Below are positions 1-64,000 of a DNA stretch of 64,000 bases, piece after piece. The number at the start of each line of letters is the position of its first letter. Within the stretch, counting starts at the first letter, position 1. The position numbers were made by a program, and so were the translations under genes. The notes beneath the pieces are model-generated. The model was given only the letters and a program-made list of their open reading frames with translations. It was not told the origin of the DNA and did no database searches. Source of the DNA: Gemmatimonadaceae bacterium (GTDB lineage: Bacteria > Gemmatimonadota > Gemmatimonadetes > Gemmatimonadales > Gemmatimonadaceae); NCBI GenBank assembly GCA_040901985.1, contig JBBDYC010000009.1, forward strand, positions 248,644 through 312,643, written 5' to 3'.

Positions 1-64
1 CGTCGGTGCGGCGGAATCTAGTCGCCGCGCCGCGCGCCCACCGCCCGCCTACCGCCCGCCTCCC

Positions 65-481
65 TCACGCGCGCTTCTCGCCGCGATACAGGAACGCGAC
101 CATCACGCCCAGCACGATCACCAGCGCCGTGTCGTACACAATCTGCTTCACCACGAACATCCCTGGCAGCGGCTGCACGGCGTAGTAGATCAGGTACCAC
201 GGCACGGTCGTCAGCAGCGCGATCGTGACGCCGAAGCGGAACCCCTGGCCGAGCCACTCCCGGGCCTCCTGGCCCCGCGCATATACCCAGACGAACGCGC
301 CCGCCATGATCGCGTGCGCGCCGAGCATATACGGCATATAGGCCCCCGACTCTTCCATCGGACGATACAGCTCGGCCATCTCGCCGTACCCGGGCGCCAA
401 CAGCACGCCGTGCACGAGGTAGCTCCCGCCCATCCAGACGACGAACACGGCCAGCCAAGCAATTGCGAACGTCTTGGTCAT
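65..481 (-). CDS. Small 4-TM membrane protein (DUF1761-like)
   Basis: ATG at 481 preceded by AGGAGG; four hydrophobic segments in MTKTFAIAWL...VAFLYR. Confidence 0.6.
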   Translation of the reverse strand: MTKTFAIAWLAVFVVWMGGSYLVHGVLLAPGYGEMAELYRPMEESGAYMPYMLGAHAIMAGAFVWVYARGQEAREWLGQGFRFGVTIALLTTVPWYLIYYAVQPLPGMFVVKQIVYDTALVIVLGVMVAFLYRGEKRA

Positions 482-620
482 TCCGAGCCTCCTGAAGGTG
501 GATGGCGCGGCCCCGCCCGGTGCGGGGAGAGCCCGCGCGCAGGGCAACGTTACCGCCCCTTGGCCCACCCCACCAGTTGGTCGATGCGGCCCGTGGCGCC
601 GCCGTGATACCTTTTCCCCG

Positions 621-1040
621 ATGACCGCCCATACCCACTACCTCTGGTTCAACACGAAGCACCGTCAGGAAATCATTGACATCACCGACGAGGTGGCCGA
701 GCAGCTGCGCCTCAGCGGGATCGGCGAGGGCTTCGCGCTCGTCTCGGCGATGCATATCTCGGCGTCGGTCTTCGTGAACGACCACGAGTCCGGCCTTTGG
801 CACGACATCCTGCACTGGCTCGAGCACACGGTGGCACCGTGGGACCCGACGCGGTATCGGCACAACGAGACCGGCGAGGACAACGCCGCCGCGCACCTGC
901 GCTCGCTGACGATCGGCCACGAGGTCATTGTGCCCGTGACGGCGGGGAAGCTCGACCTCGGCCCGTGGCAGCGCGTCTTCTACGGCGAGTGGGACGGCCG
1001 GCGGAAGAAGCGCGTCGTGATCAAGATCCTCGGCGAATGA
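621..1040 (+). CDS. yjbQ: YjbQ/UPF0047 family protein
   Basis: Motifs IDITDEV, HISASV, Y-R-H...NAAAHLRS, LDLGPWQRVFYGEWDG. Confidence 0.9.
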   Translation: MTAHTHYLWFNTKHRQEIIDITDEVAEQLRLSGIGEGFALVSAMHISASVFVNDHESGLWHDILHWLEHTVAPWDPTRYRHNETGEDNAAAHLRSLTIGHEVIVPVTAGKLDLGPWQRVFYGEWDGRRKKRVVIKILGE

Positions 1041-1102
1041 AGGCAGCGGCACTCCTGCTCGCCCTCGGCGCCGCGTCGGCGGTGAGCGCGAAGGCGTTGC
1101 GC

Positions 1103-2242
1103 CTACCGTGACACCGCGAACTGCGCCGTACCGACGCGGTCCCCCCACGCCAGCTCAATCGCCCCCCGCGCCTGCCCCATCGAACGCAGCGTGATGAGGA
1201 ACTCCTCCACCGGAGCGCTCGCCGCCGTCATCTGCAGCTCGACCCGGCCGAGGTCGTGGGCCGCGTCGTACTGCGTGCCCCACTGCCCCGTCTGCCGGTT
1301 GACGATCAGGAACGTCCCCGCGCGGGTGTGCTGCACCCAGAGCGTATAGCTTCCCGGCGCGAGGACCAGGTCCCCGAAGGTGAGGGTGCGCGTCGTGAAG
1401 AGGTGCGTGGCGTCATTGGCCCCGGCGCGCCAGACGGAGTCGAACGGCACCAGCGTGCCGCCCCAGACGGTGCGCTCGCGGACGTGCGGCCGGCCATAGT
1501 CCACCAGCACCATCCCGCCCGCACCGTACCCGGCGCGCGCCGTCTCGCGTGCCGAGAGGACGCCAGTCGGGCGCATCGCCCGGGCGATCGCGTCGATGTC
1601 GAGCTCGCCCTCGCCGCGTGTCGCGATCACCTTGTTCGTCGTGAACGAACCATCCACCAGGAGCAGCCGGTCGCGCGCGTCGAACCGGACGCGCATCTGG
1701 TAGGGCACGGTGCCGACCAGCCGAAGCGTGTCGCCGCCGGCGGTGCGGAGGCCGGCGTAGCCAAGATTGCCGCCGGCGCCGAGTGCCGGAAGCGAATCAC
1801 CAACGCCGCCGCGGCGACGAAGGCCCGCCAGGACCTCCAGTGGGCCGTAGACGTAGACCGGGAAGTTCACGACCGCCCCGCGCGCGCCAACGGCGCGCCG
1901 CTGCGTACTATCCGCAAAGACCACCTCGCGCACGACCGAATCGTCGGCGACAGTGAAGCGCCACTCACGCGGAGCGTTCGGGAACGGCGTGCCGTCGGCC
2001 TGCGCGCGGGAAAACGACGCGCCGGTCGGGCGCCCGTTGCGGGCGAGCGTCACGCGGTAGCGAATCCGCGCGACCGCCGCGCCAGTGCGCTGCACCATCT
2101 CGCCTTCGAGCGCGGTCGCGGTGCGCGTGTACTGCTCGACGGCGACCGTATCGGTGCCCAGACGGTAGATGAGGGCGGCGGACTGTGCGGCAAGGGTCTG
2201 GGCGCTTGGCAGGAGCGCAACGGCGAGAATCAGGCGGCGCAT
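1103..2242 (-). CDS. Secreted DUF2911-domain protein
   Basis: Signal peptide; C-terminal VDYGRP...LVPFDSVWRAGAN.AT...GQWGTQY. Confidence 0.8.
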   Translation of the reverse strand: MRRLILAVALLPSAQTLAAQSAALIYRLGTDTVAVEQYTRTATALEGEMVQRTGAAVARIRYRVTLARNGRPTGASFSRAQADGTPFPNAPREWRFTVADDSVVREVVFADSTQRRAVGARGAVVNFPVYVYGPLEVLAGLRRRGGVGDSLPALGAGGNLGYAGLRTAGGDTLRLVGTVPYQMRVRFDARDRLLLVDGSFTTNKVIATRGEGELDIDAIARAMRPTGVLSARETARAGYGAGGMVLVDYGRPHVRERTVWGGTLVPFDSVWRAGANDATHLFTTRTLTFGDLVLAPGSYTLWVQHTRAGTFLIVNRQTGQWGTQYDAAHDLGRVELQMTAASAPVEEFLITLRSMGQARGAIELAWGDRVGTAQFAVSR

Positions 2243-2282
2243 CGCAGGCCTCGGAAGGGGGTGACGAAAATATACGGAATCG

Positions 2283-2900
2283 TCAGGGTCGCGGCCGCGC
2301 CAGCGCGAAGATGGCCGCGCGCGTCACCTCCGCCCACTCGATCCGCCCCATCCGCGCCACCGGGTGGATCAACGCCGTGTCCGGCAGGCCGTCGGCGGCG
2401 ATCACCGAGTCGGCGATGTGAAGCACGAGCACCTCGCAGATCACCCAGGTCGCGTGAAGCGGCCCCTCGCCGTGCGGAACGATCTGGAAGACCCGGCACT
2501 CGAGCGACGCCGGCGACTCCTGCACGCGCGGCGGACGCACCACCGTCGAGGCGACGCGCGTGAAGCCGGTGACGTCAAACTCATCCACCTCGGCCGGATA
2601 CGCCGCCGAGGCCTGATTCACGCGCTCGGCCATCGCGCGCGACACGATGTTGATCGTCAGCTCGCCGGTCTCACGCACGTTCCGCAGCGTGTCCTTGGGC
2701 TCCCCGTTCCGGTCGGCGATCGGACAGAATGCCACCGACTGGGGATTCCCGCCGCCCATCGCAAAGAACGAGAACGGCGCGAGGTTTCCGACGCCCGAGG
2801 CGCTCAGCGAACTCACGAACGCGATTGGCCGCGGCGCAATCACCGGCGTGAGCCAGCGCTGGCGGTCGGCGGGCGTGAGGTCGGCGAGGCGGAGCTCCAT
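2283..2900 (-). CDS. Flavin reductase (DIM6/NtaB) family protein
   Basis: PRPIAFVSS...GNLAPFSFF...KDTLRNVRETGE; ATG at 2900. Confidence 0.85.
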   Translation of the reverse strand: MELRLADLTPADRQRWLTPVIAPRPIAFVSSLSASGVGNLAPFSFFAMGGGNPQSVAFCPIADRNGEPKDTLRNVRETGELTINIVSRAMAERVNQASAAYPAEVDEFDVTGFTRVASTVVRPPRVQESPASLECRVFQIVPHGEGPLHATWVICEVLVLHIADSVIAADGLPDTALIHPVARMGRIEWAEVTRAAIFALARPRP

Positions 2901-2908
2901 CTCCCTGC

Positions 2909-4099
2909 CTAGGAAGTCGGAGGCGAGAACCCCTCCCCGCCCGCCGCTGCCTCGAGCCACGAGGACTGGTACTTCCGGTCCTCGTAGGGGAGCATCGCCT
3001 TCGCGACCGTAAGCGGCCGGAAGCTGTCCATCATCACCGCGAGCTCGTTGGTGTGCGTCTGCCCGATGCTCGCCTCGGCGCGGCCGGGGTGCGGGCCGTG
3101 CGGGATGCCGTCCGGATGGTGCGTGATGGACCCGTACTCGATTCCCTTCCGGCTCATGAATTCGCTCGATGCGTAGAAGAGCACCTCGTCCGAATCCACG
3201 TTGGAGTGGTTGTACGGCGCCGGGATCGCCTCCGGATGGAAGTCGTACGGCCGCGGGCAGAACGAGCAGATCACGAAGCCGTCGCCCTGGAACGTCTGGT
3301 GGACCGGCGGCGGCTGGTGCACCCGCCCGACAATCGGCTCGAAGTCGTTGATGTTGAAGGCCCACGGATAGAACATCCCGTCCCACCCAACCACGTCCAG
3401 CGGGTGATGGTCGAGCACGATCTCGTTCAGGCCGTCGTACTGCTTGACGATCAGCGGGAAGTCACCCTTCTCGTCGTGCGTGCGGAGCTCCCAAGGAATG
3501 CGAATGTCGCGCTCGCTGTACGGGGCCCCCTCGAGGAGCTGGCCAAACTTGTTGAGATAGCGCGACGGCGGCCGCACGTACCCGCGGCTTTCCATCACCA
3601 GGAGCTTGGCCGGCTTGGTGAAGCGGTACCGGTGCAGGATGTGGCGATGGATCACCAGGTAGTCGCCGGGCGTGATTGGGAGGTCGCCATACTGCGTCTC
3701 CAGCGTCCCCTCACCCTCGGCGACGTACACCACCTCGTCGCCCTGCGCATTGCGATAGAAGTGTTCGTCCGCCTTGTCCGGCGCGACGTAGAGCATCGCG
3801 ATGTCGCGGTTGAAGAGGATCGGCGTGCGGTCGAGGGTCGGGCTGCCGCCGCGCGCGATCGGCGCCGTGCGGAAATGCCGGTGCCGCAGCGCCTTGTCCG
3901 GATCGGCCTCGTACTTCGTCTCGCGCAGCCGCTTCGCCGACTTCACCGTCGTCGGCGGATGGATGTGGTAAAGCAGCGCCGAAGGACCGGTGAACCCCTC
4001 GATGCCGACCAGCTGCTCCGAGTACAGCCCGCCGTCGGGACGCCGGAAGGCGATGTGCCGCTTGCGCGGGATCTGTCCCAGCCGATGGTACATCGGCAT
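2909..4099 (-). CDS. hmgA: Homogentisate 1,2-dioxygenase
   Basis: HPLDVVGWDG, HQPPPVHQTF, PYNHSNVDSDE, HPDGIPHGP; adjacent to hppD. Confidence 0.92.
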   Translation of the reverse strand: MPMYHRLGQIPRKRHIAFRRPDGGLYSEQLVGIEGFTGPSALLYHIHPPTTVKSAKRLRETKYEADPDKALRHRHFRTAPIARGGSPTLDRTPILFNRDIAMLYVAPDKADEHFYRNAQGDEVVYVAEGEGTLETQYGDLPITPGDYLVIHRHILHRYRFTKPAKLLVMESRGYVRPPSRYLNKFGQLLEGAPYSERDIRIPWELRTHDEKGDFPLIVKQYDGLNEIVLDHHPLDVVGWDGMFYPWAFNINDFEPIVGRVHQPPPVHQTFQGDGFVICSFCPRPYDFHPEAIPAPYNHSNVDSDEVLFYASSEFMSRKGIEYGSITHHPDGIPHGPHPGRAEASIGQTHTNELAVMMDSFRPLTVAKAMLPYEDRKYQSSWLEAAAGGEGFSPPTS

Positions 4100-5238
4100 T
4101 ACAGGTTCCCCCGCGCCGCCTGCTCGCGCTCGATGCTCTCGAAGAGCGCCTTGAAGTTCCCCGCCCCGAAGCTCTTCGCGCCCTTGCGCTGGATGACCTC
4201 GAAGAACAGGGTCGGCCGATCCTGCACCGGCTTGGTGAAAATCTGCAGCAGGTAGCCCTCGTCGTCGCGGTCCACGAGGATCCCCAGCTCGGCCAGCGGG
4301 GCAATCTCCTCGTCAATCTTCCCGACGCGGTCGAGCACGGTCTCGTAGTAGGTCTGCGGGATGGTCAGGAATTCGACGCCGCGCGACTTGAGCGCGCGCA
4401 CGGTCTTGATGATGTCGTCGGTCGCCACGGCGATGTGCTGCACGCCTGGCCCGCGATAGAAATCGAGGTACTCCTCGATCTGCGACTTCTTCTTGCCCTG
4501 TGCCGGCTCGTTGATCGGGAACTTGATCCGGCCGTTCCCGTTCGTCATCACCTTCGACATCAGCGCCGAGTACTCGGTGGAGATCGTCTTGTCGTCGAAC
4601 GAGAGGAGGTTGTAGAACCCGAGGACCTTCGAATAGAAGTCCACCCAATGATTCATCTTGCCGAGTTCGACGTTGCCGACGCAGTGGTCCACGTACTTGA
4701 GGCCGACCGGCTCGGCCTGGAACGGCGACGCGGCGGCGCGGAAGCCGGGAACGAAGAGCCCACGGTAGTTCCGGCGCTCGACAATCGAGTGGATCGTGTC
4801 GCCGTAGGTCCGGATGCCGGCGATGATGACCTCGCCTTGGTCGTCGGTCAGCACGGTGGGCTCCTGGACCGAGACCGCTCCGCGTTCGACGGCCTTCCGG
4901 TGCGCGTCGCGCGCGTCGTCCACCCAGAACGCAATGTCGCGCACGCCGTCGCCGTGCCTGGCGACGTGGGCGGCAATCTCGCCCTCCGGCCCCATCGGCG
5001 TGGTGAGGACGAGGCGGATCTTCCCCTGCTCCAGCAGGTAGCTCGCGCGGTCGCGCACGCCCGTCTCGGGGCCACGGTAGGCGACGAGCCGGAAGCCGAA
5101 GGCGGCGCGATAGAACAGCGCACTCTGCTTGGCGTTGCCGACCCAGAACTCGATGTAGTCGGTTCCGTTGATCGGGAAGGTATCGTGGGCTTCGGCAGCC
5201 GCCTGCTTGCCGGCCTGCGCGCTCATCGTGGCCATCAC
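4099..5238 (-). CDS. hppD: 4-hydroxyphenylpyruvate dioxygenase
   Basis: DHCVGN, GPGVQHIA, LLQIFTKPVQDRPTLFFEVIQR, FGAGNFKALFESIE. Confidence 0.97.
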   Translation of the reverse strand: MMATMSAQAGKQAAAEAHDTFPINGTDYIEFWVGNAKQSALFYRAAFGFRLVAYRGPETGVRDRASYLLEQGKIRLVLTTPMGPEGEIAAHVARHGDGVRDIAFWVDDARDAHRKAVERGAVSVQEPTVLTDDQGEVIIAGIRTYGDTIHSIVERRNYRGLFVPGFRAAASPFQAEPVGLKYVDHCVGNVELGKMNHWVDFYSKVLGFYNLLSFDDKTISTEYSALMSKVMTNGNGRIKFPINEPAQGKKKSQIEEYLDFYRGPGVQHIAVATDDIIKTVRALKSRGVEFLTIPQTYYETVLDRVGKIDEEIAPLAELGILVDRDDEGYLLQIFTKPVQDRPTLFFEVIQRKGAKSFGAGNFKALFESIEREQAARGNL

Positions 5239-5257
5239 CGGGCTCCTGGCACGGGGT

Positions 5258-7303
<2,046 letters not shown>

Positions 7304-7350
7304 CACGGGGGAATGTAGCCGCGGCGCACCGCGCGCCCTATGCTTTACGG

Positions 7351-8580
7351 ATGACCGCCCGCCGCATCCTCCACGCCGATGCCGACGCCTTCTTCGTGGC
7401 GGTCGCCCGGATGGCGGATCCCGAGGGCGCGGGGCGCGCGCCGCTGCTGATCGTCGGCGGTCGGCCCGGGTCGCGGGGCGTGGTCTGCTCCGCCTCGTAC
7501 GAGACGCGCACCTACGGGGTGCGCTCGGCGATGCCAATCTCGCAGGCGCTCCGGCTCTGCCCGGACGCCCTCTGCGTCCCGGTACCGCGAGGCGCCTGCA
7601 GCGCCACCTCAAAGGCCATCGGCGCCGTCCTCGGCCGGTTCACGCCGATCGTCGAAGGCGCGAGCATTGACGAGTGGTACCTCGACCTCACGGGCACCGA
7701 GGCGCTGCACGGCGGCGAGACGCTCGCCGAGACCGCGGCGCGGATTCGCGCCCGGGCACACAAGGAAACGGGAATCTGGCTCTCGATCGGCGGCGGCGCA
7801 TCGAAGCTGGTCGCCAAGCTCGCCGCCGAACGCGCCAAGCCGCGGCCGGGCACCGGGGCCACCGGTGTGCTCGTCATCGAACCCGACGCGGAGGCCGCCT
7901 TTATGAGTGGCCTCACGCTGGCCGAGCTTCCGGGAATCGGCCCCAAGCTGCAGCAACGCCTGGCCGGCTTCGGCCTCGTGCGCGTGGCCGACGTCCTGCC
8001 GCACGAGCGCGCGACGCTCGCCCGCTGGCTCGGGCGACGCCAGGCCGAGTGGCTCTGGGCGCGGGTGCGCGGGATCCACGGCGCGCCGGTGGAGGCGCGC
8101 GGCACGGCGCGCCAGATCAGCCGCGAGAGCACCTTCGACCGCGACGTGCGCGAGACCGGTCCGCTCGCCACGCATCTGCGGATGCTCGGCGCCAAGGCGG
8201 CCAGCGAGATGCGGAGCGAGCGCCTCGCCGCGCGGACGGTGATCGTGAAGATCAAGGATGCCGACTTCACCACCCGCCTGGCGAGCCGCACCCTGCCCGA
8301 ACCACTCGAGTCCGACCGCGCGGTCGGCGATGTGGCGGTGACGCTCCTCGCCAAGCTGCGCGCGGCGCGGAACGTGCCGGCGCGCCTGGTGGGCGTGGCG
8401 CTCGGCGGGCTGATGCCGGCCCGCGACGCCGAGCAACTGGGGCTCTTTGCGCCAGCAGCCGGAACCGTCGAGAAACCCGCCGATCGCGCCGTGTCGCGGG
8501 CGGTGGACCGCGTCCGCGAGCGCTTCGGCGACGACGCCATCCGCGCCGGCGAATCAACATCCCGCCGACCGCGCCCGTAG
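7351..8580 (+). CDS. dinB: DNA polymerase IV (Y family)
   Basis: ILHADADAFF, SASYETR..GVRSAM, SIDEWYLD, LPGIG. Confidence 0.93.
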   Translation: MTARRILHADADAFFVAVARMADPEGAGRAPLLIVGGRPGSRGVVCSASYETRTYGVRSAMPISQALRLCPDALCVPVPRGACSATSKAIGAVLGRFTPIVEGASIDEWYLDLTGTEALHGGETLAETAARIRARAHKETGIWLSIGGGASKLVAKLAAERAKPRPGTGATGVLVIEPDAEAAFMSGLTLAELPGIGPKLQQRLAGFGLVRVADVLPHERATLARWLGRRQAEWLWARVRGIHGAPVEARGTARQISRESTFDRDVRETGPLATHLRMLGAKAASEMRSERLAARTVIVKIKDADFTTRLASRTLPEPLESDRAVGDVAVTLLAKLRAARNVPARLVGVALGGLMPARDAEQLGLFAPAAGTVEKPADRAVSRAVDRVRERFGDDAIRAGESTSRRPRP

Positions 8581-8643
8581 CCAAGCGTCCGTCCAGCGGG
8601 CCATACTTTCCTCCCCCTGCCGACACCTCAACCTCAGAGACCG

Positions 8644-11211
8644 ATGCGATCCACACGACCGATCCTCCTCACGGCGGGACTGGCGCTCCTCGCCGCGTCC
8701 TGCACCTCGGCCACCGCCTCCCCGACGACGCCGGCGCCGGCGCGCACCCCGACACCAGCCGGCGGCCCACAGGGCGGCCAGGCAGGTGGGCAACAGGGCA
8801 CTCCGGCGGGCGGCCCGACCGCCGATCCGCAGCCGCGCGCCTACAACACCGTGATCCGGGGCGACGTCACGACCAAGGACGGCCTCTTCAAGACGCACCA
8901 GATCGGCAGCCGGCTCTACTATGAGATTCCGGCGGCGGAACTGGGCAAGGACCTCCTCGTCGTCACACGCGTGGCGCGCAATATGGTCACCGATGGACTG
9001 GGCGGGAACGAGATCGCCCGCAGCGTGGTGCGCTGGGAGCGCCGCGGCCACCGCGTCCTCCTGCGGGGAATCTCCTACGCCACCGTCGCCGATCCGGAAT
9101 CCCCGATCGCCGAGGCGGTCGGGCGCTCGAACAATCCCACGATCCTTGCGTCGTTCAATGTCGAGACCTACGGCCCCGACTCGGCCGCGGTGATCGAGGT
9201 GACGCGCCTCTACACGGCGCCGCCCAATGAGCTGAGCATCATCCGGCAGACCCGCGGCCAGCTCGACGCCACCCGATCGTTCATCGAGATGGTGGCGCCC
9301 TACCCGACCAACGTCGAGGTCGAGGCGACGTTGACCGTCAACGCCCAGCCGGTCGCGCAGTCGTTCTTCCCCGGGCTTCCGCCGCAGCAGCCGCCGCCGG
9401 GCACGCCGACTCTGACGAAGACCTTCGTCGTCCACTGGTCAATGGTGAAGCTCCCCGAGACGCCGATGCGGCCGCGCCTTCGCGATTCACGCGTCGGCTA
9501 CTTCCATTCGACGCGCGTGGACTACAGCCGTCCCGAACAGCGCGCACAGCAGCGGCCCTACATCTCCCGCTGGCGCCTCGAGAAGAAGGATCCCGACGCG
9601 GCGATGTCGGAGCCGGTCAAGCCGATCGTCTACTACGTGGACCCGGCCACGCCGGCGTGGCTCGTGCCGTTCGTGAAGGCCGGCATCGAGGAGTGGCAGA
9701 GTGCCTTCGAGGCGGCGGGCTTCCGCCGCGCCATCATCGCCGCCGACGCGCCGACCAAGGAAGAGGACCCCAACTGGTCGCCCGACGACGCCCGCTATTC
9801 GGTGATCCGCTGGTTGGCCTCGACCACCGAGAATGCCGTCGGCCCGAGCGTGGTGGACCCGCGGTCGGGTGAGATCATCGAGGCCGACGTGATGATGTTC
9901 CACAACATCATGAACCTGCAGACCTGGTGGTACTGGACACAGGTCGGCCCGCTCGACCCGCGCGCGGCGCGCCTCCCGCTCCCCGATTCGCTCCAGGGGC
10001 GCCTCGTGCAGTTCGTCGTCGCGCACGAGGTGGGCCATACCCTCGGCCTGCCGCACAACCAGGCCGCGTCGGCAATGTATCCGGCCGACTCGGTGCGCTC
10101 CCGCACCTGGGTCGAGCGGATGGGCCACTCGCCGAGCATCATGGACTACGCGCGCTTCAACTATGTCGCGCAGCCCGAGGACAACCTGCCGCTCCACACG
10201 CTCGTCCCGCAGGTGGGCCCGTACGACCGGTTCTCGGTCCAGTGGGGCTACTCGGTCTTCCCCGGGACCACCGGCCCGGATGACGAACGCAACGCGCTCG
10301 ACGCGCTGGCCCGTCAGCAGGACACGGTGCCGTGGTTCCGCTACGGCATCCCCGACGACTTTGGCGCCTTCCCGTACACGGCGTACAGCGAGGCCGTCGG
10401 CGACCAGGACGCCATCAAGAGCACGACGATGGGGCTCCGCAACCTCAGGCGCCTTGTCCCGATGCTCGTGCCGGCGACGACGGACCCGTTGCAGGACGTC
10501 TCGTTCACCAAGGAGGGCTACGGCCGGCTCCTCGGCCAGTTCACCAACGAGATGCGCCACGTCGCCACGATCGTCGGCAGCGTGGACGGTCAGGAGAAGT
10601 ACGGGTCGCAGCCGGGCCCGCGCTTCACGCCGATCCCGCGGGAGCGGCAGCGCGCCGCCGTGCAGTTCGTGCACGACAATCTCTTCACGACGCCCACCTG
10701 GCTCCTCGATCCGCAGATCCTGCGGCGCCTTGAGCCGGATGGCGCGGTCGCCCGCATCAACATCACGCAGCGCAACATCCTCGCCACGATGCTGAATGAC
10801 GAACGCCTGGCGCGCCTCGTGGAGTTCGAGGCGCTGCCGGGGACCGTCCGCCCGTATCCGCTCTCCGAGTACCTGGCGGACCTGCGGACCGGGATCTGGA
10901 GCGAGCTCTCGGCCGGCTCCGTGCGCGTGGACGCGTTCCGTCGCGGCCTCCAGCGCATCCATCTCGAGGCAATCAAGGCGAAGTTGGATGCCAATCCGCC
11001 GACGACGCCGCGTATCTCGAGCAGCGCGCAGACCGGGCAGAGCTTCACGGCCCCGGCCCGTCCGAGCACCGACGTGAAGGGGATGTTGCGGCAGGAACTG
11101 CGCACGCTCGACGCGCAGCTCGCGGCGGCCCAGTCGAAGGTCGGCGACGCCGCCACCCGCGCGCACGTGGCCGACGCGCGCTGGCAGATCAAGCAGTTGC
11201 TCGAGCCGTAA
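8644..11211 (+). CDS. Lipoprotein zinc-dependent metalloprotease (DUF5117/DUF4953 type)
   Basis: Lipobox LAASC; HEVGHTLGLPHN and Met-turn SIMDY; DPRSGEI. Confidence 0.88.
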   Translation: MRSTRPILLTAGLALLAASCTSATASPTTPAPARTPTPAGGPQGGQAGGQQGTPAGGPTADPQPRAYNTVIRGDVTTKDGLFKTHQIGSRLYYEIPAAELGKDLLVVTRVARNMVTDGLGGNEIARSVVRWERRGHRVLLRGISYATVADPESPIAEAVGRSNNPTILASFNVETYGPDSAAVIEVTRLYTAPPNELSIIRQTRGQLDATRSFIEMVAPYPTNVEVEATLTVNAQPVAQSFFPGLPPQQPPPGTPTLTKTFVVHWSMVKLPETPMRPRLRDSRVGYFHSTRVDYSRPEQRAQQRPYISRWRLEKKDPDAAMSEPVKPIVYYVDPATPAWLVPFVKAGIEEWQSAFEAAGFRRAIIAADAPTKEEDPNWSPDDARYSVIRWLASTTENAVGPSVVDPRSGEIIEADVMMFHNIMNLQTWWYWTQVGPLDPRAARLPLPDSLQGRLVQFVVAHEVGHTLGLPHNQAASAMYPADSVRSRTWVERMGHSPSIMDYARFNYVAQPEDNLPLHTLVPQVGPYDRFSVQWGYSVFPGTTGPDDERNALDALARQQDTVPWFRYGIPDDFGAFPYTAYSEAVGDQDAIKSTTMGLRNLRRLVPMLVPATTDPLQDVSFTKEGYGRLLGQFTNEMRHVATIVGSVDGQEKYGSQPGPRFTPIPRERQRAAVQFVHDNLFTTPTWLLDPQILRRLEPDGAVARINITQRNILATMLNDERLARLVEFEALPGTVRPYPLSEYLADLRTGIWSELSAGSVRVDAFRRGLQRIHLEAIKAKLDANPPTTPRISSSAQTGQSFTAPARPSTDVKGMLRQELRTLDAQLAAAQSKVGDAATRAHVADARWQIKQLLEP

Positions 11212-11259
11212 CGGCGTTCGAACCGCGCCGGTCGGTCGCCAACGACCGGAGCGGGGCTG

Positions 11260-11308
11260 GACCGAGGGGGCCCGGTGGACGAAGCTGTCCGCCGGGCCCC
11301 CCTTGGTC
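11260..11308. terminator. GC-rich hairpin between convergent genes
   Basis: GACCGAGGGGGCCCGGTGGAC-loop-GTCCGCCGGGCCCCCCTTGGTC (imperfect). Confidence 0.55.
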
Positions 11309-11321
11309 TCGTCGCGCGGAA

Positions 11322-13406
11322 CTATCGGACGCGGACGATCTCGAGCGGTGCCCCCGACGGTCCGAACTTCAGCAGGCGGTGCGGCGCCGTGAGTTCGATC
11401 CAATAGGTCCCCGGCGCGTCGCCCCCGGTGTACGACACGCGATACGCCGCGAAGGTACCCAGCGGCACCGAGACGACCTCCTCGGCGACCACGCGGAACG
11501 TGCGTTGCTCGACCTCCCCCTTGCCGGACGCGAAGACGGCCACCGTAAAGCTGGCGTTGGGCGCCCAGTTGAAGTACGGCAACAGCGCCTGCAGCGCGTT
11601 GTCGTCCACCGTCCCCTCGGGGATCGGCACCGCCGTGTACCGCACCGGCTGCATCCCGCCCTGGCCACCGGGCGTGATGCCTTCGCCTGTCACAGTGCCG
11701 TCGCCGTAGCGCACCGAGAGCCGGAGTTCCTGCCCCTGGAACAGGCCCGATTGCTCCACGGACCACATCGCGGCTGCGGCCGAGAAGCGCACCGTGGTCT
11801 GTTGTTGGATCAGCGTGCCGAGCACTGACTGCTCGGTGTACTGCCAGCCGTCGCCGAAGCGTTCCAGCGCCGAGACCTGATGGCCGAATGCCTGGCCCTG
11901 GACCAACACGGTGAACGAGTCGGTCGCCGGCGTCATCCTCCACCGGTCAATCTCGAGCGGGCGGCTGGGGACGACAACCGGAGCGACCGGCTGCGTCGGC
12001 GCGATCGGATTCCCCTCGACGTCCACCATCGTCACCGGCGCGATCCGCTCGAGCAGCTCACGCACGAGATTCCCGTCGCCGACGACGACAATCAGCGCCG
12101 CATCGGCACGCATCCCGGCACGCGCCGCCGCCTGCGCCTGTTCACGCGTCACGGCGGAGAGCCGCTCCCGATACGTCTGCACGTAGTCCGTGGCGAGGCC
12201 GAGCAGCCGCGCGCGGGCCACCTGCGCCGCCACCTGGTCGGCCGTCTCAATCTGCAGCGGGAAGCGCCCCACCAGCGTCTGCTTCTGCCGCTCGAACTCC
12301 TCAAAGTCCAGGGGTTCGCTTCCCATCCGGCGCACCTGCAGCAGCAACTCCACCAGCGCCGAATCGGTCACCTCGGTCCGCACCTCGGCGCTGGCGCTGA
12401 AGTATCCGAGGCCGCGGGTCCGGGTGACGCCCGAGTACGCGCCGTACGTCCAGCCCTTCTGCTCGCGGAGGATCTGAAAGAGCCGCGCGTCGCTGGCGCC
12501 GCCGAGCACCTGATTGGCGAGCGCGAGCGCGTAGCCGCGGGTATCGGTCGGGAGCCAGGTCGTGTTGCCGACGAGGATGTTGGACTGCACCGACCCCGGC
12601 CGATGCACGAGGAGGATTTCCGATGTCGCGCGCTGGGGCGCCGGCCGCATCGGCGGCGTTGGCGGAAAGCGACGCACCCACGCGCCGAAGGACTGTTCGA
12701 CCAGGCGATGCGCCTCGGTCGAGTCAATCGCCCCGGCAATCACCAGCAGGGCCTGCCCCGGCTGCACACGCGACGCGTGGAAGGCGACGAGATCGCTGCG
12801 AGTGATTGCCGTGACCGACGCCTCGGTGGGGCGGCGGCCGTACGGATGGTCGCCGTAGAGCGCCCGGGCGAACGCGCGCGACGCAATCGCGTCCGGCTGC
12901 GACTTCTCGAGCGCGAGCGCCGAGAGCGACTGCGTCCGCAACAGCTCCAGCTCCGACGGCGGAAAGGTCGGTCGCAGCAGGGCGTCGGCCATCAGCGAGA
13001 AGGCGAGCTCACGGTCGTCGCGCAGCACCGTCGCGTTGAGCGTCAGGAAATCCTGGCCGGCCGAGGCGCCCAGCGAGCCGCCAACGCGCTCGATGTCCGC
13101 CGCGATCTGCTCGGCCGAGCGGGTGCCGGCGCCCTTCGTCAGGAGGCCGGCCACGAGGTCGGCGGTGCCGCTCTTCCCCGCCGGGTCGTGGGTCGCCCCG
13201 CCGAGCACCGAGAGCGACAGCGAGAGCACCGGCTGCTTCTCGCTCGAGACGAGCACCACGCGGAGCCCATTCTCGAGCTCGAACTCCACGAAAGGCGGGA
13301 AGAGCGTCGGCTCGAGCGGCAGCGGAGCGGGCGGCCGCGTCGGGAACTGGGCCGCCGCCGGAGCGGCCAACAGCACCAGGGCGATGATCGTCGAAAGCGC
13401 ACGCAT
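11322..13406 (-). CDS. M16 (pitrilysin) family non-catalytic subunit with extra C-terminal domain
   Basis: LENGLRV, GTRSAEQIA, RLFQILREQKGWTYG; lacks HxxEH. Confidence 0.85.
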   Translation of the reverse strand: MRALSTIIALVLLAAPAAAQFPTRPPAPLPLEPTLFPPFVEFELENGLRVVLVSSEKQPVLSLSLSVLGGATHDPAGKSGTADLVAGLLTKGAGTRSAEQIAADIERVGGSLGASAGQDFLTLNATVLRDDRELAFSLMADALLRPTFPPSELELLRTQSLSALALEKSQPDAIASRAFARALYGDHPYGRRPTEASVTAITRSDLVAFHASRVQPGQALLVIAGAIDSTEAHRLVEQSFGAWVRRFPPTPPMRPAPQRATSEILLVHRPGSVQSNILVGNTTWLPTDTRGYALALANQVLGGASDARLFQILREQKGWTYGAYSGVTRTRGLGYFSASAEVRTEVTDSALVELLLQVRRMGSEPLDFEEFERQKQTLVGRFPLQIETADQVAAQVARARLLGLATDYVQTYRERLSAVTREQAQAAARAGMRADAALIVVVGDGNLVRELLERIAPVTMVDVEGNPIAPTQPVAPVVVPSRPLEIDRWRMTPATDSFTVLVQGQAFGHQVSALERFGDGWQYTEQSVLGTLIQQQTTVRFSAAAAMWSVEQSGLFQGQELRLSVRYGDGTVTGEGITPGGQGGMQPVRYTAVPIPEGTVDDNALQALLPYFNWAPNASFTVAVFASGKGEVEQRTFRVVAEEVVSVPLGTFAAYRVSYTGGDAPGTYWIELTAPHRLLKFGPSGAPLEIVRVR

Positions 13407-13407
13407 C

Positions 13408-14754
13408 TCAGCGACCCTCCGGCACGATCAGCAGGGTGAGCGAGTTCTCGGGACGCAGGTACGTGCGCGCCACCCGACGGAGGTCGGCCAGCGTCACCGC
13501 CCCGTAGCGCGCGGCGTCGGTGTTGACTGCCTCCGGCGAGCCAAGGAACATCGCCGCGTAGTGCACGGCCTCGGAGACGGCGATGGCCTGCTGCCGCCCA
13601 AAGATCGTCTGCGCGCGCCAGGCGTTCTTCGCTTTCGTCAACTCGTCCGCGGTGATGGATCCGCCGGCCGCGAGGAGCAGTTGCATCAGTCGCGTGTGCA
13701 GCGTATCCACGTCCACGCCCTGATTGGCGATCGCCAACGCGCCAAAGAGTCCCGTCCCGCGCATCGGTCCGAACGGGTTGTAGAGCGCCTGCGCCGCCAC
13801 CGCGAGCTTGGCGTCGCGGACGAGCGTGCGGTTGAGCCGGCTGCTCTCCCCCGTTCCGAGGATCGTCGAGAGGAGCTCCAGCGCCGGAAAGTCGACGTGC
13901 GCCGGCGGCACGGTGCGGAACACCATGAGAATCGCCGGCAGGGTCGCGTTGGCGTCGGCGACGCGCTTCACCATCTCGCTGCCGACCGTCGGCATCGGTT
14001 CGCACGCCACCGCCGGGGGGAGCGGCCCACGGTGGATCCCGCCGAAGTAGTCGCTTACCAGCCGCCGCGCCTGCCCCGGGTCGAAATCCCCGACCACCAC
14101 CAGCGTCGCATTGTTCGGCGCATAGTAGAGGTCGAAGAACCCCTGCACGTCCTCGACCGTCGCCGCCTCAAGGTCGCCCATCGAGCCGATGATCGAGTGT
14201 GCGTACGCGAAGCACCGGTCGCGGTCGTACACCAGCGGCACCGAGTCCACGAACGCCCCGAAGTACGGCTGGTTGTCGAACCGCATCCGGCGCTCCTCCT
14301 TCACCGCCTCCTGCTGGTTGGCGAGGTTCTCGGCGGTGACGGCCAGCGAGCGCATCCGGTCGGCCTCGAGCCAGAGCGCGAGGTTCAGCCGGTTGGAGGG
14401 CACCGTGTTGTAGTAGTTCGTGCGGTCGGGCGCCGTCGAGCCGTTGTACTGCCCTCCGGCGCGCTCGACCAGCTGGCCGTGCTCCGCCTTGCCGACGTTT
14501 GCCGAGCCCTGGAACATCATATGCTCGAAGAGATGGGCGAACCCGGTGCGCCCCGGGCGTTCGTTGCGGGAGCCGACATCGTACCAGACGTTGACCGCCA
14601 CGACCTGCGCCGAGTGGTCCTCGACGAAGTGCACGCGGAGCCCGTTGGCGAGCGTGAACGACTCCACGTGCACCGGCTCCGGCGCCTGCGCGCGCGGCGC
14701 GACGAGCGGAAGGGCAGCGGCGATCAGCGACGGCACCAGGACACGCAAACGCAT
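13408..14754 (-). CDS. M16 family Zn peptidase, catalytic subunit
   Basis: VGSRNE...GFAHLFEHMMFQGS; signal peptide. Confidence 0.92.
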   Translation of the reverse strand: MRLRVLVPSLIAAALPLVAPRAQAPEPVHVESFTLANGLRVHFVEDHSAQVVAVNVWYDVGSRNERPGRTGFAHLFEHMMFQGSANVGKAEHGQLVERAGGQYNGSTAPDRTNYYNTVPSNRLNLALWLEADRMRSLAVTAENLANQQEAVKEERRMRFDNQPYFGAFVDSVPLVYDRDRCFAYAHSIIGSMGDLEAATVEDVQGFFDLYYAPNNATLVVVGDFDPGQARRLVSDYFGGIHRGPLPPAVACEPMPTVGSEMVKRVADANATLPAILMVFRTVPPAHVDFPALELLSTILGTGESSRLNRTLVRDAKLAVAAQALYNPFGPMRGTGLFGALAIANQGVDVDTLHTRLMQLLLAAGGSITADELTKAKNAWRAQTIFGRQQAIAVSEAVHYAAMFLGSPEAVNTDAARYGAVTLADLRRVARTYLRPENSLTLLIVPEGR

Positions 14755-14798
14755 CACGGACTCCGTTGGAAGTGTTCCGGCCCGGCGGCGCGCACCCG

Positions 14799-15302
14799 TC
14801 ACCGCCCCGTGGACCCAAAGCCGCCGGCCCGATCGGTGGACTGCGCCACCACGCCGGTCTCGAACGCCATCGCCTCGTACCGCGCCAGCACCATCTGGGC
14901 AATCCGCTCGCCGTGCTGGATCCGCAGCGGCGTCGTCCCGCCGTTCTTCACCGGCACGCACCACTCGTCGGGATAGTCGGCATCAATCGTCCCCGGACTG
15001 TTCACGATCACGAGATCGGTCTTCACGCTCGTGCCGCTCCGCGGTCGGACCTGCGCCTCGTACCCCGCAGGCAGCCGGGCGCGGAACCCCAGCGGGATCA
15101 GCGCCTTCTCGCCGGGCGCCAACTCCACTACACCCCCCGACGGTCCCACGGTCACGTCCCGCTCGGCCAGCGCGCCCTGCGCGAACACGCGCACGCGGCC
15201 CGCACTCAGGCAGGCGGCGAGGTCGTGACCGGCGCTCGCGGCGGTCGCGCGACGCGGGGGCTCCACCCCCTCGTGCAACGGCTCGAAGATGATCGTCGGC
15301 AT
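14799..15302 (-). CDS. dut: dUTP diphosphatase
   Basis: AGHDL, QVRPRSG, NSPGTIDADY, RIAQMV, RAGGFGSTG. Confidence 0.95.
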   Translation of the reverse strand: MPTIIFEPLHEGVEPPRRATAASAGHDLAACLSAGRVRVFAQGALAERDVTVGPSGGVVELAPGEKALIPLGFRARLPAGYEAQVRPRSGTSVKTDLVIVNSPGTIDADYPDEWCVPVKNGGTTPLRIQHGERIAQMVLARYEAMAFETGVVAQSTDRAGGFGSTGR

Positions 15303-15382
15303 CGGCACTAAACCTAGCATCCTGCCGACTCGGGGTGAGGGGCGGGTGACACCCCGCCAGCGGCATCGGGTATGATTCGACC

Positions 15383-17173
15383 GTGATCGCCTTTGCCCAC
15401 CTCCGCCGCGCCCTGTTCGCCGCCTGCCTCGCCGGGAGCTCGTTGGGCGCCGCGGCCGTGTCCGCGGCCGCGCAGGACGCGCCGCCCGTTGTCGCGCCCC
15501 CGGGACTCGCGCCGCCGGAAGATCCGCGTGAGGTCGGCCGCCGGGCCCAGGCCCAGTTCGAGGTGTTCCGCCGGGCCAACCTCCCGCGCGAGGCCTCCGG
15601 AAGCGGCGGCAAGTGCCAGGAAGAGGTCGGGCGCTTCTGCTACACCTACGATGAATCCACACCCCACCCGCCGCCGGAGAACGCCCACATCGTCGCGGCG
15701 CGCGACCGGCTCGTCCGGCTCCTCGACTCACTCGCCGGCGCCAATCCCGCCGACAACTGGCTGAGCGGCCAGCGGGTGCGTTACCTCAACGAGAGTGGCC
15801 GGCACGACGTCGCGCTGCGGGCGGCCGAGGAGTGCCGGGCCTACGGCTGGTGGTGTGATGCGCTCAAGGGCTTTGCGCTCCACGCGCTCGGCCGCTACGT
15901 CGAGGCAGAGACGGCGTACGACCGCGTGCTCGGACGGATGTCACCGGCCGAGCGCTGCGAGTGGCGCGACCTCTCGCTCTACCTCGACCAGGACACGCGT
16001 CGACAATACAACCGCCGAGCGTGCGGCACCGCGGCGCGCGACTCCCTCGAGGCGCGGATCTGGTTTTACGCACGCACGCGCTACGGGATGCGCGGCAACG
16101 ACTCGCGCACCGAGCACTTTGCGCGCCTCACCTACGCCGAGTTCGTGCGCGCGGCGCCATCGGCATTCAACTTTGGATTCGACCACGACGAACGCGAACT
16201 CCTGCTGCGGTTCGGCTGGCCACGCGGCTGGTCGCGCGGACCCGACATCTACGTGCCGATGGGCGCCACCTACGACGGCCCGCCATTCACCGTGACCGGC
16301 CACGATCCCACGCCGGCCCATCGCTTCATCCCGCCCTTCCACGTGCTGTCCACGCCGACCGTGTCGGACTCCGTGGACTGGGCGGTGCAGCTGCCCCCCG
16401 TCGTGGCGCGCTACCAGCCACCCTACGCCACGACCATCCTGATGCTTGAGCACCAGGAGGCGCTCTTTCGGCGCGGCGACACCGCGCTCGTGGTGCTCGC
16501 CTATGACGTCAGCGGCATCCGTGCGCTGGCCGGTGCCGCGCTCGATGGCGCGCTCGTCCTCGCGCACGGGGCCGGGCCTACTGCGTACGAGCACGTCGCC
16601 GGCGACGTGCCGGCCCGCGGCACCCTCACCGCCCGCGCGCCGTGGGGGCCCCTGCTGATGAGCGCCGAGATCGCGGCCGTGAAGCAGAAGACCCTGGTGC
16701 GGGCGCGCTACGGCATCCGGCCACCCTTCGCGCCGGGACGGCGCGTCTTTCTCAGCGACCTCCTCTTCTACACACCGTACGGCGAGTTCCCGACCACCGT
16801 CGAGGAGGTCCTGCCGCACGCCCTGCCCACCCAGCGCGTGCGCGCCTCGGCCCCACTCGGCGTCTACTGGGAGGCCTACAACACCGACCCGACCGGAGAG
16901 GCGATGACCATCTCACTCACCGTCGTGCCGGAGACCGAGGAGGTCGGCCTGTTGCGCCGCGGCGCGCGGTCGCTGGGCCTCGCGCGCGAGTCGGCGCCGG
17001 TGAGCATTACCGTGAACGACCGCTCGGCGCGCGGCGGCACGATGTCGGCGCGCGCCGTCCAGCTGGACATCTCCACGCTCCGGCGCGGGGAATACCTGGT
17101 CCAGCTCGAGATCAGCGTGGCCGGACAGTACAGCATCCGTACCGATCGCCGGATCGTCGTCACTGGGCCGTGA
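15383..17173 (+). CDS. Hypothetical secreted protein (Cys-containing, TPR-like N-half)
   Basis: Long ORF with signal peptide and core-like codon use; TATGAT 6 nt upstream of the GTG. Confidence 0.65.
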   Translation: MIAFAHLRRALFAACLAGSSLGAAAVSAAAQDAPPVVAPPGLAPPEDPREVGRRAQAQFEVFRRANLPREASGSGGKCQEEVGRFCYTYDESTPHPPPENAHIVAARDRLVRLLDSLAGANPADNWLSGQRVRYLNESGRHDVALRAAEECRAYGWWCDALKGFALHALGRYVEAETAYDRVLGRMSPAERCEWRDLSLYLDQDTRRQYNRRACGTAARDSLEARIWFYARTRYGMRGNDSRTEHFARLTYAEFVRAAPSAFNFGFDHDERELLLRFGWPRGWSRGPDIYVPMGATYDGPPFTVTGHDPTPAHRFIPPFHVLSTPTVSDSVDWAVQLPPVVARYQPPYATTILMLEHQEALFRRGDTALVVLAYDVSGIRALAGAALDGALVLAHGAGPTAYEHVAGDVPARGTLTARAPWGPLLMSAEIAAVKQKTLVRARYGIRPPFAPGRRVFLSDLLFYTPYGEFPTTVEEVLPHALPTQRVRASAPLGVYWEAYNTDPTGEAMTISLTVVPETEEVGLLRRGARSLGLARESAPVSITVNDRSARGGTMSARAVQLDISTLRRGEYLVQLEISVAGQYSIRTDRRIVVTGP

Positions 17174-17223
17174 GGCGCGCACCGGCGCTGGGCGGCACGC
17201 GGACCGCGATTAGATTCCCCCCG

Positions 17224-18132
17224 ATGCACGTCTTGGCGCGACTCCTCGGCTTCCTCCCCGCCCTGCTCTCGGCACAGGCATCGGACTCGCTGGCACGCCC
17301 CACCACCGACTCGACGGCGCGGCCGGTCGCTGCGCGCGCGGTGACACCTCTCCCCGGCGCCATCCTCCCGGGGAAGCGGGTGATTGCCTTCTACGGCAAT
17401 CCGCTTTCCCGGCGAATGGGCGTGCTCGGCGAGTATCCGCCCGACGAGATGCTCGCGATGCTCGACGCCGAGGTCGCCGCGTGGGAGGCGGCCGACCCGG
17501 CGACCCCGGTCCAGCCCGCGCTCCATCTCATCGCCGTGGTCGCGCGCGAGTTGCCGGGCCCCGACGGCAAGTACCGCGGCCGGATGGCCGACACGCTGAT
17601 TGACCGCGTGGTGCAGTGGGCCGAGACGCGCAACGCGATCGTCTTCCTCGACTTCCAGGTGGGCTACTCCACGCTGCAGGAGGAGTTGCCGCGGTATGAG
17701 CGCTTCCTCGCGCGCCCGGGAATCCACGTCGGGATAGACCCCGAGTTCGCGATGAAGAACGGGGGCATCCCCGGCAGGCATATGGGGACGATGGACGCCG
17801 AGGACGTGAACTTCGCCGTGCGCTACCTCGCCGGCCTCGTGCGGAGACACGAGCTGCCGCCGAAGATCCTCGTCGTGCACCGTTTCACGCGTCGTGGCGT
17901 GACGAATGCCGACCAGATCCGCCTCGACCCGGCCGTGCAGATCGTGATGCATATGGACGGCTTCGGCACCCCCACGCTCAAGCGGGCGACCTTCCGCCAG
18001 TACATCCAGCCCGAGCCGGTGCAGTTCGTCGGGTGGAAGCAGTTCTACAAGGCGCGGAACGACAATCCGCGGACCACGATCGAGGAGATCCTGGCGCTGC
18101 GGCCGAAGGTGGTGTACGTGCAGTATCAGTGA
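17224..18132 (+). CDS. Conserved hypothetical exported protein
   Basis: IAFYGNP..RMGVLG, HVGIDPEF, VVHRFT, MDGFG. Confidence 0.7.
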   Translation: MHVLARLLGFLPALLSAQASDSLARPTTDSTARPVAARAVTPLPGAILPGKRVIAFYGNPLSRRMGVLGEYPPDEMLAMLDAEVAAWEAADPATPVQPALHLIAVVARELPGPDGKYRGRMADTLIDRVVQWAETRNAIVFLDFQVGYSTLQEELPRYERFLARPGIHVGIDPEFAMKNGGIPGRHMGTMDAEDVNFAVRYLAGLVRRHELPPKILVVHRFTRRGVTNADQIRLDPAVQIVMHMDGFGTPTLKRATFRQYIQPEPVQFVGWKQFYKARNDNPRTTIEEILALRPKVVYVQYQ

Positions 18133-18145
18133 CGGAGGGGAACGG

Positions 18146-18730
18146 TCACCGCACCAGCACCACTCCCGCGACGCCGTCCGTCTGGGCAAAGAGCTTGCCG
18201 TTGGGATTGTAGAAGAAGATGCGCCGCTTGCGGCCCTCGACGATCTCATCGGCCTGGGCGAATCGCTGCACGAGCGCGAGCTGCCCATCCTCGCGGACGG
18301 GGAACGTCGCGGCCGGAAAGCTGACGAAGACCTCGTCGGCCTGGATATCCACCAGCGCCGTCTCTCGCGTCTGGCGGATGATTGCCAGGGCCTCCTCGCG
18401 CTGGAGCGGCGTGGCGATGATGTCCGACGGCACCACGCCGGGCTCGAACGTGGGCTCGCCGGGGCCCGTGAGCGCCCAGAGCACCAGCACCACGACGATG
18501 CCCGTCGTGGCCCACCGCACCACCGGGGTCTGCCTCAGGAACGCCGCCTTGGCCTTGGCGAAGGTTTCGCCGACCCGGCCGGCGAGTGCCTTCCAGTTGG
18601 ACCCGGCGACGCGCATGCGTTTGGTCTGCCGCTGCCGCGACCCCGCATCCACGGGATACGGGGTGAAGCAGTAGGGGCAGACGCGGAGGTTATTGCTCTC
18701 GCGGTTGCAGGCGGAACAGAGCATGGGCAC
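18146..18730 (-). CDS. Zinc-ribbon membrane protein
   Basis: CSAC...CPYC N-terminus followed by one TM helix. Confidence 0.6.
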   Translation of the reverse strand: MPMLCSACNRESNNLRVCPYCFTPYPVDAGSRQRQTKRMRVAGSNWKALAGRVGETFAKAKAAFLRQTPVVRWATTGIVVVLVLWALTGPGEPTFEPGVVPSDIIATPLQREEALAIIRQTRETALVDIQADEVFVSFPAATFPVREDGQLALVQRFAQADEIVEGRKRRIFFYNPNGKLFAQTDGVAGVVLVR

Positions 18731-18852
18731 GACTAAATGAAAGCCGCGTGGGGTGTCCGGGCAATGGAGCGCGCCTCGGTGCGGACGCCTGGATTTGGCG
18801 CTATGTTTCGCGGGTGAGCCGACTCCCCCATCACATTTCTGGAGACTGTATT

Positions 18853-19275
18853 ATGCGCACCGTTGCCACGCTGGTTGCCGTCGCATTGCTTGCCAGCTGT
18901 GCCCCGAAGGAGCCGGAGACCGCGGCTGGTCCGACCCTCGCCGATTTTGCCGGAACCTGGCAGGTCTCGTCAATGCTGACGGGCACGGCCGCTCCCGTGC
19001 AGTCCACGATGAGCGGCACCGCGGACTCCAGCAGTTGGACGATGTCCCTCGAGGGTCGGCCGAATATTGCCCTCCAAGTCTCCGTTGTCGGGGATAGCCT
19101 GATCGGGCGGACCGCGGAGTACGAGAGCGTCCTGCGGCCCGGCGTGATGGTGTCGGTCCGCACGGCGAGCGCGATGAGCGGCGGCGCGCTGGCGGGGACC
19201 GTGACGGCGACGTACAAGACGGCCGCGGGCGAAGAGGTGGTGAACGGAACGTTTACGGCGACGAAGATGATGTAG
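18853..19275 (+). CDS. Small lipoprotein
   Basis: GGAG RBS; lipobox LLASC. Confidence 0.7.
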   Translation: MRTVATLVAVALLASCAPKEPETAAGPTLADFAGTWQVSSMLTGTAAPVQSTMSGTADSSSWTMSLEGRPNIALQVSVVGDSLIGRTAEYESVLRPGVMVSVRTASAMSGGALAGTVTATYKTAAGEEVVNGTFTATKMM

Positions 19276-19290
19276 GTGGTGGTCGGGAGT

Positions 19291-19337
19291 AAAGCAGGCG
19301 ACCCGGCAACGCTTCGCGTTGCCGGGTCGCCTGCTTT
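19291..19337. terminator. Bidirectional intrinsic terminator
   Basis: Perfect 22-bp inverted repeat AAAGCAGGCGACCCGGCAACGC-ttc-GCGTTGCCGGGTCGCCTGCTTT between convergent genes. Confidence 0.8.
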
Positions 19338-19346
19338 GTGCGCCTC

Positions 19347-20429
19347 CTACGGCGTGATCGGCCTCGGCGACGCCACCTGCTGCATCAAGTCGTTGTCCCA
19401 CTCGCCCGTGACCCGCACGTGAGCCGCCGCGCCGAGGAGCACGGCCTCAATCAGATTGTGATTGAGGTAGACGTAGAGTCCCGGCTGCCTGAACTGGTAG
19501 AGCGCCGCGACCGCCGACCCGCCTTCGACAAACCACGTTTCGAGGTTCGTCGCCGGAATGTCCGCGAATGACCCGCCCCGCCAGACCAGGTCTCCGTGCC
19601 CGCCAATCAGGTGCGGACGGGAGTCGCGATTGGCCTGCGAGTGGATGAAGAGCACGCGCTCGCCGACCGCGGCCGTCAGTGCCTTGTCGCCGGTGAGCGC
19701 GCCGACGGCGCCGTTGAACACCACGTGCGTGGGCGTCAGCGTCCGCATCACGGCGAGCATGTCCGCCATCCCCGCCGCCGGGCTGGCGTACTGTTTGAAC
19801 TGCCCGGATGGATCCCGCGGCAGGTAGTAGTCCTGCTCGCCGATGTAGTAGGCCCGGTCATAGGTCACCGAGCGGCCGGCGGCGTCCTGCAGGCCATCCC
19901 GCGGCAGGACCATGATTGCGCCATTCATTCCCGACACCACGTGCCAAGGGGTCATCGTCCCACCCGGTGCGCAGTGGTAGACGAACACACCCGCCTTGGT
20001 CGCCTTGAAGCGCAACACGACCTCCTGCCCCGGCGCGACGTTCGTCAACTCGCCGCCGCCGAGTGCGCCGGTGGCCGCGTGAAAGTCGATGTTGTGCATC
20101 AAGGTGTTCGTGGCCGGGTTGACGAGAGTCAACTCGACGTGGTCGTCCTGATGCACCACAATCAGTGGGCCGGGAACCGACCCATTGAACGTCATGGCCC
20201 AGACCGTTTCGCCGCCGGGGCCGACTGTGATCTGCCTCTCCGAGATCACCAAGCGCACCTGCACCACCTTTGGCGGGCCCGAGGCAACCTGATCGTGAGC
20301 AGGCACGAAGGGCGGCGCCACAAGGGTCTGCGTGACTCGCTCAAGGGCGTCGGCACCGGCTCCATCTGGGGCTCGGGTGCAGGCCAACGCGAGGGAAAGC
20401 GATGCAGCGACGGCAAGTGAACTACGCAT
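19347..20429 (-). CDS. nirK: Copper-containing nitrite reductase
   Basis: [39 protein letters not shown]. Confidence 0.96.
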
Positions 20430-20546
20430 GGCGGATTCGGGCGAAGGTGGATGGTTGCGCGTGACGAGTTCGGTGATGCCTGCTCGCGCCGAGAAAAGCA
20501 GACGACCCTGCCGCAAAATACGCGGCAGGGTCGTGCCCGGCATACT

Positions 20547-20591
20547 ATCGGGACGGCGGGATTCGAACCCGCGACCCCCTGAACCCCATTC
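20547..20591 (-). repeat. att core, left copy: 3' half of tRNA-Pro(GGG), not a full tRNA
   Basis: Minus strand GAATGGGGTTCAGGGGGTCGCGGGTTCGAATCCCGCCGTCCCGAT (anticodon loop, T-arm, acceptor 3' strand); no D-arm upstream. Confidence 0.9.
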
Positions 20592-20752
20592 TGCCTACGT
20601 GACGTTTCTGGAGGTTCCCTCAGCGCGCAACACCTTGCTACCAGAGAGAATGCCCCGGTTGAGGGTTCCCAGAGATTGACGCAGATTACTTCACGGTGAT
20701 TGCTAGGTGATTATTAGCTACCCACCACTTTCTCAGGCTGAACGGAATCCTT

Positions 20753-22021
20753 ATGGCCATCGCCCGAATCACCAAGCGAACCGTCGATGCCACGGAGGCA
20801 TCGACTACGGACGTCTTTCTTTGGGACTCTGAGCTTCGAGGATTTGGCCTCAAAGTCACCCCACGAGGTCTGAAGAAATACGTCATCCAGTATCGACTTC
20901 CTGGACTGGGACGCCGGGGCACCCCCAAGCGGGTAGTTCTCGGCACGCACGGCACGCTGACGCCGGAAGAGGCCCGCCAGCTCGCCAAACGTTCGCTGAG
21001 CGCCGTGGCCCAGGGTTCTGATCCAGCTGGAGAACGGGCTGCCCGTCGGGGCACAAAGACGGTCCAAGAACTATGGACGGACTATCTCGATTTCTCGAGA
21101 CCGCGGCTCAAGCCTCGAACAATGAAGGAGTACCAGCGCCTTTTCGCCAGGCACGTCGCGCCAGCGCTTGGCTCAAAGCTGACACCGGAGATTCAGCCGC
21201 TGGACTTGCGCCGTCTCCATCGGGCAATGCACAAGACGCCGATTGCCGCGAACCGCGTGGTTGCAATGCTCGGGGCGTTCTTCACGTTTGCGTGGAAAGA
21301 GGGTGTCCTGCCACCGAAGGAGAACCCAGCGCATACGGTCGAGTTCTATCCGGAGTCGCATCGCGAGCGCTTCCTCTCGCGGGACGAGTTCACACGGCTT
21401 GGCAAGGCGCTGACCCAAGCCGAGACCGTGGGACTGCCGCCCGCACCTCAGCTGCGGCGGAAGAGCGAGAATGACAAGCATCGCCCGAAGAGTGCCAACA
21501 CGCCGATTCCAGCCAACCCGTTCGCAGTTGCGGCGATTCGTTTGCTCGCGCTGACGGGATGCCGCGAGAATGAAATCCTGTCACTTCGGTGGGATGCCGT
21601 GGATTTCGACCGGGGGTACCTCCGTCTAGCCGACTCAAAAACAGGCAGGAGTGTGCGACCGCTCGGCCGAAGCGCCGTATCGCTCCTTGAGCGTTTGCCG
21701 CGAATCTCTGGAAATCCGTACGTGCTCCCTGGCCAACAGCGCAACAAGCACCTCAAGGAGATCAAGAGACTGTGGTACGCCGTGCTCCATGCTTCGAAGT
21801 TGCCGGGACTTCGCCTGCACGATCTGCGGCACTCATTCGCCTCCGTTCCGGCGACCAGCGGCGAGTCGCTGTTGGTGGTGCGCTCACTTCTTGGACACAA
21901 GAATGTTGCAACGACTGAGCGCTACGCACATCTGGCTGACGACCCCGTCAAGCGAGCGGCTGATCGGGCTTCGAGCGACATCGCCGGTTGGCTGAGCCAA
22001 GCCCCGACCACTGATTCCTAG
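20753..22021 (+). CDS. Tyrosine integrase with N-terminal arm-binding (DUF4102-like) domain
   Basis: WDSELRGFGLKV N-terminus; catalytic TGCR.NE, K, HDLRHS, LGH, RYAH. Confidence 0.95.
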   Translation: MAIARITKRTVDATEASTTDVFLWDSELRGFGLKVTPRGLKKYVIQYRLPGLGRRGTPKRVVLGTHGTLTPEEARQLAKRSLSAVAQGSDPAGERAARRGTKTVQELWTDYLDFSRPRLKPRTMKEYQRLFARHVAPALGSKLTPEIQPLDLRRLHRAMHKTPIAANRVVAMLGAFFTFAWKEGVLPPKENPAHTVEFYPESHRERFLSRDEFTRLGKALTQAETVGLPPAPQLRRKSENDKHRPKSANTPIPANPFAVAAIRLLALTGCRENEILSLRWDAVDFDRGYLRLADSKTGRSVRPLGRSAVSLLERLPRISGNPYVLPGQQRNKHLKEIKRLWYAVLHASKLPGLRLHDLRHSFASVPATSGESLLVVRSLLGHKNVATTERYAHLADDPVKRAADRASSDIAGWLSQAPTTDS

Positions 22022-22436
22022 ACGTTCCTAGGCCATAGCACTGCCGACGCGAGCGCCACGGCATCAAAGATGCTCACTACTTTGTCTTCCACGACATACG
22101 GCACTCCTTCGCTAGCGCCACTGCAAGTAGCGGCGAGTCCTTGCTCGAAATCCGCTCGCTGCTCGTCCACAACCGAGTAGCCACAAGCGAACGCCACGCT
22201 CCTCTTAGAGAAGATCGATCGATTGCTCGACAGCAATGGTCCAGCAGAGCGCGGCTCTTGAATGCGCTTGATCACTACACACTGCTGGAGCGTCGCTGTC
22301 CAGTCGACAGCCAGCACTGCTCATGATACAGTGTGACCAATCGGACAGGGGTCGCATCGCTGAACCTGGCAGTCCAGGGTCCGCACGCAGTTGCTAGCAT
22401 TGTGCGGTATGACATGCGATAACGCTACCGATTTCG

Positions 22437-22475
22437 AATAACAGCCGTAGTCCGAAACTGGGCTACGGCTGTATT
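22437..22475. terminator. Hairpin terminator between integrase and the convergent HD/peptidase pair
   Basis: ACAGCCGTAGTCC-GAAACT-GGGCTACGGCTGT. Confidence 0.6.
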
Positions 22476-22483
22476 GCACTGCA

Positions 22484-23485
22484 CTAGGCATTCTTGCTAA
22501 TCATTCCGAACACGAGAATCTGTCGGTGACGCCCTCGTCCCCACGCTCGCCAGTGACCAGCTAGTTCACAACTCACGCGTTGTTTGTCAGGAGTTCGCCC
22601 GTAGAGGGGCACCCTTGCCTGACCTGCAGAGACAGATTCTTCAGTTTCCATGGTCTGCCGTAGAAACGCCTCCATTCGTTCGCCCTGCTCCAAAGCCTCC
22701 GAGCCCCAATGTGGAGGCTTGACACCCTTAAGGGAGCCCAATTTCTGCCACGAGTCATGAACTCGCAAGGCAAGACGTCCCTGTCCCGCTCCCGTATCCC
22801 GCGTATACGCGAGAAGCATGCAGAAGAACTCCCCCGGAAGAGCAGAGAGTAGACTTGCTGGACGCTCTGCTATGAGACGCCGAATCGCGCAGCGGATGCT
22901 AACTTCGAACTCATCGGCGACTAGTTCAACCAGCTCGCCAAACGTATCACATATACTCGGATCCAGTGCGATCCGACTAGCAATGAACTCATTCAACGCG
23001 TCAAGCGGAACAAGCAGACGCCCCGCGCTGTAATTGCAGACCTTTTCCTCAGCTAACGACAGGACTCTCGCTACGCGGAGACGATCCCCCGGCGATGCCT
23101 CCCCGACTGCAACTGCAAGCGCACGCCTCAACCGCCCATTCGACTTCACGTAGAGAAAACGATGAGCAAACTCGTGCGCGTACGCGAAACGGTCCGCCCG
23201 AAATCGTGCCCAGCGCTCCGAGGAACTCCCTGACCCGGGAAGCGTAATCACAAATTCCTGGGCTTCGCTGTTATATCTGAGCTTCGCTCCGCTAGCCAAC
23301 GGATCCCTACTAGGCTTCGGGCGAATCTGAAATTGCTCCGCCACCGCTTGCAGGCGTACCGGAATCGTCGACCCTTTTGAGTTGTAAAGAGCGGCCTCCA
23401 CTTCGCCTACTATCGTTCGCTCTAGCTCTTGCAGGCTTCCTAAGCCGAGAATCTCGAGGTATCTGTGAGTTGCAGTCTGGGCCAT
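22484..23485 (-). CDS. ImmA/IrrE-family Zn metallopeptidase with HTH and additional C-terminal domain
   Basis: RFAYAHEFAH, EEKVCN..AGRLLVP, ADEFEVS..CA..RL; GAGGA RBS. Confidence 0.8.
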   Translation of the reverse strand: MAQTATHRYLEILGLGSLQELERTIVGEVEAALYNSKGSTIPVRLQAVAEQFQIRPKPSRDPLASGAKLRYNSEAQEFVITLPGSGSSSERWARFRADRFAYAHEFAHRFLYVKSNGRLRRALAVAVGEASPGDRLRVARVLSLAEEKVCNYSAGRLLVPLDALNEFIASRIALDPSICDTFGELVELVADEFEVSIRCAIRRLIAERPASLLSALPGEFFCMLLAYTRDTGAGQGRLALRVHDSWQKLGSLKGVKPPHWGSEALEQGERMEAFLRQTMETEESVSAGQARVPLYGRTPDKQRVSCELAGHWRAWGRGRHRQILVFGMISKNA

Positions 23486-23501
23486 TGTAATCCTCACGTT
23501 C

Positions 23502-23762
23502 GAATATCTTCAATTCAGCTTGACGCCACACGTCTCGCACTATGCTCGGCCTTCCTTTGACACCTCGGATTGCTGCGTCCTCGAGGTCCAGCTGTACCTA
23601 GGTAAAGTCATGCCAGCCCACGTGGGTAACGACGTCCACGACCACCTTTGAATATCTTCAATTCAGATTGACGCCACGCGTCTCGCATTATGCTCGGTCT
23701 TCCTTTGACACCTCGGCGTGCTGCGTCCTCGAGGTCCAGCTGTACCTCCGTAAAGTCATGCC
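23502..23762. repeat. 113-bp imperfect direct duplication (23502-23614, 23650-23762) of the HD gene 3' end
   Basis: Gap-free hand alignment, 8 mismatches. Confidence 0.92.
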
Positions 23763-26151
23763 GACCTAAGTGGGAAACGATGTCCATCAACTCGTCGTTC
23801 CCGATCTTCGCAAGATCGATCTTTGCGAGCTTAAGCACCTCTCGGAACGAATCCATTTGCTCGCCGGAAAGCCCCGCCAAGTCCATGCACTCCTGCAAGT
23901 TGGCCGTTTCGCCGAACCGATACCGAATGTCGCGGCAGTTCTCATCACTATCGATGTGAATCAGTTCGTCAAAATTGACCCCGGTCGGTCTATCGGCAGC
24001 GGCGTCAAAAGGGCTGGATAGACACACTTGCCAGAGCTTCTTGAGATCATCATCCGAGATGACCGATTCTAGATCGAGTCTAGATACATTCGTTGAGACA
24101 TTGGACATTTGGAACCAATGCCATGCGCTCTTGATCACTCGGATCAGAAAGCTCTCGGCCAGTCGAAGATGTTCCAAATGCGCCTGCTCATCTGAGCGGC
24201 ACTTGTGTCCATCGAGCATGCTGGCGAGACCGCCAGTGTAGAATAGGCCGTCACTTCCGAACACGTAGATCTTCCACATCGCTGCGTACTGTGATTCCGC
24301 ATTCACGAGCCCAGAACGCAGTCTTTCGAGGACAGAGGCAGGAACCGCTTCAGCACTCGAGGCGCTATCTGTCACCAGTTCATCGATACGCCCTACCGCC
24401 TCGTTAGCCCTAACGACGATCCCTGGATCCTTGTAGAGTTGCTTGTATGGAGTGGTCCACAGGATCACTCGGCGCGGCAGCACGTCTCTCATCCACTTTG
24501 GGTCGGGAGGAGTCAAAGTACCATCGACGAACTGTTCGAGTTCCTGCATCGATTCAAACGAATGATCAAGCAGGCGCTCAACTAGCCAGCACGCTGTGCA
24601 AAGAAACGGCGCAAAGTACTGGGAATCTAGAATCGCCCCGAGTCGCCTGAGCCATTCTTCCCGCTCCTCGATGGGGGAGTTTGCTGCATCAGCTCCCTTC
24701 AATAGCGCGAACGCTTGATCTCCCGAAAGTATCATAAGCGGTCGGTAGATGCGCCGCTCAATCAGCTTACGGGCCAGGCGGCTATGCGGTGTGCCGAGGT
24801 GACCGTCGCGAGGTAGGTCCGCCAACTGCTGCAAGAAGAGATCGTCGCCCTGCAGCGCATGAAGAGAGGATCCGACTTGATAGAGCTGTGCAATGGTTGG
24901 CCTTTCGTCACCAGCTAAGGCAATCGCTCGAGCGAGCATCGCGATTGCACCCTGCACTACGCGGTGAAATACCGCTTTCTCATGAATCTCATGGCGAAAA
25001 TCAACCATGCGAAACACATCGTTGATTCGTTCGGACCGAATTACGCCACGCTTATAGTCGTTGAGATCAATCGCGCACTGTGCGAGACGTTCTGGCTTCC
25101 ACCCCGATGGACCACCCAAGGCGAGAACTCGAGACTGCGGCACAGCGACGAGTGTGTAGACGTCGAGCAGCTTGGGATCTATGGACTTCTGCATGCCCAA
25201 CCGTCGCGCATCCCGATGCAGATAGTCGAGCAAATCCGCACTAAGCGTATCCCCGACGATGTCGTGCCTGTACGGTTGATACCAAGCCCGGTGCAGTTTC
25301 TCGTGCATCGCAGCAGGGCCTAGCCCCCATTTAATCTTTTCCCTCTTCTCCGTATCAAAACTGGTAACGAGGTTGATCGTCGGACCCCGGAGAGCATCCT
25401 TGACAGATTCAAACACCAATAGATGAAACAGGAGCGATGGAAGAATTCGCTTACCTCTATCTCGTTCAGGCCATTCTTGGCACGCTTCGACGAAGAGACG
25501 CAGATGAGCTCCCTCATCTTTGGCGGCATCCTCCACAAGCAGTCGCCAAAACGCCGACGAGTGTTCGGCTAGGACTCTCGCAAGGATCGAGTCTGCACGA
25601 TCGAAGAGGAGGACGTAGAGCGCTGGATTCTCTTCGAAATCGTCATGCTTCTCATAGGGTCCATAGTAGGACTTAACCTTCGTAGCCCGGTCGTTGTACC
25701 GATGAGTCTTCTTCTCTATGTCGTGCGAGAACGGAGCGTGCGGGATGTCATGCAGAAGCCCCGCGAGCGAGATAAGAAAGCGCTCAGCTCGCGTAATCGT
25801 GGGGAGCGGTTGATTCGGCCTTCCGACAGCTTTGCGTTGCGCGGAGATCCTTGGCGTGTTCTCGTTCAGGTGGTCGACGAGTTCCTTCGCCTTAGCACAC
25901 GCACCAATGCTGTGGATGCCTCGAGAGTGGTTCGCCGTGTGATAGACGAGATCAACGAGCCCAAGCTGGGCTACCCGAAACAGTCGCTGAAACTCCGGTG
26001 TGTCAATACAGTCACTTTCGATTCGATTGAGACGCACGCCTCCCCACAAATCGTCGAGAAACTCCTCCCTATCATCAAAAAGCGAACTTGCCTCATGGGT
26101 CACTTCGAACTCCCGGAGCGGTGTCCGCCTGTTTTTTTTCACTACCTGCAA
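23608..26151 (-). CDS. Large HD-superfamily phosphohydrolase (SAMHD1/dGTPase-like) with long C-terminal extension
   Basis: IDTPEFQRL...QLG..DLVY..ANHSRGIHSIG, LLHDIPHAPFSH, ADLLDYLHRD; start uncertain. Confidence 0.85.
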   Translation of the reverse strand: MQVVKKNRRTPLREFEVTHEASSLFDDREEFLDDLWGGVRLNRIESDCIDTPEFQRLFRVAQLGLVDLVYHTANHSRGIHSIGACAKAKELVDHLNENTPRISAQRKAVGRPNQPLPTITRAERFLISLAGLLHDIPHAPFSHDIEKKTHRYNDRATKVKSYYGPYEKHDDFEENPALYVLLFDRADSILARVLAEHSSAFWRLLVEDAAKDEGAHLRLFVEACQEWPERDRGKRILPSLLFHLLVFESVKDALRGPTINLVTSFDTEKREKIKWGLGPAAMHEKLHRAWYQPYRHDIVGDTLSADLLDYLHRDARRLGMQKSIDPKLLDVYTLVAVPQSRVLALGGPSGWKPERLAQCAIDLNDYKRGVIRSERINDVFRMVDFRHEIHEKAVFHRVVQGAIAMLARAIALAGDERPTIAQLYQVGSSLHALQGDDLFLQQLADLPRDGHLGTPHSRLARKLIERRIYRPLMILSGDQAFALLKGADAANSPIEEREEWLRRLGAILDSQYFAPFLCTACWLVERLLDHSFESMQELEQFVDGTLTPPDPKWMRDVLPRRVILWTTPYKQLYKDPGIVVRANEAVGRIDELVTDSASSAEAVPASVLERLRSGLVNAESQYAAMWKIYVFGSDGLFYTGGLASMLDGHKCRSDEQAHLEHLRLAESFLIRVIKSAWHWFQMSNVSTNVSRLDLESVISDDDLKKLWQVCLSSPFDAAADRPTGVNFDELIHIDSDENCRDIRYRFGETANLQECMDLAGLSGEQMDSFREVLKLAKIDLAKIGNDELMDIVSHLGRHDFTEVQLDLEDAARRGVKGRPSIMRDAWRQSELKIFKGGRGRRYPRGLA

Positions 26152-26740
26152 TCTACGGAGTCACTGGATAGCCATCAAGAGGACTCACCGTCTTGACTGC
26201 TCGACGCGCGATAGCTAACCGCTCTTTCTAACCTACTGCCACACAATCACTTAGTCGTCCGCCGCAGTCGGCAATCGCGCGGCATTTTGGATCATTCTAG
26301 GAATGCTCCAGGTCTCAGTAACCCTTCGGTATGAAGGGCAAGCAATCGATACCGAGACAGGCTGGAGGATTCGACTACTCTCAGTTTCTGGCACCTCGTG
26401 TCAGTGCGAACGACGTAGCAGGGCGCTCAACCGGGAGTATCGCTGAGTGAAGAGAACCACCTTGCTCTGCTTTGTCGGGGCTTCGACGAACGGTGCTAGC
26501 ACCTCGCGGACCACCGGCCAGTATACAAGGGACAACGCGCGCGTCGCGCAATCTATGCGAGTCGTTCGCCAGCAAGTCGCCTATTTGACTGACTGATGGC
26601 AAGAATCAATTCTTGCTGTGCGCTCCCTCGTGGAACAAGAGGGTTTCCTTGACCGAACGATCATGTGGACGATTCAGTCAAGCGAACTGCGGATCGAACA
26701 GCAAATGATTTCGCGGGATGATTAACCGGAGCGCCGACGA

Positions 26741-27223
26741 TCAATTCGTAGGTACGCCTAGAACGACGAGGGCCAACGCTGCAGCATCAAATAGGTTCAT
26801 TCGAGTGTCTTCCGCCTGCCAGAGCGCCCTAACACGTGGACGCCGCCGACGCAATTCGGGAAATCGGTTGGCAATCGCGGCCGCGATTGCCGCCTTCGTG
26901 ACTTCGCCAAAGAAGGCACGTACGATCGTTCGGGACACCTGGCAAAGACCCATCTGCCGGTCCGCCACAAATTGAATCGCAAGAGCCTGCCTCCGCAGTG
27001 CCGCCGGTCGCTGACTGGGCGCATACAGATTCTCAAGTGCCAAGACTGAAGGCCTGCCGCGCTCAATGTGAGTCGAGAGTCGAGCTACGAACGCCGCATC
27101 ACCCTGCTTCCCGAACGTGCTGAAGCCGTGGTCAAGTAGGCCCCATTTCGCGTCGATCAAGGCATAGCCAAATCCCTTGGCTGACAGATCGATCGCGAGA
27201 ACTCGTAGCGTTCTTTTTTTCAT
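26741..27223 (-). CDS. RuvC/RNase H-like fold protein
   Basis: VLAIDLSAKGFGYA, LALE, TKAAIA, NLFDAAALAL match the D..E..D pattern. Confidence 0.65.
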   Translation of the reverse strand: MKKRTLRVLAIDLSAKGFGYALIDAKWGLLDHGFSTFGKQGDAAFVARLSTHIERGRPSVLALENLYAPSQRPAALRRQALAIQFVADRQMGLCQVSRTIVRAFFGEVTKAAIAAAIANRFPELRRRRPRVRALWQAEDTRMNLFDAAALALVVLGVPTN

Positions 27224-27573
27224 TCAGTTGCTTCACCAATACATCTCCTGATAATCCGCTTAAGGGACTCGCACTTCTCTGCTCGTGCGGGATCCTTGGC
27301 CCGATGCACCATACTCTTGAGAAGTTTCTGTGCCCTCAGGCGCACCCGGCCTGCCACCAGCGCACATTCATCTTCGTGGATCTCTTCGACGCCCGCGCCG
27401 AAGATGACTGCGTATGCGAGGGCAACTTCGAGGGGCGGCGCGCACACACCGGTTTCGTGTCGCGAGACGCGCGTTCCGGTGAGGGCGCCAAGGAGGAAGG
27501 CCACGTCGTCTTGCGAAAGCGCGGTGCGACGGCGCAAGGCCTTGAGGAATGGAACGGGGGTTCTTTTCTTCAT
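27220..27573 (-). CDS. XRE-family HTH regulator
   Basis: LRRRTALSQDDVAFLLG...VSRHETG; ATGA overlap with the RuvC-like gene. Confidence 0.8.
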   Translation of the reverse strand: MKKRTPVPFLKALRRRTALSQDDVAFLLGALTGTRVSRHETGVCAPPLEVALAYAVIFGAGVEEIHEDECALVAGRVRLRAQKLLKSMVHRAKDPARAEKCESLKRIIRRCIGEATE

Positions 27574-27662
27574 TTGTCAAAGTACAAACAGACTATCAAT
27601 CACCAAGCCCGAGCCCGAGAGGGACATTCTTGCGCAGAACGCACACCCAACGCTGCTCTAAA

Positions 27663-27691
27663 GTGGACGTGGGGACTTCGGGGACTTCGGG
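27663..27691 (-). repeat. GTCCCCGAA-type motif, inverted copy
   Basis: Minus strand CCCGAAGTCCCCGAAGTCCCCACGTCCAC; 21/23 match to 31054-31076. Confidence 0.85.
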
Positions 27692-27716
27692 TAAACCGAC
27701 GACGGAGTAACGGCTG

Positions 27717-29015
27717 CTATGATTGTTCGTCTAGATTGGTGCCGTAGCGCTGGAAAAGCGCCTGGAGTCTCCCTTCTTCATTGATGTGGATGACGAACGA
27801 CCCGTTGCTCTTGACCGCACGCAAACCCAATCGCGTCCGGAGCTGATGGCCAACCCAGCGAGGCGTCACGGGACGCCCAAAGTCAAAACCAAAGCGAACA
27901 CCGAATCGACTCGCGATTTCTTTTATGCCAAGCGGTACGGACTCCCGCCGCATCTCTGCTATGATATCAAGAAGTTGCGCCTCCACGCCCACCCCTCTCT
28001 CAGCCTTCAAAGCCCAACTCGTCGTTTCGGCGAGTCGATGCAACCGCTCACGCGCTTCGTCATCAACCGCCACGGCTAGAAGCGGCGCAAATACTTGAGC
28101 CACTCGCGCCTCTATGTGTGGCGCTCGCGCCACTACTGCCGGGCCGAACTCGTGCCGGCGTCGCACACGGTACATCAGGAGCTGATTCTGGAGCGCGATA
28201 GCACCTTCGTGAAATGCCTCTGGTAAGCTGAGCGGAATGTCGTCGCGTGGAGGCAGTCCGACCATTTCTTCCGTGATGCAGCGGCTCTCGAGCGCCCGAT
28301 CCTCGAACGATCGCCGCGTGGCAATCACCTTCGGCCCGTAGACGGCGAACGCTCTCGGATTGAACTCCTTTCCTGGAGTCGCCTCACTCCGTAGCACCGG
28401 AAAGCCCTTGGCGTTTCCGTTGTTGAGAATCTTCACAATCTCAGCCCGCTCATCGGACAATCGAAAGTCGCTTTCGTCCATGATCAGCGTGCCGCGAAAC
28501 TCATCAATGATCCGAAAGAGCGGCGATACGGTCGATGCCCCACTCGCAAACATCGGCTTGTAGCAGAGGGCTCCGATGGTCTGAAGGCATCTCGTCTTGC
28601 CGCTACCGAAGTCTCCCTTGAGCCTCAGGTACGGCAGCTCATTGAACGCATCGTAGATCCAAGTGAGAAGGACGTAGTGCGCCGCAGCTTCTTCAAAAGC
28701 GGGCGACAGATCCGCATATCGATGAATGAACTGACTGACCGCCTCTATCAGAGACATTTCCGACTCATAGTCGGCCACACCCGATGGGAACTTCACTACT
28801 CCGTGGGCAATCAAGTTGTTATCGGCCGAGTACGCACGCACCTGACCGAGTTGTGGCAGATCTAGGATACAGCCCTGCTCGACATGTCCGTGCCCTAGAC
28901 GCACCAGTTCAACATCGCCCGCTGGGTATGCAGCTAGCGTTTCGACAATGCTGCCGTCGTCGAGAACTGCTGACACCAGCGTGCGTACTTTTGGCTTCTG
29001 AGTTTCGTGTGCCAT
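27717..29015 (-). CDS. P-loop NTPase, replication/primase-associated (DUF3631-like) with wHTH-like C-terminus
   Basis: Walker A GDFGSGKT, Walker B LIMDE, ILNNG, ALESRC. Confidence 0.6.
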   Translation of the reverse strand: MAHETQKPKVRTLVSAVLDDGSIVETLAAYPAGDVELVRLGHGHVEQGCILDLPQLGQVRAYSADNNLIAHGVVKFPSGVADYESEMSLIEAVSQFIHRYADLSPAFEEAAAHYVLLTWIYDAFNELPYLRLKGDFGSGKTRCLQTIGALCYKPMFASGASTVSPLFRIIDEFRGTLIMDESDFRLSDERAEIVKILNNGNAKGFPVLRSEATPGKEFNPRAFAVYGPKVIATRRSFEDRALESRCITEEMVGLPPRDDIPLSLPEAFHEGAIALQNQLLMYRVRRRHEFGPAVVARAPHIEARVAQVFAPLLAVAVDDEARERLHRLAETTSWALKAERGVGVEAQLLDIIAEMRRESVPLGIKEIASRFGVRFGFDFGRPVTPRWVGHQLRTRLGLRAVKSNGSFVIHINEEGRLQALFQRYGTNLDEQS

Positions 29016-29197
29016 TGTGACAGCGTACCGCGATTCCGGCAGGGACGCAGGAGGGCGTGCGATGCGCGCCGCGTTGTCCCCAAGTGCAATTCGACATTCT
29101 GAATTAAGAATTGCAGAATTGCCCTGCGGCCGGCGATCGCTAACCGCGCAGGTTCCGCCCACTCGGGCGATTGCCGTCGGGCCAGTACGCTTTCGGA

Positions 29198-29380
29198 ATG
29201 AAGCTCACCGACGAACAGCTCGAAACCTTCATCGCTTGCTGGAGGGCGGACTTCGGTGAAGTCCTAACCAAAGACCAGGCGCGAGCCGAAGCGATGCGAC
29301 TTCTCAGTTTCTTCATCACGCTAACTAACTATACGCAACGCCGGACCCAGCACCCAGATACCAGGGCTCTCAACAAATGA
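29198..29380 (+). CDS. Small helical protein immediately upstream of the serine recombinase
   Basis: MKLTDEQLETF...FGEVLTKDQA; stop 1 nt before the recombinase ATG. Confidence 0.65.
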   Translation: MKLTDEQLETFIACWRADFGEVLTKDQARAEAMRLLSFFITLTNYTQRRTQHPDTRALNK

Positions 29381-29381
29381 C

Positions 29382-30998
29382 ATGAACTTCTTCATCTACT
29401 GCCGCAAGTCAACCGATTCCGAAGATCGGCAGGTCCTGTCGATTGAATCGCAGCGCAACGAGGCACACAAAGTCGCGGGTACTGTGCCAGGCGCCGTTGT
29501 GGTGGAGATCCTCGAGGAATCCAAGAGCGCAAAACGGCCTGGGCGCTTGGTGTTCGATGCGATGCTTGACCGCATTGAGAGCAGAGAGGCGGACGGGATC
29601 ATCTGCTGGCATCCTGATCGCCTCGCACGCAATGCGGTGGATGGCGGGCGCATCATACATATGCTGGATACCGGAGTACTAAAAGACCTCCGATTCTCGA
29701 CCGGCCAATTCGAGAACAACCCACAGGGCAAGCTCATGCTTTCCATGCTCTTCGGGTTCTCGAAATACTATGTGGACAGCTTGGCGGAGAACGTCAAGCG
29801 CGGGAACCGGGCCAAGGTAGGCAAAGGGTGGAGGCCTACCACGCCACCGTTGGGATATCTGACGGACCCAGTGACAAAGACGATCGTAGCCGATCCGTCG
29901 CGCTTCGACGCGATTCAAGCGCTCTTCCAGATGATGCTAACGGGCACGAGCTCGCCCCGGCAACTTCTTGACGCCGCCAATAGTAAGTGGGCCCTCAGGA
30001 CCCGTCCGCGCCCACGCGGAGGAAATGCCCCGCTCCACCTCAGCGCCGTCTATGCGATGCTAAAGAACCCGTTCTACGCAGGAGTCTTCGCATGGGAAGG
30101 GCGAATGCATGCTGGGAAACACCAGCCCATGATCTCGCTCGCGGAGTTCGAAAGAATCCGGGAGCTGCTGGGTCGACCACACCGCCCGCGTCCGATTCGG
30201 CGAACGTTTCCGTATACCGGCATCATCCGGTGCGGAGCATGCGGTCTTGCCGTTACCGCTGAGGCCAAGATAAACAGACACGGGCATCATTACACGTATT
30301 ACCACTGCACGCGACGCAAGCGTGGTTCATTCTGTCGTGAGCGGTGCGTTACGGAGCAACTGATAGAACACGAGGTGCTGGCGTTGCTCGACAACATCCG
30401 CATTTCGAAGGCAAGTGCCGGATGGATTGAAGACCATTTGCCGCAGATGGATGACACCGATGGGGCAGCCCGCGACGCACGTCAAGCTTCATTGTCCTCC
30501 GCGATTGACACCCTCGACCGCGAGATCAGTACCCTGACCGGCTTGCGCATCCGAGAGATTGTAGACGACCAGGAGTTTTTCAGGGAACGCGAGGCGCTTA
30601 CTGGCCGCCGGCTAGCGCTGGTACAAGAGGTCACGGCGCTCGCGGTGCCCACGGACTGGATCGAACCCCTCAGAGTCCTCATTTCGTTCAGCGATAGAGC
30701 CGCAGAACTGTTCCGCGATGGCGACGCGACCATTCGACGCCTAATAGTCGAAACCGTATGTTCGAACCTCGTCCTGCAGAACAGAAAACTGAGCGTTGAA
30801 GCCACGAAACCGTTCCTCAGAACGGGCTCGGCGGCCTCCAGTTCAGAACTGCGGGCAGTGATGAAGGACGTTCGAACCCTTTTGCACGATCACGACGACG
30901 TCTTTACAGACATCATATCAAATATCACACGGATATTCTCTCTAACCAAAAAGGCACCGCCAAGGGACGAAACCCAGGGCAGTGCCTTTTCCTCGTGA
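29382..30998 (+). CDS. Large serine recombinase (resolvase + recombinase + Zn ribbon)
   Basis: IYCRKS, SIESQ, DRLARN, PLGY, NPFYAG, CGACG, YYHC. Confidence 0.95.
   Translation: MNFFIYCRKSTDSEDRQVLSIESQRNEAHKVAGTVPGAVVVEILEESKSAKRPGRLVFDAMLDRIESREADGIICWHPDRLARNAVDGGRIIHMLDTGVLKDLRFSTGQFENNPQGKLMLSMLFGFSKYYVDSLAENVKRGNRAKVGKGWRPTTPPLGYLTDPVTKTIVADPSRFDAIQALFQMMLTGTSSPRQLLDAANSKWALRTRPRPRGGNAPLHLSAVYAMLKNPFYAGVFAWEGRMHAGKHQPMISLAEFERIRELLGRPHRPRPIRRTFPYTGIIRCGACGLAVTAEAKINRHGHHYTYYHCTRRKRGSFCRERCVTEQLIEHEVLALLDNIRISKASAGWIEDHLPQMDDTDGAARDARQASLSSAIDTLDREISTLTGLRIREIVDDQEFFREREALTGRRLALVQEVTALAVPTDWIEPLRVLISFSDRAAELFRDGDATIRRLIVETVCSNLVLQNRKLSVEATKPFLRTGSAASSSELRAVMKDVRTLLHDHDDVFTDIISNITRIFSLTKKAPPRDETQGSAFSS
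30948..30986 (-). terminator. Intrinsic terminator-like hairpin on the minus strand inside the repeat
   Basis: GGCACUGCC-16nt-GGCGGUGCC-UUUUU (9-bp stem, one GU pair). Confidence 0.65.
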
Positions 30999-31008
30999 TT
31001 CATTCTCT

Positions 31009-31036
31009 ATTATAGAAATCCTTGAATCTCTGTCAA
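31009..31036 (-). promoter_or_regulatory. Consensus sigma70 promoter, antisense to the recombinase 3' end
   Basis: TTGACA-16nt-TATAAT; copy 2 has TTGACA-16nt-TATCAT (33411-33438). Confidence 0.8.
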
Positions 31037-31089
31037 TCGACTCTCTTACCAATGTCCCCGAAGTCCCCATGTCTACCCCGAATTACTGT

Positions 31090-31302
31090 CTAGGTCGTGT
31101 GGCATGGGTTGCAGCAGTAGTAACAACCATTAGTGTCTGAGAAGTGCGTCCTAGCCACCTTCATCGCGTCTCCACATGAGCTGAACGATCCAAGGTATAT
31201 GGCATTACTCGAGTCAGGAAAGTACGAGCATCCAGATACGTGAACTTCGTGATCGTAAGAACCTGGCTGAGCATTTTTGTTTACGTAGTAGCTTTTATTC
31301 AT
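31090..31302 (-). CDS. Small His/Cys-rich putative Zn-binding protein
   Basis: YYVNKNAQ...DHEVH..GC...GCYYCC..CH. Confidence 0.75.
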   Translation of the reverse strand: MNKSYYVNKNAQPGSYDHEVHVSGCSYFPDSSNAIYLGSFSSCGDAMKVARTHFSDTNGCYYCCNPCHTT

Positions 31303-31324
31303 TTTTTGTTTCGTTAGATGTTAA

Positions 31325-31675
31325 TCACTCACATCCCCACCCATCACGGTCTCGATCAAGATCGAAGACATCTGGACCAGTAACCCTTACGGTACCTGTG
31401 TAGTTCGGTCCGTTTCCAGATCCACCAGCACAATCATAATCGCCAGCATTCACCTTTAAGCAACCAGAGTAGCTAGAGTGGCAACTTGATCGTTCTGGTG
31501 CTGAAGCAGCCTTCTGAATCGGCTGAATATTCTGGGCATTCTGCACAGGTATGGGTACATACAAGCTTGTATCAGTACTCTCGGGTTCTGAAGAGCCCAT
31601 CGCCATTAGCCCCACAAGAGCACCGCTCGCCAGGATGATTTTGGTGGTAGGAGTCATGTTCTTTACCGCTATCAT
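31325..31675 (-). CDS. Exported protein with excalibur-like Ca-binding C-terminus
   Basis: Hydrophobic N-terminus; DYDCAGGSGNGP...DLDRDRDGWGCE. Confidence 0.75.
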   Translation of the reverse strand: MIAVKNMTPTTKIILASGALVGLMAMGSSEPESTDTSLYVPIPVQNAQNIQPIQKAASAPERSSCHSSYSGCLKVNAGDYDCAGGSGNGPNYTGTVRVTGPDVFDLDRDRDGWGCE

Positions 31676-31736
31676 ATACCTATCACTCAGCTAAGCAAAC
31701 ACGATCTGTCCTTGGCTCAATACAAAGGACTAGATA

Positions 31737-31758
31737 TCCCCGAAGTCCCCATGTCTAC
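31737..31758 (+). repeat. Isolated 22-bp motif TCCCCGAAGTCCCCATGTCTAC
   Basis: Identical to 31055-31076 and 33457-33478. Confidence 0.92.
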
Positions 31759-31781
31759 TGGCCTGCCTCCCCAGGGCCTAT

Positions 31782-32597
31782 TTATGCGCTCGATTCGAAG
31801 ACATTAAACTTCTTTGAATACGAATAGATCGAACGAAAACCCGTATCCTTTGTGTGCTGGTCCAAATGATTTAAGAAGTGCTTATCGAAGAGTTTGGTGA
31901 AGGCGTTGTCTACGCCAGTTTGCTCCTGTTCAAGCTTCTTGCGGATCAAATACGTGACACAGTCCGCAAACTGCATCGCATCAAAACACTCTGCAGATAA
32001 GAATGAGAACCGTACCGTAAGCTGGTTCGTGCCTGGCTTCTTCTCCGCAATCCTAGCAATCTGCCTCGTGATTTGATCTTTATACACAGCTTCCAAGTTG
32101 TTCAACCTATCCAAAGTAGTGCGCATCCCAATCCTACCAGACCTTACCGTGTGTGCTCGCCTCCCCTCAAACATCACAGTTAGTGTCGACACATCCTTAA
32201 ACATCGTGTTAAGTGTGTACCCACTACCCTTCATCTTGTTGGCTAGCGCAAACACACTCTGCTTCGCGAAGTAGTGTTCGTAAGTCTCGCTAGTTGGAAT
32301 AAATGAGTCATTCCTCCTGTATAGAAAGGAGTGAAAGTAGACTTTCTCCGTACTGTGAAATGCAGCGAGCCAGCGATCCATCAATGCAAGTTGCCGAGAG
32401 TCTGTCTCACTTATTTCGCTACCATGTAGCGTCACCCAACATTCCGGGGCTACTTTCCTAGCTTGCTTGAGCGCATTCAGAAACTCAAACTCTCCCTTAT
32501 CGGAATCGGTTATCAGATAACCAACTAAAGTATGGTTTCGATCGTTGATGCCAATTTCAGTTGATTCGTCAACCCAGATCGTGATTGCCTTTTCCAT
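31782..32597 (-). CDS. DUF3800-like protein
   Basis: N-terminal IWVDES, LH..E, C-terminal MQFAD. Confidence 0.6.
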   Translation of the reverse strand: MEKAITIWVDESTEIGINDRNHTLVGYLITDSDKGEFEFLNALKQARKVAPECWVTLHGSEISETDSRQLALMDRWLAAFHSTEKVYFHSFLYRRNDSFIPTSETYEHYFAKQSVFALANKMKGSGYTLNTMFKDVSTLTVMFEGRRAHTVRSGRIGMRTTLDRLNNLEAVYKDQITRQIARIAEKKPGTNQLTVRFSFLSAECFDAMQFADCVTYLIRKKLEQEQTGVDNAFTKLFDKHFLNHLDQHTKDTGFRSIYSYSKKFNVFESSA

Positions 32598-32606
32598 CTG
32601 GCATCA

Positions 32607-32843
32607 CTAACCCTTCGGCGGATGAGGGTCACTCCCGTATGTATTTCTCTCGCGAATACGACCATCCCTCGAATGGATAAACAGTTCTGATTCGTTGTTC
32701 TTTGCAACCTTGGTTGCGAATCGGATGGCCTGATCCTGACGATCAAACACTTTCGTATCCTTGTCTGCTCCCGCTTTCTTTACAGCCCAGCCATCCGAAC
32801 GAGGCAATACATGCTGATTGTTACTATTGCGCACCTTTGTCAT
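32607..32843 (-). CDS. DUF2188 family protein
   Basis: QHVLPR.DGWAVK.AG...Q..AI..A...SELFIH.RDGRIRERNTYG.DP.PPKG; TGGTATAAT 6 nt upstream. Confidence 0.88.
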   Translation of the reverse strand: MTKVRNSNNQHVLPRSDGWAVKKAGADKDTKVFDRQDQAIRFATKVAKNNESELFIHSRDGRIRERNTYGSDPHPPKG

Positions 32844-32915
32844 GTCGACATTATACCACACTCACTATCTATTCAGGTTGCACACTTATTCAGTACCGCA
32901 TCCTGTACCTGCCCC

Positions 32916-32940
32916 TCACGCAAATAACACCCTCATCACA
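32916..32940 (+). repeat. 25-bp motif TCACGCAAATAACACCCTCATCACA, copy 1
   Basis: Identical to 35490-35514. Confidence 0.92.
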
Positions 32941-33251
32941 CTAGGGTCTCGATCGTTCAGAATGGAATCGGGCGCCCAATTAGTAGCTAATCAGCAGTAA
33001 CATGGATTTGAACATGTTTGGTCGTCGAGAGCGTCCTATACCAGAGGACGCCAAAAAGACTCTCAATGAAATCCTTGAGTTGGTAGAGAGCGATGTCGAG
33101 TTCCTTCGCGAAAGCGTTCGAGCTCTAGGCAGAGAGCTTGTATATCACCTCAAGGGAGAGGCTTCAGACATATAGGTGGTACGAACAGCGGTATTTCCAT
33201 ATCCAACGTCGAAGATTCGAATTCTCTACCTCACCAATAGCACACTTTGCT

Positions 33252-33479
33252 TGCGGGCAGTGGTGAAGGACGTTCGAACCCTTTTGCGTGATCACGACGA
33301 CGTCTTTACAGACATCATATCAAAGATCAAACAGATATTCTCTCTAATCAGAAAGGCACCGCCAAGGGACGAAACCCAAGGCAGTGCCGTCTTATCGTGA
33401 TTCGTTCTCTATGATAGAGATCTACGAATCGCTGTCAATCAGCTCTCTTACCAATGTCCCCGAAGTCCCCATGTCTACC
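33252..33479 (+). repeat. 228-bp direct repeat copy 2 (alternative recombinase C-terminus + promoter + 22-bp motif)
   Basis: Encodes LRAVVKDVRT...QGSAVLS* with the stop at the same offset as in copy 1. Confidence 0.95.
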
Positions 33480-33491
33480 AAGTAGGTGTTG

Positions 33492-35411
33492 TTAAAGAGG
33501 CCGATTGAACTGGGCAGATGGCACGTGCGGTGCCATATCAGCCAAGAACTGACTGGCTTGCAGATACGCAATACCACGGAACCGGCGTGCCGGAGATATT
33601 CGTTGAACGTGAGTACTGGCTGATTCCATCGTCTGCGAGTACGAAAGGGCGAGATATCCCTGGCGGCCTTCTTCAGGCCTCGCCTTCACGCGTGTAATCC
33701 CAACATAGAACAACCTGCGATCCTCTTCGAGTGTCGCAGCCTTCTCAGCATCAGACGCTTCCTTCGACGGCGACGACGGTAGAAGCCCTTCCACACATCC
33801 CGCGATAAAGACGAAAGGGGCGCTCAGACCCTTGCTCTTATGGAGGCTCATAATCCTGACTTCATTCACACTAGGCGGAACTTCGGGTCGGTCCATACTC
33901 TCCTGCAGCGCCTCGTAAAGTTCTTCCGGAGTCGAGCACTCTTCCTTGTGCTCTGCGACTGCTTCAGCAAGTAACTTCGTTTCAGCGCTCGATGGAAGCC
34001 ACCGATCCAGAAACAGAGTCAGATCTGTGGTCGCGCTGAGAGCCGCGAGCTCCGTTGCAATCATCTCAAACTTTCTGACAATCTGGGTGGTGCGTGGAAT
34101 CGCGAGACCGCCGCCAGCGAGTCGCTCTAAGATCTCCCGCGGCGCCTCGCCAGTCCCTGATGCATATGCCATGATGCGCCCGTATTGTTCTGCGTGCCAC
34201 TTAGCATGGCCGCGACCCAATAACCATCTTAAGGCTACTCGGTCTTGCTTGTTGACCAAGAGTTTTAGCAGAGAGTAGCGCTCCTGCGCCTCAACAGTAT
34301 CAAGAGCAGATTCTGCATAGTACGATTTAACGGGAACATTCCTCGTCTGGATTGCATCGAACAGTGTACGTGCGAGACCTTCGCGCTGGGCAAGCACCAT
34401 AATCTCACCTGGCGACACGCCACTCGACACAACTCGTTCAATCTTTTCGGCAACTGCTGCCGCCTCGCTCTCAACCGTACGGTACTGCCGGACCACGACT
34501 TCTCCTGGGCCATTCTCTTCGATCTCTTGCATCGCGCGAGCCGGGACTCTCCCCGGATTCTTCGCAATGAGAGCGTTAGCCATTCGGACGACAGTCGTCG
34601 GACACCGGCGACAATCGTCTATGCCAAAATCCACTCCCGAATGGCTGGTGCTCCATTCGCGAATACCTTGAGGATGAGCGTGCTTGAAACTGTAGATGGA
34701 TTGGTCGTCGTCACCGATCACGCAAAGTGAACTTGCTTCCCCCAACAAATACAGCGTGTCCTGCTCCGCTCGATTCAAATCCTGGTACTCATCAACGAGG
34801 ACGTGAGAAAACTCTCGAAGCTCGTCCGCGCTGGGATTCGACTTCAGAAACTTGTACAAATGCGGGATAATCTCCTCGAGGAGCATAGCTCGATGAAAAC
34901 GCAGCCACGAAATCAGATCATCTTGAAACCTCTGTTCTTCTGCTGTCCGAGTGAATCCTGGGTCATCCGCCTGAAGTCGGGCCCAGGCTGCTCCATAAGC
35001 GCTCATCAGCTTGCGACGAGCGTGGATGGTGCCATGTTGCGACCCGAGGTCGTACATCAGCGGCGTAAGTTCAAACTTGCTCAATGCTCTTGGATGTCGC
35101 CCCAGAGCAGACAAGACATGATTTCTCATTAAAATCGACATCGCAAGACTGTGGACGGTTCGTCCATGAAGCCCGACAACCCCGAGCTTTGCCAAATCAC
35201 GGTGAAGGTCATCGGCCGCTACGCGAGTAAAAGTCACGGCCAGGACTTTTGCCGGCGCAACTTTCTCAACCTCGAGAAGTCGAGCGACTCGACGGTTCAT
35301 TGCGAACGATTTCCCGGTGCCCGGGCCAGCCAGCACACGAATTCGATTGCTCGTCGATGCCGCGACTTCGTATGCGGGAGTTCCCGCGACTAGTTCATCG
35401 TTCCATGCCAT
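33492..35411 (-). CDS. UvrD/Rep SF1 helicase (GajB-like size)
   Basis: AGPGTGKS, VDEYQD, IGDDDQSIY, SLHKSKGL, EDRRLFYVGITR. Confidence 0.92.
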   Translation of the reverse strand: MAWNDELVAGTPAYEVAASTSNRIRVLAGPGTGKSFAMNRRVARLLEVEKVAPAKVLAVTFTRVAADDLHRDLAKLGVVGLHGRTVHSLAMSILMRNHVLSALGRHPRALSKFELTPLMYDLGSQHGTIHARRKLMSAYGAAWARLQADDPGFTRTAEEQRFQDDLISWLRFHRAMLLEEIIPHLYKFLKSNPSADELREFSHVLVDEYQDLNRAEQDTLYLLGEASSLCVIGDDDQSIYSFKHAHPQGIREWSTSHSGVDFGIDDCRRCPTTVVRMANALIAKNPGRVPARAMQEIEENGPGEVVVRQYRTVESEAAAVAEKIERVVSSGVSPGEIMVLAQREGLARTLFDAIQTRNVPVKSYYAESALDTVEAQERYSLLKLLVNKQDRVALRWLLGRGHAKWHAEQYGRIMAYASGTGEAPREILERLAGGGLAIPRTTQIVRKFEMIATELAALSATTDLTLFLDRWLPSSAETKLLAEAVAEHKEECSTPEELYEALQESMDRPEVPPSVNEVRIMSLHKSKGLSAPFVFIAGCVEGLLPSSPSKEASDAEKAATLEEDRRLFYVGITRVKARPEEGRQGYLALSYSQTMESASTHVQRISPARRFRGIAYLQASQFLADMAPHVPSAQFNRPL

Positions 35412-35489
35412 GGCCTTACGCTATCGCAATTCCTCGCTTAATGGAACACGCAACGCCCACGGCTTCCCCACCCGCTCCCTTAGCGCGCA

Positions 35490-35514
35490 TCACGCAAATA
35501 ACACCCTCATCACA
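35490..35514 (+). repeat. 25-bp motif copy 2
   Basis: Identical to 32916-32940. Confidence 0.92.
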
Positions 35515-35572
35515 AGATCGTTGCGCGGTCTGCATAGTTGCCCGCATCCCCAACGTCCCTGGGCGCGATGCC

Positions 35573-38215
35573 CTACAGACCGTACTTTTTCCTCTTGAGC
35601 TCGTAGGACTTGTATCCGCCCTCCAGATGATCGACAACATCGTCCTTGATTGCCTGCTCATCGATTGAGCCGGAACGGGCGACCCATCCCTTTCTTCCAT
35701 CCGCCTCAAAGACAATGAACTGATCTGAATCAGATGAGACCGAGATACTGGAGTTATGAGTGGTGAACACAAACTGCCGCACATGCTTGCTGATACGCAA
35801 TCGTGAGCATATGTTTGCCCAGATAGATGGGATATCCAATGCATCTTCCGGCTGATCGATGACGACCGGCATGGCTCCGTCACCAAGCGCGATCATGATC
35901 AGCGCGTCGGCCTTTTGACCCATGGATAGCTCGGACAATGGATAGTATTGGCCGTCCCGCTTCTGATACGCAATTTCGATCCGGTCCTCTGGATATCCAT
36001 CGTACTGCATAGACATTGTCTTCAGCCGCACTCCAGTCTCATTGAGCGCAGTTACAATAGCTTCCGCTTTCTGTTCAGATATATCGGCGCGCTTCGCCAA
36101 TGCCTTAGCGTTTCGATCCAGGACCATCCGCACGAATTCTACTGGCGTCACCTGACTGACGATTCTGTCGATCTCCTTCTTCTCAGCGTACGATCCAACC
36201 GCGAGGTCCTTCAACAGACCCGTGTATGCGCTCCTGTTGTCGCCGGCCTGCACCGCAATTCTGAGCTTACCTCCCGCCTTGGTTGTTATCAGTTCGGCTT
36301 GCTTGGAACGTTCTGTGAAATAGCGCGTCTTGGTTTCGCCGAGAGTGGCGAGTAGAGTCTCACGTTCAGCGCGGAACTTGCCGTCCTGTTTTGCGGCCTT
36401 CTCGGCCTGGGTGATTCTTGCAACTAGCCCCTTCTTCTCGTCTAGTAATGACCGACGCTTAGTCTCCAAACCTTCTTCCCTCTTCTTCAGTGTGACCGTT
36501 GCAACGTACTCTTTCTCCAACTGTTGATACTTGTTCCTCTTGTCCCACCCACGCAGAGCAATACGCGCTTGCTCATGTGCCTTCTCTACATCCTTCCGAG
36601 TCGCCTTAAGTCCACCTAGAGCGACAGAGTAGCTGGCTCGCAAACTGGTATCGATGGCGCCAATCGTATCAGCTTGAACCTTGCCAGTGGGTGCGTTTTC
36701 CTTGAAAGCTTCAATAGCGTCGTCGATCAATTCCAGCAGAGGATCAAACTCTTCTATCTTCTCCTCAATCGCCGTGCGCTCAGCTGACAATGCCAAGTAC
36801 GGTTTTGACGCCTTGCTCTTGTCTGCGATGCCAATCTGCTTGGATAGCTTCTCGAGTGCCACCTCAGTGTTCTGCAACTGCTTCTTGAGAACCTCGCAGT
36901 TAGCCGAATCCTCAATCGCCTGGTGCAGCTTCTGGTCGAGACGCCCAAGATTCTGACGGATCTCCGTCACTTGGTTCTGGTATGTGTCGAGATCCTGGAA
37001 GTTGTCGAGCAGGCCAAGTTGAGCGTGCTCATCACGCGTTATCTCTAAGATCTCGTTCTGGCTATAGATTAGAAGGGGCACCAGTGACGAGAGGTCGCCG
37101 CTGAACGCCTTCCCCGAGTCGATGTTGACGCAGGACACGGCCGAGGAATAAGGATCACGTGGGTTCTCGTACTTGCGGCAGATCTTATACCGCGTACCCG
37201 AACCGTCGCGATAAATCACAGTCACTTCCCCGTGAATCCGCAATTGCTTCTGCAGCTTCTGCTTGTGATCAGACATCAGCACTTCGGGGGGCTTGCGGTC
37301 AAACACAAATCGCAGGAGTTCAATCGTTAGAGACTTTCCCGTTCCCGTACCGCCGATGATGCTGTTCATCCCGTGATGAAAAGGGATGGTCTGCCGATCT
37401 AGGAACCCGCCACGTATCTCGAGTTGTTCGATTCGCGGGTGTGCCGATGCGATTTTCTCTAGTTCGTAGTCTTGGATAATTCGGCTATCTCGATCCTCGA
37501 AGCACTCGCGCAACGACTCTAGAGTGAGAGCCCCCATGCGAAAGTAGGTGAAATGGCTGCCAATCGTCTCTAGGCAATGGCCTGTCTTGCCGACAATAGG
37601 GTTGTCCGATGCCTTGTATACAGCGAGCTTGCGAAGATATACCGGGTCCTCGCCGTCCAGAACATCAATGAGGCGCTTTTTCCCAGTGACCCCGTCGAAG
37701 TCCCCAGAGGTCGCCTCGACTGCACTGAGATTCTTGTTCTTGACGAGTGCCGCGCGTGGATTGCCCCTGATATCTGAAAGGGCACCATGTGTGGAATTCG
37801 CATGTGCTAGGACAGCAAGACCACCAGCCTGATTGATAATGTCAATCACATCTGCCGGACTCTTCTGTGTCAGCGCATCGCGACCTGCACCGGAGACATC
37901 GAGCTTTCCAAGCACCCTCTGAAGGTCATCTTTGTCGACTCGTGGATCAAAGAGGGCAATGACATGAATGGACCCACTCTGCGTTGCTCCACACGACACT
38001 TCAACGCCAGGGAAGATGGTAAAGCCCTTCGCCTTTGCCGCAGTCTTCATCTTGTCTATGAAGTCAACGGTATTGTGATCCGTCACAGCGATTGCGCTAA
38101 GGCCGATCTCCTGACAGCGTGCGACGATATCGCCTGCGCTCACCGTCTTGTCGAGAAAGTCGTGGGATGCCGGTGTGTGGACGTGGAGATCGAGCTTGTG
38201 GAGTTGTAGTGACAT
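35573..38215 (-). CDS. PHP phosphoesterase + SMC-like ABC ATPase (Ppl/TrlF-like defence protein)
   Basis: DLHVHTPAS, AVTDHN, GVE, AH, ASD; GGTGTGKS, coiled coil, LSMGQ, IDQPED, TTHN. Confidence 0.85.
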   Translation of the reverse strand: MSLQLHKLDLHVHTPASHDFLDKTVSAGDIVARCQEIGLSAIAVTDHNTVDFIDKMKTAAKAKGFTIFPGVEVSCGATQSGSIHVIALFDPRVDKDDLQRVLGKLDVSGAGRDALTQKSPADVIDIINQAGGLAVLAHANSTHGALSDIRGNPRAALVKNKNLSAVEATSGDFDGVTGKKRLIDVLDGEDPVYLRKLAVYKASDNPIVGKTGHCLETIGSHFTYFRMGALTLESLRECFEDRDSRIIQDYELEKIASAHPRIEQLEIRGGFLDRQTIPFHHGMNSIIGGTGTGKSLTIELLRFVFDRKPPEVLMSDHKQKLQKQLRIHGEVTVIYRDGSGTRYKICRKYENPRDPYSSAVSCVNIDSGKAFSGDLSSLVPLLIYSQNEILEITRDEHAQLGLLDNFQDLDTYQNQVTEIRQNLGRLDQKLHQAIEDSANCEVLKKQLQNTEVALEKLSKQIGIADKSKASKPYLALSAERTAIEEKIEEFDPLLELIDDAIEAFKENAPTGKVQADTIGAIDTSLRASYSVALGGLKATRKDVEKAHEQARIALRGWDKRNKYQQLEKEYVATVTLKKREEGLETKRRSLLDEKKGLVARITQAEKAAKQDGKFRAERETLLATLGETKTRYFTERSKQAELITTKAGGKLRIAVQAGDNRSAYTGLLKDLAVGSYAEKKEIDRIVSQVTPVEFVRMVLDRNAKALAKRADISEQKAEAIVTALNETGVRLKTMSMQYDGYPEDRIEIAYQKRDGQYYPLSELSMGQKADALIMIALGDGAMPVVIDQPEDALDIPSIWANICSRLRISKHVRQFVFTTHNSSISVSSDSDQFIVFEADGRKGWVARSGSIDEQAIKDDVVDHLEGGYKSYELKRKKYGL

Positions 38216-38804
38216 GGCAGGTGAGTTTGAGAGCCTGATAATAGCACAGCCCTACGAATCTGCGCTGCCAGTGCCAAGAAGGAGTCGAGGAGCCTCACGG
38301 CCTCCAACTCAGCAGACGTACCACCGCAGGGCACAGCACGCATCACCGCGCTTCGTTGAGGCGCCAGTTCTGAGTCAGTACTGGCCTCGGTCTTGAGCTG
38401 AGAGCACTCAGGCTCCCTGCCGTTCAAGTGCGCAATCTCCCGTGCTAGAGCTTCACGTTGAGCGCGCGCCTGACTCCGGTCCAGGGACTTAGCACCTTGG
38501 GTTCAGCGCGGCGTCTTGGCGCTAGGAGTAACTTCGGTATATATTCGGTTGCCGTCCGTCCCGGCTCTGCGGAGCAGCTCGGCGCCTTGGCTAAGCAGGA
38601 GAGGACCTGCAGAAGGCGTTTTTGCTTCGACGAACGAGGTTGACAGGTGACCTGGATTCACCTCGCTCGGATCAGCACTTGTTCTCGTCTTGGATTCACA
38701 AATCGTGCCGGAGCAGGAGCGCTATCGCGACGTTTTCCGCGGCGAATCTCGTGATATCATTGGGCCAGCAGCATCGCCAATCTTATGCTAACAGAAATGA
38801 CCTC

Positions 38805-40556
38805 ATGAAGAATGGAACACTAAAGATCACGACTCAACAGCCACAGTCGCTCCTCGCACGAGGCTCGACCACAAGCGGTCGCTTCTCTCAACTTGATGCC
38901 ACAAAACTGAGAGGTGGCTACTACACTCCGACCGCACTGGCCGACTGGCTCTGCGCTTGGGCTATTCGGTCAAAGAATGACCTAGTACTCGAACCAAGTT
39001 GCGGCGATGGCGCTTTTCTCGAAGCCGCCTCTAAGAAACTGCGCGCCCTAGGTTCGCGCGATTCGGTGCGAGCAGGGCGCCTTCTCGGTGTTGAGGTCAT
39101 TCCCGCCGAAGCTACCAAGGCTACTGCCCGGCTACGAGTCTCGCTTGGAGCGAGTGCAGCCGGAGTGGTCGCCACAGACGACTTTTTCGCTTGGTGGAAA
39201 CGGCCAGATCGACCGCTCGTTGATGCGGTTGTCGGGAATCCACCGTTCATCCGATATCAGAGTTTCCCGGAACCAAGCCGCAACCGAGCGATGTCCATCA
39301 TGCAGGAACTCGGACTCCGGCCCAACCGCTTGACAAATATTTGGGTTCCCTTCGTCGTAGCGGCGGCCGCGAGCCTGCGTCCTGGGGGCCGTATGGCGCT
39401 CGTGATTCCAGCTGAGTTGCTCCAAGTGTCCTACGCATCACAGCTGCGTTCGTTTCTCACGAATCGCTTTGGGCGCATTGACCTCATCACCTGCAATGAA
39501 CTCTTCTTCGAGAACGCTGAGCAGGAGGTACTTCTGCTATTGGCGGACGATGCGAAGGCGCGCCCTTCGAAAGACAATGTTTGTCGCATGACGCTCACGG
39601 AGACGAGAACTGTCGCTGATCTTGTGAGCCGTAGGCCAAGCGATGTCCTCAGAGGTGCAGAGTCCAAGAGCGTTCACCATGCCTCCGAAAAGTGGCTTAA
39701 GTTCTTCCTAACAGGGGCCGAAATCGACTTCATGCGTAGGCTAAGAGCGTCTAGCCGAACGAATACACTGGCGGCGTTCGCCTCGGTCGATGTCGGTGTG
39801 GTCACCGGCAAGAATAAGTTCTTCGTCCTCAATGAGGATGCGATCAATGAGCACAACCTGAGTAAGTACACAGTGCCACTGGTGTCTCGATCATCACATC
39901 TGGCTGGCGCGAAGATCGGCAGGAAAGAATGGCAACAACTCGCCTCGGCTGGCGACCTTGTTCATTTGTTGCACCTCGCACCACGAAACGGAGGAAAATT
40001 GCCGCTTCCGTTGAGTGCGTATATCAAGGCCGGTGAGGATGACCAACTTCACATGGGATACAAGTGCTCCATTAGGAAGCCGTGGTACGCGGTGCCCTCG
40101 GTGTGGGTTCCTGACGCGTTCATGTTTAGGCAGATATATGACTTCCCTCGCGTGGTCCTAAACGGCGCTGACGCCACATCGACCGACACGATCCACCGCA
40201 TGAATTGCAAAGTCAAACCCGCACTTCTTCTCGCCAATCTTTACACGCACCTAACGGCAGCGTCGGCGGAAATCGAAGGACGCAGCTACGGTGGAGGCGT
40301 GCTAGAGCTCGAACCAACCGAAGCTGAGCGGTTGCTCGTCCCGATGGAACTTGGCGCCGCTCTGCCACTGAGCGAGTGCGATCGACTCGTCCGTGCTGGT
40401 CGACTCGACGAGATTCTTCTGGAAAACGATCGGCGCGTCCTTATGGATCAAATGGGACTTTCCCGGTCCGACTGTAGGATGCTTCGGCGCATATGGGAAA
40501 AGATGCGCGATCGTCGATTGGCCCGCAGACGGACCGGACGTCCGTCAACAGCATGA
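38805..40556 (+). CDS. N6-adenine DNA methyltransferase (companion MTase of a Type IIG system)
   Basis: GGYYTP, LEPSCGDGAF, VVGNPPF; start uncertain. Confidence 0.9.
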   Translation: MKNGTLKITTQQPQSLLARGSTTSGRFSQLDATKLRGGYYTPTALADWLCAWAIRSKNDLVLEPSCGDGAFLEAASKKLRALGSRDSVRAGRLLGVEVIPAEATKATARLRVSLGASAAGVVATDDFFAWWKRPDRPLVDAVVGNPPFIRYQSFPEPSRNRAMSIMQELGLRPNRLTNIWVPFVVAAAASLRPGGRMALVIPAELLQVSYASQLRSFLTNRFGRIDLITCNELFFENAEQEVLLLLADDAKARPSKDNVCRMTLTETRTVADLVSRRPSDVLRGAESKSVHHASEKWLKFFLTGAEIDFMRRLRASSRTNTLAAFASVDVGVVTGKNKFFVLNEDAINEHNLSKYTVPLVSRSSHLAGAKIGRKEWQQLASAGDLVHLLHLAPRNGGKLPLPLSAYIKAGEDDQLHMGYKCSIRKPWYAVPSVWVPDAFMFRQIYDFPRVVLNGADATSTDTIHRMNCKVKPALLLANLYTHLTAASAEIEGRSYGGGVLELEPTEAERLLVPMELGAALPLSECDRLVRAGRLDEILLENDRRVLMDQMGLSRSDCRMLRRIWEKMRDRRLARRRTGRPSTA

Positions 40557-43500
40557 CTGAACACGAGACCAAGGTTGCCGCCAAAGCGCGAGTGGCGGAT
40601 CTGGTACGCGCCTTCAAGTTGAATGAGGCGGACTACAATCGCCCCCATTACAACGAAACGCAAGCACGTACCGATTTCATAACGCCTCTTCTCGAAGCGT
40701 TCGGGTGGGATGTCCACAATTCGATCGGCTCTTCACTAGCATTGCGGGAAGTCATCGAAGAATCCACAGTCGAGGTGGGCGAGGAGCGCCTGTCCAAACG
40801 ACCGGACTATGAGCTACGTCTCGCCCGACAACGCAAGCTCTTTGTGGAAGCGAAGAAGCCGAGCGTGCGCATTGACCGGGACCTCGCACCCGCGTTTCAG
40901 GTGCGCCGATATGGATACTCAGCCAGCCTGCCAATCTCTGTTGTCACCAACTTTCGTCAGCTCGCGATCTATGATTGTCGAGTCGTGCCAGCTGACACGG
41001 ACTTGCCGCATGTAGCCCGGCTGATGCTCGTCGAGTGTGACGCATTCGAAACGCGCTTCGACGACCTGTGGCCGTTGCTTGCGCGTGACTCAGTCTACTC
41101 CGGCGCGTTTGATGCGCATTTTGACATTGGAGCAACACGACAAGGCGCCGATCAATTCGACGACCTCTTCCTTTCTCAAGTGCGCGAGTGGCGCGAACGC
41201 CTGGCGATCGATATCCACGCCAACACTCCTGGCTTGTCAGCCGAAGAGTTGACCTACACAGTTCAACTATTTCTGTCCCGTATAGTCTTTCTCCGCATCT
41301 GCGAAGACCGCGAAATAGAAAAATACGAAACGCTGAAGAACCTCGATGAAGCGAGCACGTTCGCCTCACTCGTGGCAGTTTTGCGCCGCGCCGACGAGTT
41401 CTACAATTCCGGACTGTTCCGCTTGCTTGACGACGAGCGCCTGGGCATTCGCATAAGCGATGGAGTACTACACAGCTTGATAAGCGAATTGTATTATCCA
41501 TACAGCCCGTTCAATTTCGCTGTTGTCGAAACGAAGGTCTTGGGGGAAATCTACGAGCAGCTTCTTGGCGAGATAATCGTTGTCGCAGGCGCCAACGTTG
41601 AAATCGTCAATACACCCGAGGTGCGTGCCAGCGGCGGCGTTGTACCAACGCCGGCTTTCATTGCCGATGCGATTGTTGCTCGAACCATTGGGCCACAAAT
41701 AAAGGCGCGAAGCCCCGACGAGCTCACAGACTTCACTGTTGCAGATATCTGCTGCGGCTCCGGAACATTTCTACTCTCTGCCTTTGAGTTGCTGCTTGAC
41801 CATTACCTGAGCTGGTACACCAAGCACGACCGCCCCTCTCATGCTGGACACAGAATTTATGAAGTCGCTGGAGGCCAATGGCGCCTGACCTTCGAGGAGA
41901 AGCGCCGCATTCTTCTCTCACATTTGCGCGGTGTCGACATTGATGCGAACGCCGTCGAGGTGACGCAGCTCAGCCTTCTGCTGAAGCTCATTGAAGACGA
42001 GAGCGCTGATGCCCTCAAGGATTTCGTTGTGCGTCAGCGCGTTGCTGCGCTTCCGTCTCTTGATGCTGTGGTCCGCTGTGGCAACAGCCTCGTGAGTGAG
42101 GTGGAGTGGCAACGGGTGTCCGGCCCGATACCCACATCGATGCGCGCGAGGCTGAATCCATTTCAATGGCAAGCCGAGTTCCCGGCCGAGTTCGCGCGGG
42201 GAGGATTTGACGCCATCGTTGGCAATCCACCGTACGTTCGCATCCAGAACTTGGTGGCGTACGCACCGGAAGAGGTGAGCTACTACGGCAGCCCCGCGTC
42301 TCCCTATACCACCGCGCAACAGGACAATTTTGACAAGTACGCATTGGTCGTCGAACGAGCCTTGACCCTTGTGCAGCAACACGGACGAGTCGGTGTCATC
42401 GTGCCACATAAGTTCATGAGCACCCAGGCGGGCCGAACTATGCGCCGACTCGTGACAACCGATCATGCGTTAGAGGAGATAGTTCACTTTGGTGTGAAAC
42501 AGGTCTTCGGCAAACACACGTCTACCTACTCGTGCATTTTGATTTTGGATCGAAGCGGGGCTGATTCGGTGAGACTTGAAATGACCGGCGCATTGGAATC
42601 ATGGCGCTACGGTCACCAAGGAACTCTCACTACGATTCCAGCCGCCGACCTTGGCGAGGAGACGTGGCAGTTCGCCGCCGACGACGTGAGGGCACTTTTT
42701 GCCCGCGTTCGCGCCGCGTGCCCGCTCACTCTTTCTGCGGTCGCCGAAATTCTTGTTGGCCTCCAGACCAGCGCCGACAAAGTCTTCATCGTGCATTCTG
42801 AGTTCGAGGGCGCTGACACGGTGACGTGCCGCTGGAACGGCCGCGAGTGGCCTATCGAACGTGGCATCCTTCGCCCAGTTCTACACGACGCGCAACTCAG
42901 TCCGTACGGTCGAGTAACCGCAAATGCTTGGTTGATTTTCCCTTACGACTTCACGCTCACTTCGACGGGGAGCAAGCGGGCAAGTCTCATACAGCCGGAT
43001 GAACTGTCGACCCGCTATCCGCTCGCGTTGGCATACCTGAACGCGCGCCGAAGTGAGCTCGAGGGGAGAAATATTGTCGGTGGATCTGCGATTGAGCGGC
43101 AGTGGTACCAGTACGGTCGATCGCAGAGCTTGACGAAGTTTGACTCCCCCAAAATCGTCCTTCCGGCGCTTTCGGTGGAACCGCGATACGCATACGATGA
43201 CGCGAACGTGATGATCACCGGAGGCGGCAACGGCCCGTACTACATGGTCCGCGCTCGCGCGGGCGTTGACATATCGAACCATTACTTGCTCGCGCTCCTC
43301 AATCATCCGATGAGCGAGGCCCTTGTACGGACAAACACGAGCACGTTCCGAGGCGGGTACTATTCGCACGGCAAACAGTTCATCGAGAACCTGCCGATTC
43401 CGGTGCCCGATGACGCTAGTCGCAATGCGATCGAACAGCTCACCAGCACCCTCATTCACGTTCTCGATGAACACGCTGCGGCACGGACCCCTCACGAACG

Positions 43501-43621
43501 GACCATCAAGGAACGTGAAATCATGGCGTTGAAGATCGAGATTGAGGAACGCGTGAGTTCGGCATTTGCCTTGACCCCGGCCGATCTGGCGACTGTCCTG
43601 TCAGTGTCTCCACCTGCTTGA
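40553..43621 (+). CDS. Type IIG (Eco57I-like) restriction-modification enzyme
   Basis: RPDY...VEAK nuclease, DICCGSG, GNPPY, C-terminal TRD; ATGA-coupled to the MTase. Confidence 0.92.
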   Translation: MTEHETKVAAKARVADLVRAFKLNEADYNRPHYNETQARTDFITPLLEAFGWDVHNSIGSSLALREVIEESTVEVGEERLSKRPDYELRLARQRKLFVEAKKPSVRIDRDLAPAFQVRRYGYSASLPISVVTNFRQLAIYDCRVVPADTDLPHVARLMLVECDAFETRFDDLWPLLARDSVYSGAFDAHFDIGATRQGADQFDDLFLSQVREWRERLAIDIHANTPGLSAEELTYTVQLFLSRIVFLRICEDREIEKYETLKNLDEASTFASLVAVLRRADEFYNSGLFRLLDDERLGIRISDGVLHSLISELYYPYSPFNFAVVETKVLGEIYEQLLGEIIVVAGANVEIVNTPEVRASGGVVPTPAFIADAIVARTIGPQIKARSPDELTDFTVADICCGSGTFLLSAFELLLDHYLSWYTKHDRPSHAGHRIYEVAGGQWRLTFEEKRRILLSHLRGVDIDANAVEVTQLSLLLKLIEDESADALKDFVVRQRVAALPSLDAVVRCGNSLVSEVEWQRVSGPIPTSMRARLNPFQWQAEFPAEFARGGFDAIVGNPPYVRIQNLVAYAPEEVSYYGSPASPYTTAQQDNFDKYALVVERALTLVQQHGRVGVIVPHKFMSTQAGRTMRRLVTTDHALEEIVHFGVKQVFGKHTSTYSCILILDRSGADSVRLEMTGALESWRYGHQGTLTTIPAADLGEETWQFAADDVRALFARVRAACPLTLSAVAEILVGLQTSADKVFIVHSEFEGADTVTCRWNGREWPIERGILRPVLHDAQLSPYGRVTANAWLIFPYDFTLTSTGSKRASLIQPDELSTRYPLALAYLNARRSELEGRNIVGGSAIERQWYQYGRSQSLTKFDSPKIVLPALSVEPRYAYDDANVMITGGGNGPYYMVRARAGVDISNHYLLALLNHPMSEALVRTNTSTFRGGYYSHGKQFIENLPIPVPDDASRNAIEQLTSTLIHVLDEHAAARTPHERTIKEREIMALKIEIEERVSSAFALTPADLATVLSVSPPA

Positions 43622-43740
43622 TAGCGGCTTTCCTCGTACTTCCGCACGGAACGCAGGAACATCCCACTACTCAGTAGCGCGTGCTCATTCACATGGGCTG
43701 CGGCGCCTGAGGACATCGACGCTCGCGCAATGCGCGAGAC

Positions 43741-44952
43741 TTAGTGTCCATCGTCCGGCACGATCCGGATCCTGATGGTTACTGGGATGTGATCGCTAAA
43801 ACGACGTCGGAATATGTTGAAGTCCGATGGCAGCAGATCTACACGCACTCTCGCGAATGGCTCCCCCAGCTTCGAGACGAGTCCACCGGCACCCCCGGAG
43901 GCCATCATGTAATCGATCTGACTCTTCGGGGCGAGCGGGATGCCAGCAAGGCGAGTGCCGGGATAGTCGTCGCCATCGGATGGCGAGAGTGTTCTGAAAC
44001 GAAGCCGATCTGGCGACAAGCTGTCCCAGAACATCTCTAGGTGGTTGTCATACCGACTCGCATTGAAATCTCCTGCGATAAGCACATCCCGCTCCCGCGG
44101 ATCGAGGACTCCGTTGGCACTCATCGCATCGAGTTCCCGCGAGAGGACGGTCATCGCCGCGTCATGATTCTCGTTCAATTGCTGGCCCGAGGCGAGGTGC
44201 ACGGCAACCACGAGCAAGTCGTTCATTCGCGCGCCAGACGCCCCAATGAACTGAAACGCGCAAACTAGGGGTCGGCGATCGAAGGTGTTCTTGTTCTGCA
44301 CTTGCATCGCCGGCACTTGCATCTCGACACACTTCTCACGACGCGCCGCGCTGCTGTCAAAGAGTACAGCCAAGCGCTGCTGGCCCCCGCTCGGGGCGAG
44401 GTAGTAGCCCCACGAGCCCCCAAGATGTGTCAGCAAACGATCGAGCTCCTCGGACCGAGTGCTGGTTGCTCCGTTGATCTCGCTAAGGATCAGTACTTTG
44501 GCATCGAGCTGGTCGCGAATCATGACGGCCAGCGCCTGATAGTCGCCAGGCTCGCGCGGGCCGTACTTCGGGCCACCCCTCGTCGACTCGGGGAACCCTC
44601 TCTGCCTGTTGTCGTGGAGCCACTCGAGGTTCCACGTCCCTATCACATAGGTAGGTAGCTCGCCGGTAGCTTCCGGCTCATCGTCCTCATTCAGTACAGT
44701 GAGATAGGTTTGCGTAACCCAGCCACGAAGATTGTTGGCCTCGACTTGTCGCCACTGGGTTCGTGCGTCGATGGAGATCACGACGGCGACAGTTCCATTG
44801 GCCCACCGCACGTACGCCGGGTTGCCCGCCTCCGGATGCACGGGGATGCCAGCTGAGTTCGCTCCGGACATCAGAACTCGTTCACCGAGCTCTTGTGCCG
44901 ATAGGTCTGCCGCCCCGAGCAGGAGTACGACCACAGCGACGCGTAAGCGCAT
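43741..44952 (-). CDS. Secreted endonuclease/exonuclease/phosphatase (EEP) with SH3-like N-domain
   Basis: Signal peptide; TWNLE, SE, VHL, AGDFN, IDY, FSDHIPV; GAGG RBS. Confidence 0.85.
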   Translation of the reverse strand: MRLRVAVVVLLLGAADLSAQELGERVLMSGANSAGIPVHPEAGNPAYVRWANGTVAVVISIDARTQWRQVEANNLRGWVTQTYLTVLNEDDEPEATGELPTYVIGTWNLEWLHDNRQRGFPESTRGGPKYGPREPGDYQALAVMIRDQLDAKVLILSEINGATSTRSEELDRLLTHLGGSWGYYLAPSGGQQRLAVLFDSSAARREKCVEMQVPAMQVQNKNTFDRRPLVCAFQFIGASGARMNDLLVVAVHLASGQQLNENHDAAMTVLSRELDAMSANGVLDPRERDVLIAGDFNASRYDNHLEMFWDSLSPDRLRFRTLSPSDGDDYPGTRLAGIPLAPKSQIDYMMASGGAGGLVSKLGEPFARVRVDLLPSDFNIFRRRFSDHIPVTIRIRIVPDDGH

Positions 44953-45328
44953 ACTCACCTCGTTGAGGAAGTGCCCCGCAGCATTCCAGGGACAACCAAC
45001 CAGCACCCACTTCGGCTCGTCGTTGGTCGCCACTTCCGAGAATCTGATCCGGGATTGTCGCGGCGCTGGCAGATGCGAACGCGTGCGAATGTGTGGCGCT
45101 CCCCGGCTACCACGCAAGTCCTGAGCTAGGTCAGGAATCGATCGGCAACCCGAAGCGGGTTCGAGGGCCCGAGCTGGCGCGTGCACAGTCCGGGCACAAG
45201 CGCAACAAGGAGCCGAGACGCGCGCTCGACCGCGAGCGGTCGCCAAAATCTAGACCGCACAGCTCCCGGCGATTGCAAAGCTGGCTGATTCGCTACCGGT
45301 CTGATTGCCCGCGGTTAGAACGTTGCAC

Positions 45329-45357
45329 TTGCGCTGTTCGCTGCGTCAGCTTACATT
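45329..45357 (+). promoter_or_regulatory. Putative leaderless promoter of the HTH gene
   Basis: TTGCGC-17nt-TACATT, 6 nt before the GTG at 45364. Confidence 0.5.
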
Positions 45358-45363
45358 GCGTTC

Positions 45364-45741
45364 GTGACTAAAGAAACGCTGGGACAAGCAATCCGTCGCC
45401 TGCGGCTGCAGGCGGGGTCAGGACTCCGGGCCTTCGCGAACAAAATCGAGGTCTCTGCCGCGTACCTCTCCGACGTCGAGCACGATCGGCGTGTTCCGAC
45501 GACAGAGACTCTTCAGGCGATCGTCGGGGAGCTCGTCAAGGACGTACCTGTGACGTACGAAGAGTTGAGAGATCTTAGCACTCGCCTGGAGACAGATCTG
45601 CAGCGGATGGTGCAGCAACATCCAGAGGTCGGACAGCTATTGCGCGAAGTGAAGCAAACGGGCCGCCCAGCGCGGGACGTCATTCGGGAGCTGCAGGAAC
45701 ACTTGAGAGACCTTCGGACCGAGACGGAAGATAAATCATGA
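45364..45741 (+). CDS. XRE-family HTH regulator
   Basis: LGQAIRRLR...LRAFA..IEVSAAYLSDVEH. Confidence 0.9.
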   Translation: MTKETLGQAIRRLRLQAGSGLRAFANKIEVSAAYLSDVEHDRRVPTTETLQAIVGELVKDVPVTYEELRDLSTRLETDLQRMVQQHPEVGQLLREVKQTGRPARDVIRELQEHLRDLRTETEDKS

Positions 45742-46463
45742 GATCATGGAAAGACTCGCGCAGTCCGTGGGGAGTTCAGCTTCGCTTCGATGATCGCGAG
45801 TTCGAAGCGATGATGGACGAGATGCGCCATCGAACGGGCAGCGACGGGTTCACGCCGGGTCAGGGCGTGAACGTCGAGCTAGTCATGCTAAAGGCCATCG
45901 GCGTCGAAGCCGACTACGTAGAACTCCCGACTGGCACCCTTGGTCGTAGTCTCTTCGACGCGGACGGTGGCGTTCGCATTGAAGTGTCGAGGGTGATTTC
46001 CGATGAGGCTGAGAAGAGCGCTATCGCTCGACGCCGACTCAGGACGACGTTGGCTCACGAATGCGGCCACGTGGCCTGCCATCGGTCACTGTTCATTCGC
46101 GACACAGAGTCGCTTTCTCTCTTCGCGGAGTCGCCTGCCACCACGATGACGGATCGTCGAATCCTGTGTCGGTCCGAAGGAATCGGCAGCACGTATCGCG
46201 GCGAATGGTGGGAGTTCCAAGCCAACCGTTGCATGGCCGCGCTTCTCCTCCCTCGTCAAATGGTCGGCACTTCGGTGAGAAAGTTGTTGGCTGGTGGAGG
46301 GTTTTCCACTGCGATCGAGTGTCTGGAGCGTGGCGAAGGTGAGCGGCTCATCGGCGACCTGTCTTGCGAGTACGATGTCAGTCAGACAGCAACTCTCTAT
46401 CGCCTACAGGGTCTCGGTTTCATTCCCAGTGCTTCTCAGTTCCAGATTCAGTTGATCGATTGA
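45738..46463 (+). CDS. ImmA/IrrE-family metallopeptidase
   Basis: RTTLAHECGH, WEFQAN..MAALLLP, YDVS..A..YRL; ATGA overlap with the HTH gene. Confidence 0.9.
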   Translation: MRSWKDSRSPWGVQLRFDDREFEAMMDEMRHRTGSDGFTPGQGVNVELVMLKAIGVEADYVELPTGTLGRSLFDADGGVRIEVSRVISDEAEKSAIARRRLRTTLAHECGHVACHRSLFIRDTESLSLFAESPATTMTDRRILCRSEGIGSTYRGEWWEFQANRCMAALLLPRQMVGTSVRKLLAGGGFSTAIECLERGEGERLIGDLSCEYDVSQTATLYRLQGLGFIPSASQFQIQLID

Positions 46464-46542
46464 ACTTCCTCGAGGGACGGTCTCATTTTTTTGCCCGTGG
46501 TGTTCGCACCGTCCGCTGACACCGCGAACTGGAGATTCTATC

Positions 46543-46761
46543 ATGGCTAGACGGTACACCGGCAACATGAATGGCGAGCGCTTCCTCGCCAACACCAGCC
46601 GTTCGAAGCTCGAGGTCCACGACCTCGACAACGAGAAGTCGAAGTGTCAGATCGACGAGATCATTCGCGCGGGGCACGACAAGCCGTACAACTCACTCGC
46701 ATCGGCGCAGGCAGATGGCTACGACAACTGCGCACACTGCATCGGCGGATCCAAGCGCTAA
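46543..46761 (+). CDS. Small putative Zn-binding protein
   Basis: GGAG RBS; EVHDL...CQ...GYDNCAHC. Confidence 0.7.
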   Translation: MARRYTGNMNGERFLANTSRSKLEVHDLDNEKSKCQIDEIIRAGHDKPYNSLASAQADGYDNCAHCIGGSKR

Positions 46762-46834
46762 GACGCCGACTCACCTCTCACCGAGCTTCGGGTGGTTTCG
46801 CATCGGCCACCCGGAGCTGCACCGAGTACCCGAA

Positions 46835-47275
46835 ATGACGTCACGCCAGCGCTATTCCGAAGACGATTTGAACGACATCTACAACCGCACCAGCGGGAAG
46901 TGCCACATCTGCCACAAGCGGCTCGCCTTCAAAAACTATGGTGCGCTAAAGGCGCGAGGCGCTTGGGAGGTTGAACACTCGCGTCCGCTGGCGCTCGGTG
47001 GTACGAATCACGGCAACAACCTGCGGCCAGTATGCCTCCCCTGCAATCGATCGAAGGAGACGAAGGGCACACGTACAGCCAGAGGGTGGAACGGGCGCAC
47101 CCGCGCCCCCCTTTCTGTGTCCAAGCGGCGCGCTACTAAGCAGGAAAGAGCGCTCGTCGGTGGCCTCGTGTTCGGGACTCTCGGCGCGCTGGTGGCCGGG
47201 CCGTTAGGGGCCATTGCTGGCGGGGTGCTCGGCGTCGGCCTCGGGCACGCTGAGGATCCCGATCAGCCGCATTGA
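46835..47275 (+). CDS. HNH endonuclease with C-terminal glycine-zipper membrane segment
   Basis: CHIC, WEVEH..P..GG.N..NL..VC..CNRSK; GGLVFG...GAIAGGVLG. Confidence 0.85.
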   Translation: MTSRQRYSEDDLNDIYNRTSGKCHICHKRLAFKNYGALKARGAWEVEHSRPLALGGTNHGNNLRPVCLPCNRSKETKGTRTARGWNGRTRAPLSVSKRRATKQERALVGGLVFGTLGALVAGPLGAIAGGVLGVGLGHAEDPDQPH

Positions 47276-47331
47276 AGTATGCGAAAGGTCGTTCGTACAG
47301 TCCCAACATTCCATCTTAAAACGAGGTTCGC

Positions 47332-47571
47332 ATGTCCAGGCAAACGAGTAAACCTGTAGCTTCCAACGCGGCTCGCGTGCTCGCAGATCCGACTTCGAGC
47401 GCGGCCCAACGCTCCGCAGCGGCGAGCGCGCTCACCCAGCATCGATCATTCGTCGAGGAAACGAGCGCTCGCGCGGCATCGATTGCATCGCGCGTGATGC
47501 GTGATCCTCGGGCGACAACCGAGCAACGTTCGGCGGCTGCGAGCACACTCTCGCAACGCTCGAAGCGCTAA
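47332..47571 (+). CDS. Basic microprotein with two ~33-aa repeats
   Basis: GAGG RBS; TS...AS.A.RV..DP.....QRSAAAS.L.Q twice. Confidence 0.75.
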   Translation: MSRQTSKPVASNAARVLADPTSSAAQRSAAASALTQHRSFVEETSARAASIASRVMRDPRATTEQRSAAASTLSQRSKR

Positions 47572-47714
47572 GACCGCATATCCCCACTTCGCGCACCCAA
47601 CAGTCGACCACTGCACGGCGCGCAACTTCCACCCTCGCGACCAAAGCACTGACCACCGGTACGATCCATAGCGGAGTCGAGACGGTCTAGCCGTCGTCGA
47701 TCAGTTCCTTCCCC

Positions 47715-47762
47715 GGCGCCGTACCTGAGCCCCCAATGGCTCAGGTACGGCGCCTCCTTTTT
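47715..47762 (+). terminator. Intrinsic terminator
   Basis: GGCGCCGTACCTGAGCC-loop-GGCTCAGGTACGGCGCC followed by a T tract. Confidence 0.8.
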
Positions 47763-47782
47763 CCGCCTTGGACGTGAGGTGC

Positions 47783-48661
47783 ATGATGAACAAGAACACG
47801 TGTACGCGTTGGTCGTCTGCCAGTAGTAGCTCCGGCGAGGTTCTGGCCCTCACCAGCACCACCACGCTTCAGATGCTCTCTCTGGCACTGCGAGAGGTTG
47901 CGCGGCTCCGCCACGCGCCCTCAGTCCATGCCGCCCTTTCCTCTGTGCGCGAGGGCTCGCCGCAAGCCATCCTGATCGAGTATGACGCAGTCGCGCCGGG
48001 GTCGTCAGAAGTGGTAGGCCAACTTGCCGACAGGTCGACCGGACCCGTGGTCGCCCTGTACTCGGGATGGACCCCCGAGATCGCCGGTCTCCTTCTGAAG
48101 TACGGTAGATACGGCGTTCAAGAGGTTGTAGACGTCTCCACGAAGGACGGTCTATGTCAACTCCGGGAGATCCTCACTCGATTGAGCGTGAGCATCGGGA
48201 CTCGGGTGGCGGGCGTTTTCGAGCGGGATCTTCAAGAGGTCTCCGCTGAGATGCGGTTCTTCCTGACTACCGTCCTCCGCGCGGCTCCGCAGGTCACAAC
48301 AGCTAGGTGTCTGTCCAGAGAACTCGGCGTGAACGCAAGTACCCTGGTCTCTCGCTTCTATCGGGCACGCCTGCCCTCACCCAAGATGTACCTCGCGCTA
48401 ACGAGGCTGCTCTACGCCTCAGTCCTTCTCGAGGACAGGCGTCGCTCAATCGCACAGGTGGCGAATCAGCTGCGATACTCCTCACCACAATCGTTCGGGC
48501 GTCACATCCGAGGGCTCACTGGCCTGACAGCCGGCGCATTTCGTGAGCGTAGTTACGAATCGATCACCGCGCACGTAGTACACCAGATCATCGGCAAGCA
48601 CCGCGATACGGTGCAGGTCTTCCGTCCATTCACGATGAGGTTCGAAGCTCCGCCCGACTAG
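47783..48661 (+). CDS. AraC-family transcriptional regulator
   Basis: C-terminal double HTH: SIAQVANQLRYSSPQSFGRH...TG.T...FR. Confidence 0.85.
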   Translation: MMNKNTCTRWSSASSSSGEVLALTSTTTLQMLSLALREVARLRHAPSVHAALSSVREGSPQAILIEYDAVAPGSSEVVGQLADRSTGPVVALYSGWTPEIAGLLLKYGRYGVQEVVDVSTKDGLCQLREILTRLSVSIGTRVAGVFERDLQEVSAEMRFFLTTVLRAAPQVTTARCLSRELGVNASTLVSRFYRARLPSPKMYLALTRLLYASVLLEDRRRSIAQVANQLRYSSPQSFGRHIRGLTGLTAGAFRERSYESITAHVVHQIIGKHRDTVQVFRPFTMRFEAPPD

Positions 48662-48720
48662 ACATGACGTGTGGCAACCCTAAAGACCAGTCGCAATGCG
48701 CCTGGTCTTTTCCTTGCCCG

Positions 48721-49800
48721 CTATGGCGCCACCCTTGTCTTATTCCGTGACGCAAGGTCAATGACAAAATTGAGCGATTCACTCCTTACGTTGGGCGATT
48801 CGCCGGTATCCTTGAACTCGTGGTCGGGCCAAATCGGACTGATGTCTTGGATGATACGCGTCTTGGCGATTGCTCGGCCGAAGTCGTCCTGCCGGCGTTG
48901 CGCCGCTCGGCCAAAGAAATACGCTACCCCACCCGCTACAAGGTCAGCCACCTGCAACTGCGGAACTGCGTGAGACGCGGCAAAGTTGATTCCTGTCGCT
49001 CGAATCGGGAATGCGCTCTCCAACTGACCCAGCTTGAACGACCGCACGCTCGTGTCAGTCGCCATCAGCCGCTCTAAGCGCTCTTGGTCACGAGCAATAG
49101 GCTTTGATTCATCATGCACTATCTCAAAGTCCGCCTTGAGAAGTGCCGTCCATTGCGCAGCCAAGTCCACGAATGTTGGAATGGCTGGATCAATAGCAGT
49201 CAGGTCATCCACCTGGATTGCCTCAGCTGCAATTTCCTCGGTAGCAGCCAGCATGCTCAACTCCGCATCGAACGGAGGGTGGGTGTTCTTCCTCCTCAGA
49301 ATCTTAAGTTGATCGTAGAAAGCCTTGATGGTCTCGGGGTTAGGTTCACGCACCCACCTCACGAAGCGCTTCTGCAATTCCGCATAGCGCTCAACCCCAC
49401 AGAATGGACCCGTCGTGGCGTGAACGAGGTTGGCGAGTCCGAGGTTTTGTCCGCTTCTATATAGGTCGTATCCGAGTTGATGGCACAGTGGCTCAATGAG
49501 GAGGTCGACGATTTTTGTGGTAACAAGAAATGACTTGTGAATCAGGGCGACCTTGACGTGCTCTCGGTTCCAAATCTCGTGGTCAAATAGGCGTAGAAGC
49601 GCGCGCTTCCCCTCTTTTGAGTTCTTGAGCGCGGAGAACTTCGCTTCTACCGAACTTGCCCCGAGAAGAGTCGTCAGCATATCCATCGCGACATCTCTTT
49701 CGAGTCGTACGGAAGCGAGCGTAAACACTGGCTGGCTTGGATCCAGCAGATTCTGTCCCGTATTTCCGGATTCGTCGAACGCGACGAGCGTTGGGTGCAT
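48721..49800 (-). CDS. DUF3800 domain protein
   Basis: AFDESGNTG, VHDE, S...PQLQVADLVAG. Confidence 0.85.
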   Translation of the reverse strand: MHPTLVAFDESGNTGQNLLDPSQPVFTLASVRLERDVAMDMLTTLLGASSVEAKFSALKNSKEGKRALLRLFDHEIWNREHVKVALIHKSFLVTTKIVDLLIEPLCHQLGYDLYRSGQNLGLANLVHATTGPFCGVERYAELQKRFVRWVREPNPETIKAFYDQLKILRRKNTHPPFDAELSMLAATEEIAAEAIQVDDLTAIDPAIPTFVDLAAQWTALLKADFEIVHDESKPIARDQERLERLMATDTSVRSFKLGQLESAFPIRATGINFAASHAVPQLQVADLVAGGVAYFFGRAAQRRQDDFGRAIAKTRIIQDISPIWPDHEFKDTGESPNVRSESLNFVIDLASRNKTRVAP

Positions 49801-49919
49801 ATCGAAGAGTACCCACAGGCCAGCGATTCGTCGACGCCTGGGGCAGAAGCGAAGGTGCGCGCGCCCGCAGCCGGCGCAACTGACGCCCTCTCCACTACCG
49901 TGCCCCGCACGAACAGAAT

Positions 49920-51119
49920 GTGGAGATGCCTCCAAGAGCCAACCCCATCACGTATTTAGGACGCACCAACACTGCGCGGAACGATCGGACATTTGGCATT
50001 CGACGTCGCGACCGCCACAGCCATATCGCTGTAGTCGGGAAGACTGGCACAGGCAAATCGACACTGTTGGAGTCGATCGTGTTGCAGGATGCCGTCGCTG
50101 GTGACGGCTGCGCGCTTCTCGATCCGCACGGAGACCTCGTGCGAAACGTTCTCGCACGCCTCCCAGACAGTGCGCGCCCGCGCCTTGTTCTCCTGGACGC
50201 GACTGACCCTGCGGCGTCAATCGGATTCAATCCGCTCGCCCCAACCTCTCCAGATCGCCGGTCACTTGTGGCCGCCGGAATCGTCGAGGTGTTTAAGAAG
50301 CTCTGGAGTGAAGACTGGGGGCCGCGGCTTGAGCACCTGTTGAGGAACGTGGTTCTCACGCTGCTCGACAGCCCCAGTTCCACATTCGCCGACATCCCCC
50401 GTCTCATCGCAGACAGGACGTTCCGTGCTCAGCTCGTGGCGGATGTCAGGGACGACATAGTGCGGAGTTTCTGGACCGACGAGTTCGACCGATACTCCCC
50501 GCCATTCCGGGCCGTAGTCGTGGCACCCCTTCAGAACAAGCTCGGCGCCCTCCTCACCGACCCCACCGTTCGCAGGATTCTGGTTGAACCTGTCCGTGAA
50601 ATCGACCTCCGTGAGGTGATGGACCAAGGAAAGATCCTTCTAGTGAACCTGGACAAGGGGCAGATCGGCGAAGGGCCTTCGGCCACACTCGGATCATTTC
50701 TGGTCTCGCACTTGGCCCTCGCGGCGGTGCAGCGAAGCAACATGCCGGAAGGGGAACGAAGGGACTTCGCGATAGTGCTTGACGAATTCCAGACTTTCAC
50801 GACGCTTTCTCTCGCGACGATGCTTGCGGAACTCAGGAAGTTCCGGGTTGGAATGGTGTTGGCAAACCAGCATCTGTCGCAGTTGGATCCGGCCATCCGC
50901 GATGCAGTCTTCGGGAACGCCGGCACGGTCATCTCGTTCCGGGTCGGCGGGGCAGACGCGGCATTCCTGGCCCGAGAGTTCGCCCCAACGTTCGCCGCCG
51001 AGGACCTGATCTCCCTGCCCCGGTATCACATCTACATTCGCCTGCTCGTGGACGGTGACACCGCCCGGCCGTTCTCAGCCACTACCCTGCCCCACCCGCC
51101 TAGCCAAGGAGGTCGGTGA
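49920..51119 (+). CDS. TraD/TrwB-like (type IV coupling/HerA-FtsK) ATPase, soluble short form
   Basis: HIAVVGKTGTGKS, LDPHGDL, VLDEFQ, ELRKF, ANQ.LSQL. Confidence 0.85.
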   Translation: MEMPPRANPITYLGRTNTARNDRTFGIRRRDRHSHIAVVGKTGTGKSTLLESIVLQDAVAGDGCALLDPHGDLVRNVLARLPDSARPRLVLLDATDPAASIGFNPLAPTSPDRRSLVAAGIVEVFKKLWSEDWGPRLEHLLRNVVLTLLDSPSSTFADIPRLIADRTFRAQLVADVRDDIVRSFWTDEFDRYSPPFRAVVVAPLQNKLGALLTDPTVRRILVEPVREIDLREVMDQGKILLVNLDKGQIGEGPSATLGSFLVSHLALAAVQRSNMPEGERRDFAIVLDEFQTFTTLSLATMLAELRKFRVGMVLANQHLSQLDPAIRDAVFGNAGTVISFRVGGADAAFLAREFAPTFAAEDLISLPRYHIYIRLLVDGDTARPFSATTLPHPPSQGGR

Positions 51120-51423
51120 TCTCGCGACGGCGACGAGCGCGAATCTGCGGGCGCTCGTCCTCCGCGATATGCGCCCGAAGCAAGTCGATGGCCGCGTTGA
51201 CGTCATCGCGCCGAACCCGCGCGACACGCTTCCCACGCGACCGAGAGTACCAAGTCACAAGCTTCCCGCGGGTCGCTGGCTGAGGCGTCCCTCCTTCGAG
51301 GAAGCTCCGCAATCCGCTGAAGCTCATAGGGATCTCGTCCGCCACCTGCCGGAGCGAGGTGCTATCTACGCTCCGACGGACAGCCTTCCGGACAGTATCC
51401 AGCCCAAACCGAGAATCTGTCAT
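51100..51423 (-). CDS. Small HTH-like protein
   Basis: SLRQVADEIPMSFSGLRSFLEG. Confidence 0.6.
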   Translation of the reverse strand: MTDSRFGLDTVRKAVRRSVDSTSLRQVADEIPMSFSGLRSFLEGGTPQPATRGKLVTWYSRSRGKRVARVRRDDVNAAIDLLRAHIAEDERPQIRARRRREITDLLG

Positions 51424-51552
51424 TGACGGATTCTCCGGCCGGACTTACCTTCTGTGCGAAATCTTGTGCGAAATAGGTCGGTACACTCGTGAACTTATCC
51501 TCACGCACCGGCCAAGCGCAACTGATCGTCCACCTCTTTTCATGGAGCCCCG

Positions 51553-52056
51553 ATGATTCGGCAGTCAACGATCGCCGCACTCGTGCTGGTAGCACTCTGT
51601 ACGAGGATTGGTGCGACAAGCGCCTCGGCACAGGCAACCCCGCAGCCGGCACCAAGCGGAGATGCACTTGCACGCTATGGGCTGGAGAAGAAGGACGAGG
51701 CTGTCGCCGCCCTTATCGAGGCCGTGATTCCAGTGCTCGGACACCATTACGCCGGCGACGCCAGCCGAGGCGTGAAGCCGTTGCTGGTTTCAGGCAGCGG
51801 GCTGCTCCTCGCAATCGTTGGAGCCAGTTCTGGCTGTCAATCGGAGTTCGGCGGCACCTGCTTGGAGCCCGGCAACCCGAGTATGGTCGCCCTCGGGCTG
51901 CTCCTGTACACGGGTGGTCGCATCTGGGGCGTGGTATCCGCATACAACACAGCATCCGAGCACAACAGGGCTTTGCGCGAACGCTTGAGACTGTCGCTCG
52001 ATATCGGCAGACAACCCGGCACCGTCGGTGTGCGATTCACGATCGCGACCAACTAG
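51553..52056 (+). CDS. Hypothetical exported/membrane protein
   Basis: GGAG RBS, signal peptide, PVLGHHYAG plus two TM segments. Confidence 0.65.
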   Translation: MIRQSTIAALVLVALCTRIGATSASAQATPQPAPSGDALARYGLEKKDEAVAALIEAVIPVLGHHYAGDASRGVKPLLVSGSGLLLAIVGASSGCQSEFGGTCLEPGNPSMVALGLLLYTGGRIWGVVSAYNTASEHNRALRERLRLSLDIGRQPGTVGVRFTIATN

Positions 52057-52070
52057 CCGGGAGCCGACCA

Positions 52071-53204
52071 ATGCCAACACGCATTCTTCACCGCGGTGTG
52101 CGAGGCCGCGCACTACGGCTTCTGGTTTTTGCCTTCGCGCTTCCGGCCGTTGTGGCGTGTAGCGGAGAAGCTTCGTCGGGGCCACCTGCTCCGCCGCCTC
52201 CGACTCAAGTAGCAAGTGTCGTGATCAGTCCGCCGGGCGCGGCGATCTTCGCGACGGGCACTCAGCAGCTTACGGCATCGGCCAGGACTACCGGGGGCAG
52301 CGAGGTAGCTGGAAGGACATTCACGTGGTCCACCGACGCGGCACACGTAGCCAAGGTGTCCGCGGCCGGCGCGGTGACTGCCACGGGCGTTGGAACGGCT
52401 TTCATCAGAGCCGTTGACCAAGGCAGCGGGATAAGCCGGAGCGTTGAGGTCGTGGTCAGCGCACCACCACGGCCTCCCGGATCCCTGCTTTCAATCGGTA
52501 TCGATTCCATCCTGCAGTTTGGCAGCTGGGTCTATGTAAACTCGCTCATCGTGATCGACACGAGTGCAACCGGCAAGGACTACCGCATAAGCATCATTCG
52601 GAAACCCGATGTGCCGTTCGTTTCTCCCATCTCGCGCGCGTCCTTTCCCCTCACGAGCGCCATCGCTGAGTGCCCAAATGGGGCAAGATATCTCAGCAAC
52701 ATCGCTGACGGCACGAACTCCCTGCAGCTTTGGACAATCGACGATCAGACGGCCTTTGCCACATCACTCGGGACGCTGAGCATCGGGTCTTCGTCGGTCT
52801 CGAGTATGGTGTGTGATGCCACCAACTCCCTGCTCGTCGTCGGCAACTTTGCAGGCTTTGGTACGTTGTTCCGCGTCAACCCGGTGACGCGACAGGTTAC
52901 GACGATCAAGTTGATCGACGAGACCTTCTGGGGCATCGCGAGATCCCCGGCCGATGTCTTCTACGCGACGGTCAGCGATCCAATCGCATCGAACCACGAA
53001 CCTCAACTATTCGTCAGTATCAATCCGAGTACCGGTGTTTACGCGCCTGTCGGTGACGGACAACTGCGAGAGTTCTTTCCAATCAGTCAGATGGCGTTTC
53101 GCGGCGATCGAATCCTGGGTATCTCCTACTTTGGTGACGAGCTGGTCGAGATTAACGCGGCCACGGGCGCGGTCACGGTTCTTCGAGCCCTCACAGTACG
53201 GTAG
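52071..53204 (+). CDS. Lipoprotein with Ig-like (Big_2) domain and beta-propeller-like region
   Basis: Lipobox VVAC; TWST....VAKVS.AG.VTA..GTA; repeated L..INP.TG. Confidence 0.75.
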   Translation: MPTRILHRGVRGRALRLLVFAFALPAVVACSGEASSGPPAPPPPTQVASVVISPPGAAIFATGTQQLTASARTTGGSEVAGRTFTWSTDAAHVAKVSAAGAVTATGVGTAFIRAVDQGSGISRSVEVVVSAPPRPPGSLLSIGIDSILQFGSWVYVNSLIVIDTSATGKDYRISIIRKPDVPFVSPISRASFPLTSAIAECPNGARYLSNIADGTNSLQLWTIDDQTAFATSLGTLSIGSSSVSSMVCDATNSLLVVGNFAGFGTLFRVNPVTRQVTTIKLIDETFWGIARSPADVFYATVSDPIASNHEPQLFVSINPSTGVYAPVGDGQLREFFPISQMAFRGDRILGISYFGDELVEINAATGAVTVLRALTVR

Positions 53205-53224
53205 TTGGCCTAGCCGAACGTCCT

Positions 53225-53259
53225 GAACCGCCGGCCCGCCTGGCCGGCGGTTCTTTTTT
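53225..53259 (+). terminator. Intrinsic terminator
   Basis: GAACCGCCGGCC-loop-GGCCGGCGGTTC-TTTTTT. Confidence 0.85.
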
Positions 53260-53336
53260 CGGTCTACGCCGCTCCTTCCGCTGGCACAGAATCGGAGTTT
53301 AGTTATGTTGTCCGATTCTACCAAAACGGAGGCACC

Positions 53337-53828
53337 GTGGCGCAGGCGCTCCAGATTGTTTCGCACTGGCATCACTCAGTTGAGAACCTCACCGCGTCTT
53401 CACTCGACTTCTACAAGGAGATCGAGAAAGCGCTCACAGCGAAGAAGGTTGACGTCCGAACCGAGCGGGTAACGTGGCGCGAGGGTGGCCTCTTCTCCAA
53501 CAAGCGCGAGTACCTGCGAGTCACATACGACCGTTTTGTATTTGATATTGGCGCCTCACCATTCGGCACGGATTTCTTCTTCTCGTGGTGGCTGGGGACC
53601 TATGCGAGCCCTCTAGTTTCATTGCCGGTCATCGGCTTTTTGTATAGCCGTCTCGCGAAGCCCAACACGTACTACTCCGAGGACACGCGCGTGATGTTCG
53701 AGGAGACCATTCATCGCGTTGTTCTCGATATCGTGAGCGGCATCCTGACGCTGAACAAGATGACGCCACTCACGCCGACAGAGCGGGTCTCGTTGAAGCA
53801 CAAGCAGCTCGCCAGCTTCTCTTCTTGA
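53337..53828 (+). CDS. Hypothetical membrane-associated protein upstream of the coupling ATPase
   Basis: GGAGG RBS; EGGLFSNKREYLR, FFFSWW, TYY..DT..MF. Confidence 0.75.
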   Translation: MAQALQIVSHWHHSVENLTASSLDFYKEIEKALTAKKVDVRTERVTWREGGLFSNKREYLRVTYDRFVFDIGASPFGTDFFFSWWLGTYASPLVSLPVIGFLYSRLAKPNTYYSEDTRVMFEETIHRVVLDIVSGILTLNKMTPLTPTERVSLKHKQLASFSS

Positions 53829-53848
53829 GCGACGGGTAGAGGTCCACT

Positions 53849-56800
53849 GTGCACCCTGACCGCCTTCTCCGCCGATTCGACGCGTGGGAGGCGCGAACGC
53901 GCGGCCACCGCTCGTGGCCGGAGTGCGTATCGCTAGAACCGAGGTATACACCTCTTCTCGGGAAGCACAGAATCAAACGCGGCATCGTTGATGATGCGCG
54001 CAGACCGGGACTGCTTGAGCGACTCCGCGGCCCAACGCCAAAGACCGCCGAGAAGTCGGTGCGCGATCAGGCAGAGAGATCCGTTCCACAACAACGGTCA
54101 GGAGATCTATCGGCATTTCAGGTCCTGACCAACGAACGGCAGTCTCCGCCGATTGCCTTCGGCAGTGCCCTGATGCGTTCCCTGTCGAGCATCTCGCGAC
54201 ACCTCAGCTTCGAACTCGTTGCCCTCTCGGATCGGATTGTCCCGCAGTTTGTCTGTGACGCAGACGACCGGCCGGTCGTACGCGGGTCGCTCCGCGTGCA
54301 CTCCCAGGACACGAAGATTCTTGAGCGCCCGGACCTGCTGCGCGAAGAGATCGAGAAACGCGATGGGTTCGGCGTCATCCAGCACTTTGGGCTCCGCAAC
54401 CGGATCTTCTGGCCGCTTCGCACAGAGAGCCGCCTCGACCCGGATCCGTTGACGGATCTCGTTGCCAGCCTCGACGACTTGTCGCCTGAGGAGCTGGCGG
54501 TTGTTCAAGTGCTCTTTGCGCCGGCGCGTATGCCGTGGAAGACTGACCTGCTGGAGTTTGTCGAAGGCATCGAGGATGTCGACCACGTCCTGCCTCTCGT
54601 GCGACTCAAGTTCGCCGAGCCGACATTTGCGACCGTGGTACGCGTGGCGGTGATTGCGCAGAACGAGCGTTTGGCCGTTGCGAGGGCCTCCCGTGTGGCG
54701 AATGCGCTTGTCACGACAACGCGATCTGAAGGCAACGAGCTGGTTCCGATCGACAGCTCGAAGGTCGCGACGGAGGACTGGGTTCACGATCTCCTTGAGC
54801 GACAGACGCACCATCACGGGATGCTCCTCTCGCTCCCCGAACTCCTCACCCTGGTCCACATACCGGGTGGAATCCGATCTGAACGACTCGTCAGGCAGGG
54901 TGCCCGCACCAAAGCGGCTCCTGCTCGCACGAGGGCGGGAGCGCTCCTCCTCGGCACGAACGAGCACGACGGCGAGACCAATCCTGTCCACCTCTCGATC
55001 GAGGAGAGGATGCGGCACACGTACGTCATCGGAGCCAGCGGGACCGGCAAGAGCACGTTGCTCCTTCAGATGGCGCTCCAGGATCTCGCGGCAGGACACG
55101 GATTGGCGGTCCTCGATCCGCACGGCGACCTGATTGACGATCTGCTGGCTCGGATGCCGGAGAACCGGATAGCAGACGTCGTGCTCTTCGACCCCACGGA
55201 CGAGGCCTATCCTGTCGGATTCAATATCCTGAACGCGCATTCGGAACTCGAACGGACCCTTCTATCGTCCGACCTGGTCTCCGTCTTCCGTAGGCTCTCC
55301 ACCTCATTTGGCGACCAGATGGCCGCCGTGCTCGGCAACGCGGTGCTTGCGTTCCTTGAGCATCCGGAGGGCGGCACCCTCATCGATCTTCGACGCTTCT
55401 TGATTGATAAGAGCTTCCGGGCGCGATTCCTCGAGGGCGTCCAGGACGAGCAGGTCGTCTCCTACTGGCAGGAGGAGTATCCGCTATTGAAGGGGCTTCC
55501 GCACGCCCCACTCCTCACACGGCTCAACACCTTTCTGCGACCCAAGCTCATTCGCCACATGGTGGCGCAGAAGGACGATCGATTGGACATGCGGGCCATC
55601 ATGGATGGCAGGAAGATACTGCTGGCGAGACTGGCGCAAGGTGGCATCGGCGAGGAGAACGCGCATCTCCTAGGCTCGCTCCTTGTGGCGCGAATCGCGC
55701 AAGCCGCGATGAGTAGGCAGGAAACGGCGGCAGCCAATCGCACTCCCTTCTTCACGTACATTGACGAGTTTCATCACTTCGTCACTCCGTCGATCGCCGC
55801 CATCCTATCAGGTGCCCGCAAGTACGGGCTCGGGCTGACCCTGGCTCATCAGGAGATGCGTCAGCTCAAGGTGAGAAGCGAAGAGGTAGCGAGTGCCGTG
55901 TTGTCCAACGCCGCCACACGCATCGCCTTTCGTGTTGGCGAGCAGGACGCCAAGACACTGGGTGAGGGGCTTTCATTTTTCGAATCGCGCGACATTCAGA
56001 ATCTCGGTATTGGCGAGGCGATCGTGCGCCTTGAGCGCCCTGATCAGGACTTCAATCTGCGCACTCCGCCGGTCAAACCGATTGACCATACCGCGGCCGA
56101 TGGCCGGCGCTCTGCCGTTCGCGACGTATCGAGAAATCGATATGGGCAGCCGAAAAGCGAGGTCGAGGCCGTACTTCGGTCGACACAAACGCAGACGACG
56201 CTTGAGGAGAGAGTTGCTCCCCGAGCCACGCGAGGAGGGCGACGGGAATCGCCGCAAGGGAGCCCCGCACCTATCCAGTCAGTAGGGGCAGCCGACCGAC
56301 TACCGGGCCGCGGCGGGCCGCAGCACAAGTACCTGCAGTCGCTCGTTCGCAAACTGGCGGAGGACCGTGGATTCATTGCGACGATTGAGAAACGAGTGCT
56401 CGACGGGCACGGCCACGTGGACGTGATGCTGGAGCGTGATGGCCTGACGGTGGGTTGTGAGATTTCAGTAACGACGGACGAGGCGCACGAGGCAAATAAT
56501 CTCTCGAAATGTTTGGCGGCTGGCTTCGACCACGTGGTGCTTCTTTGTTCGGACGAACGCCAGTTGGCGAACGTAAGAGCGCTTCTTGATCCAAGCATTG
56601 GAGGCGATGTCCGCTATCTCACCCCGGAACGCCTGATTCTTTTCCTTGACGAGTTGGTTGGTGCCGGCAATCGGCACACTAGCATCTCTCGCCAGTCGGC
56701 GGTACCCGCCCCCGCGCAGGCAACGAGGAAGCTGCGGTCAGCGGAGGACACGGCGTCACGCCTGAGCATGAAGCCCCAGACACTCGCGAAGATGCGCTGG

Positions 56801-56938
56801 AGTGGAGACTCGCCGCCATTCATCAAAATCGGCAGGCGTGTCTTCTACGACGATTTCGAGGTGGATGCGTGGGTTGCGCTGCGTCGGCGCCGTTCAACGT
56901 CTGACCCTGGCCAAATCTCGCAGGATCCGCGAACCTGA
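53849..56938 (+). CDS. TraD/TrwB-like ATPase fused to a PD-(D/E)xK-like domain and an excisionase-type HTH
   Basis: GASGTGKS, LDPHGDL, YIDEFH; QH...E...HVDV...CEI; TLAKMRW.G..PPFIKIGRRVFY. Confidence 0.85.
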   Translation: MHPDRLLRRFDAWEARTRGHRSWPECVSLEPRYTPLLGKHRIKRGIVDDARRPGLLERLRGPTPKTAEKSVRDQAERSVPQQRSGDLSAFQVLTNERQSPPIAFGSALMRSLSSISRHLSFELVALSDRIVPQFVCDADDRPVVRGSLRVHSQDTKILERPDLLREEIEKRDGFGVIQHFGLRNRIFWPLRTESRLDPDPLTDLVASLDDLSPEELAVVQVLFAPARMPWKTDLLEFVEGIEDVDHVLPLVRLKFAEPTFATVVRVAVIAQNERLAVARASRVANALVTTTRSEGNELVPIDSSKVATEDWVHDLLERQTHHHGMLLSLPELLTLVHIPGGIRSERLVRQGARTKAAPARTRAGALLLGTNEHDGETNPVHLSIEERMRHTYVIGASGTGKSTLLLQMALQDLAAGHGLAVLDPHGDLIDDLLARMPENRIADVVLFDPTDEAYPVGFNILNAHSELERTLLSSDLVSVFRRLSTSFGDQMAAVLGNAVLAFLEHPEGGTLIDLRRFLIDKSFRARFLEGVQDEQVVSYWQEEYPLLKGLPHAPLLTRLNTFLRPKLIRHMVAQKDDRLDMRAIMDGRKILLARLAQGGIGEENAHLLGSLLVARIAQAAMSRQETAAANRTPFFTYIDEFHHFVTPSIAAILSGARKYGLGLTLAHQEMRQLKVRSEEVASAVLSNAATRIAFRVGEQDAKTLGEGLSFFESRDIQNLGIGEAIVRLERPDQDFNLRTPPVKPIDHTAADGRRSAVRDVSRNRYGQPKSEVEAVLRSTQTQTTLEERVAPRATRGGRRESPQGSPAPIQSVGAADRLPGRGGPQHKYLQSLVRKLAEDRGFIATIEKRVLDGHGHVDVMLERDGLTVGCEISVTTDEAHEANNLSKCLAAGFDHVVLLCSDERQLANVRALLDPSIGGDVRYLTPERLILFLDELVGAGNRHTSISRQSAVPAPAQATRKLRSAEDTASRLSMKPQTLAKMRWSGDSPPFIKIGRRVFYDDFEVDAWVALRRRRSTSDPGQISQDPRT

Positions 56939-57369
56939 AGATTGGCTCCTCAGAGTTTAGACAGCCCTGCGACGGCATTTCGCAGTCTGGACGCGACGGG
57001 CATCTCATCGGGAATCGTGCAAACCAACCGGACCAGTGACGCAATTTCGGCGCTCACGTCGCGCGCGCTGGGGGAGTCTTGCCTGCCCGCAACTCGCCGC
57101 TCGACCCGCGCATTGACCGACTTAGCCGCGGCAGGATGGGGGCGCGTCCCTGTCAGGTACGTGAAGAGGCCGCTCCGGACGGGTCGTGTCTGCATCCTTC
57201 GAACCCAGCGCGGCAACCCGTCTATTGCTTGCGCTTCGGCGCCGAGGTTACAAACTATCGTGCGCTCGTCGCTTCTGTCCTTCGCGCGATGCTCGCCATT
57301 CGAGAACGCCTCACCGCTTCAAGGAAATGGGACGCTACCGCTCGATTGGCGTGTGGTAACCGCGCGGCA

Positions 57370-57505
57370 CTTTCGTCCACTGATGAAGGAGACCGACATT
57401 CGCACGACGTTGAACACCTACGTGCACGACGATGAGGGAGTGCAGGACGGTACGGCCGACTGTCTCGAGCAGATGTTTAGCGTGGGCAGGGTGGCGACAT
57501 CCTGA
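57370..57505 (+). pseudogene. Remnant of a tyrosine-integrase C-terminus
   Basis: DIRTTLNTYVH...A..LE resembles the post-LGH catalytic Tyr segment; upstream sequence does not fit. Confidence 0.45.
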
Positions 57506-57579
57506 GCGACAGACGTAGTCGTGCTCGCTGTCGGCCCTCCGGACTGCTTCGGCGATTCGGGGTGCCGATTCGCTGCGCA

Positions 57580-58569
57580 TCAGCGTCCGACGAACACGGC
57601 CTGTCGGCTCACAACTGCGTGATAGGCGAGACAGCCGTCGACGAGTAGCCGCACTTCGACACGAGACGGCAACCCAACGCACGCCTTCGACCAGATCGGG
57701 CTGAGGTTCTTGCGCTTCGCCTCCTCGACCAACACGACGCCTGTCTCAGCGTCAGTGATCGTCAGCACGAAATCGTACTCGAATCCCCCGGGGCGTGCGA
57801 CCTCGAACTGCACGGCATCGTCGAGTAGCCGGACTTCCTTCACGAGATGCCCATTGTGTCGATAGAAGATGTCCCTACCGACGGGGGAGAGAGTGACCAT
57901 TGCGGCCCACTGCGGCGCATCGGCGCCCAGCAGATGCAGCAGGGTCTCTTGTTCCGCGGCGGTGCGACAAACGATTGACTTCAACTGCCCTAAGTCGAGT
58001 TCACGTTCAACGAACACTTCGGCGTGTCGGCGGAAGATGATCTCGCCCTTCACCAACGGCGCCGTGATGTATCCGTCGTGATACACCTCCGCCATCGGGA
58101 GAGACGCCAAGAACGCGGCATCGTCGCCTCTCCGGTACTCTCCAGCTCGTGCCAAGCTGCCGTCCGACGCCGAAACGCCTGGACGGCAGAGCAGCCCCTT
58201 GAGGTCGAACAGGAGGAAGACCGGCACGGGACAGTGCTCCCCGGTTAAGGGGAGCTGCGCGCGTGCCTTAACGCCTTCCATCCGATACTGCGTCGGCGTG
58301 AGCGGGCGGAAATAGAGCCGCACAACGTTCTGCGCATGCGCCGACTGCGCGATGACCTGTTGATTCGCCGCGTCGCGGTGCGGGATGCGTTGCCGATCGC
58401 ATTCCGCTCGGCTCAGTAGCTTGCCGGTGCGTAGGATCGACGCGACAGCTTGAATGTCGTCGAAGCGAAATGCGCACTTCGTCCACCATTGACGGCGTGC
58501 CCCGAGTGCGAGCGCCGTCGGCAGTCCGTCGACCCAAGCTTCAATCGCGTGCGCGTCTGGCTTCCGCAC
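57580..58569 (-). CDS. darT: DarT-like ssDNA ADP-ribosyltransferase (DUF4433) with C-terminal extension
   Basis: SIL..G.LLSR, VRLYFRPLTPTQY, SDGS, RRHAEVFV; GTG start inferred. Confidence 0.8.
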   Translation of the reverse strand: MRKPDAHAIEAWVDGLPTALALGARRQWWTKCAFRFDDIQAVASILRTGKLLSRAECDRQRIPHRDAANQQVIAQSAHAQNVVRLYFRPLTPTQYRMEGVKARAQLPLTGEHCPVPVFLLFDLKGLLCRPGVSASDGSLARAGEYRRGDDAAFLASLPMAEVYHDGYITAPLVKGEIIFRRHAEVFVERELDLGQLKSIVCRTAAEQETLLHLLGADAPQWAAMVTLSPVGRDIFYRHNGHLVKEVRLLDDAVQFEVARPGGFEYDFVLTITDAETGVVLVEEAKRKNLSPIWSKACVGLPSRVEVRLLVDGCLAYHAVVSRQAVFVGR

Positions 58570-58576
58570 CGGCGGA

Positions 58577-59485
58577 CTATGCCAGCGAGAGACCGCGCTG
58601 CTCGTCCCGTGCAACCGACGGCACGAGTTGCAGCGCGTTCATCTTGTTGAAGCTGAAGTCGTCAAACGTCCGCGCAACACGCACGACGCCGATGTAGGGC
58701 AGCGCCGCAAAGATCGGGAACAGGTAAGGTGCGACGCGCTCGTCGACTGCGCGCGGAGTGACGACGCCGTGGCTACTCAGTTCGCGCCACACCGGCAGCA
58801 CGTCGTCGCGAGGTACGGCGAACGTCTTGCCGGAGGAGCGCACCCGTATGTATTCCTGCGACGGGTCGGCCTGCGGCACGAACTCTGCGACGAACGTCGT
58901 CTGCTTCGTGATCGTGTGGAATTCGCGCGGCTGCGCAAGAAGCTCCTTGATGTCTTCCCACACTTCGGCGAGCGGAAGCGCGCGCGGCTCGGCGTGCAGC
59001 CAGTCGCGGATGGTGGCGGGCGCGCGGTGCTCCGGCACGGCATTGCGCGGCAGCGGAGGATAGAGGAACACGGGAATCGGGAGGTTCGACAAGTAGCGTT
59101 CCATCAATGGGCGCACGTCGTCGTACGACAGCTCGCCATTGCCGCAACCGAGCGGCGGGAAGGCGATCGAGTGAATGCCCGCCTCGCGCCAGATGCGCAC
59201 GAACGTATCGAGACCGCGTTCGACGTACTCGAGCTTCGACGGCCGTCTCCATTCCTGCTTTGTCGGGAAGTTCAGAATCTTCTTGTGCCGCGTCTGATAC
59301 AGGTGCAGCGTGCCGATTTGCAGTTTCCCCGCCTCACAGAACCGCTGATACTCCGTGAACATCTCCGGGAAGTACCTCTTGAACTGTAGAGCGATCCCCT
59401 TTCCCATCGCACCGACGGTGTTGACGGTGTTGACGAGAGTCTGCGCGGGAGATTCGAAGAGGTTTCCCTGAACGTACGAGATCAT
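58577..59485 (-). CDS. darG: DarG-like macrodomain antitoxin
   Basis: GNLF..AQTLVNTVNTVGAMGKGIALQFK, NFPTK..WR..S, AFPPLGCGNG. Confidence 0.9.
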   Translation of the reverse strand: MISYVQGNLFESPAQTLVNTVNTVGAMGKGIALQFKRYFPEMFTEYQRFCEAGKLQIGTLHLYQTRHKKILNFPTKQEWRRPSKLEYVERGLDTFVRIWREAGIHSIAFPPLGCGNGELSYDDVRPLMERYLSNLPIPVFLYPPLPRNAVPEHRAPATIRDWLHAEPRALPLAEVWEDIKELLAQPREFHTITKQTTFVAEFVPQADPSQEYIRVRSSGKTFAVPRDDVLPVWRELSSHGVVTPRAVDERVAPYLFPIFAALPYIGVVRVARTFDDFSFNKMNALQLVPSVARDEQRGLSLA

Positions 59486-59986
59486 AGGTCCGGCATCGCG
59501 GAGGGTGTTTCTAAGTCACGACGGCGCCGCGACGTTACACTCAATCTAACACGCTGGCAAGGCCATTGCGGAGACGATCCCCGCTGCTCCACCTCTCGAC
59601 TTGCCTCCGGATGACGGTGCCGTGACGCCCCCAGGCGAGGTTCCGACCATGCCTACGACCTGCGATCGGTGCGGAAGAATCACGGGCGAGCCTTCACTCG
59701 GGCGCTGTGCGGATTGCACGCGACTCGTCCGCCTGACAATTACTGCACTCCGGCGCTATCTCGCCGTCAGTATCGCGCTGGACCAGCGCACGCTACCGCT
59801 CATACACGACGGCCACAGAAACCCGCGTCCCGGTTCTGCCGACCGTGACTAGCGCGCGCCCGCGCGGATAGGGAGATTCCTCAAGACCTTCGCGCCCACT
59901 GGCGCGGAGATTCCCTCGACCGGCACCTCGGCCGCAGCCAGAGTCTTCGGCTGCGTGCGCGCCTCACGTAGCGACCCAGCGGACTC

Positions 59987-62674
59987 ATGGCTAACGAAGA
60001 GCTGCATCAGCGCGGCTACCTCGCAAACGGCAAGCTCAGAGGCGACAAGTTCGGCGACTTCGAATCGCTGAACATCGGCGGAACGACCATCAAGGAGCTA
60101 AAGGCAAACGGCGTCACGGTCACCGTCCCCGGCTCGATCACGTTCCCATTCAAGCAGTACAAGGCGCCCAAGTCTCCAACCAATGCCCGGCCCGACAAGG
60201 TCATCCTGCGCCGACAGGAAGGGGCGCTCACGCCTGTCGCGACCGCCGAGCACAAGGCACCCAAGAAGCTGCGAACGCCCGTGGAGATGCAGCGGGCGGC
60301 GGAACAAGGCCTCTATGCGGCCGCGGCGCTAGGCGCAGCGGTCGCCGTGACCTCCGACGGGACCACGGCGAAGTATGTCGATGTAGCGGCTTCGCTGAAG
60401 GCGCAGAAGCTCGTGTACTTCGCCGATACCCGCGACTTCGGTCCGGGAGTCCTGTCGAACCTGCTTGAGGGTGACGCAGGCGTTGAGAAGGACCCGAAGC
60501 CGCTCGCGGAGAGCGTCTGGCAGATGATCTGGCACGCGACGAAGGAAGAGCCGAAGCAGTGCCTCCTCACGTTCGTCGAGATCTTCGTGTTGAAGTTCCT
60601 CTCAGACAACCTTCCCAAGAAGTTGCTTCCGGAGAAGTATCGGTTCTACGAGTTGATAAAGGACGCCAAGAAGTTCGAAGACGAGCACGGGCTCTGCGCG
60701 ATCGAGTACTACGTCAACGACATTCGCCCGTTCATCAAGACGCTGTTCCCGGACAACACGCTCGCCTCCGATCCGGTCGTGGCGGAGACGTTCGGACTGA
60801 AGACAGTTGTCTCCAAGACATCCGTCATCAACGGCTTCGCGTTTCTGCGCTCCTCAACGGTCAAGCTCGAGGGCTTCAATCGCACGTTCCTCGACATCCT
60901 TCAGGAGTTCCAGAAGTTCGGCCCGCTGACGACGATCGACCCCGAGTTCAAACTTCGGCTGTACGAGACGTTCCTGCGCCGGAGTGCACGACAGCAGAAA
61001 CTCGGACAGTTCTTCACGCCGCGAAGCGTCGTCCGCCCAATGGTGCGAATGGCGCGCCTCGACAAGCTCGCCGCGGGTGCGATTGTGCTCGACCCGGCAG
61101 CGGGTGTTGGCGGTTTCATCCTTGAGCCTCCGCTGCTAGAGCCCGCGCTGTCGAAGAATGTCACGTTCGTGAAGGGGCAGCCGAAGCGCGCGATCAGACT
61201 GATTGGCGTCGACGTTGACGCGAACACGCACATTCTCGCGAAGGCAAACACACTCATTCATTTCGCTGAACTCGTGCGCGATCCGGCGATCACGATGTCA
61301 GCCCTTAATCAGTTGATGGCTGAGACGTTCGTGCTGATGAACAACAACGAGACACTCGGTTCACTTGAGAATCCGCCCTCCAACGCCGTTGATGTCATCC
61401 TGACGAATCCGCCATATGTCACGAAGGGGAGCGGCATTTATAAGGACGAGGTGAAGGAAGCAGGTACCAGCGCAAACGGCGTCGATCTTCGTGACTACTA
61501 CGACCGATCCGGCCTCGGTGTCGAGGCACTCTTCCTGCGGTACGTTAGCGGCGCACTCAAGGCGGGAGGTAGAGCTTTCGTTATCGTGCCCCTCGGCCTG
61601 TTGAATCGGACGGACCCGGGACCCAAGAAGAAGTTGCTCGACGAGTGCAACTTGTTGGCTTCGATCGCACTCCCTCGGAACACGTTCTTCAACACCGCGC
61701 AGCTAACGTACGTCCTGATCCTTGAGAAGCGACATACTGCCGCCGACGCGCGTCCCGATGTGTTCTGCGGCATCGCGCGGTCGATCGGGGAGTCGCTCAA
61801 CTGGGAGCGCGTACCGACGCCGCTCGACAACGATCTTCAGCTGATCGCCGACAATTTCGTATCGTACACCGAAGGCGCCACGCAATCTGTCCTGGGCGTC
61901 GACTTCATCAAGACGGCGAAGGCCGATTCGTTCACCGAGAATGATCGCTGGGATGTGACGCGATTCTGGACGCAGGAGGAGTTGGTCGCACTCGGTCAAA
62001 TGGAGTCGGCGGTCTCGAGGATCGACTTCATCGACGAAACGCGGACCGAGCTAGAAGAGATCAGCGACGAACTGGCCGCGGCCAAAAAGGAACTCGCAGC
62101 ACTAACCTCCGGCGCGACGACCACCATCAGCCTCGGCGACAAGGCCACGTTCGCGGTGCGTTCGGGTACGCGCGTGACAGGGAAGGAGATTCGCGAGCAC
62201 CAGGGTGCGCTTCCTGTCTATAGCTGCTTCAAGACGGACCGCGAGACAAAGGGAGCGGTCAACGAGAAGTTCTTCGTGAAGGAAAAGGGCGGACATGTCG
62301 AGACGAAGGCCGTCGTGACCGTGAACGCCAACGGTGCGAGCGTGGGCAAGGTGTACGTCCGGCGTGACCGGTGCGCCATCACCGACGATGTCATCGTCGT
62401 CGAGGTGCTCGAATCGAAGCAAGGAAAACGTATGGACCTCGACTACCTCGCCGTGGCGCTGCGCGGCGCTGTCGATCGGGGTGGATTCTTGTATGAGGCG
62501 AAGCTCTTCGCGACGCGCGTGCGAGAACTCGAGGTTGAGTTCCCAGTGCGCAAGAACGGCACGCTCGACGAGGTGCAGCAGAAGCACATCGCGTCGGCCG
62601 TGAAGCGCTTCGACAACCTCCGGGCGCGACTGCGCGATCTCGGCGAGCGGGCAGAAATGGCGCGCGCCGTGTAG
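59987..62674 (+). CDS. Single-chain RM-type enzyme: putative nuclease + N6-adenine MTase + TRD
   Basis: RPD...AEHK, GQFFTPR, LDPAAGVGGF, TNPPY, HsdS-like C-terminus. Confidence 0.8.
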   Translation: MANEELHQRGYLANGKLRGDKFGDFESLNIGGTTIKELKANGVTVTVPGSITFPFKQYKAPKSPTNARPDKVILRRQEGALTPVATAEHKAPKKLRTPVEMQRAAEQGLYAAAALGAAVAVTSDGTTAKYVDVAASLKAQKLVYFADTRDFGPGVLSNLLEGDAGVEKDPKPLAESVWQMIWHATKEEPKQCLLTFVEIFVLKFLSDNLPKKLLPEKYRFYELIKDAKKFEDEHGLCAIEYYVNDIRPFIKTLFPDNTLASDPVVAETFGLKTVVSKTSVINGFAFLRSSTVKLEGFNRTFLDILQEFQKFGPLTTIDPEFKLRLYETFLRRSARQQKLGQFFTPRSVVRPMVRMARLDKLAAGAIVLDPAAGVGGFILEPPLLEPALSKNVTFVKGQPKRAIRLIGVDVDANTHILAKANTLIHFAELVRDPAITMSALNQLMAETFVLMNNNETLGSLENPPSNAVDVILTNPPYVTKGSGIYKDEVKEAGTSANGVDLRDYYDRSGLGVEALFLRYVSGALKAGGRAFVIVPLGLLNRTDPGPKKKLLDECNLLASIALPRNTFFNTAQLTYVLILEKRHTAADARPDVFCGIARSIGESLNWERVPTPLDNDLQLIADNFVSYTEGATQSVLGVDFIKTAKADSFTENDRWDVTRFWTQEELVALGQMESAVSRIDFIDETRTELEEISDELAAAKKELAALTSGATTTISLGDKATFAVRSGTRVTGKEIREHQGALPVYSCFKTDRETKGAVNEKFFVKEKGGHVETKAVVTVNANGASVGKVYVRRDRCAITDDVIVVEVLESKQGKRMDLDYLAVALRGAVDRGGFLYEAKLFATRVRELEVEFPVRKNGTLDEVQQKHIASAVKRFDNLRARLRDLGERAEMARAV

Positions 62675-62775
62675 CCCGACAGCGCCGCGCCGCCCATTGC
62701 ACCGTGTCGCAAACGGGTCCGGTTCGTTCACGATGGAGACTTTTCGGAGACTTTCTTCAGAAGGTCCGTTGAACA

Positions 62776-62815
62776 CAGAAACCCCGCAACGCGCCAAGTC
62801 GTTGCGGGGTTTCTG
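62776..62815. terminator. Hairpin beside the tRNA remnant
   Basis: CAGAAACCCCGCAACG-8nt-CGTTGCGGGGTTTCTG. Confidence 0.6.
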
Positions 62816-62824
62816 GTTGTGGTA

Positions 62825-62867
<43 letters not shown>

Positions 62868-62996
62868 ACACGGGTGCGCCTGGCCCATCCGAAAGCGACA
62901 TTCGGTGATTGCTGGGTGATTACTGATTACGGTGGCCGCCAAAGCATCCGCGCCAAATCCCTTCAACAATCTATTCATTTAAAACAAGTTACACCA

Positions 62997-63041
62997 ATCG
63001 GGACGGCGGGATTCGAACCCGCGACCCCCTGAACCCCATTC
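62997..63041 (-). repeat. att core, right copy: 3' half of tRNA-Pro(GGG)
   Basis: Identical to 20547-20591; again lacks the D-arm/5' half. Confidence 0.9.
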
Positions 63042-63268
63042 AGTCGAGAGGCGAAGCCTTCGAGCACCGATCTATGGAACGAGTATGCATACACGGTACT
63101 AACGCGACTCGCGCAAGTCCTTTCTCCGCTGCAAGTTAAGTGCTGCAGCCGCAAGCCATCGCTGCAGAACACTTCAGCAAACTCAACGATGAGATTGGCA
63201 GACAAAGGCACGGCTGATCCGGTAAATCCTTCCCTGCCTGCACACGAGATGCACACAAAGTTCGTGGC

Positions 63269-64000
63269 CAGCGTCTTGCCAAAGCGCGCAGGCGACGGAA
63301 GCCGCAGTTCACCGCCGTGCAGTGGGCCTTCGTCGAGAACCTGCTGCGGGAGGATTGGAGCCCGGAGCAGATTGTCGGGTGGTGCGCGCGATTCCGGCTG
63401 CTCGCCATCAGTCACGAGACCATCTACCGGCGCATCCACAGGGATCGGGCGCGCGGCGGGACGCTCTACACGCACCTGCGCGTGATGACGAAGAATCTGC
63501 GGAAGCGGTACGGCACCTACGACAGCCGGGGCCGCCTCGCTGGGAAGCGCCACCTTGCGACGCGGCCGGCGGGCGCGACCAACCGCTCGCGCTTCGGCCA
63601 TTGGGAAGGGGACACGGTGATGGGCAGCACGAAGGACACCGCCTGCATCCTCACGCTCGTGGAGCGGAAGTCGGGGTTCCTCGCGATCGGCAGCTGTCGT
63701 CGCGCCAGGCCCCCGGGGTGAACGCCCGGCTCCGCCAACTGATCGAGGCGCAGCCGCGGCCGGTGCGCACGATCACGCTCGACAACGGGACCGAGATCCA
63801 CTCGTACGAGCGGCTCGAGGACGTGGTAGACACCAAGTGCTACTTCGCCACACCGCATCACTCCTGGGAGCGTGGGAGCAACGAAAACGCGAATGGCCTC
63901 GTCCGGCAGTATCTCCCCAAGCGCCGCTCGATGGCAGGGCTCACGCAACGCGACTGCCAGCGCATCGCGGACAAACTCAATCGTCGTCCGCGCAAGCGGC
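63269..64000 (+). pseudogene. IS30-family transposase remnant, 5'-truncated and frameshifted, running off the window
   Basis: WSPEQI, ISHETIY, GHWEGDTV, then 1-nt frameshift near 63692 into TITLDNGTE, WERGSNEN.NGL.RQY.PK. Confidence 0.9.

Follow-up and report, generated by a model that had tools for sequence, protein, structure and literature searches.

A recombinase-less low-GC unit between two copies of a serine recombinase gene's 3' end in a Gemmatimonadaceae island

RESULTS

A serine recombinase locus lies within a tyrosine-integrase island

The window, the whole 64,000-nt stretch of Gemmatimonadaceae DNA that we analysed, contains a large serine recombinase locus inside a ~42-kb tyrosine-integrase island. 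Identical 45-bp tRNA-end fragments bound the island. The tRNA-Pro(GGG) label of the left fragment was read off the sequence by eye and is not a program call; no whole tRNA was found in the 64-kb window. The framework of the island is as follows.

20547..20591 (-), left end of the island: 45-bp fragment of a tRNA-Pro-like 3' half, with the same sequence as 62997-63041
20753..22021 (+), island tyrosine integrase, sharing 61% identity with that of G233
26741..27573 (-), conserved backbone genes: RuvC-like (160 aa) and HTH (117 aa)
27717..29015 (-), P-loop protein, rep-like, whose predicted structure relates it to DUF3631
29198..29380 (+), conserved 60-aa protein upstream of the recombinase, 54% identical in G233 and 31% in L095
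29382..30998 (+), large serine recombinase, 538 aa, with a predicted att site in its own 3' end
33492..35411 (-), UvrD/GajB-like helicase, after copy 2 of the repeat described below
35573..43621, defence cargo: TrlF/Ppl-like PHP-ATPase, methyltransferase and type IIG RM
49920..56938 (+), two coupling-protein-like ATPases and a 163-aa gene, backbone common to G233
62825..63041 (-), right end of the island, with a tRNA-Pro(CGG)-type fragment and the other copy of the 45-bp repeat

The recombinase has Resolvase, Recombinase and zinc-ribbon domains, and its Recombinase domain finds only one match elsewhere in the genome. By position, the 60-aa protein is a candidate directionality factor; the rep-like protein, 69% identical in the sibling G233, may have a role in replication. 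G233 carries the same backbone, including UvrD, but a single recombinase tail, and helicases plus an Eco57I-type methylase stand there in place of the defence cargo.

A 228-bp repeat frames unit 1

Downstream of the recombinase, the 3' end of its gene is repeated around a 2.4-kb segment, 30850-33251, which we call unit 1.

30850..31077 (+), first copy of the 228-bp repeat, with an att right arm (T-loop-like motif at +23), a tail ORF, a hairpin, a reverse promoter and motif M
31090..31675 (-), cargo block a: genes of 70 aa (phrog_4298) and 116 aa (weak Excalibur match, E 0.024)
31782..32861 (-), cargo block b: genes for a DUF3800-like protein (271 aa) and a DUF2188 protein (84 aa; PADLOC candidate PDC-S16)
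32916..32940 (strand unassigned), 25-bp motif copy 1
33002..33251 (+), right end of unit 1, with an orphan ORF of 57 aa, a stop in frame and the 75-bp arm X abutting copy 2
33252..33479 (+), 228-bp repeat copy 2: promoter 11/12, motif M at 33454-33478
35490..35514, 25-bp motif copy 2, between the UvrD and PHP-ATPase genes; missing at this place in G233

The initial annotation had described an ungapped repeat of about 90% identity, and alignment bore this out: the copies agree at 206 of 228 positions, and the 100 bases flanking them match at only 26% and 30% (one figure per side). They differ at 22 sites, with 1-2 changes within the first 35 bp, and share perfect runs of 35 and 37 bp. Tail changes comprise 12 non-synonymous and 2 synonymous substitutions, so protein constraint is not evident; as to which copy is native, residues at the differing sites point both ways. 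The 25-bp motif is, as annotated, an exact duplicate (32916-32940 and 35490-35514). Only three repeat families in the 42-kb island contain an exact 24-mer, and this motif makes up one of them. Neither repeat nor motif occurs again in the host's own genome. A dif-like or CRP-like identity for the 25-bp motif, judged by eye against the consensus, was dropped.

The four genes of unit 1 (70, 116, 271 and 84 aa) all lie on the minus strand and are indeed low in GC, at 45-50% against 58% for the recombinase. ORFs and family scans revealed no integrase or transfer genes in the unit, and recombinase profiles matched the tail alone, in agreement with its earlier description as recombinase-free. Against 401 CPR-phylum genomes, unit-1 DNA gave three short matches, two to the hairpin and one chance-like.

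Arm X is a possible cut-off recombinase arm. Scored with a left-arm matrix, it fell at background level (73-83% of null positions scored as high), a matrix that the window's own recombinase arm also failed; protein profiles found nothing in it. For this clade both the matrix and the profiles are insensitive. Its T-loop-like motif lies at -71 (~5% background). Searches with the 57-aa ORF returned the ORF itself and, beyond that, just two low-complexity repeat proteins, and a homologue search with the 74-aa X+tail peptide gave none.

The repeat begins at the crossover register of the recombinase family

The left edge of the repeat appears to coincide with the crossover register of the recombinase family, as placed by comparison and not by assay, which upholds the earlier proposal of a joint at the recombinase's own att site. 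In 28 of 38 related genome loci a tRNA or tmRNA begins at a recombinase end, and the reading of relatives continues into one of two sequences, a tRNA 3' end or a 'DVRT' arm. A T-loop-like motif lies at +18 in the tRNA joints and at +23 in the tail joints, including both window copies. This offset matches the 5-bp shift between attB and attP (B-type versus P-type half-sites), which part of PMC11722253 states as a rule for serine integrases. Left arms showed no mirrored motif and varied widely when compared by eye.

Among 83 closer homologues, the tail terminates 71, in exact register in 66 of them; two run into a tRNA-like peptide, and 10 end otherwise or are cut. With 71 of 83 in the tail state, the clade may seldom use tRNAs. 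In one homologue, P0006 (64% identical), the switch falls on the very EL codon with which the repeat starts, and its end, judged from the peptide alone, is probably a tRNA. Full tandems with a recombinase|tail joint were found in two of the 38 loci (L006 and L009). In a third locus, L038, a joint of this type stands without an upstream recombinase (score 24.7; shuffled sets gave 0.33 hits each). Weak non-end matches in L013 (11.6) and L018 (8.4) were set aside as near noise. The other close loci, most of them with short flanks, showed no duplicated tail. In the literature searched we found no description of a tRNA-targeting serine recombinase family like this one.

Motif M and a predicted reverse transcription unit lie in the repeat

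The last 25 bp of the 228-bp repeat form motif M, with three GGAC-type repeats 9 nt apart, and a predicted transcription unit reads back through the repeat.

27663..27687 (+), inverted copy of motif M, just past the 3' end of the rep-like gene
30948..31036 (-), reverse transcription unit: TTGACA-16-TATAAT promoter, 12/12 sigma-70, ~60-nt predicted RNA
31052..31076 (+), motif M; the cargo changes 1-4 nt past its end
31734..31758 (+), a further direct copy of motif M (24/25), the third, not preceded by an att arm; divides unit 1 in two

The inverted copy has an equivalent position in G233, L052 and L054. Motif M was found in 2 of 301 family genomes, its own included, and in none of five genomes that carry tRNA-type loci. 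The predicted ~60-nt RNA ends in a strong hairpin and U tract; an Rfam scan gave nothing at gathering score and assigned it to no family. In two CPR-phylum genomes, NYN and PD-(D/E)XK genes have a tail similar to the hairpin unit, and apart from these two matches the 169 genomes found at E<=0.5 in the hairpin search were noise. The initial annotation had not included the extra M copies, the reverse promoter and hairpin, the 57-aa ORF with its 75-bp arm, or the tyrosine-integrase island.

The recombinase occurs in 3 of 401 phylum genomes and, at a stricter cut-off, in 2 of 401 genomes of the class, its own genome included both times. A viral collection contained no locus with the recombinase, the rep-like protein, motif M, the 25-bp motif or the hairpin pattern, and an alignment-based search of it gave eight loci, none with a duplicated tail. 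Plasmids yielded a single 47-bp DUF2188 match and no recombinase at 1e-40. On one X3 contig, the matches to motif M, the rep-like gene, the recombinase and UvrD were not long enough to be counted.

One inserted unit, not an array

The initial annotation had read the locus as two successive cassettes, each a repeat, a cargo and the 25-bp motif, with UvrD as the second cargo. This array is not supported by comparison with G233, where UvrD follows the single tail at backbone divergence (60% versus 61% for the recombinase), which makes UvrD part of the resident element and not a second cassette. The proposed checks also went against it: the 25-bp motif was absent from all other fetched loci, even allowing 6 mismatches, and the other close loci, mostly with short flanks, lacked the repeat pair, with G233, L055 and L056 having one tail each in the DNA compared. 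The expectation of variable cargo after the repeat was supported; the genes after motif M differ among G233, L053, L055 and L056. Read from its sequence, the window is backbone plus one recombinase-less 2.4-kb unit. Unit 1 is a single insertion at a docking site, not a proven integron-like array.

The best explanation, to which we give slightly better than even weight, is that a CIME-like unit became part of a tandem at a tRNA by accretion, was excised together with the element next to it and reached this host in the tyrosine-integrase island. As parts of that one explanation, the recombinase family would integrate at tRNA 3' ends with attP inside its own reading frame, so placed that coding sequence makes up the left arm; the 228-bp repeat would be the DVRT right arm plus motif M, that is, the far end of a recombinase-family element; and unit 1 would be a recombinase-less, CIME-like unit whose far end came from a close sibling of the resident element. 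Unit 1 would first have stood at a tRNA. The resident element would have integrated on the tRNA side of unit 1, creating the X|copy-2 joint; the recombinase would have excised both elements together, joining its own gene to copy 1; and the tyrosine integrase would have inserted the composite here, leaving the serine att sites inside the island. Unit 1 would then be a passenger moved in cis, which could be lost if the two copies recombined homologously. As a pair for the recombinase, copy 1 and copy 2 would be unproductive by the standard rules for integrases. The repeat anatomy, its register, the single-tail sibling and the tandem and recombinase-less joints of relatives are observations; the order of events and any present activity are inferred. 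Accretion, CIMEs and CIME-ICE tandem transfer are described in part of PMC5704250, and part of PMC3146451 proposes them for a serine recombinase.

The accretion case comes from one locus. Accretion alone does not account for copies that are 90% identical, for a third M copy or for a 25-bp motif that is duplicated exactly.

Alternative origins of unit 1

The locus could instead be an active loading dock, a reading that we consider rather unlikely, in which an intact att site takes up recombinase-free circles, and unit 1 entered as a 2402-bp circle and could leave again. The enzyme would have to read mainly the right, T-loop-like half and tolerate any left arm, and the varied left arms without a mirrored motif would fit this. 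Both joints retain an intact right arm, little changed over its first 35 bp, and recombinase-less joints occur in relatives (L038). The dock requires attP x attP-type recombination, however, which serine integrases normally disfavour, and only one insertion is seen, the siblings G233, L055 and L056 having single tails in the DNA compared. The depth of unit 1 (29.3) is near that of its flanks (26.6 and 26.2), and no excision joint was listed among contigs of three runs of one study, although contigs cannot exclude one. In its fullest form, just as unlikely, a recombinase that reads mainly one T-loop-like half-site would keep an intact att site in its own gene as a standing dock, in an island anchored by another integrase; low-GC, possibly CPR, self-promoted recombinase-free defence cassettes would be loaded and unloaded, rewriting the C-terminus each time, with M as a second, Rep-dependent boundary. 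If true, this would be an integron-like system on serine chemistry, moving genes between phyla.

Somewhat less probable is homologous recombination or tandem duplication between siblings, followed by replacement of the cargo from M to the 25-bp motif and neutral decay, with no cassette logic now. The 228 bp at 90%, with their long perfect runs, and a second shared patch in the 25-bp motif would fit, as would the neutral look of the divergence and the orphan sequence at the right end of unit 1. A random breakpoint, though, would seldom strike the crossover codon at which the left edge lies, and a plain duplicate would put the recombinase's own arm to the left of copy 2, where the match is 26%. 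We think it improbable that motif M is itself the cargo-exchange point, at which the Rep-like protein acts and blocks are added at the outer edge. Sequence identity does stop 1-4 nt beyond M in two independent pairs, a lone M divides unit 1, and differing genes follow M in the four siblings named above; yet conserved sequence may simply stop at M, the left M copy borders conserved genes, and the duplicated att arm and left edge go unexplained. An assembly artefact joining two strains or a free circle is very improbable: the perfect runs that both copies contain leave two ambiguous places in the assembly graph, but the locus is covered by a tiling of five unitigs, 23-35 in depth and without alternative letters, and the copies differ at 22 sites. 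The sequencing run is possibly the source sample, hence the tiling is not independent.

DISCUSSION

Under the accretion explanation the locus is a plausible route for recombinase-less low-GC accessory or defence genes, from a tRNA array through a larger island to a 69% GC host. It offers substrates for a tRNA-targeting serine recombinase: an intact predicted att site, a variant copy and a predicted tRNA target. Integrase mechanists and genome engineers alike would take an interest in an enzyme relying mostly on the universal T-loop half-site. Known from its sequence, this one locus establishes no new system.

Like integrons, the locus places a recombinase-free unit beside a recombinase gene. 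The integron-like logic once proposed for it fails in detail: there is no IntI, the adjacent gene being a serine recombinase and the tyrosine integrase lying 9 kb away at the island end; no attC-like hairpin stands at the crossover (as judged by folding, z -0.82 and -0.17 across the two joints); the cargo is transcribed toward the recombinase; and in place of several independent cassettes there is one inserted unit, UvrD being common to G233.

Large serine integrases of the LI/A118 and SPbeta phages share the domain order and the 5-bp shift of the outer motif between B-type and P-type sites (part of PMC11722253), whereas here the outer motif mimics a tRNA T-loop, the left arm has no mirror motif and recombination would swap the protein's C-terminus. 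Tycheposons likewise target tRNAs and leave stacked material behind, but 474 of 501 use tyrosine recombinases (10.1101/2020.12.28.424599, in part), and the presumed stacking enzyme here is a serine recombinase. Closer in enzyme are the Dehalococcoides ssrA islands (DsiB), with a ~540-aa serine recombinase, tandems at a tRNA-like gene and 15 of 31 islands without an integration module (part of PMC3146451). Our locus differs from them in its module (rep-like gene, 60-aa gene and M), in a 228-bp end as against a 20-bp ssrA repeat, and in its targets. SCC/SCCmec and ECC islands (CcrAB; part of PMC6222049) are likewise cassettes of serine recombinases, in which the cargo varies and several att sites follow one another; here a single recombinase is present that is not a Ccr, scoring 71 bits against a cut-off of 900, with CcrA, CcrB and CcrC all far below cut-off, and there is no rlmH target, relatives ending at tRNA or tmRNA (28/38).

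There is a further likeness to CIMEs and their tandem accretion with ICEs/IMEs in the ICESt1/ICESt3 family (part of PMC5704250), in which a unit without integrase or transfer genes lies between att sites beside an element that carries such genes, and is movable in cis with that element. Unit 1 has a putative att site at its left boundary, on the family crossover register with the motif at +23, and an adjacent cognate recombinase (29382-30998). In distinction from those CIMEs, the enzyme is a large serine recombinase with attP in its own reading frame, and the tandem sits in a tyrosine-integrase island, off the tRNA. The kind is already known, as tandem accretion of the CIME/SCC-like sort, and on this reading the locus would be a variant of it.

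The duplicated sequences

The 228-bp duplication and the shared 25-bp motif described in the initial annotation were both confirmed. Positions 30850-31077 and 33252-33479 align without gaps, with 206 of 228 positions identical. The flanking sequences are unrelated (26 and 30 of 100 positions match). The two copies of the 25-bp motif (32916-32940 and 35490-35514) are exact duplicates. Between the repeat copies there are 12 non-synonymous and 2 synonymous coding changes, and therefore no protein constraint is evident. Exact 24-mer repeats in the 42-kb island were confined to these two sequences and a 144-bp repeat at 23495/23643. Neither the 228-bp repeat nor the 25-bp motif had a further match anywhere in the genome, and the latter was absent from every other fetched locus (834 kb searched, up to 6 mismatches). 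The 144-bp tandem repeat (23495-23638 and 23643-23786, 89%) overlaps the 3' end of an 847-aa HD-domain gene, with a CapP-like peptidase gene adjoining. GC content is 47% in unit 1 (30850-33251, with minus-strand cargo), 58% in the recombinase gene and about 69% in the host.

The left edge of the repeat as a predicted recombinase site

We compared 38 related genome loci, mostly from CPR bacteria; in 28 of them an opposite-strand tRNA or tmRNA begins at the end of the recombinase gene. Joints were aligned on the T-loop (29 rows, one from an unpublished genome, G096, on which no claim depends). A TTCGAAC-like motif lay at +18 in the tRNA/tmRNA joints and at +23 in joints with the 'DVRT'-type tail, the recombinase end in its attP-type state, including both copies in the window. 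In large serine integrases, attB and attP half-sites are described as shifted by 5 bp as a rule (PMC11722253). The tail terminates 71 of the 83 closer homologues (66 of them in exact register); another 2 run into a tRNA-like peptide, and the remaining 10 have other endings. The homologue P0006 (64% identical) departs from the common sequence at the EL codon, which is the start of the 228-bp repeat, and its peptide suggests that it lies next to a tRNA. The motif shift, the tail endings and the P0006 switch codon together indicate that the tail is the clade's ordinary attP right arm. On these sequence comparisons, we place the start of the repeat at the predicted cut position of the recombinase.

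The tail is the unintegrated state, in which those 71 homologues (among P0003-P0085) are found, unlike the CPR relatives; members of this recombinase clade may for the most part be carried in islands that a different integrase anchors, or occur as circles. In some tRNA-integrated relatives (L018, L026, L032, L041), the recombinase gene is bracketed close to its 3' end by long perfect inverted repeats (130, 141, 159 and 87 bp).

Island backbone and a single insert

The island ends in identical 45-bp tRNA-end fragments at 20547 and 62997, and a tyrosine integrase gene lies at one of its ends.

20547-20591, 62825-62869, 62997-63041: tRNA 3' halves at the island ends, belonging to two tRNA-Pro types
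49920-56938: two coupling-protein-like ATPases

The island ends carry these 3' halves only, and no whole tRNA lies within the window; an ARAGORN tRNA-Pro(GGG) call on C3 looks spurious. Pfam gave no relaxase among the ORFs that were scanned. Defence-type genes comprise the UvrD/GajB-like helicase, a TrlF/Ppl-like ATPase, methyltransferases, a type IIG RM gene and DarTG, the DarT/DarG-like pair lying at 57580-59485. The same island carries an HTH, IrrE-like peptidase and HNH cluster (45364-47275) and a second DUF3800 gene (48721-49935). The element is rare in host kin (3/401, 2/301 and 2/401 genomes, its own genome counted in each).

A same-family genome, G233, has a related island, likewise flanked on both sides by partial tRNA-Pro fragments. 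Its backbone shows identities of 61% (integrase), 55% (RuvC-like), 61% (HTH), 69% (rep-like), 54% (small gene upstream of the recombinase), 61% (recombinase), 60% (UvrD), and 75% and 58% (coupling-protein-like genes). UvrD had been proposed as the cargo of a second cassette. In G233, the recombinase tail and motif M, the last 25 bp of the 228-bp repeat, are single copy and directly followed by UvrD on this same backbone; UvrD was therefore co-inherited as a backbone gene, and the second cassette was not borne out. By this comparison, the window locus reads as backbone plus one 2402-bp insert.

Motif M and cargo switching

Motif M ends the 228-bp repeat, with one further copy lying in inverted orientation beyond the rep-like gene and another on its own within unit 1.

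27663, 31052, 31734, 33454: motif M positions

Copies inverted to each other flank the core of rep, 60-aa and recombinase genes. M marks where the cargo changes, and it may be a Rep-binding origin element. It occurs in six metagenome loci, two beside rep, two behind a recombinase and two behind a recombinase-less tail (1.1 and 4.2 kb of upstream DNA examined). The joint of one locus, L053, carries a terminator-like hairpin, as would be predicted for the far end of an integrated element. The tails of G233 and the locus L055 are closely similar and their cargo differs from 4 nt past M. Thus, the claim of variable cargo behind the repeat holds between family members; a duplicated tail was found in none of these loci, whose flanks are short.

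Origin of the recombinase-less unit

Relatives show both tandem accretion and recombinase-less joints. Two loci, L006 and L009, are tandems of two complete elements, in which recombinase 1 runs into a tail and recombinase 2 into a tRNA. In L038, a left-arm/tail joint lies 3.5 kb upstream of the recombinase. It scores 24.7, where shuffled sets give 0.33 hits each at threshold 8, and nothing upstream of the joint matches the recombinase profile. The profile, also used on arm X, includes one G096 row.

Arm X, 75 bp abutting copy 2 on its left side, would be unit 1's own left-type arm, and here the case is weakest. It scored at background with the CPR-arm matrix, which also missed the window's own recombinase arm, and protein profiles returned nothing. 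A T-loop-like motif lies at -71 (by-eye range in relatives -58 to -74; about 5% background). Homologue searches left the 57-aa ORF near the right end of unit 1 and the X+tail peptide as orphans.

Accretion at a tRNA, then co-excision and carriage by a tyrosine-integrase island, would explain unit 1, though on its own it accounts for neither the exact 25-bp duplicate nor the lone M copy; we lean modestly towards this path, which needs only reactions observed in relatives. Direct loading of a circle at the recombinase att site is unlikely, requiring an attP x attP-type exchange. Homologous exchange followed by decay is somewhat more doubtful still, and an exchange directed by M quite improbable. 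An assembly artefact is barely credible: five unitigs tile the region at depths of 26.6, 23.2, 29.3, 34.8 and 26.2, consistent with one integrated copy, in a probable source run that is not independent and a graph that is ambiguous at runs common to both copies. The core claim, that a recombinase-made joint bounds a single recombinase-less unit, carries about three quarters of the weight. The initial annotation stands in part: the recombinase-site joint, recombinase-less unit and variable cargo are retained, and UvrD as a separate cassette is dropped, given the single tail in G233.

A putative small RNA in the repeat

Inside the repeat is a minus-strand sigma-70 consensus promoter (12/12 in copy 1, 11/12 in copy 2). 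It is followed by ~60 nt that include a strong hairpin (z -4.5 and -4.1) as well as a U tract.

30948-31036 (-), 33350-33438 (-): promoter-hairpin module

The module is possibly a small antitoxin-like RNA. The hairpin matches no Rfam family. It is absent from G233, and there the crossover and M are 136 apart, versus 205 in the window. It resembles sequence behind nuclease genes, NYN and PD-(D/E)XK (L058, L059), in 2 of 401 CPR-phylum genomes; this match and GC content suggest a possible CPR source for the unit-1 cargo. DUF3800 genes have been linked with structured RNAs (PMC5737381), an association that offers a lead for the predicted RNA.

Comparison with known systems

Among titles and abstract openings, we found no description of this tRNA-targeting family with attP inside its own frame; it may nevertheless appear in large recombinase catalogues. 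The locus fails membership tests for integrons. Tycheposons, as described, stack at tRNAs, but by tyrosine enzymes (10.1101/2020.12.28.424599). The locus resembles composite SCC/ECC islands as outlined in PMC6222049, although it fails SCC membership tests, and the module-less ssrA islands reported in Dehalococcoides (PMC3146451). It works like a cis-mobilizable element (CIME) in an accretion tandem, as such tandems are presented in PMC5704250.
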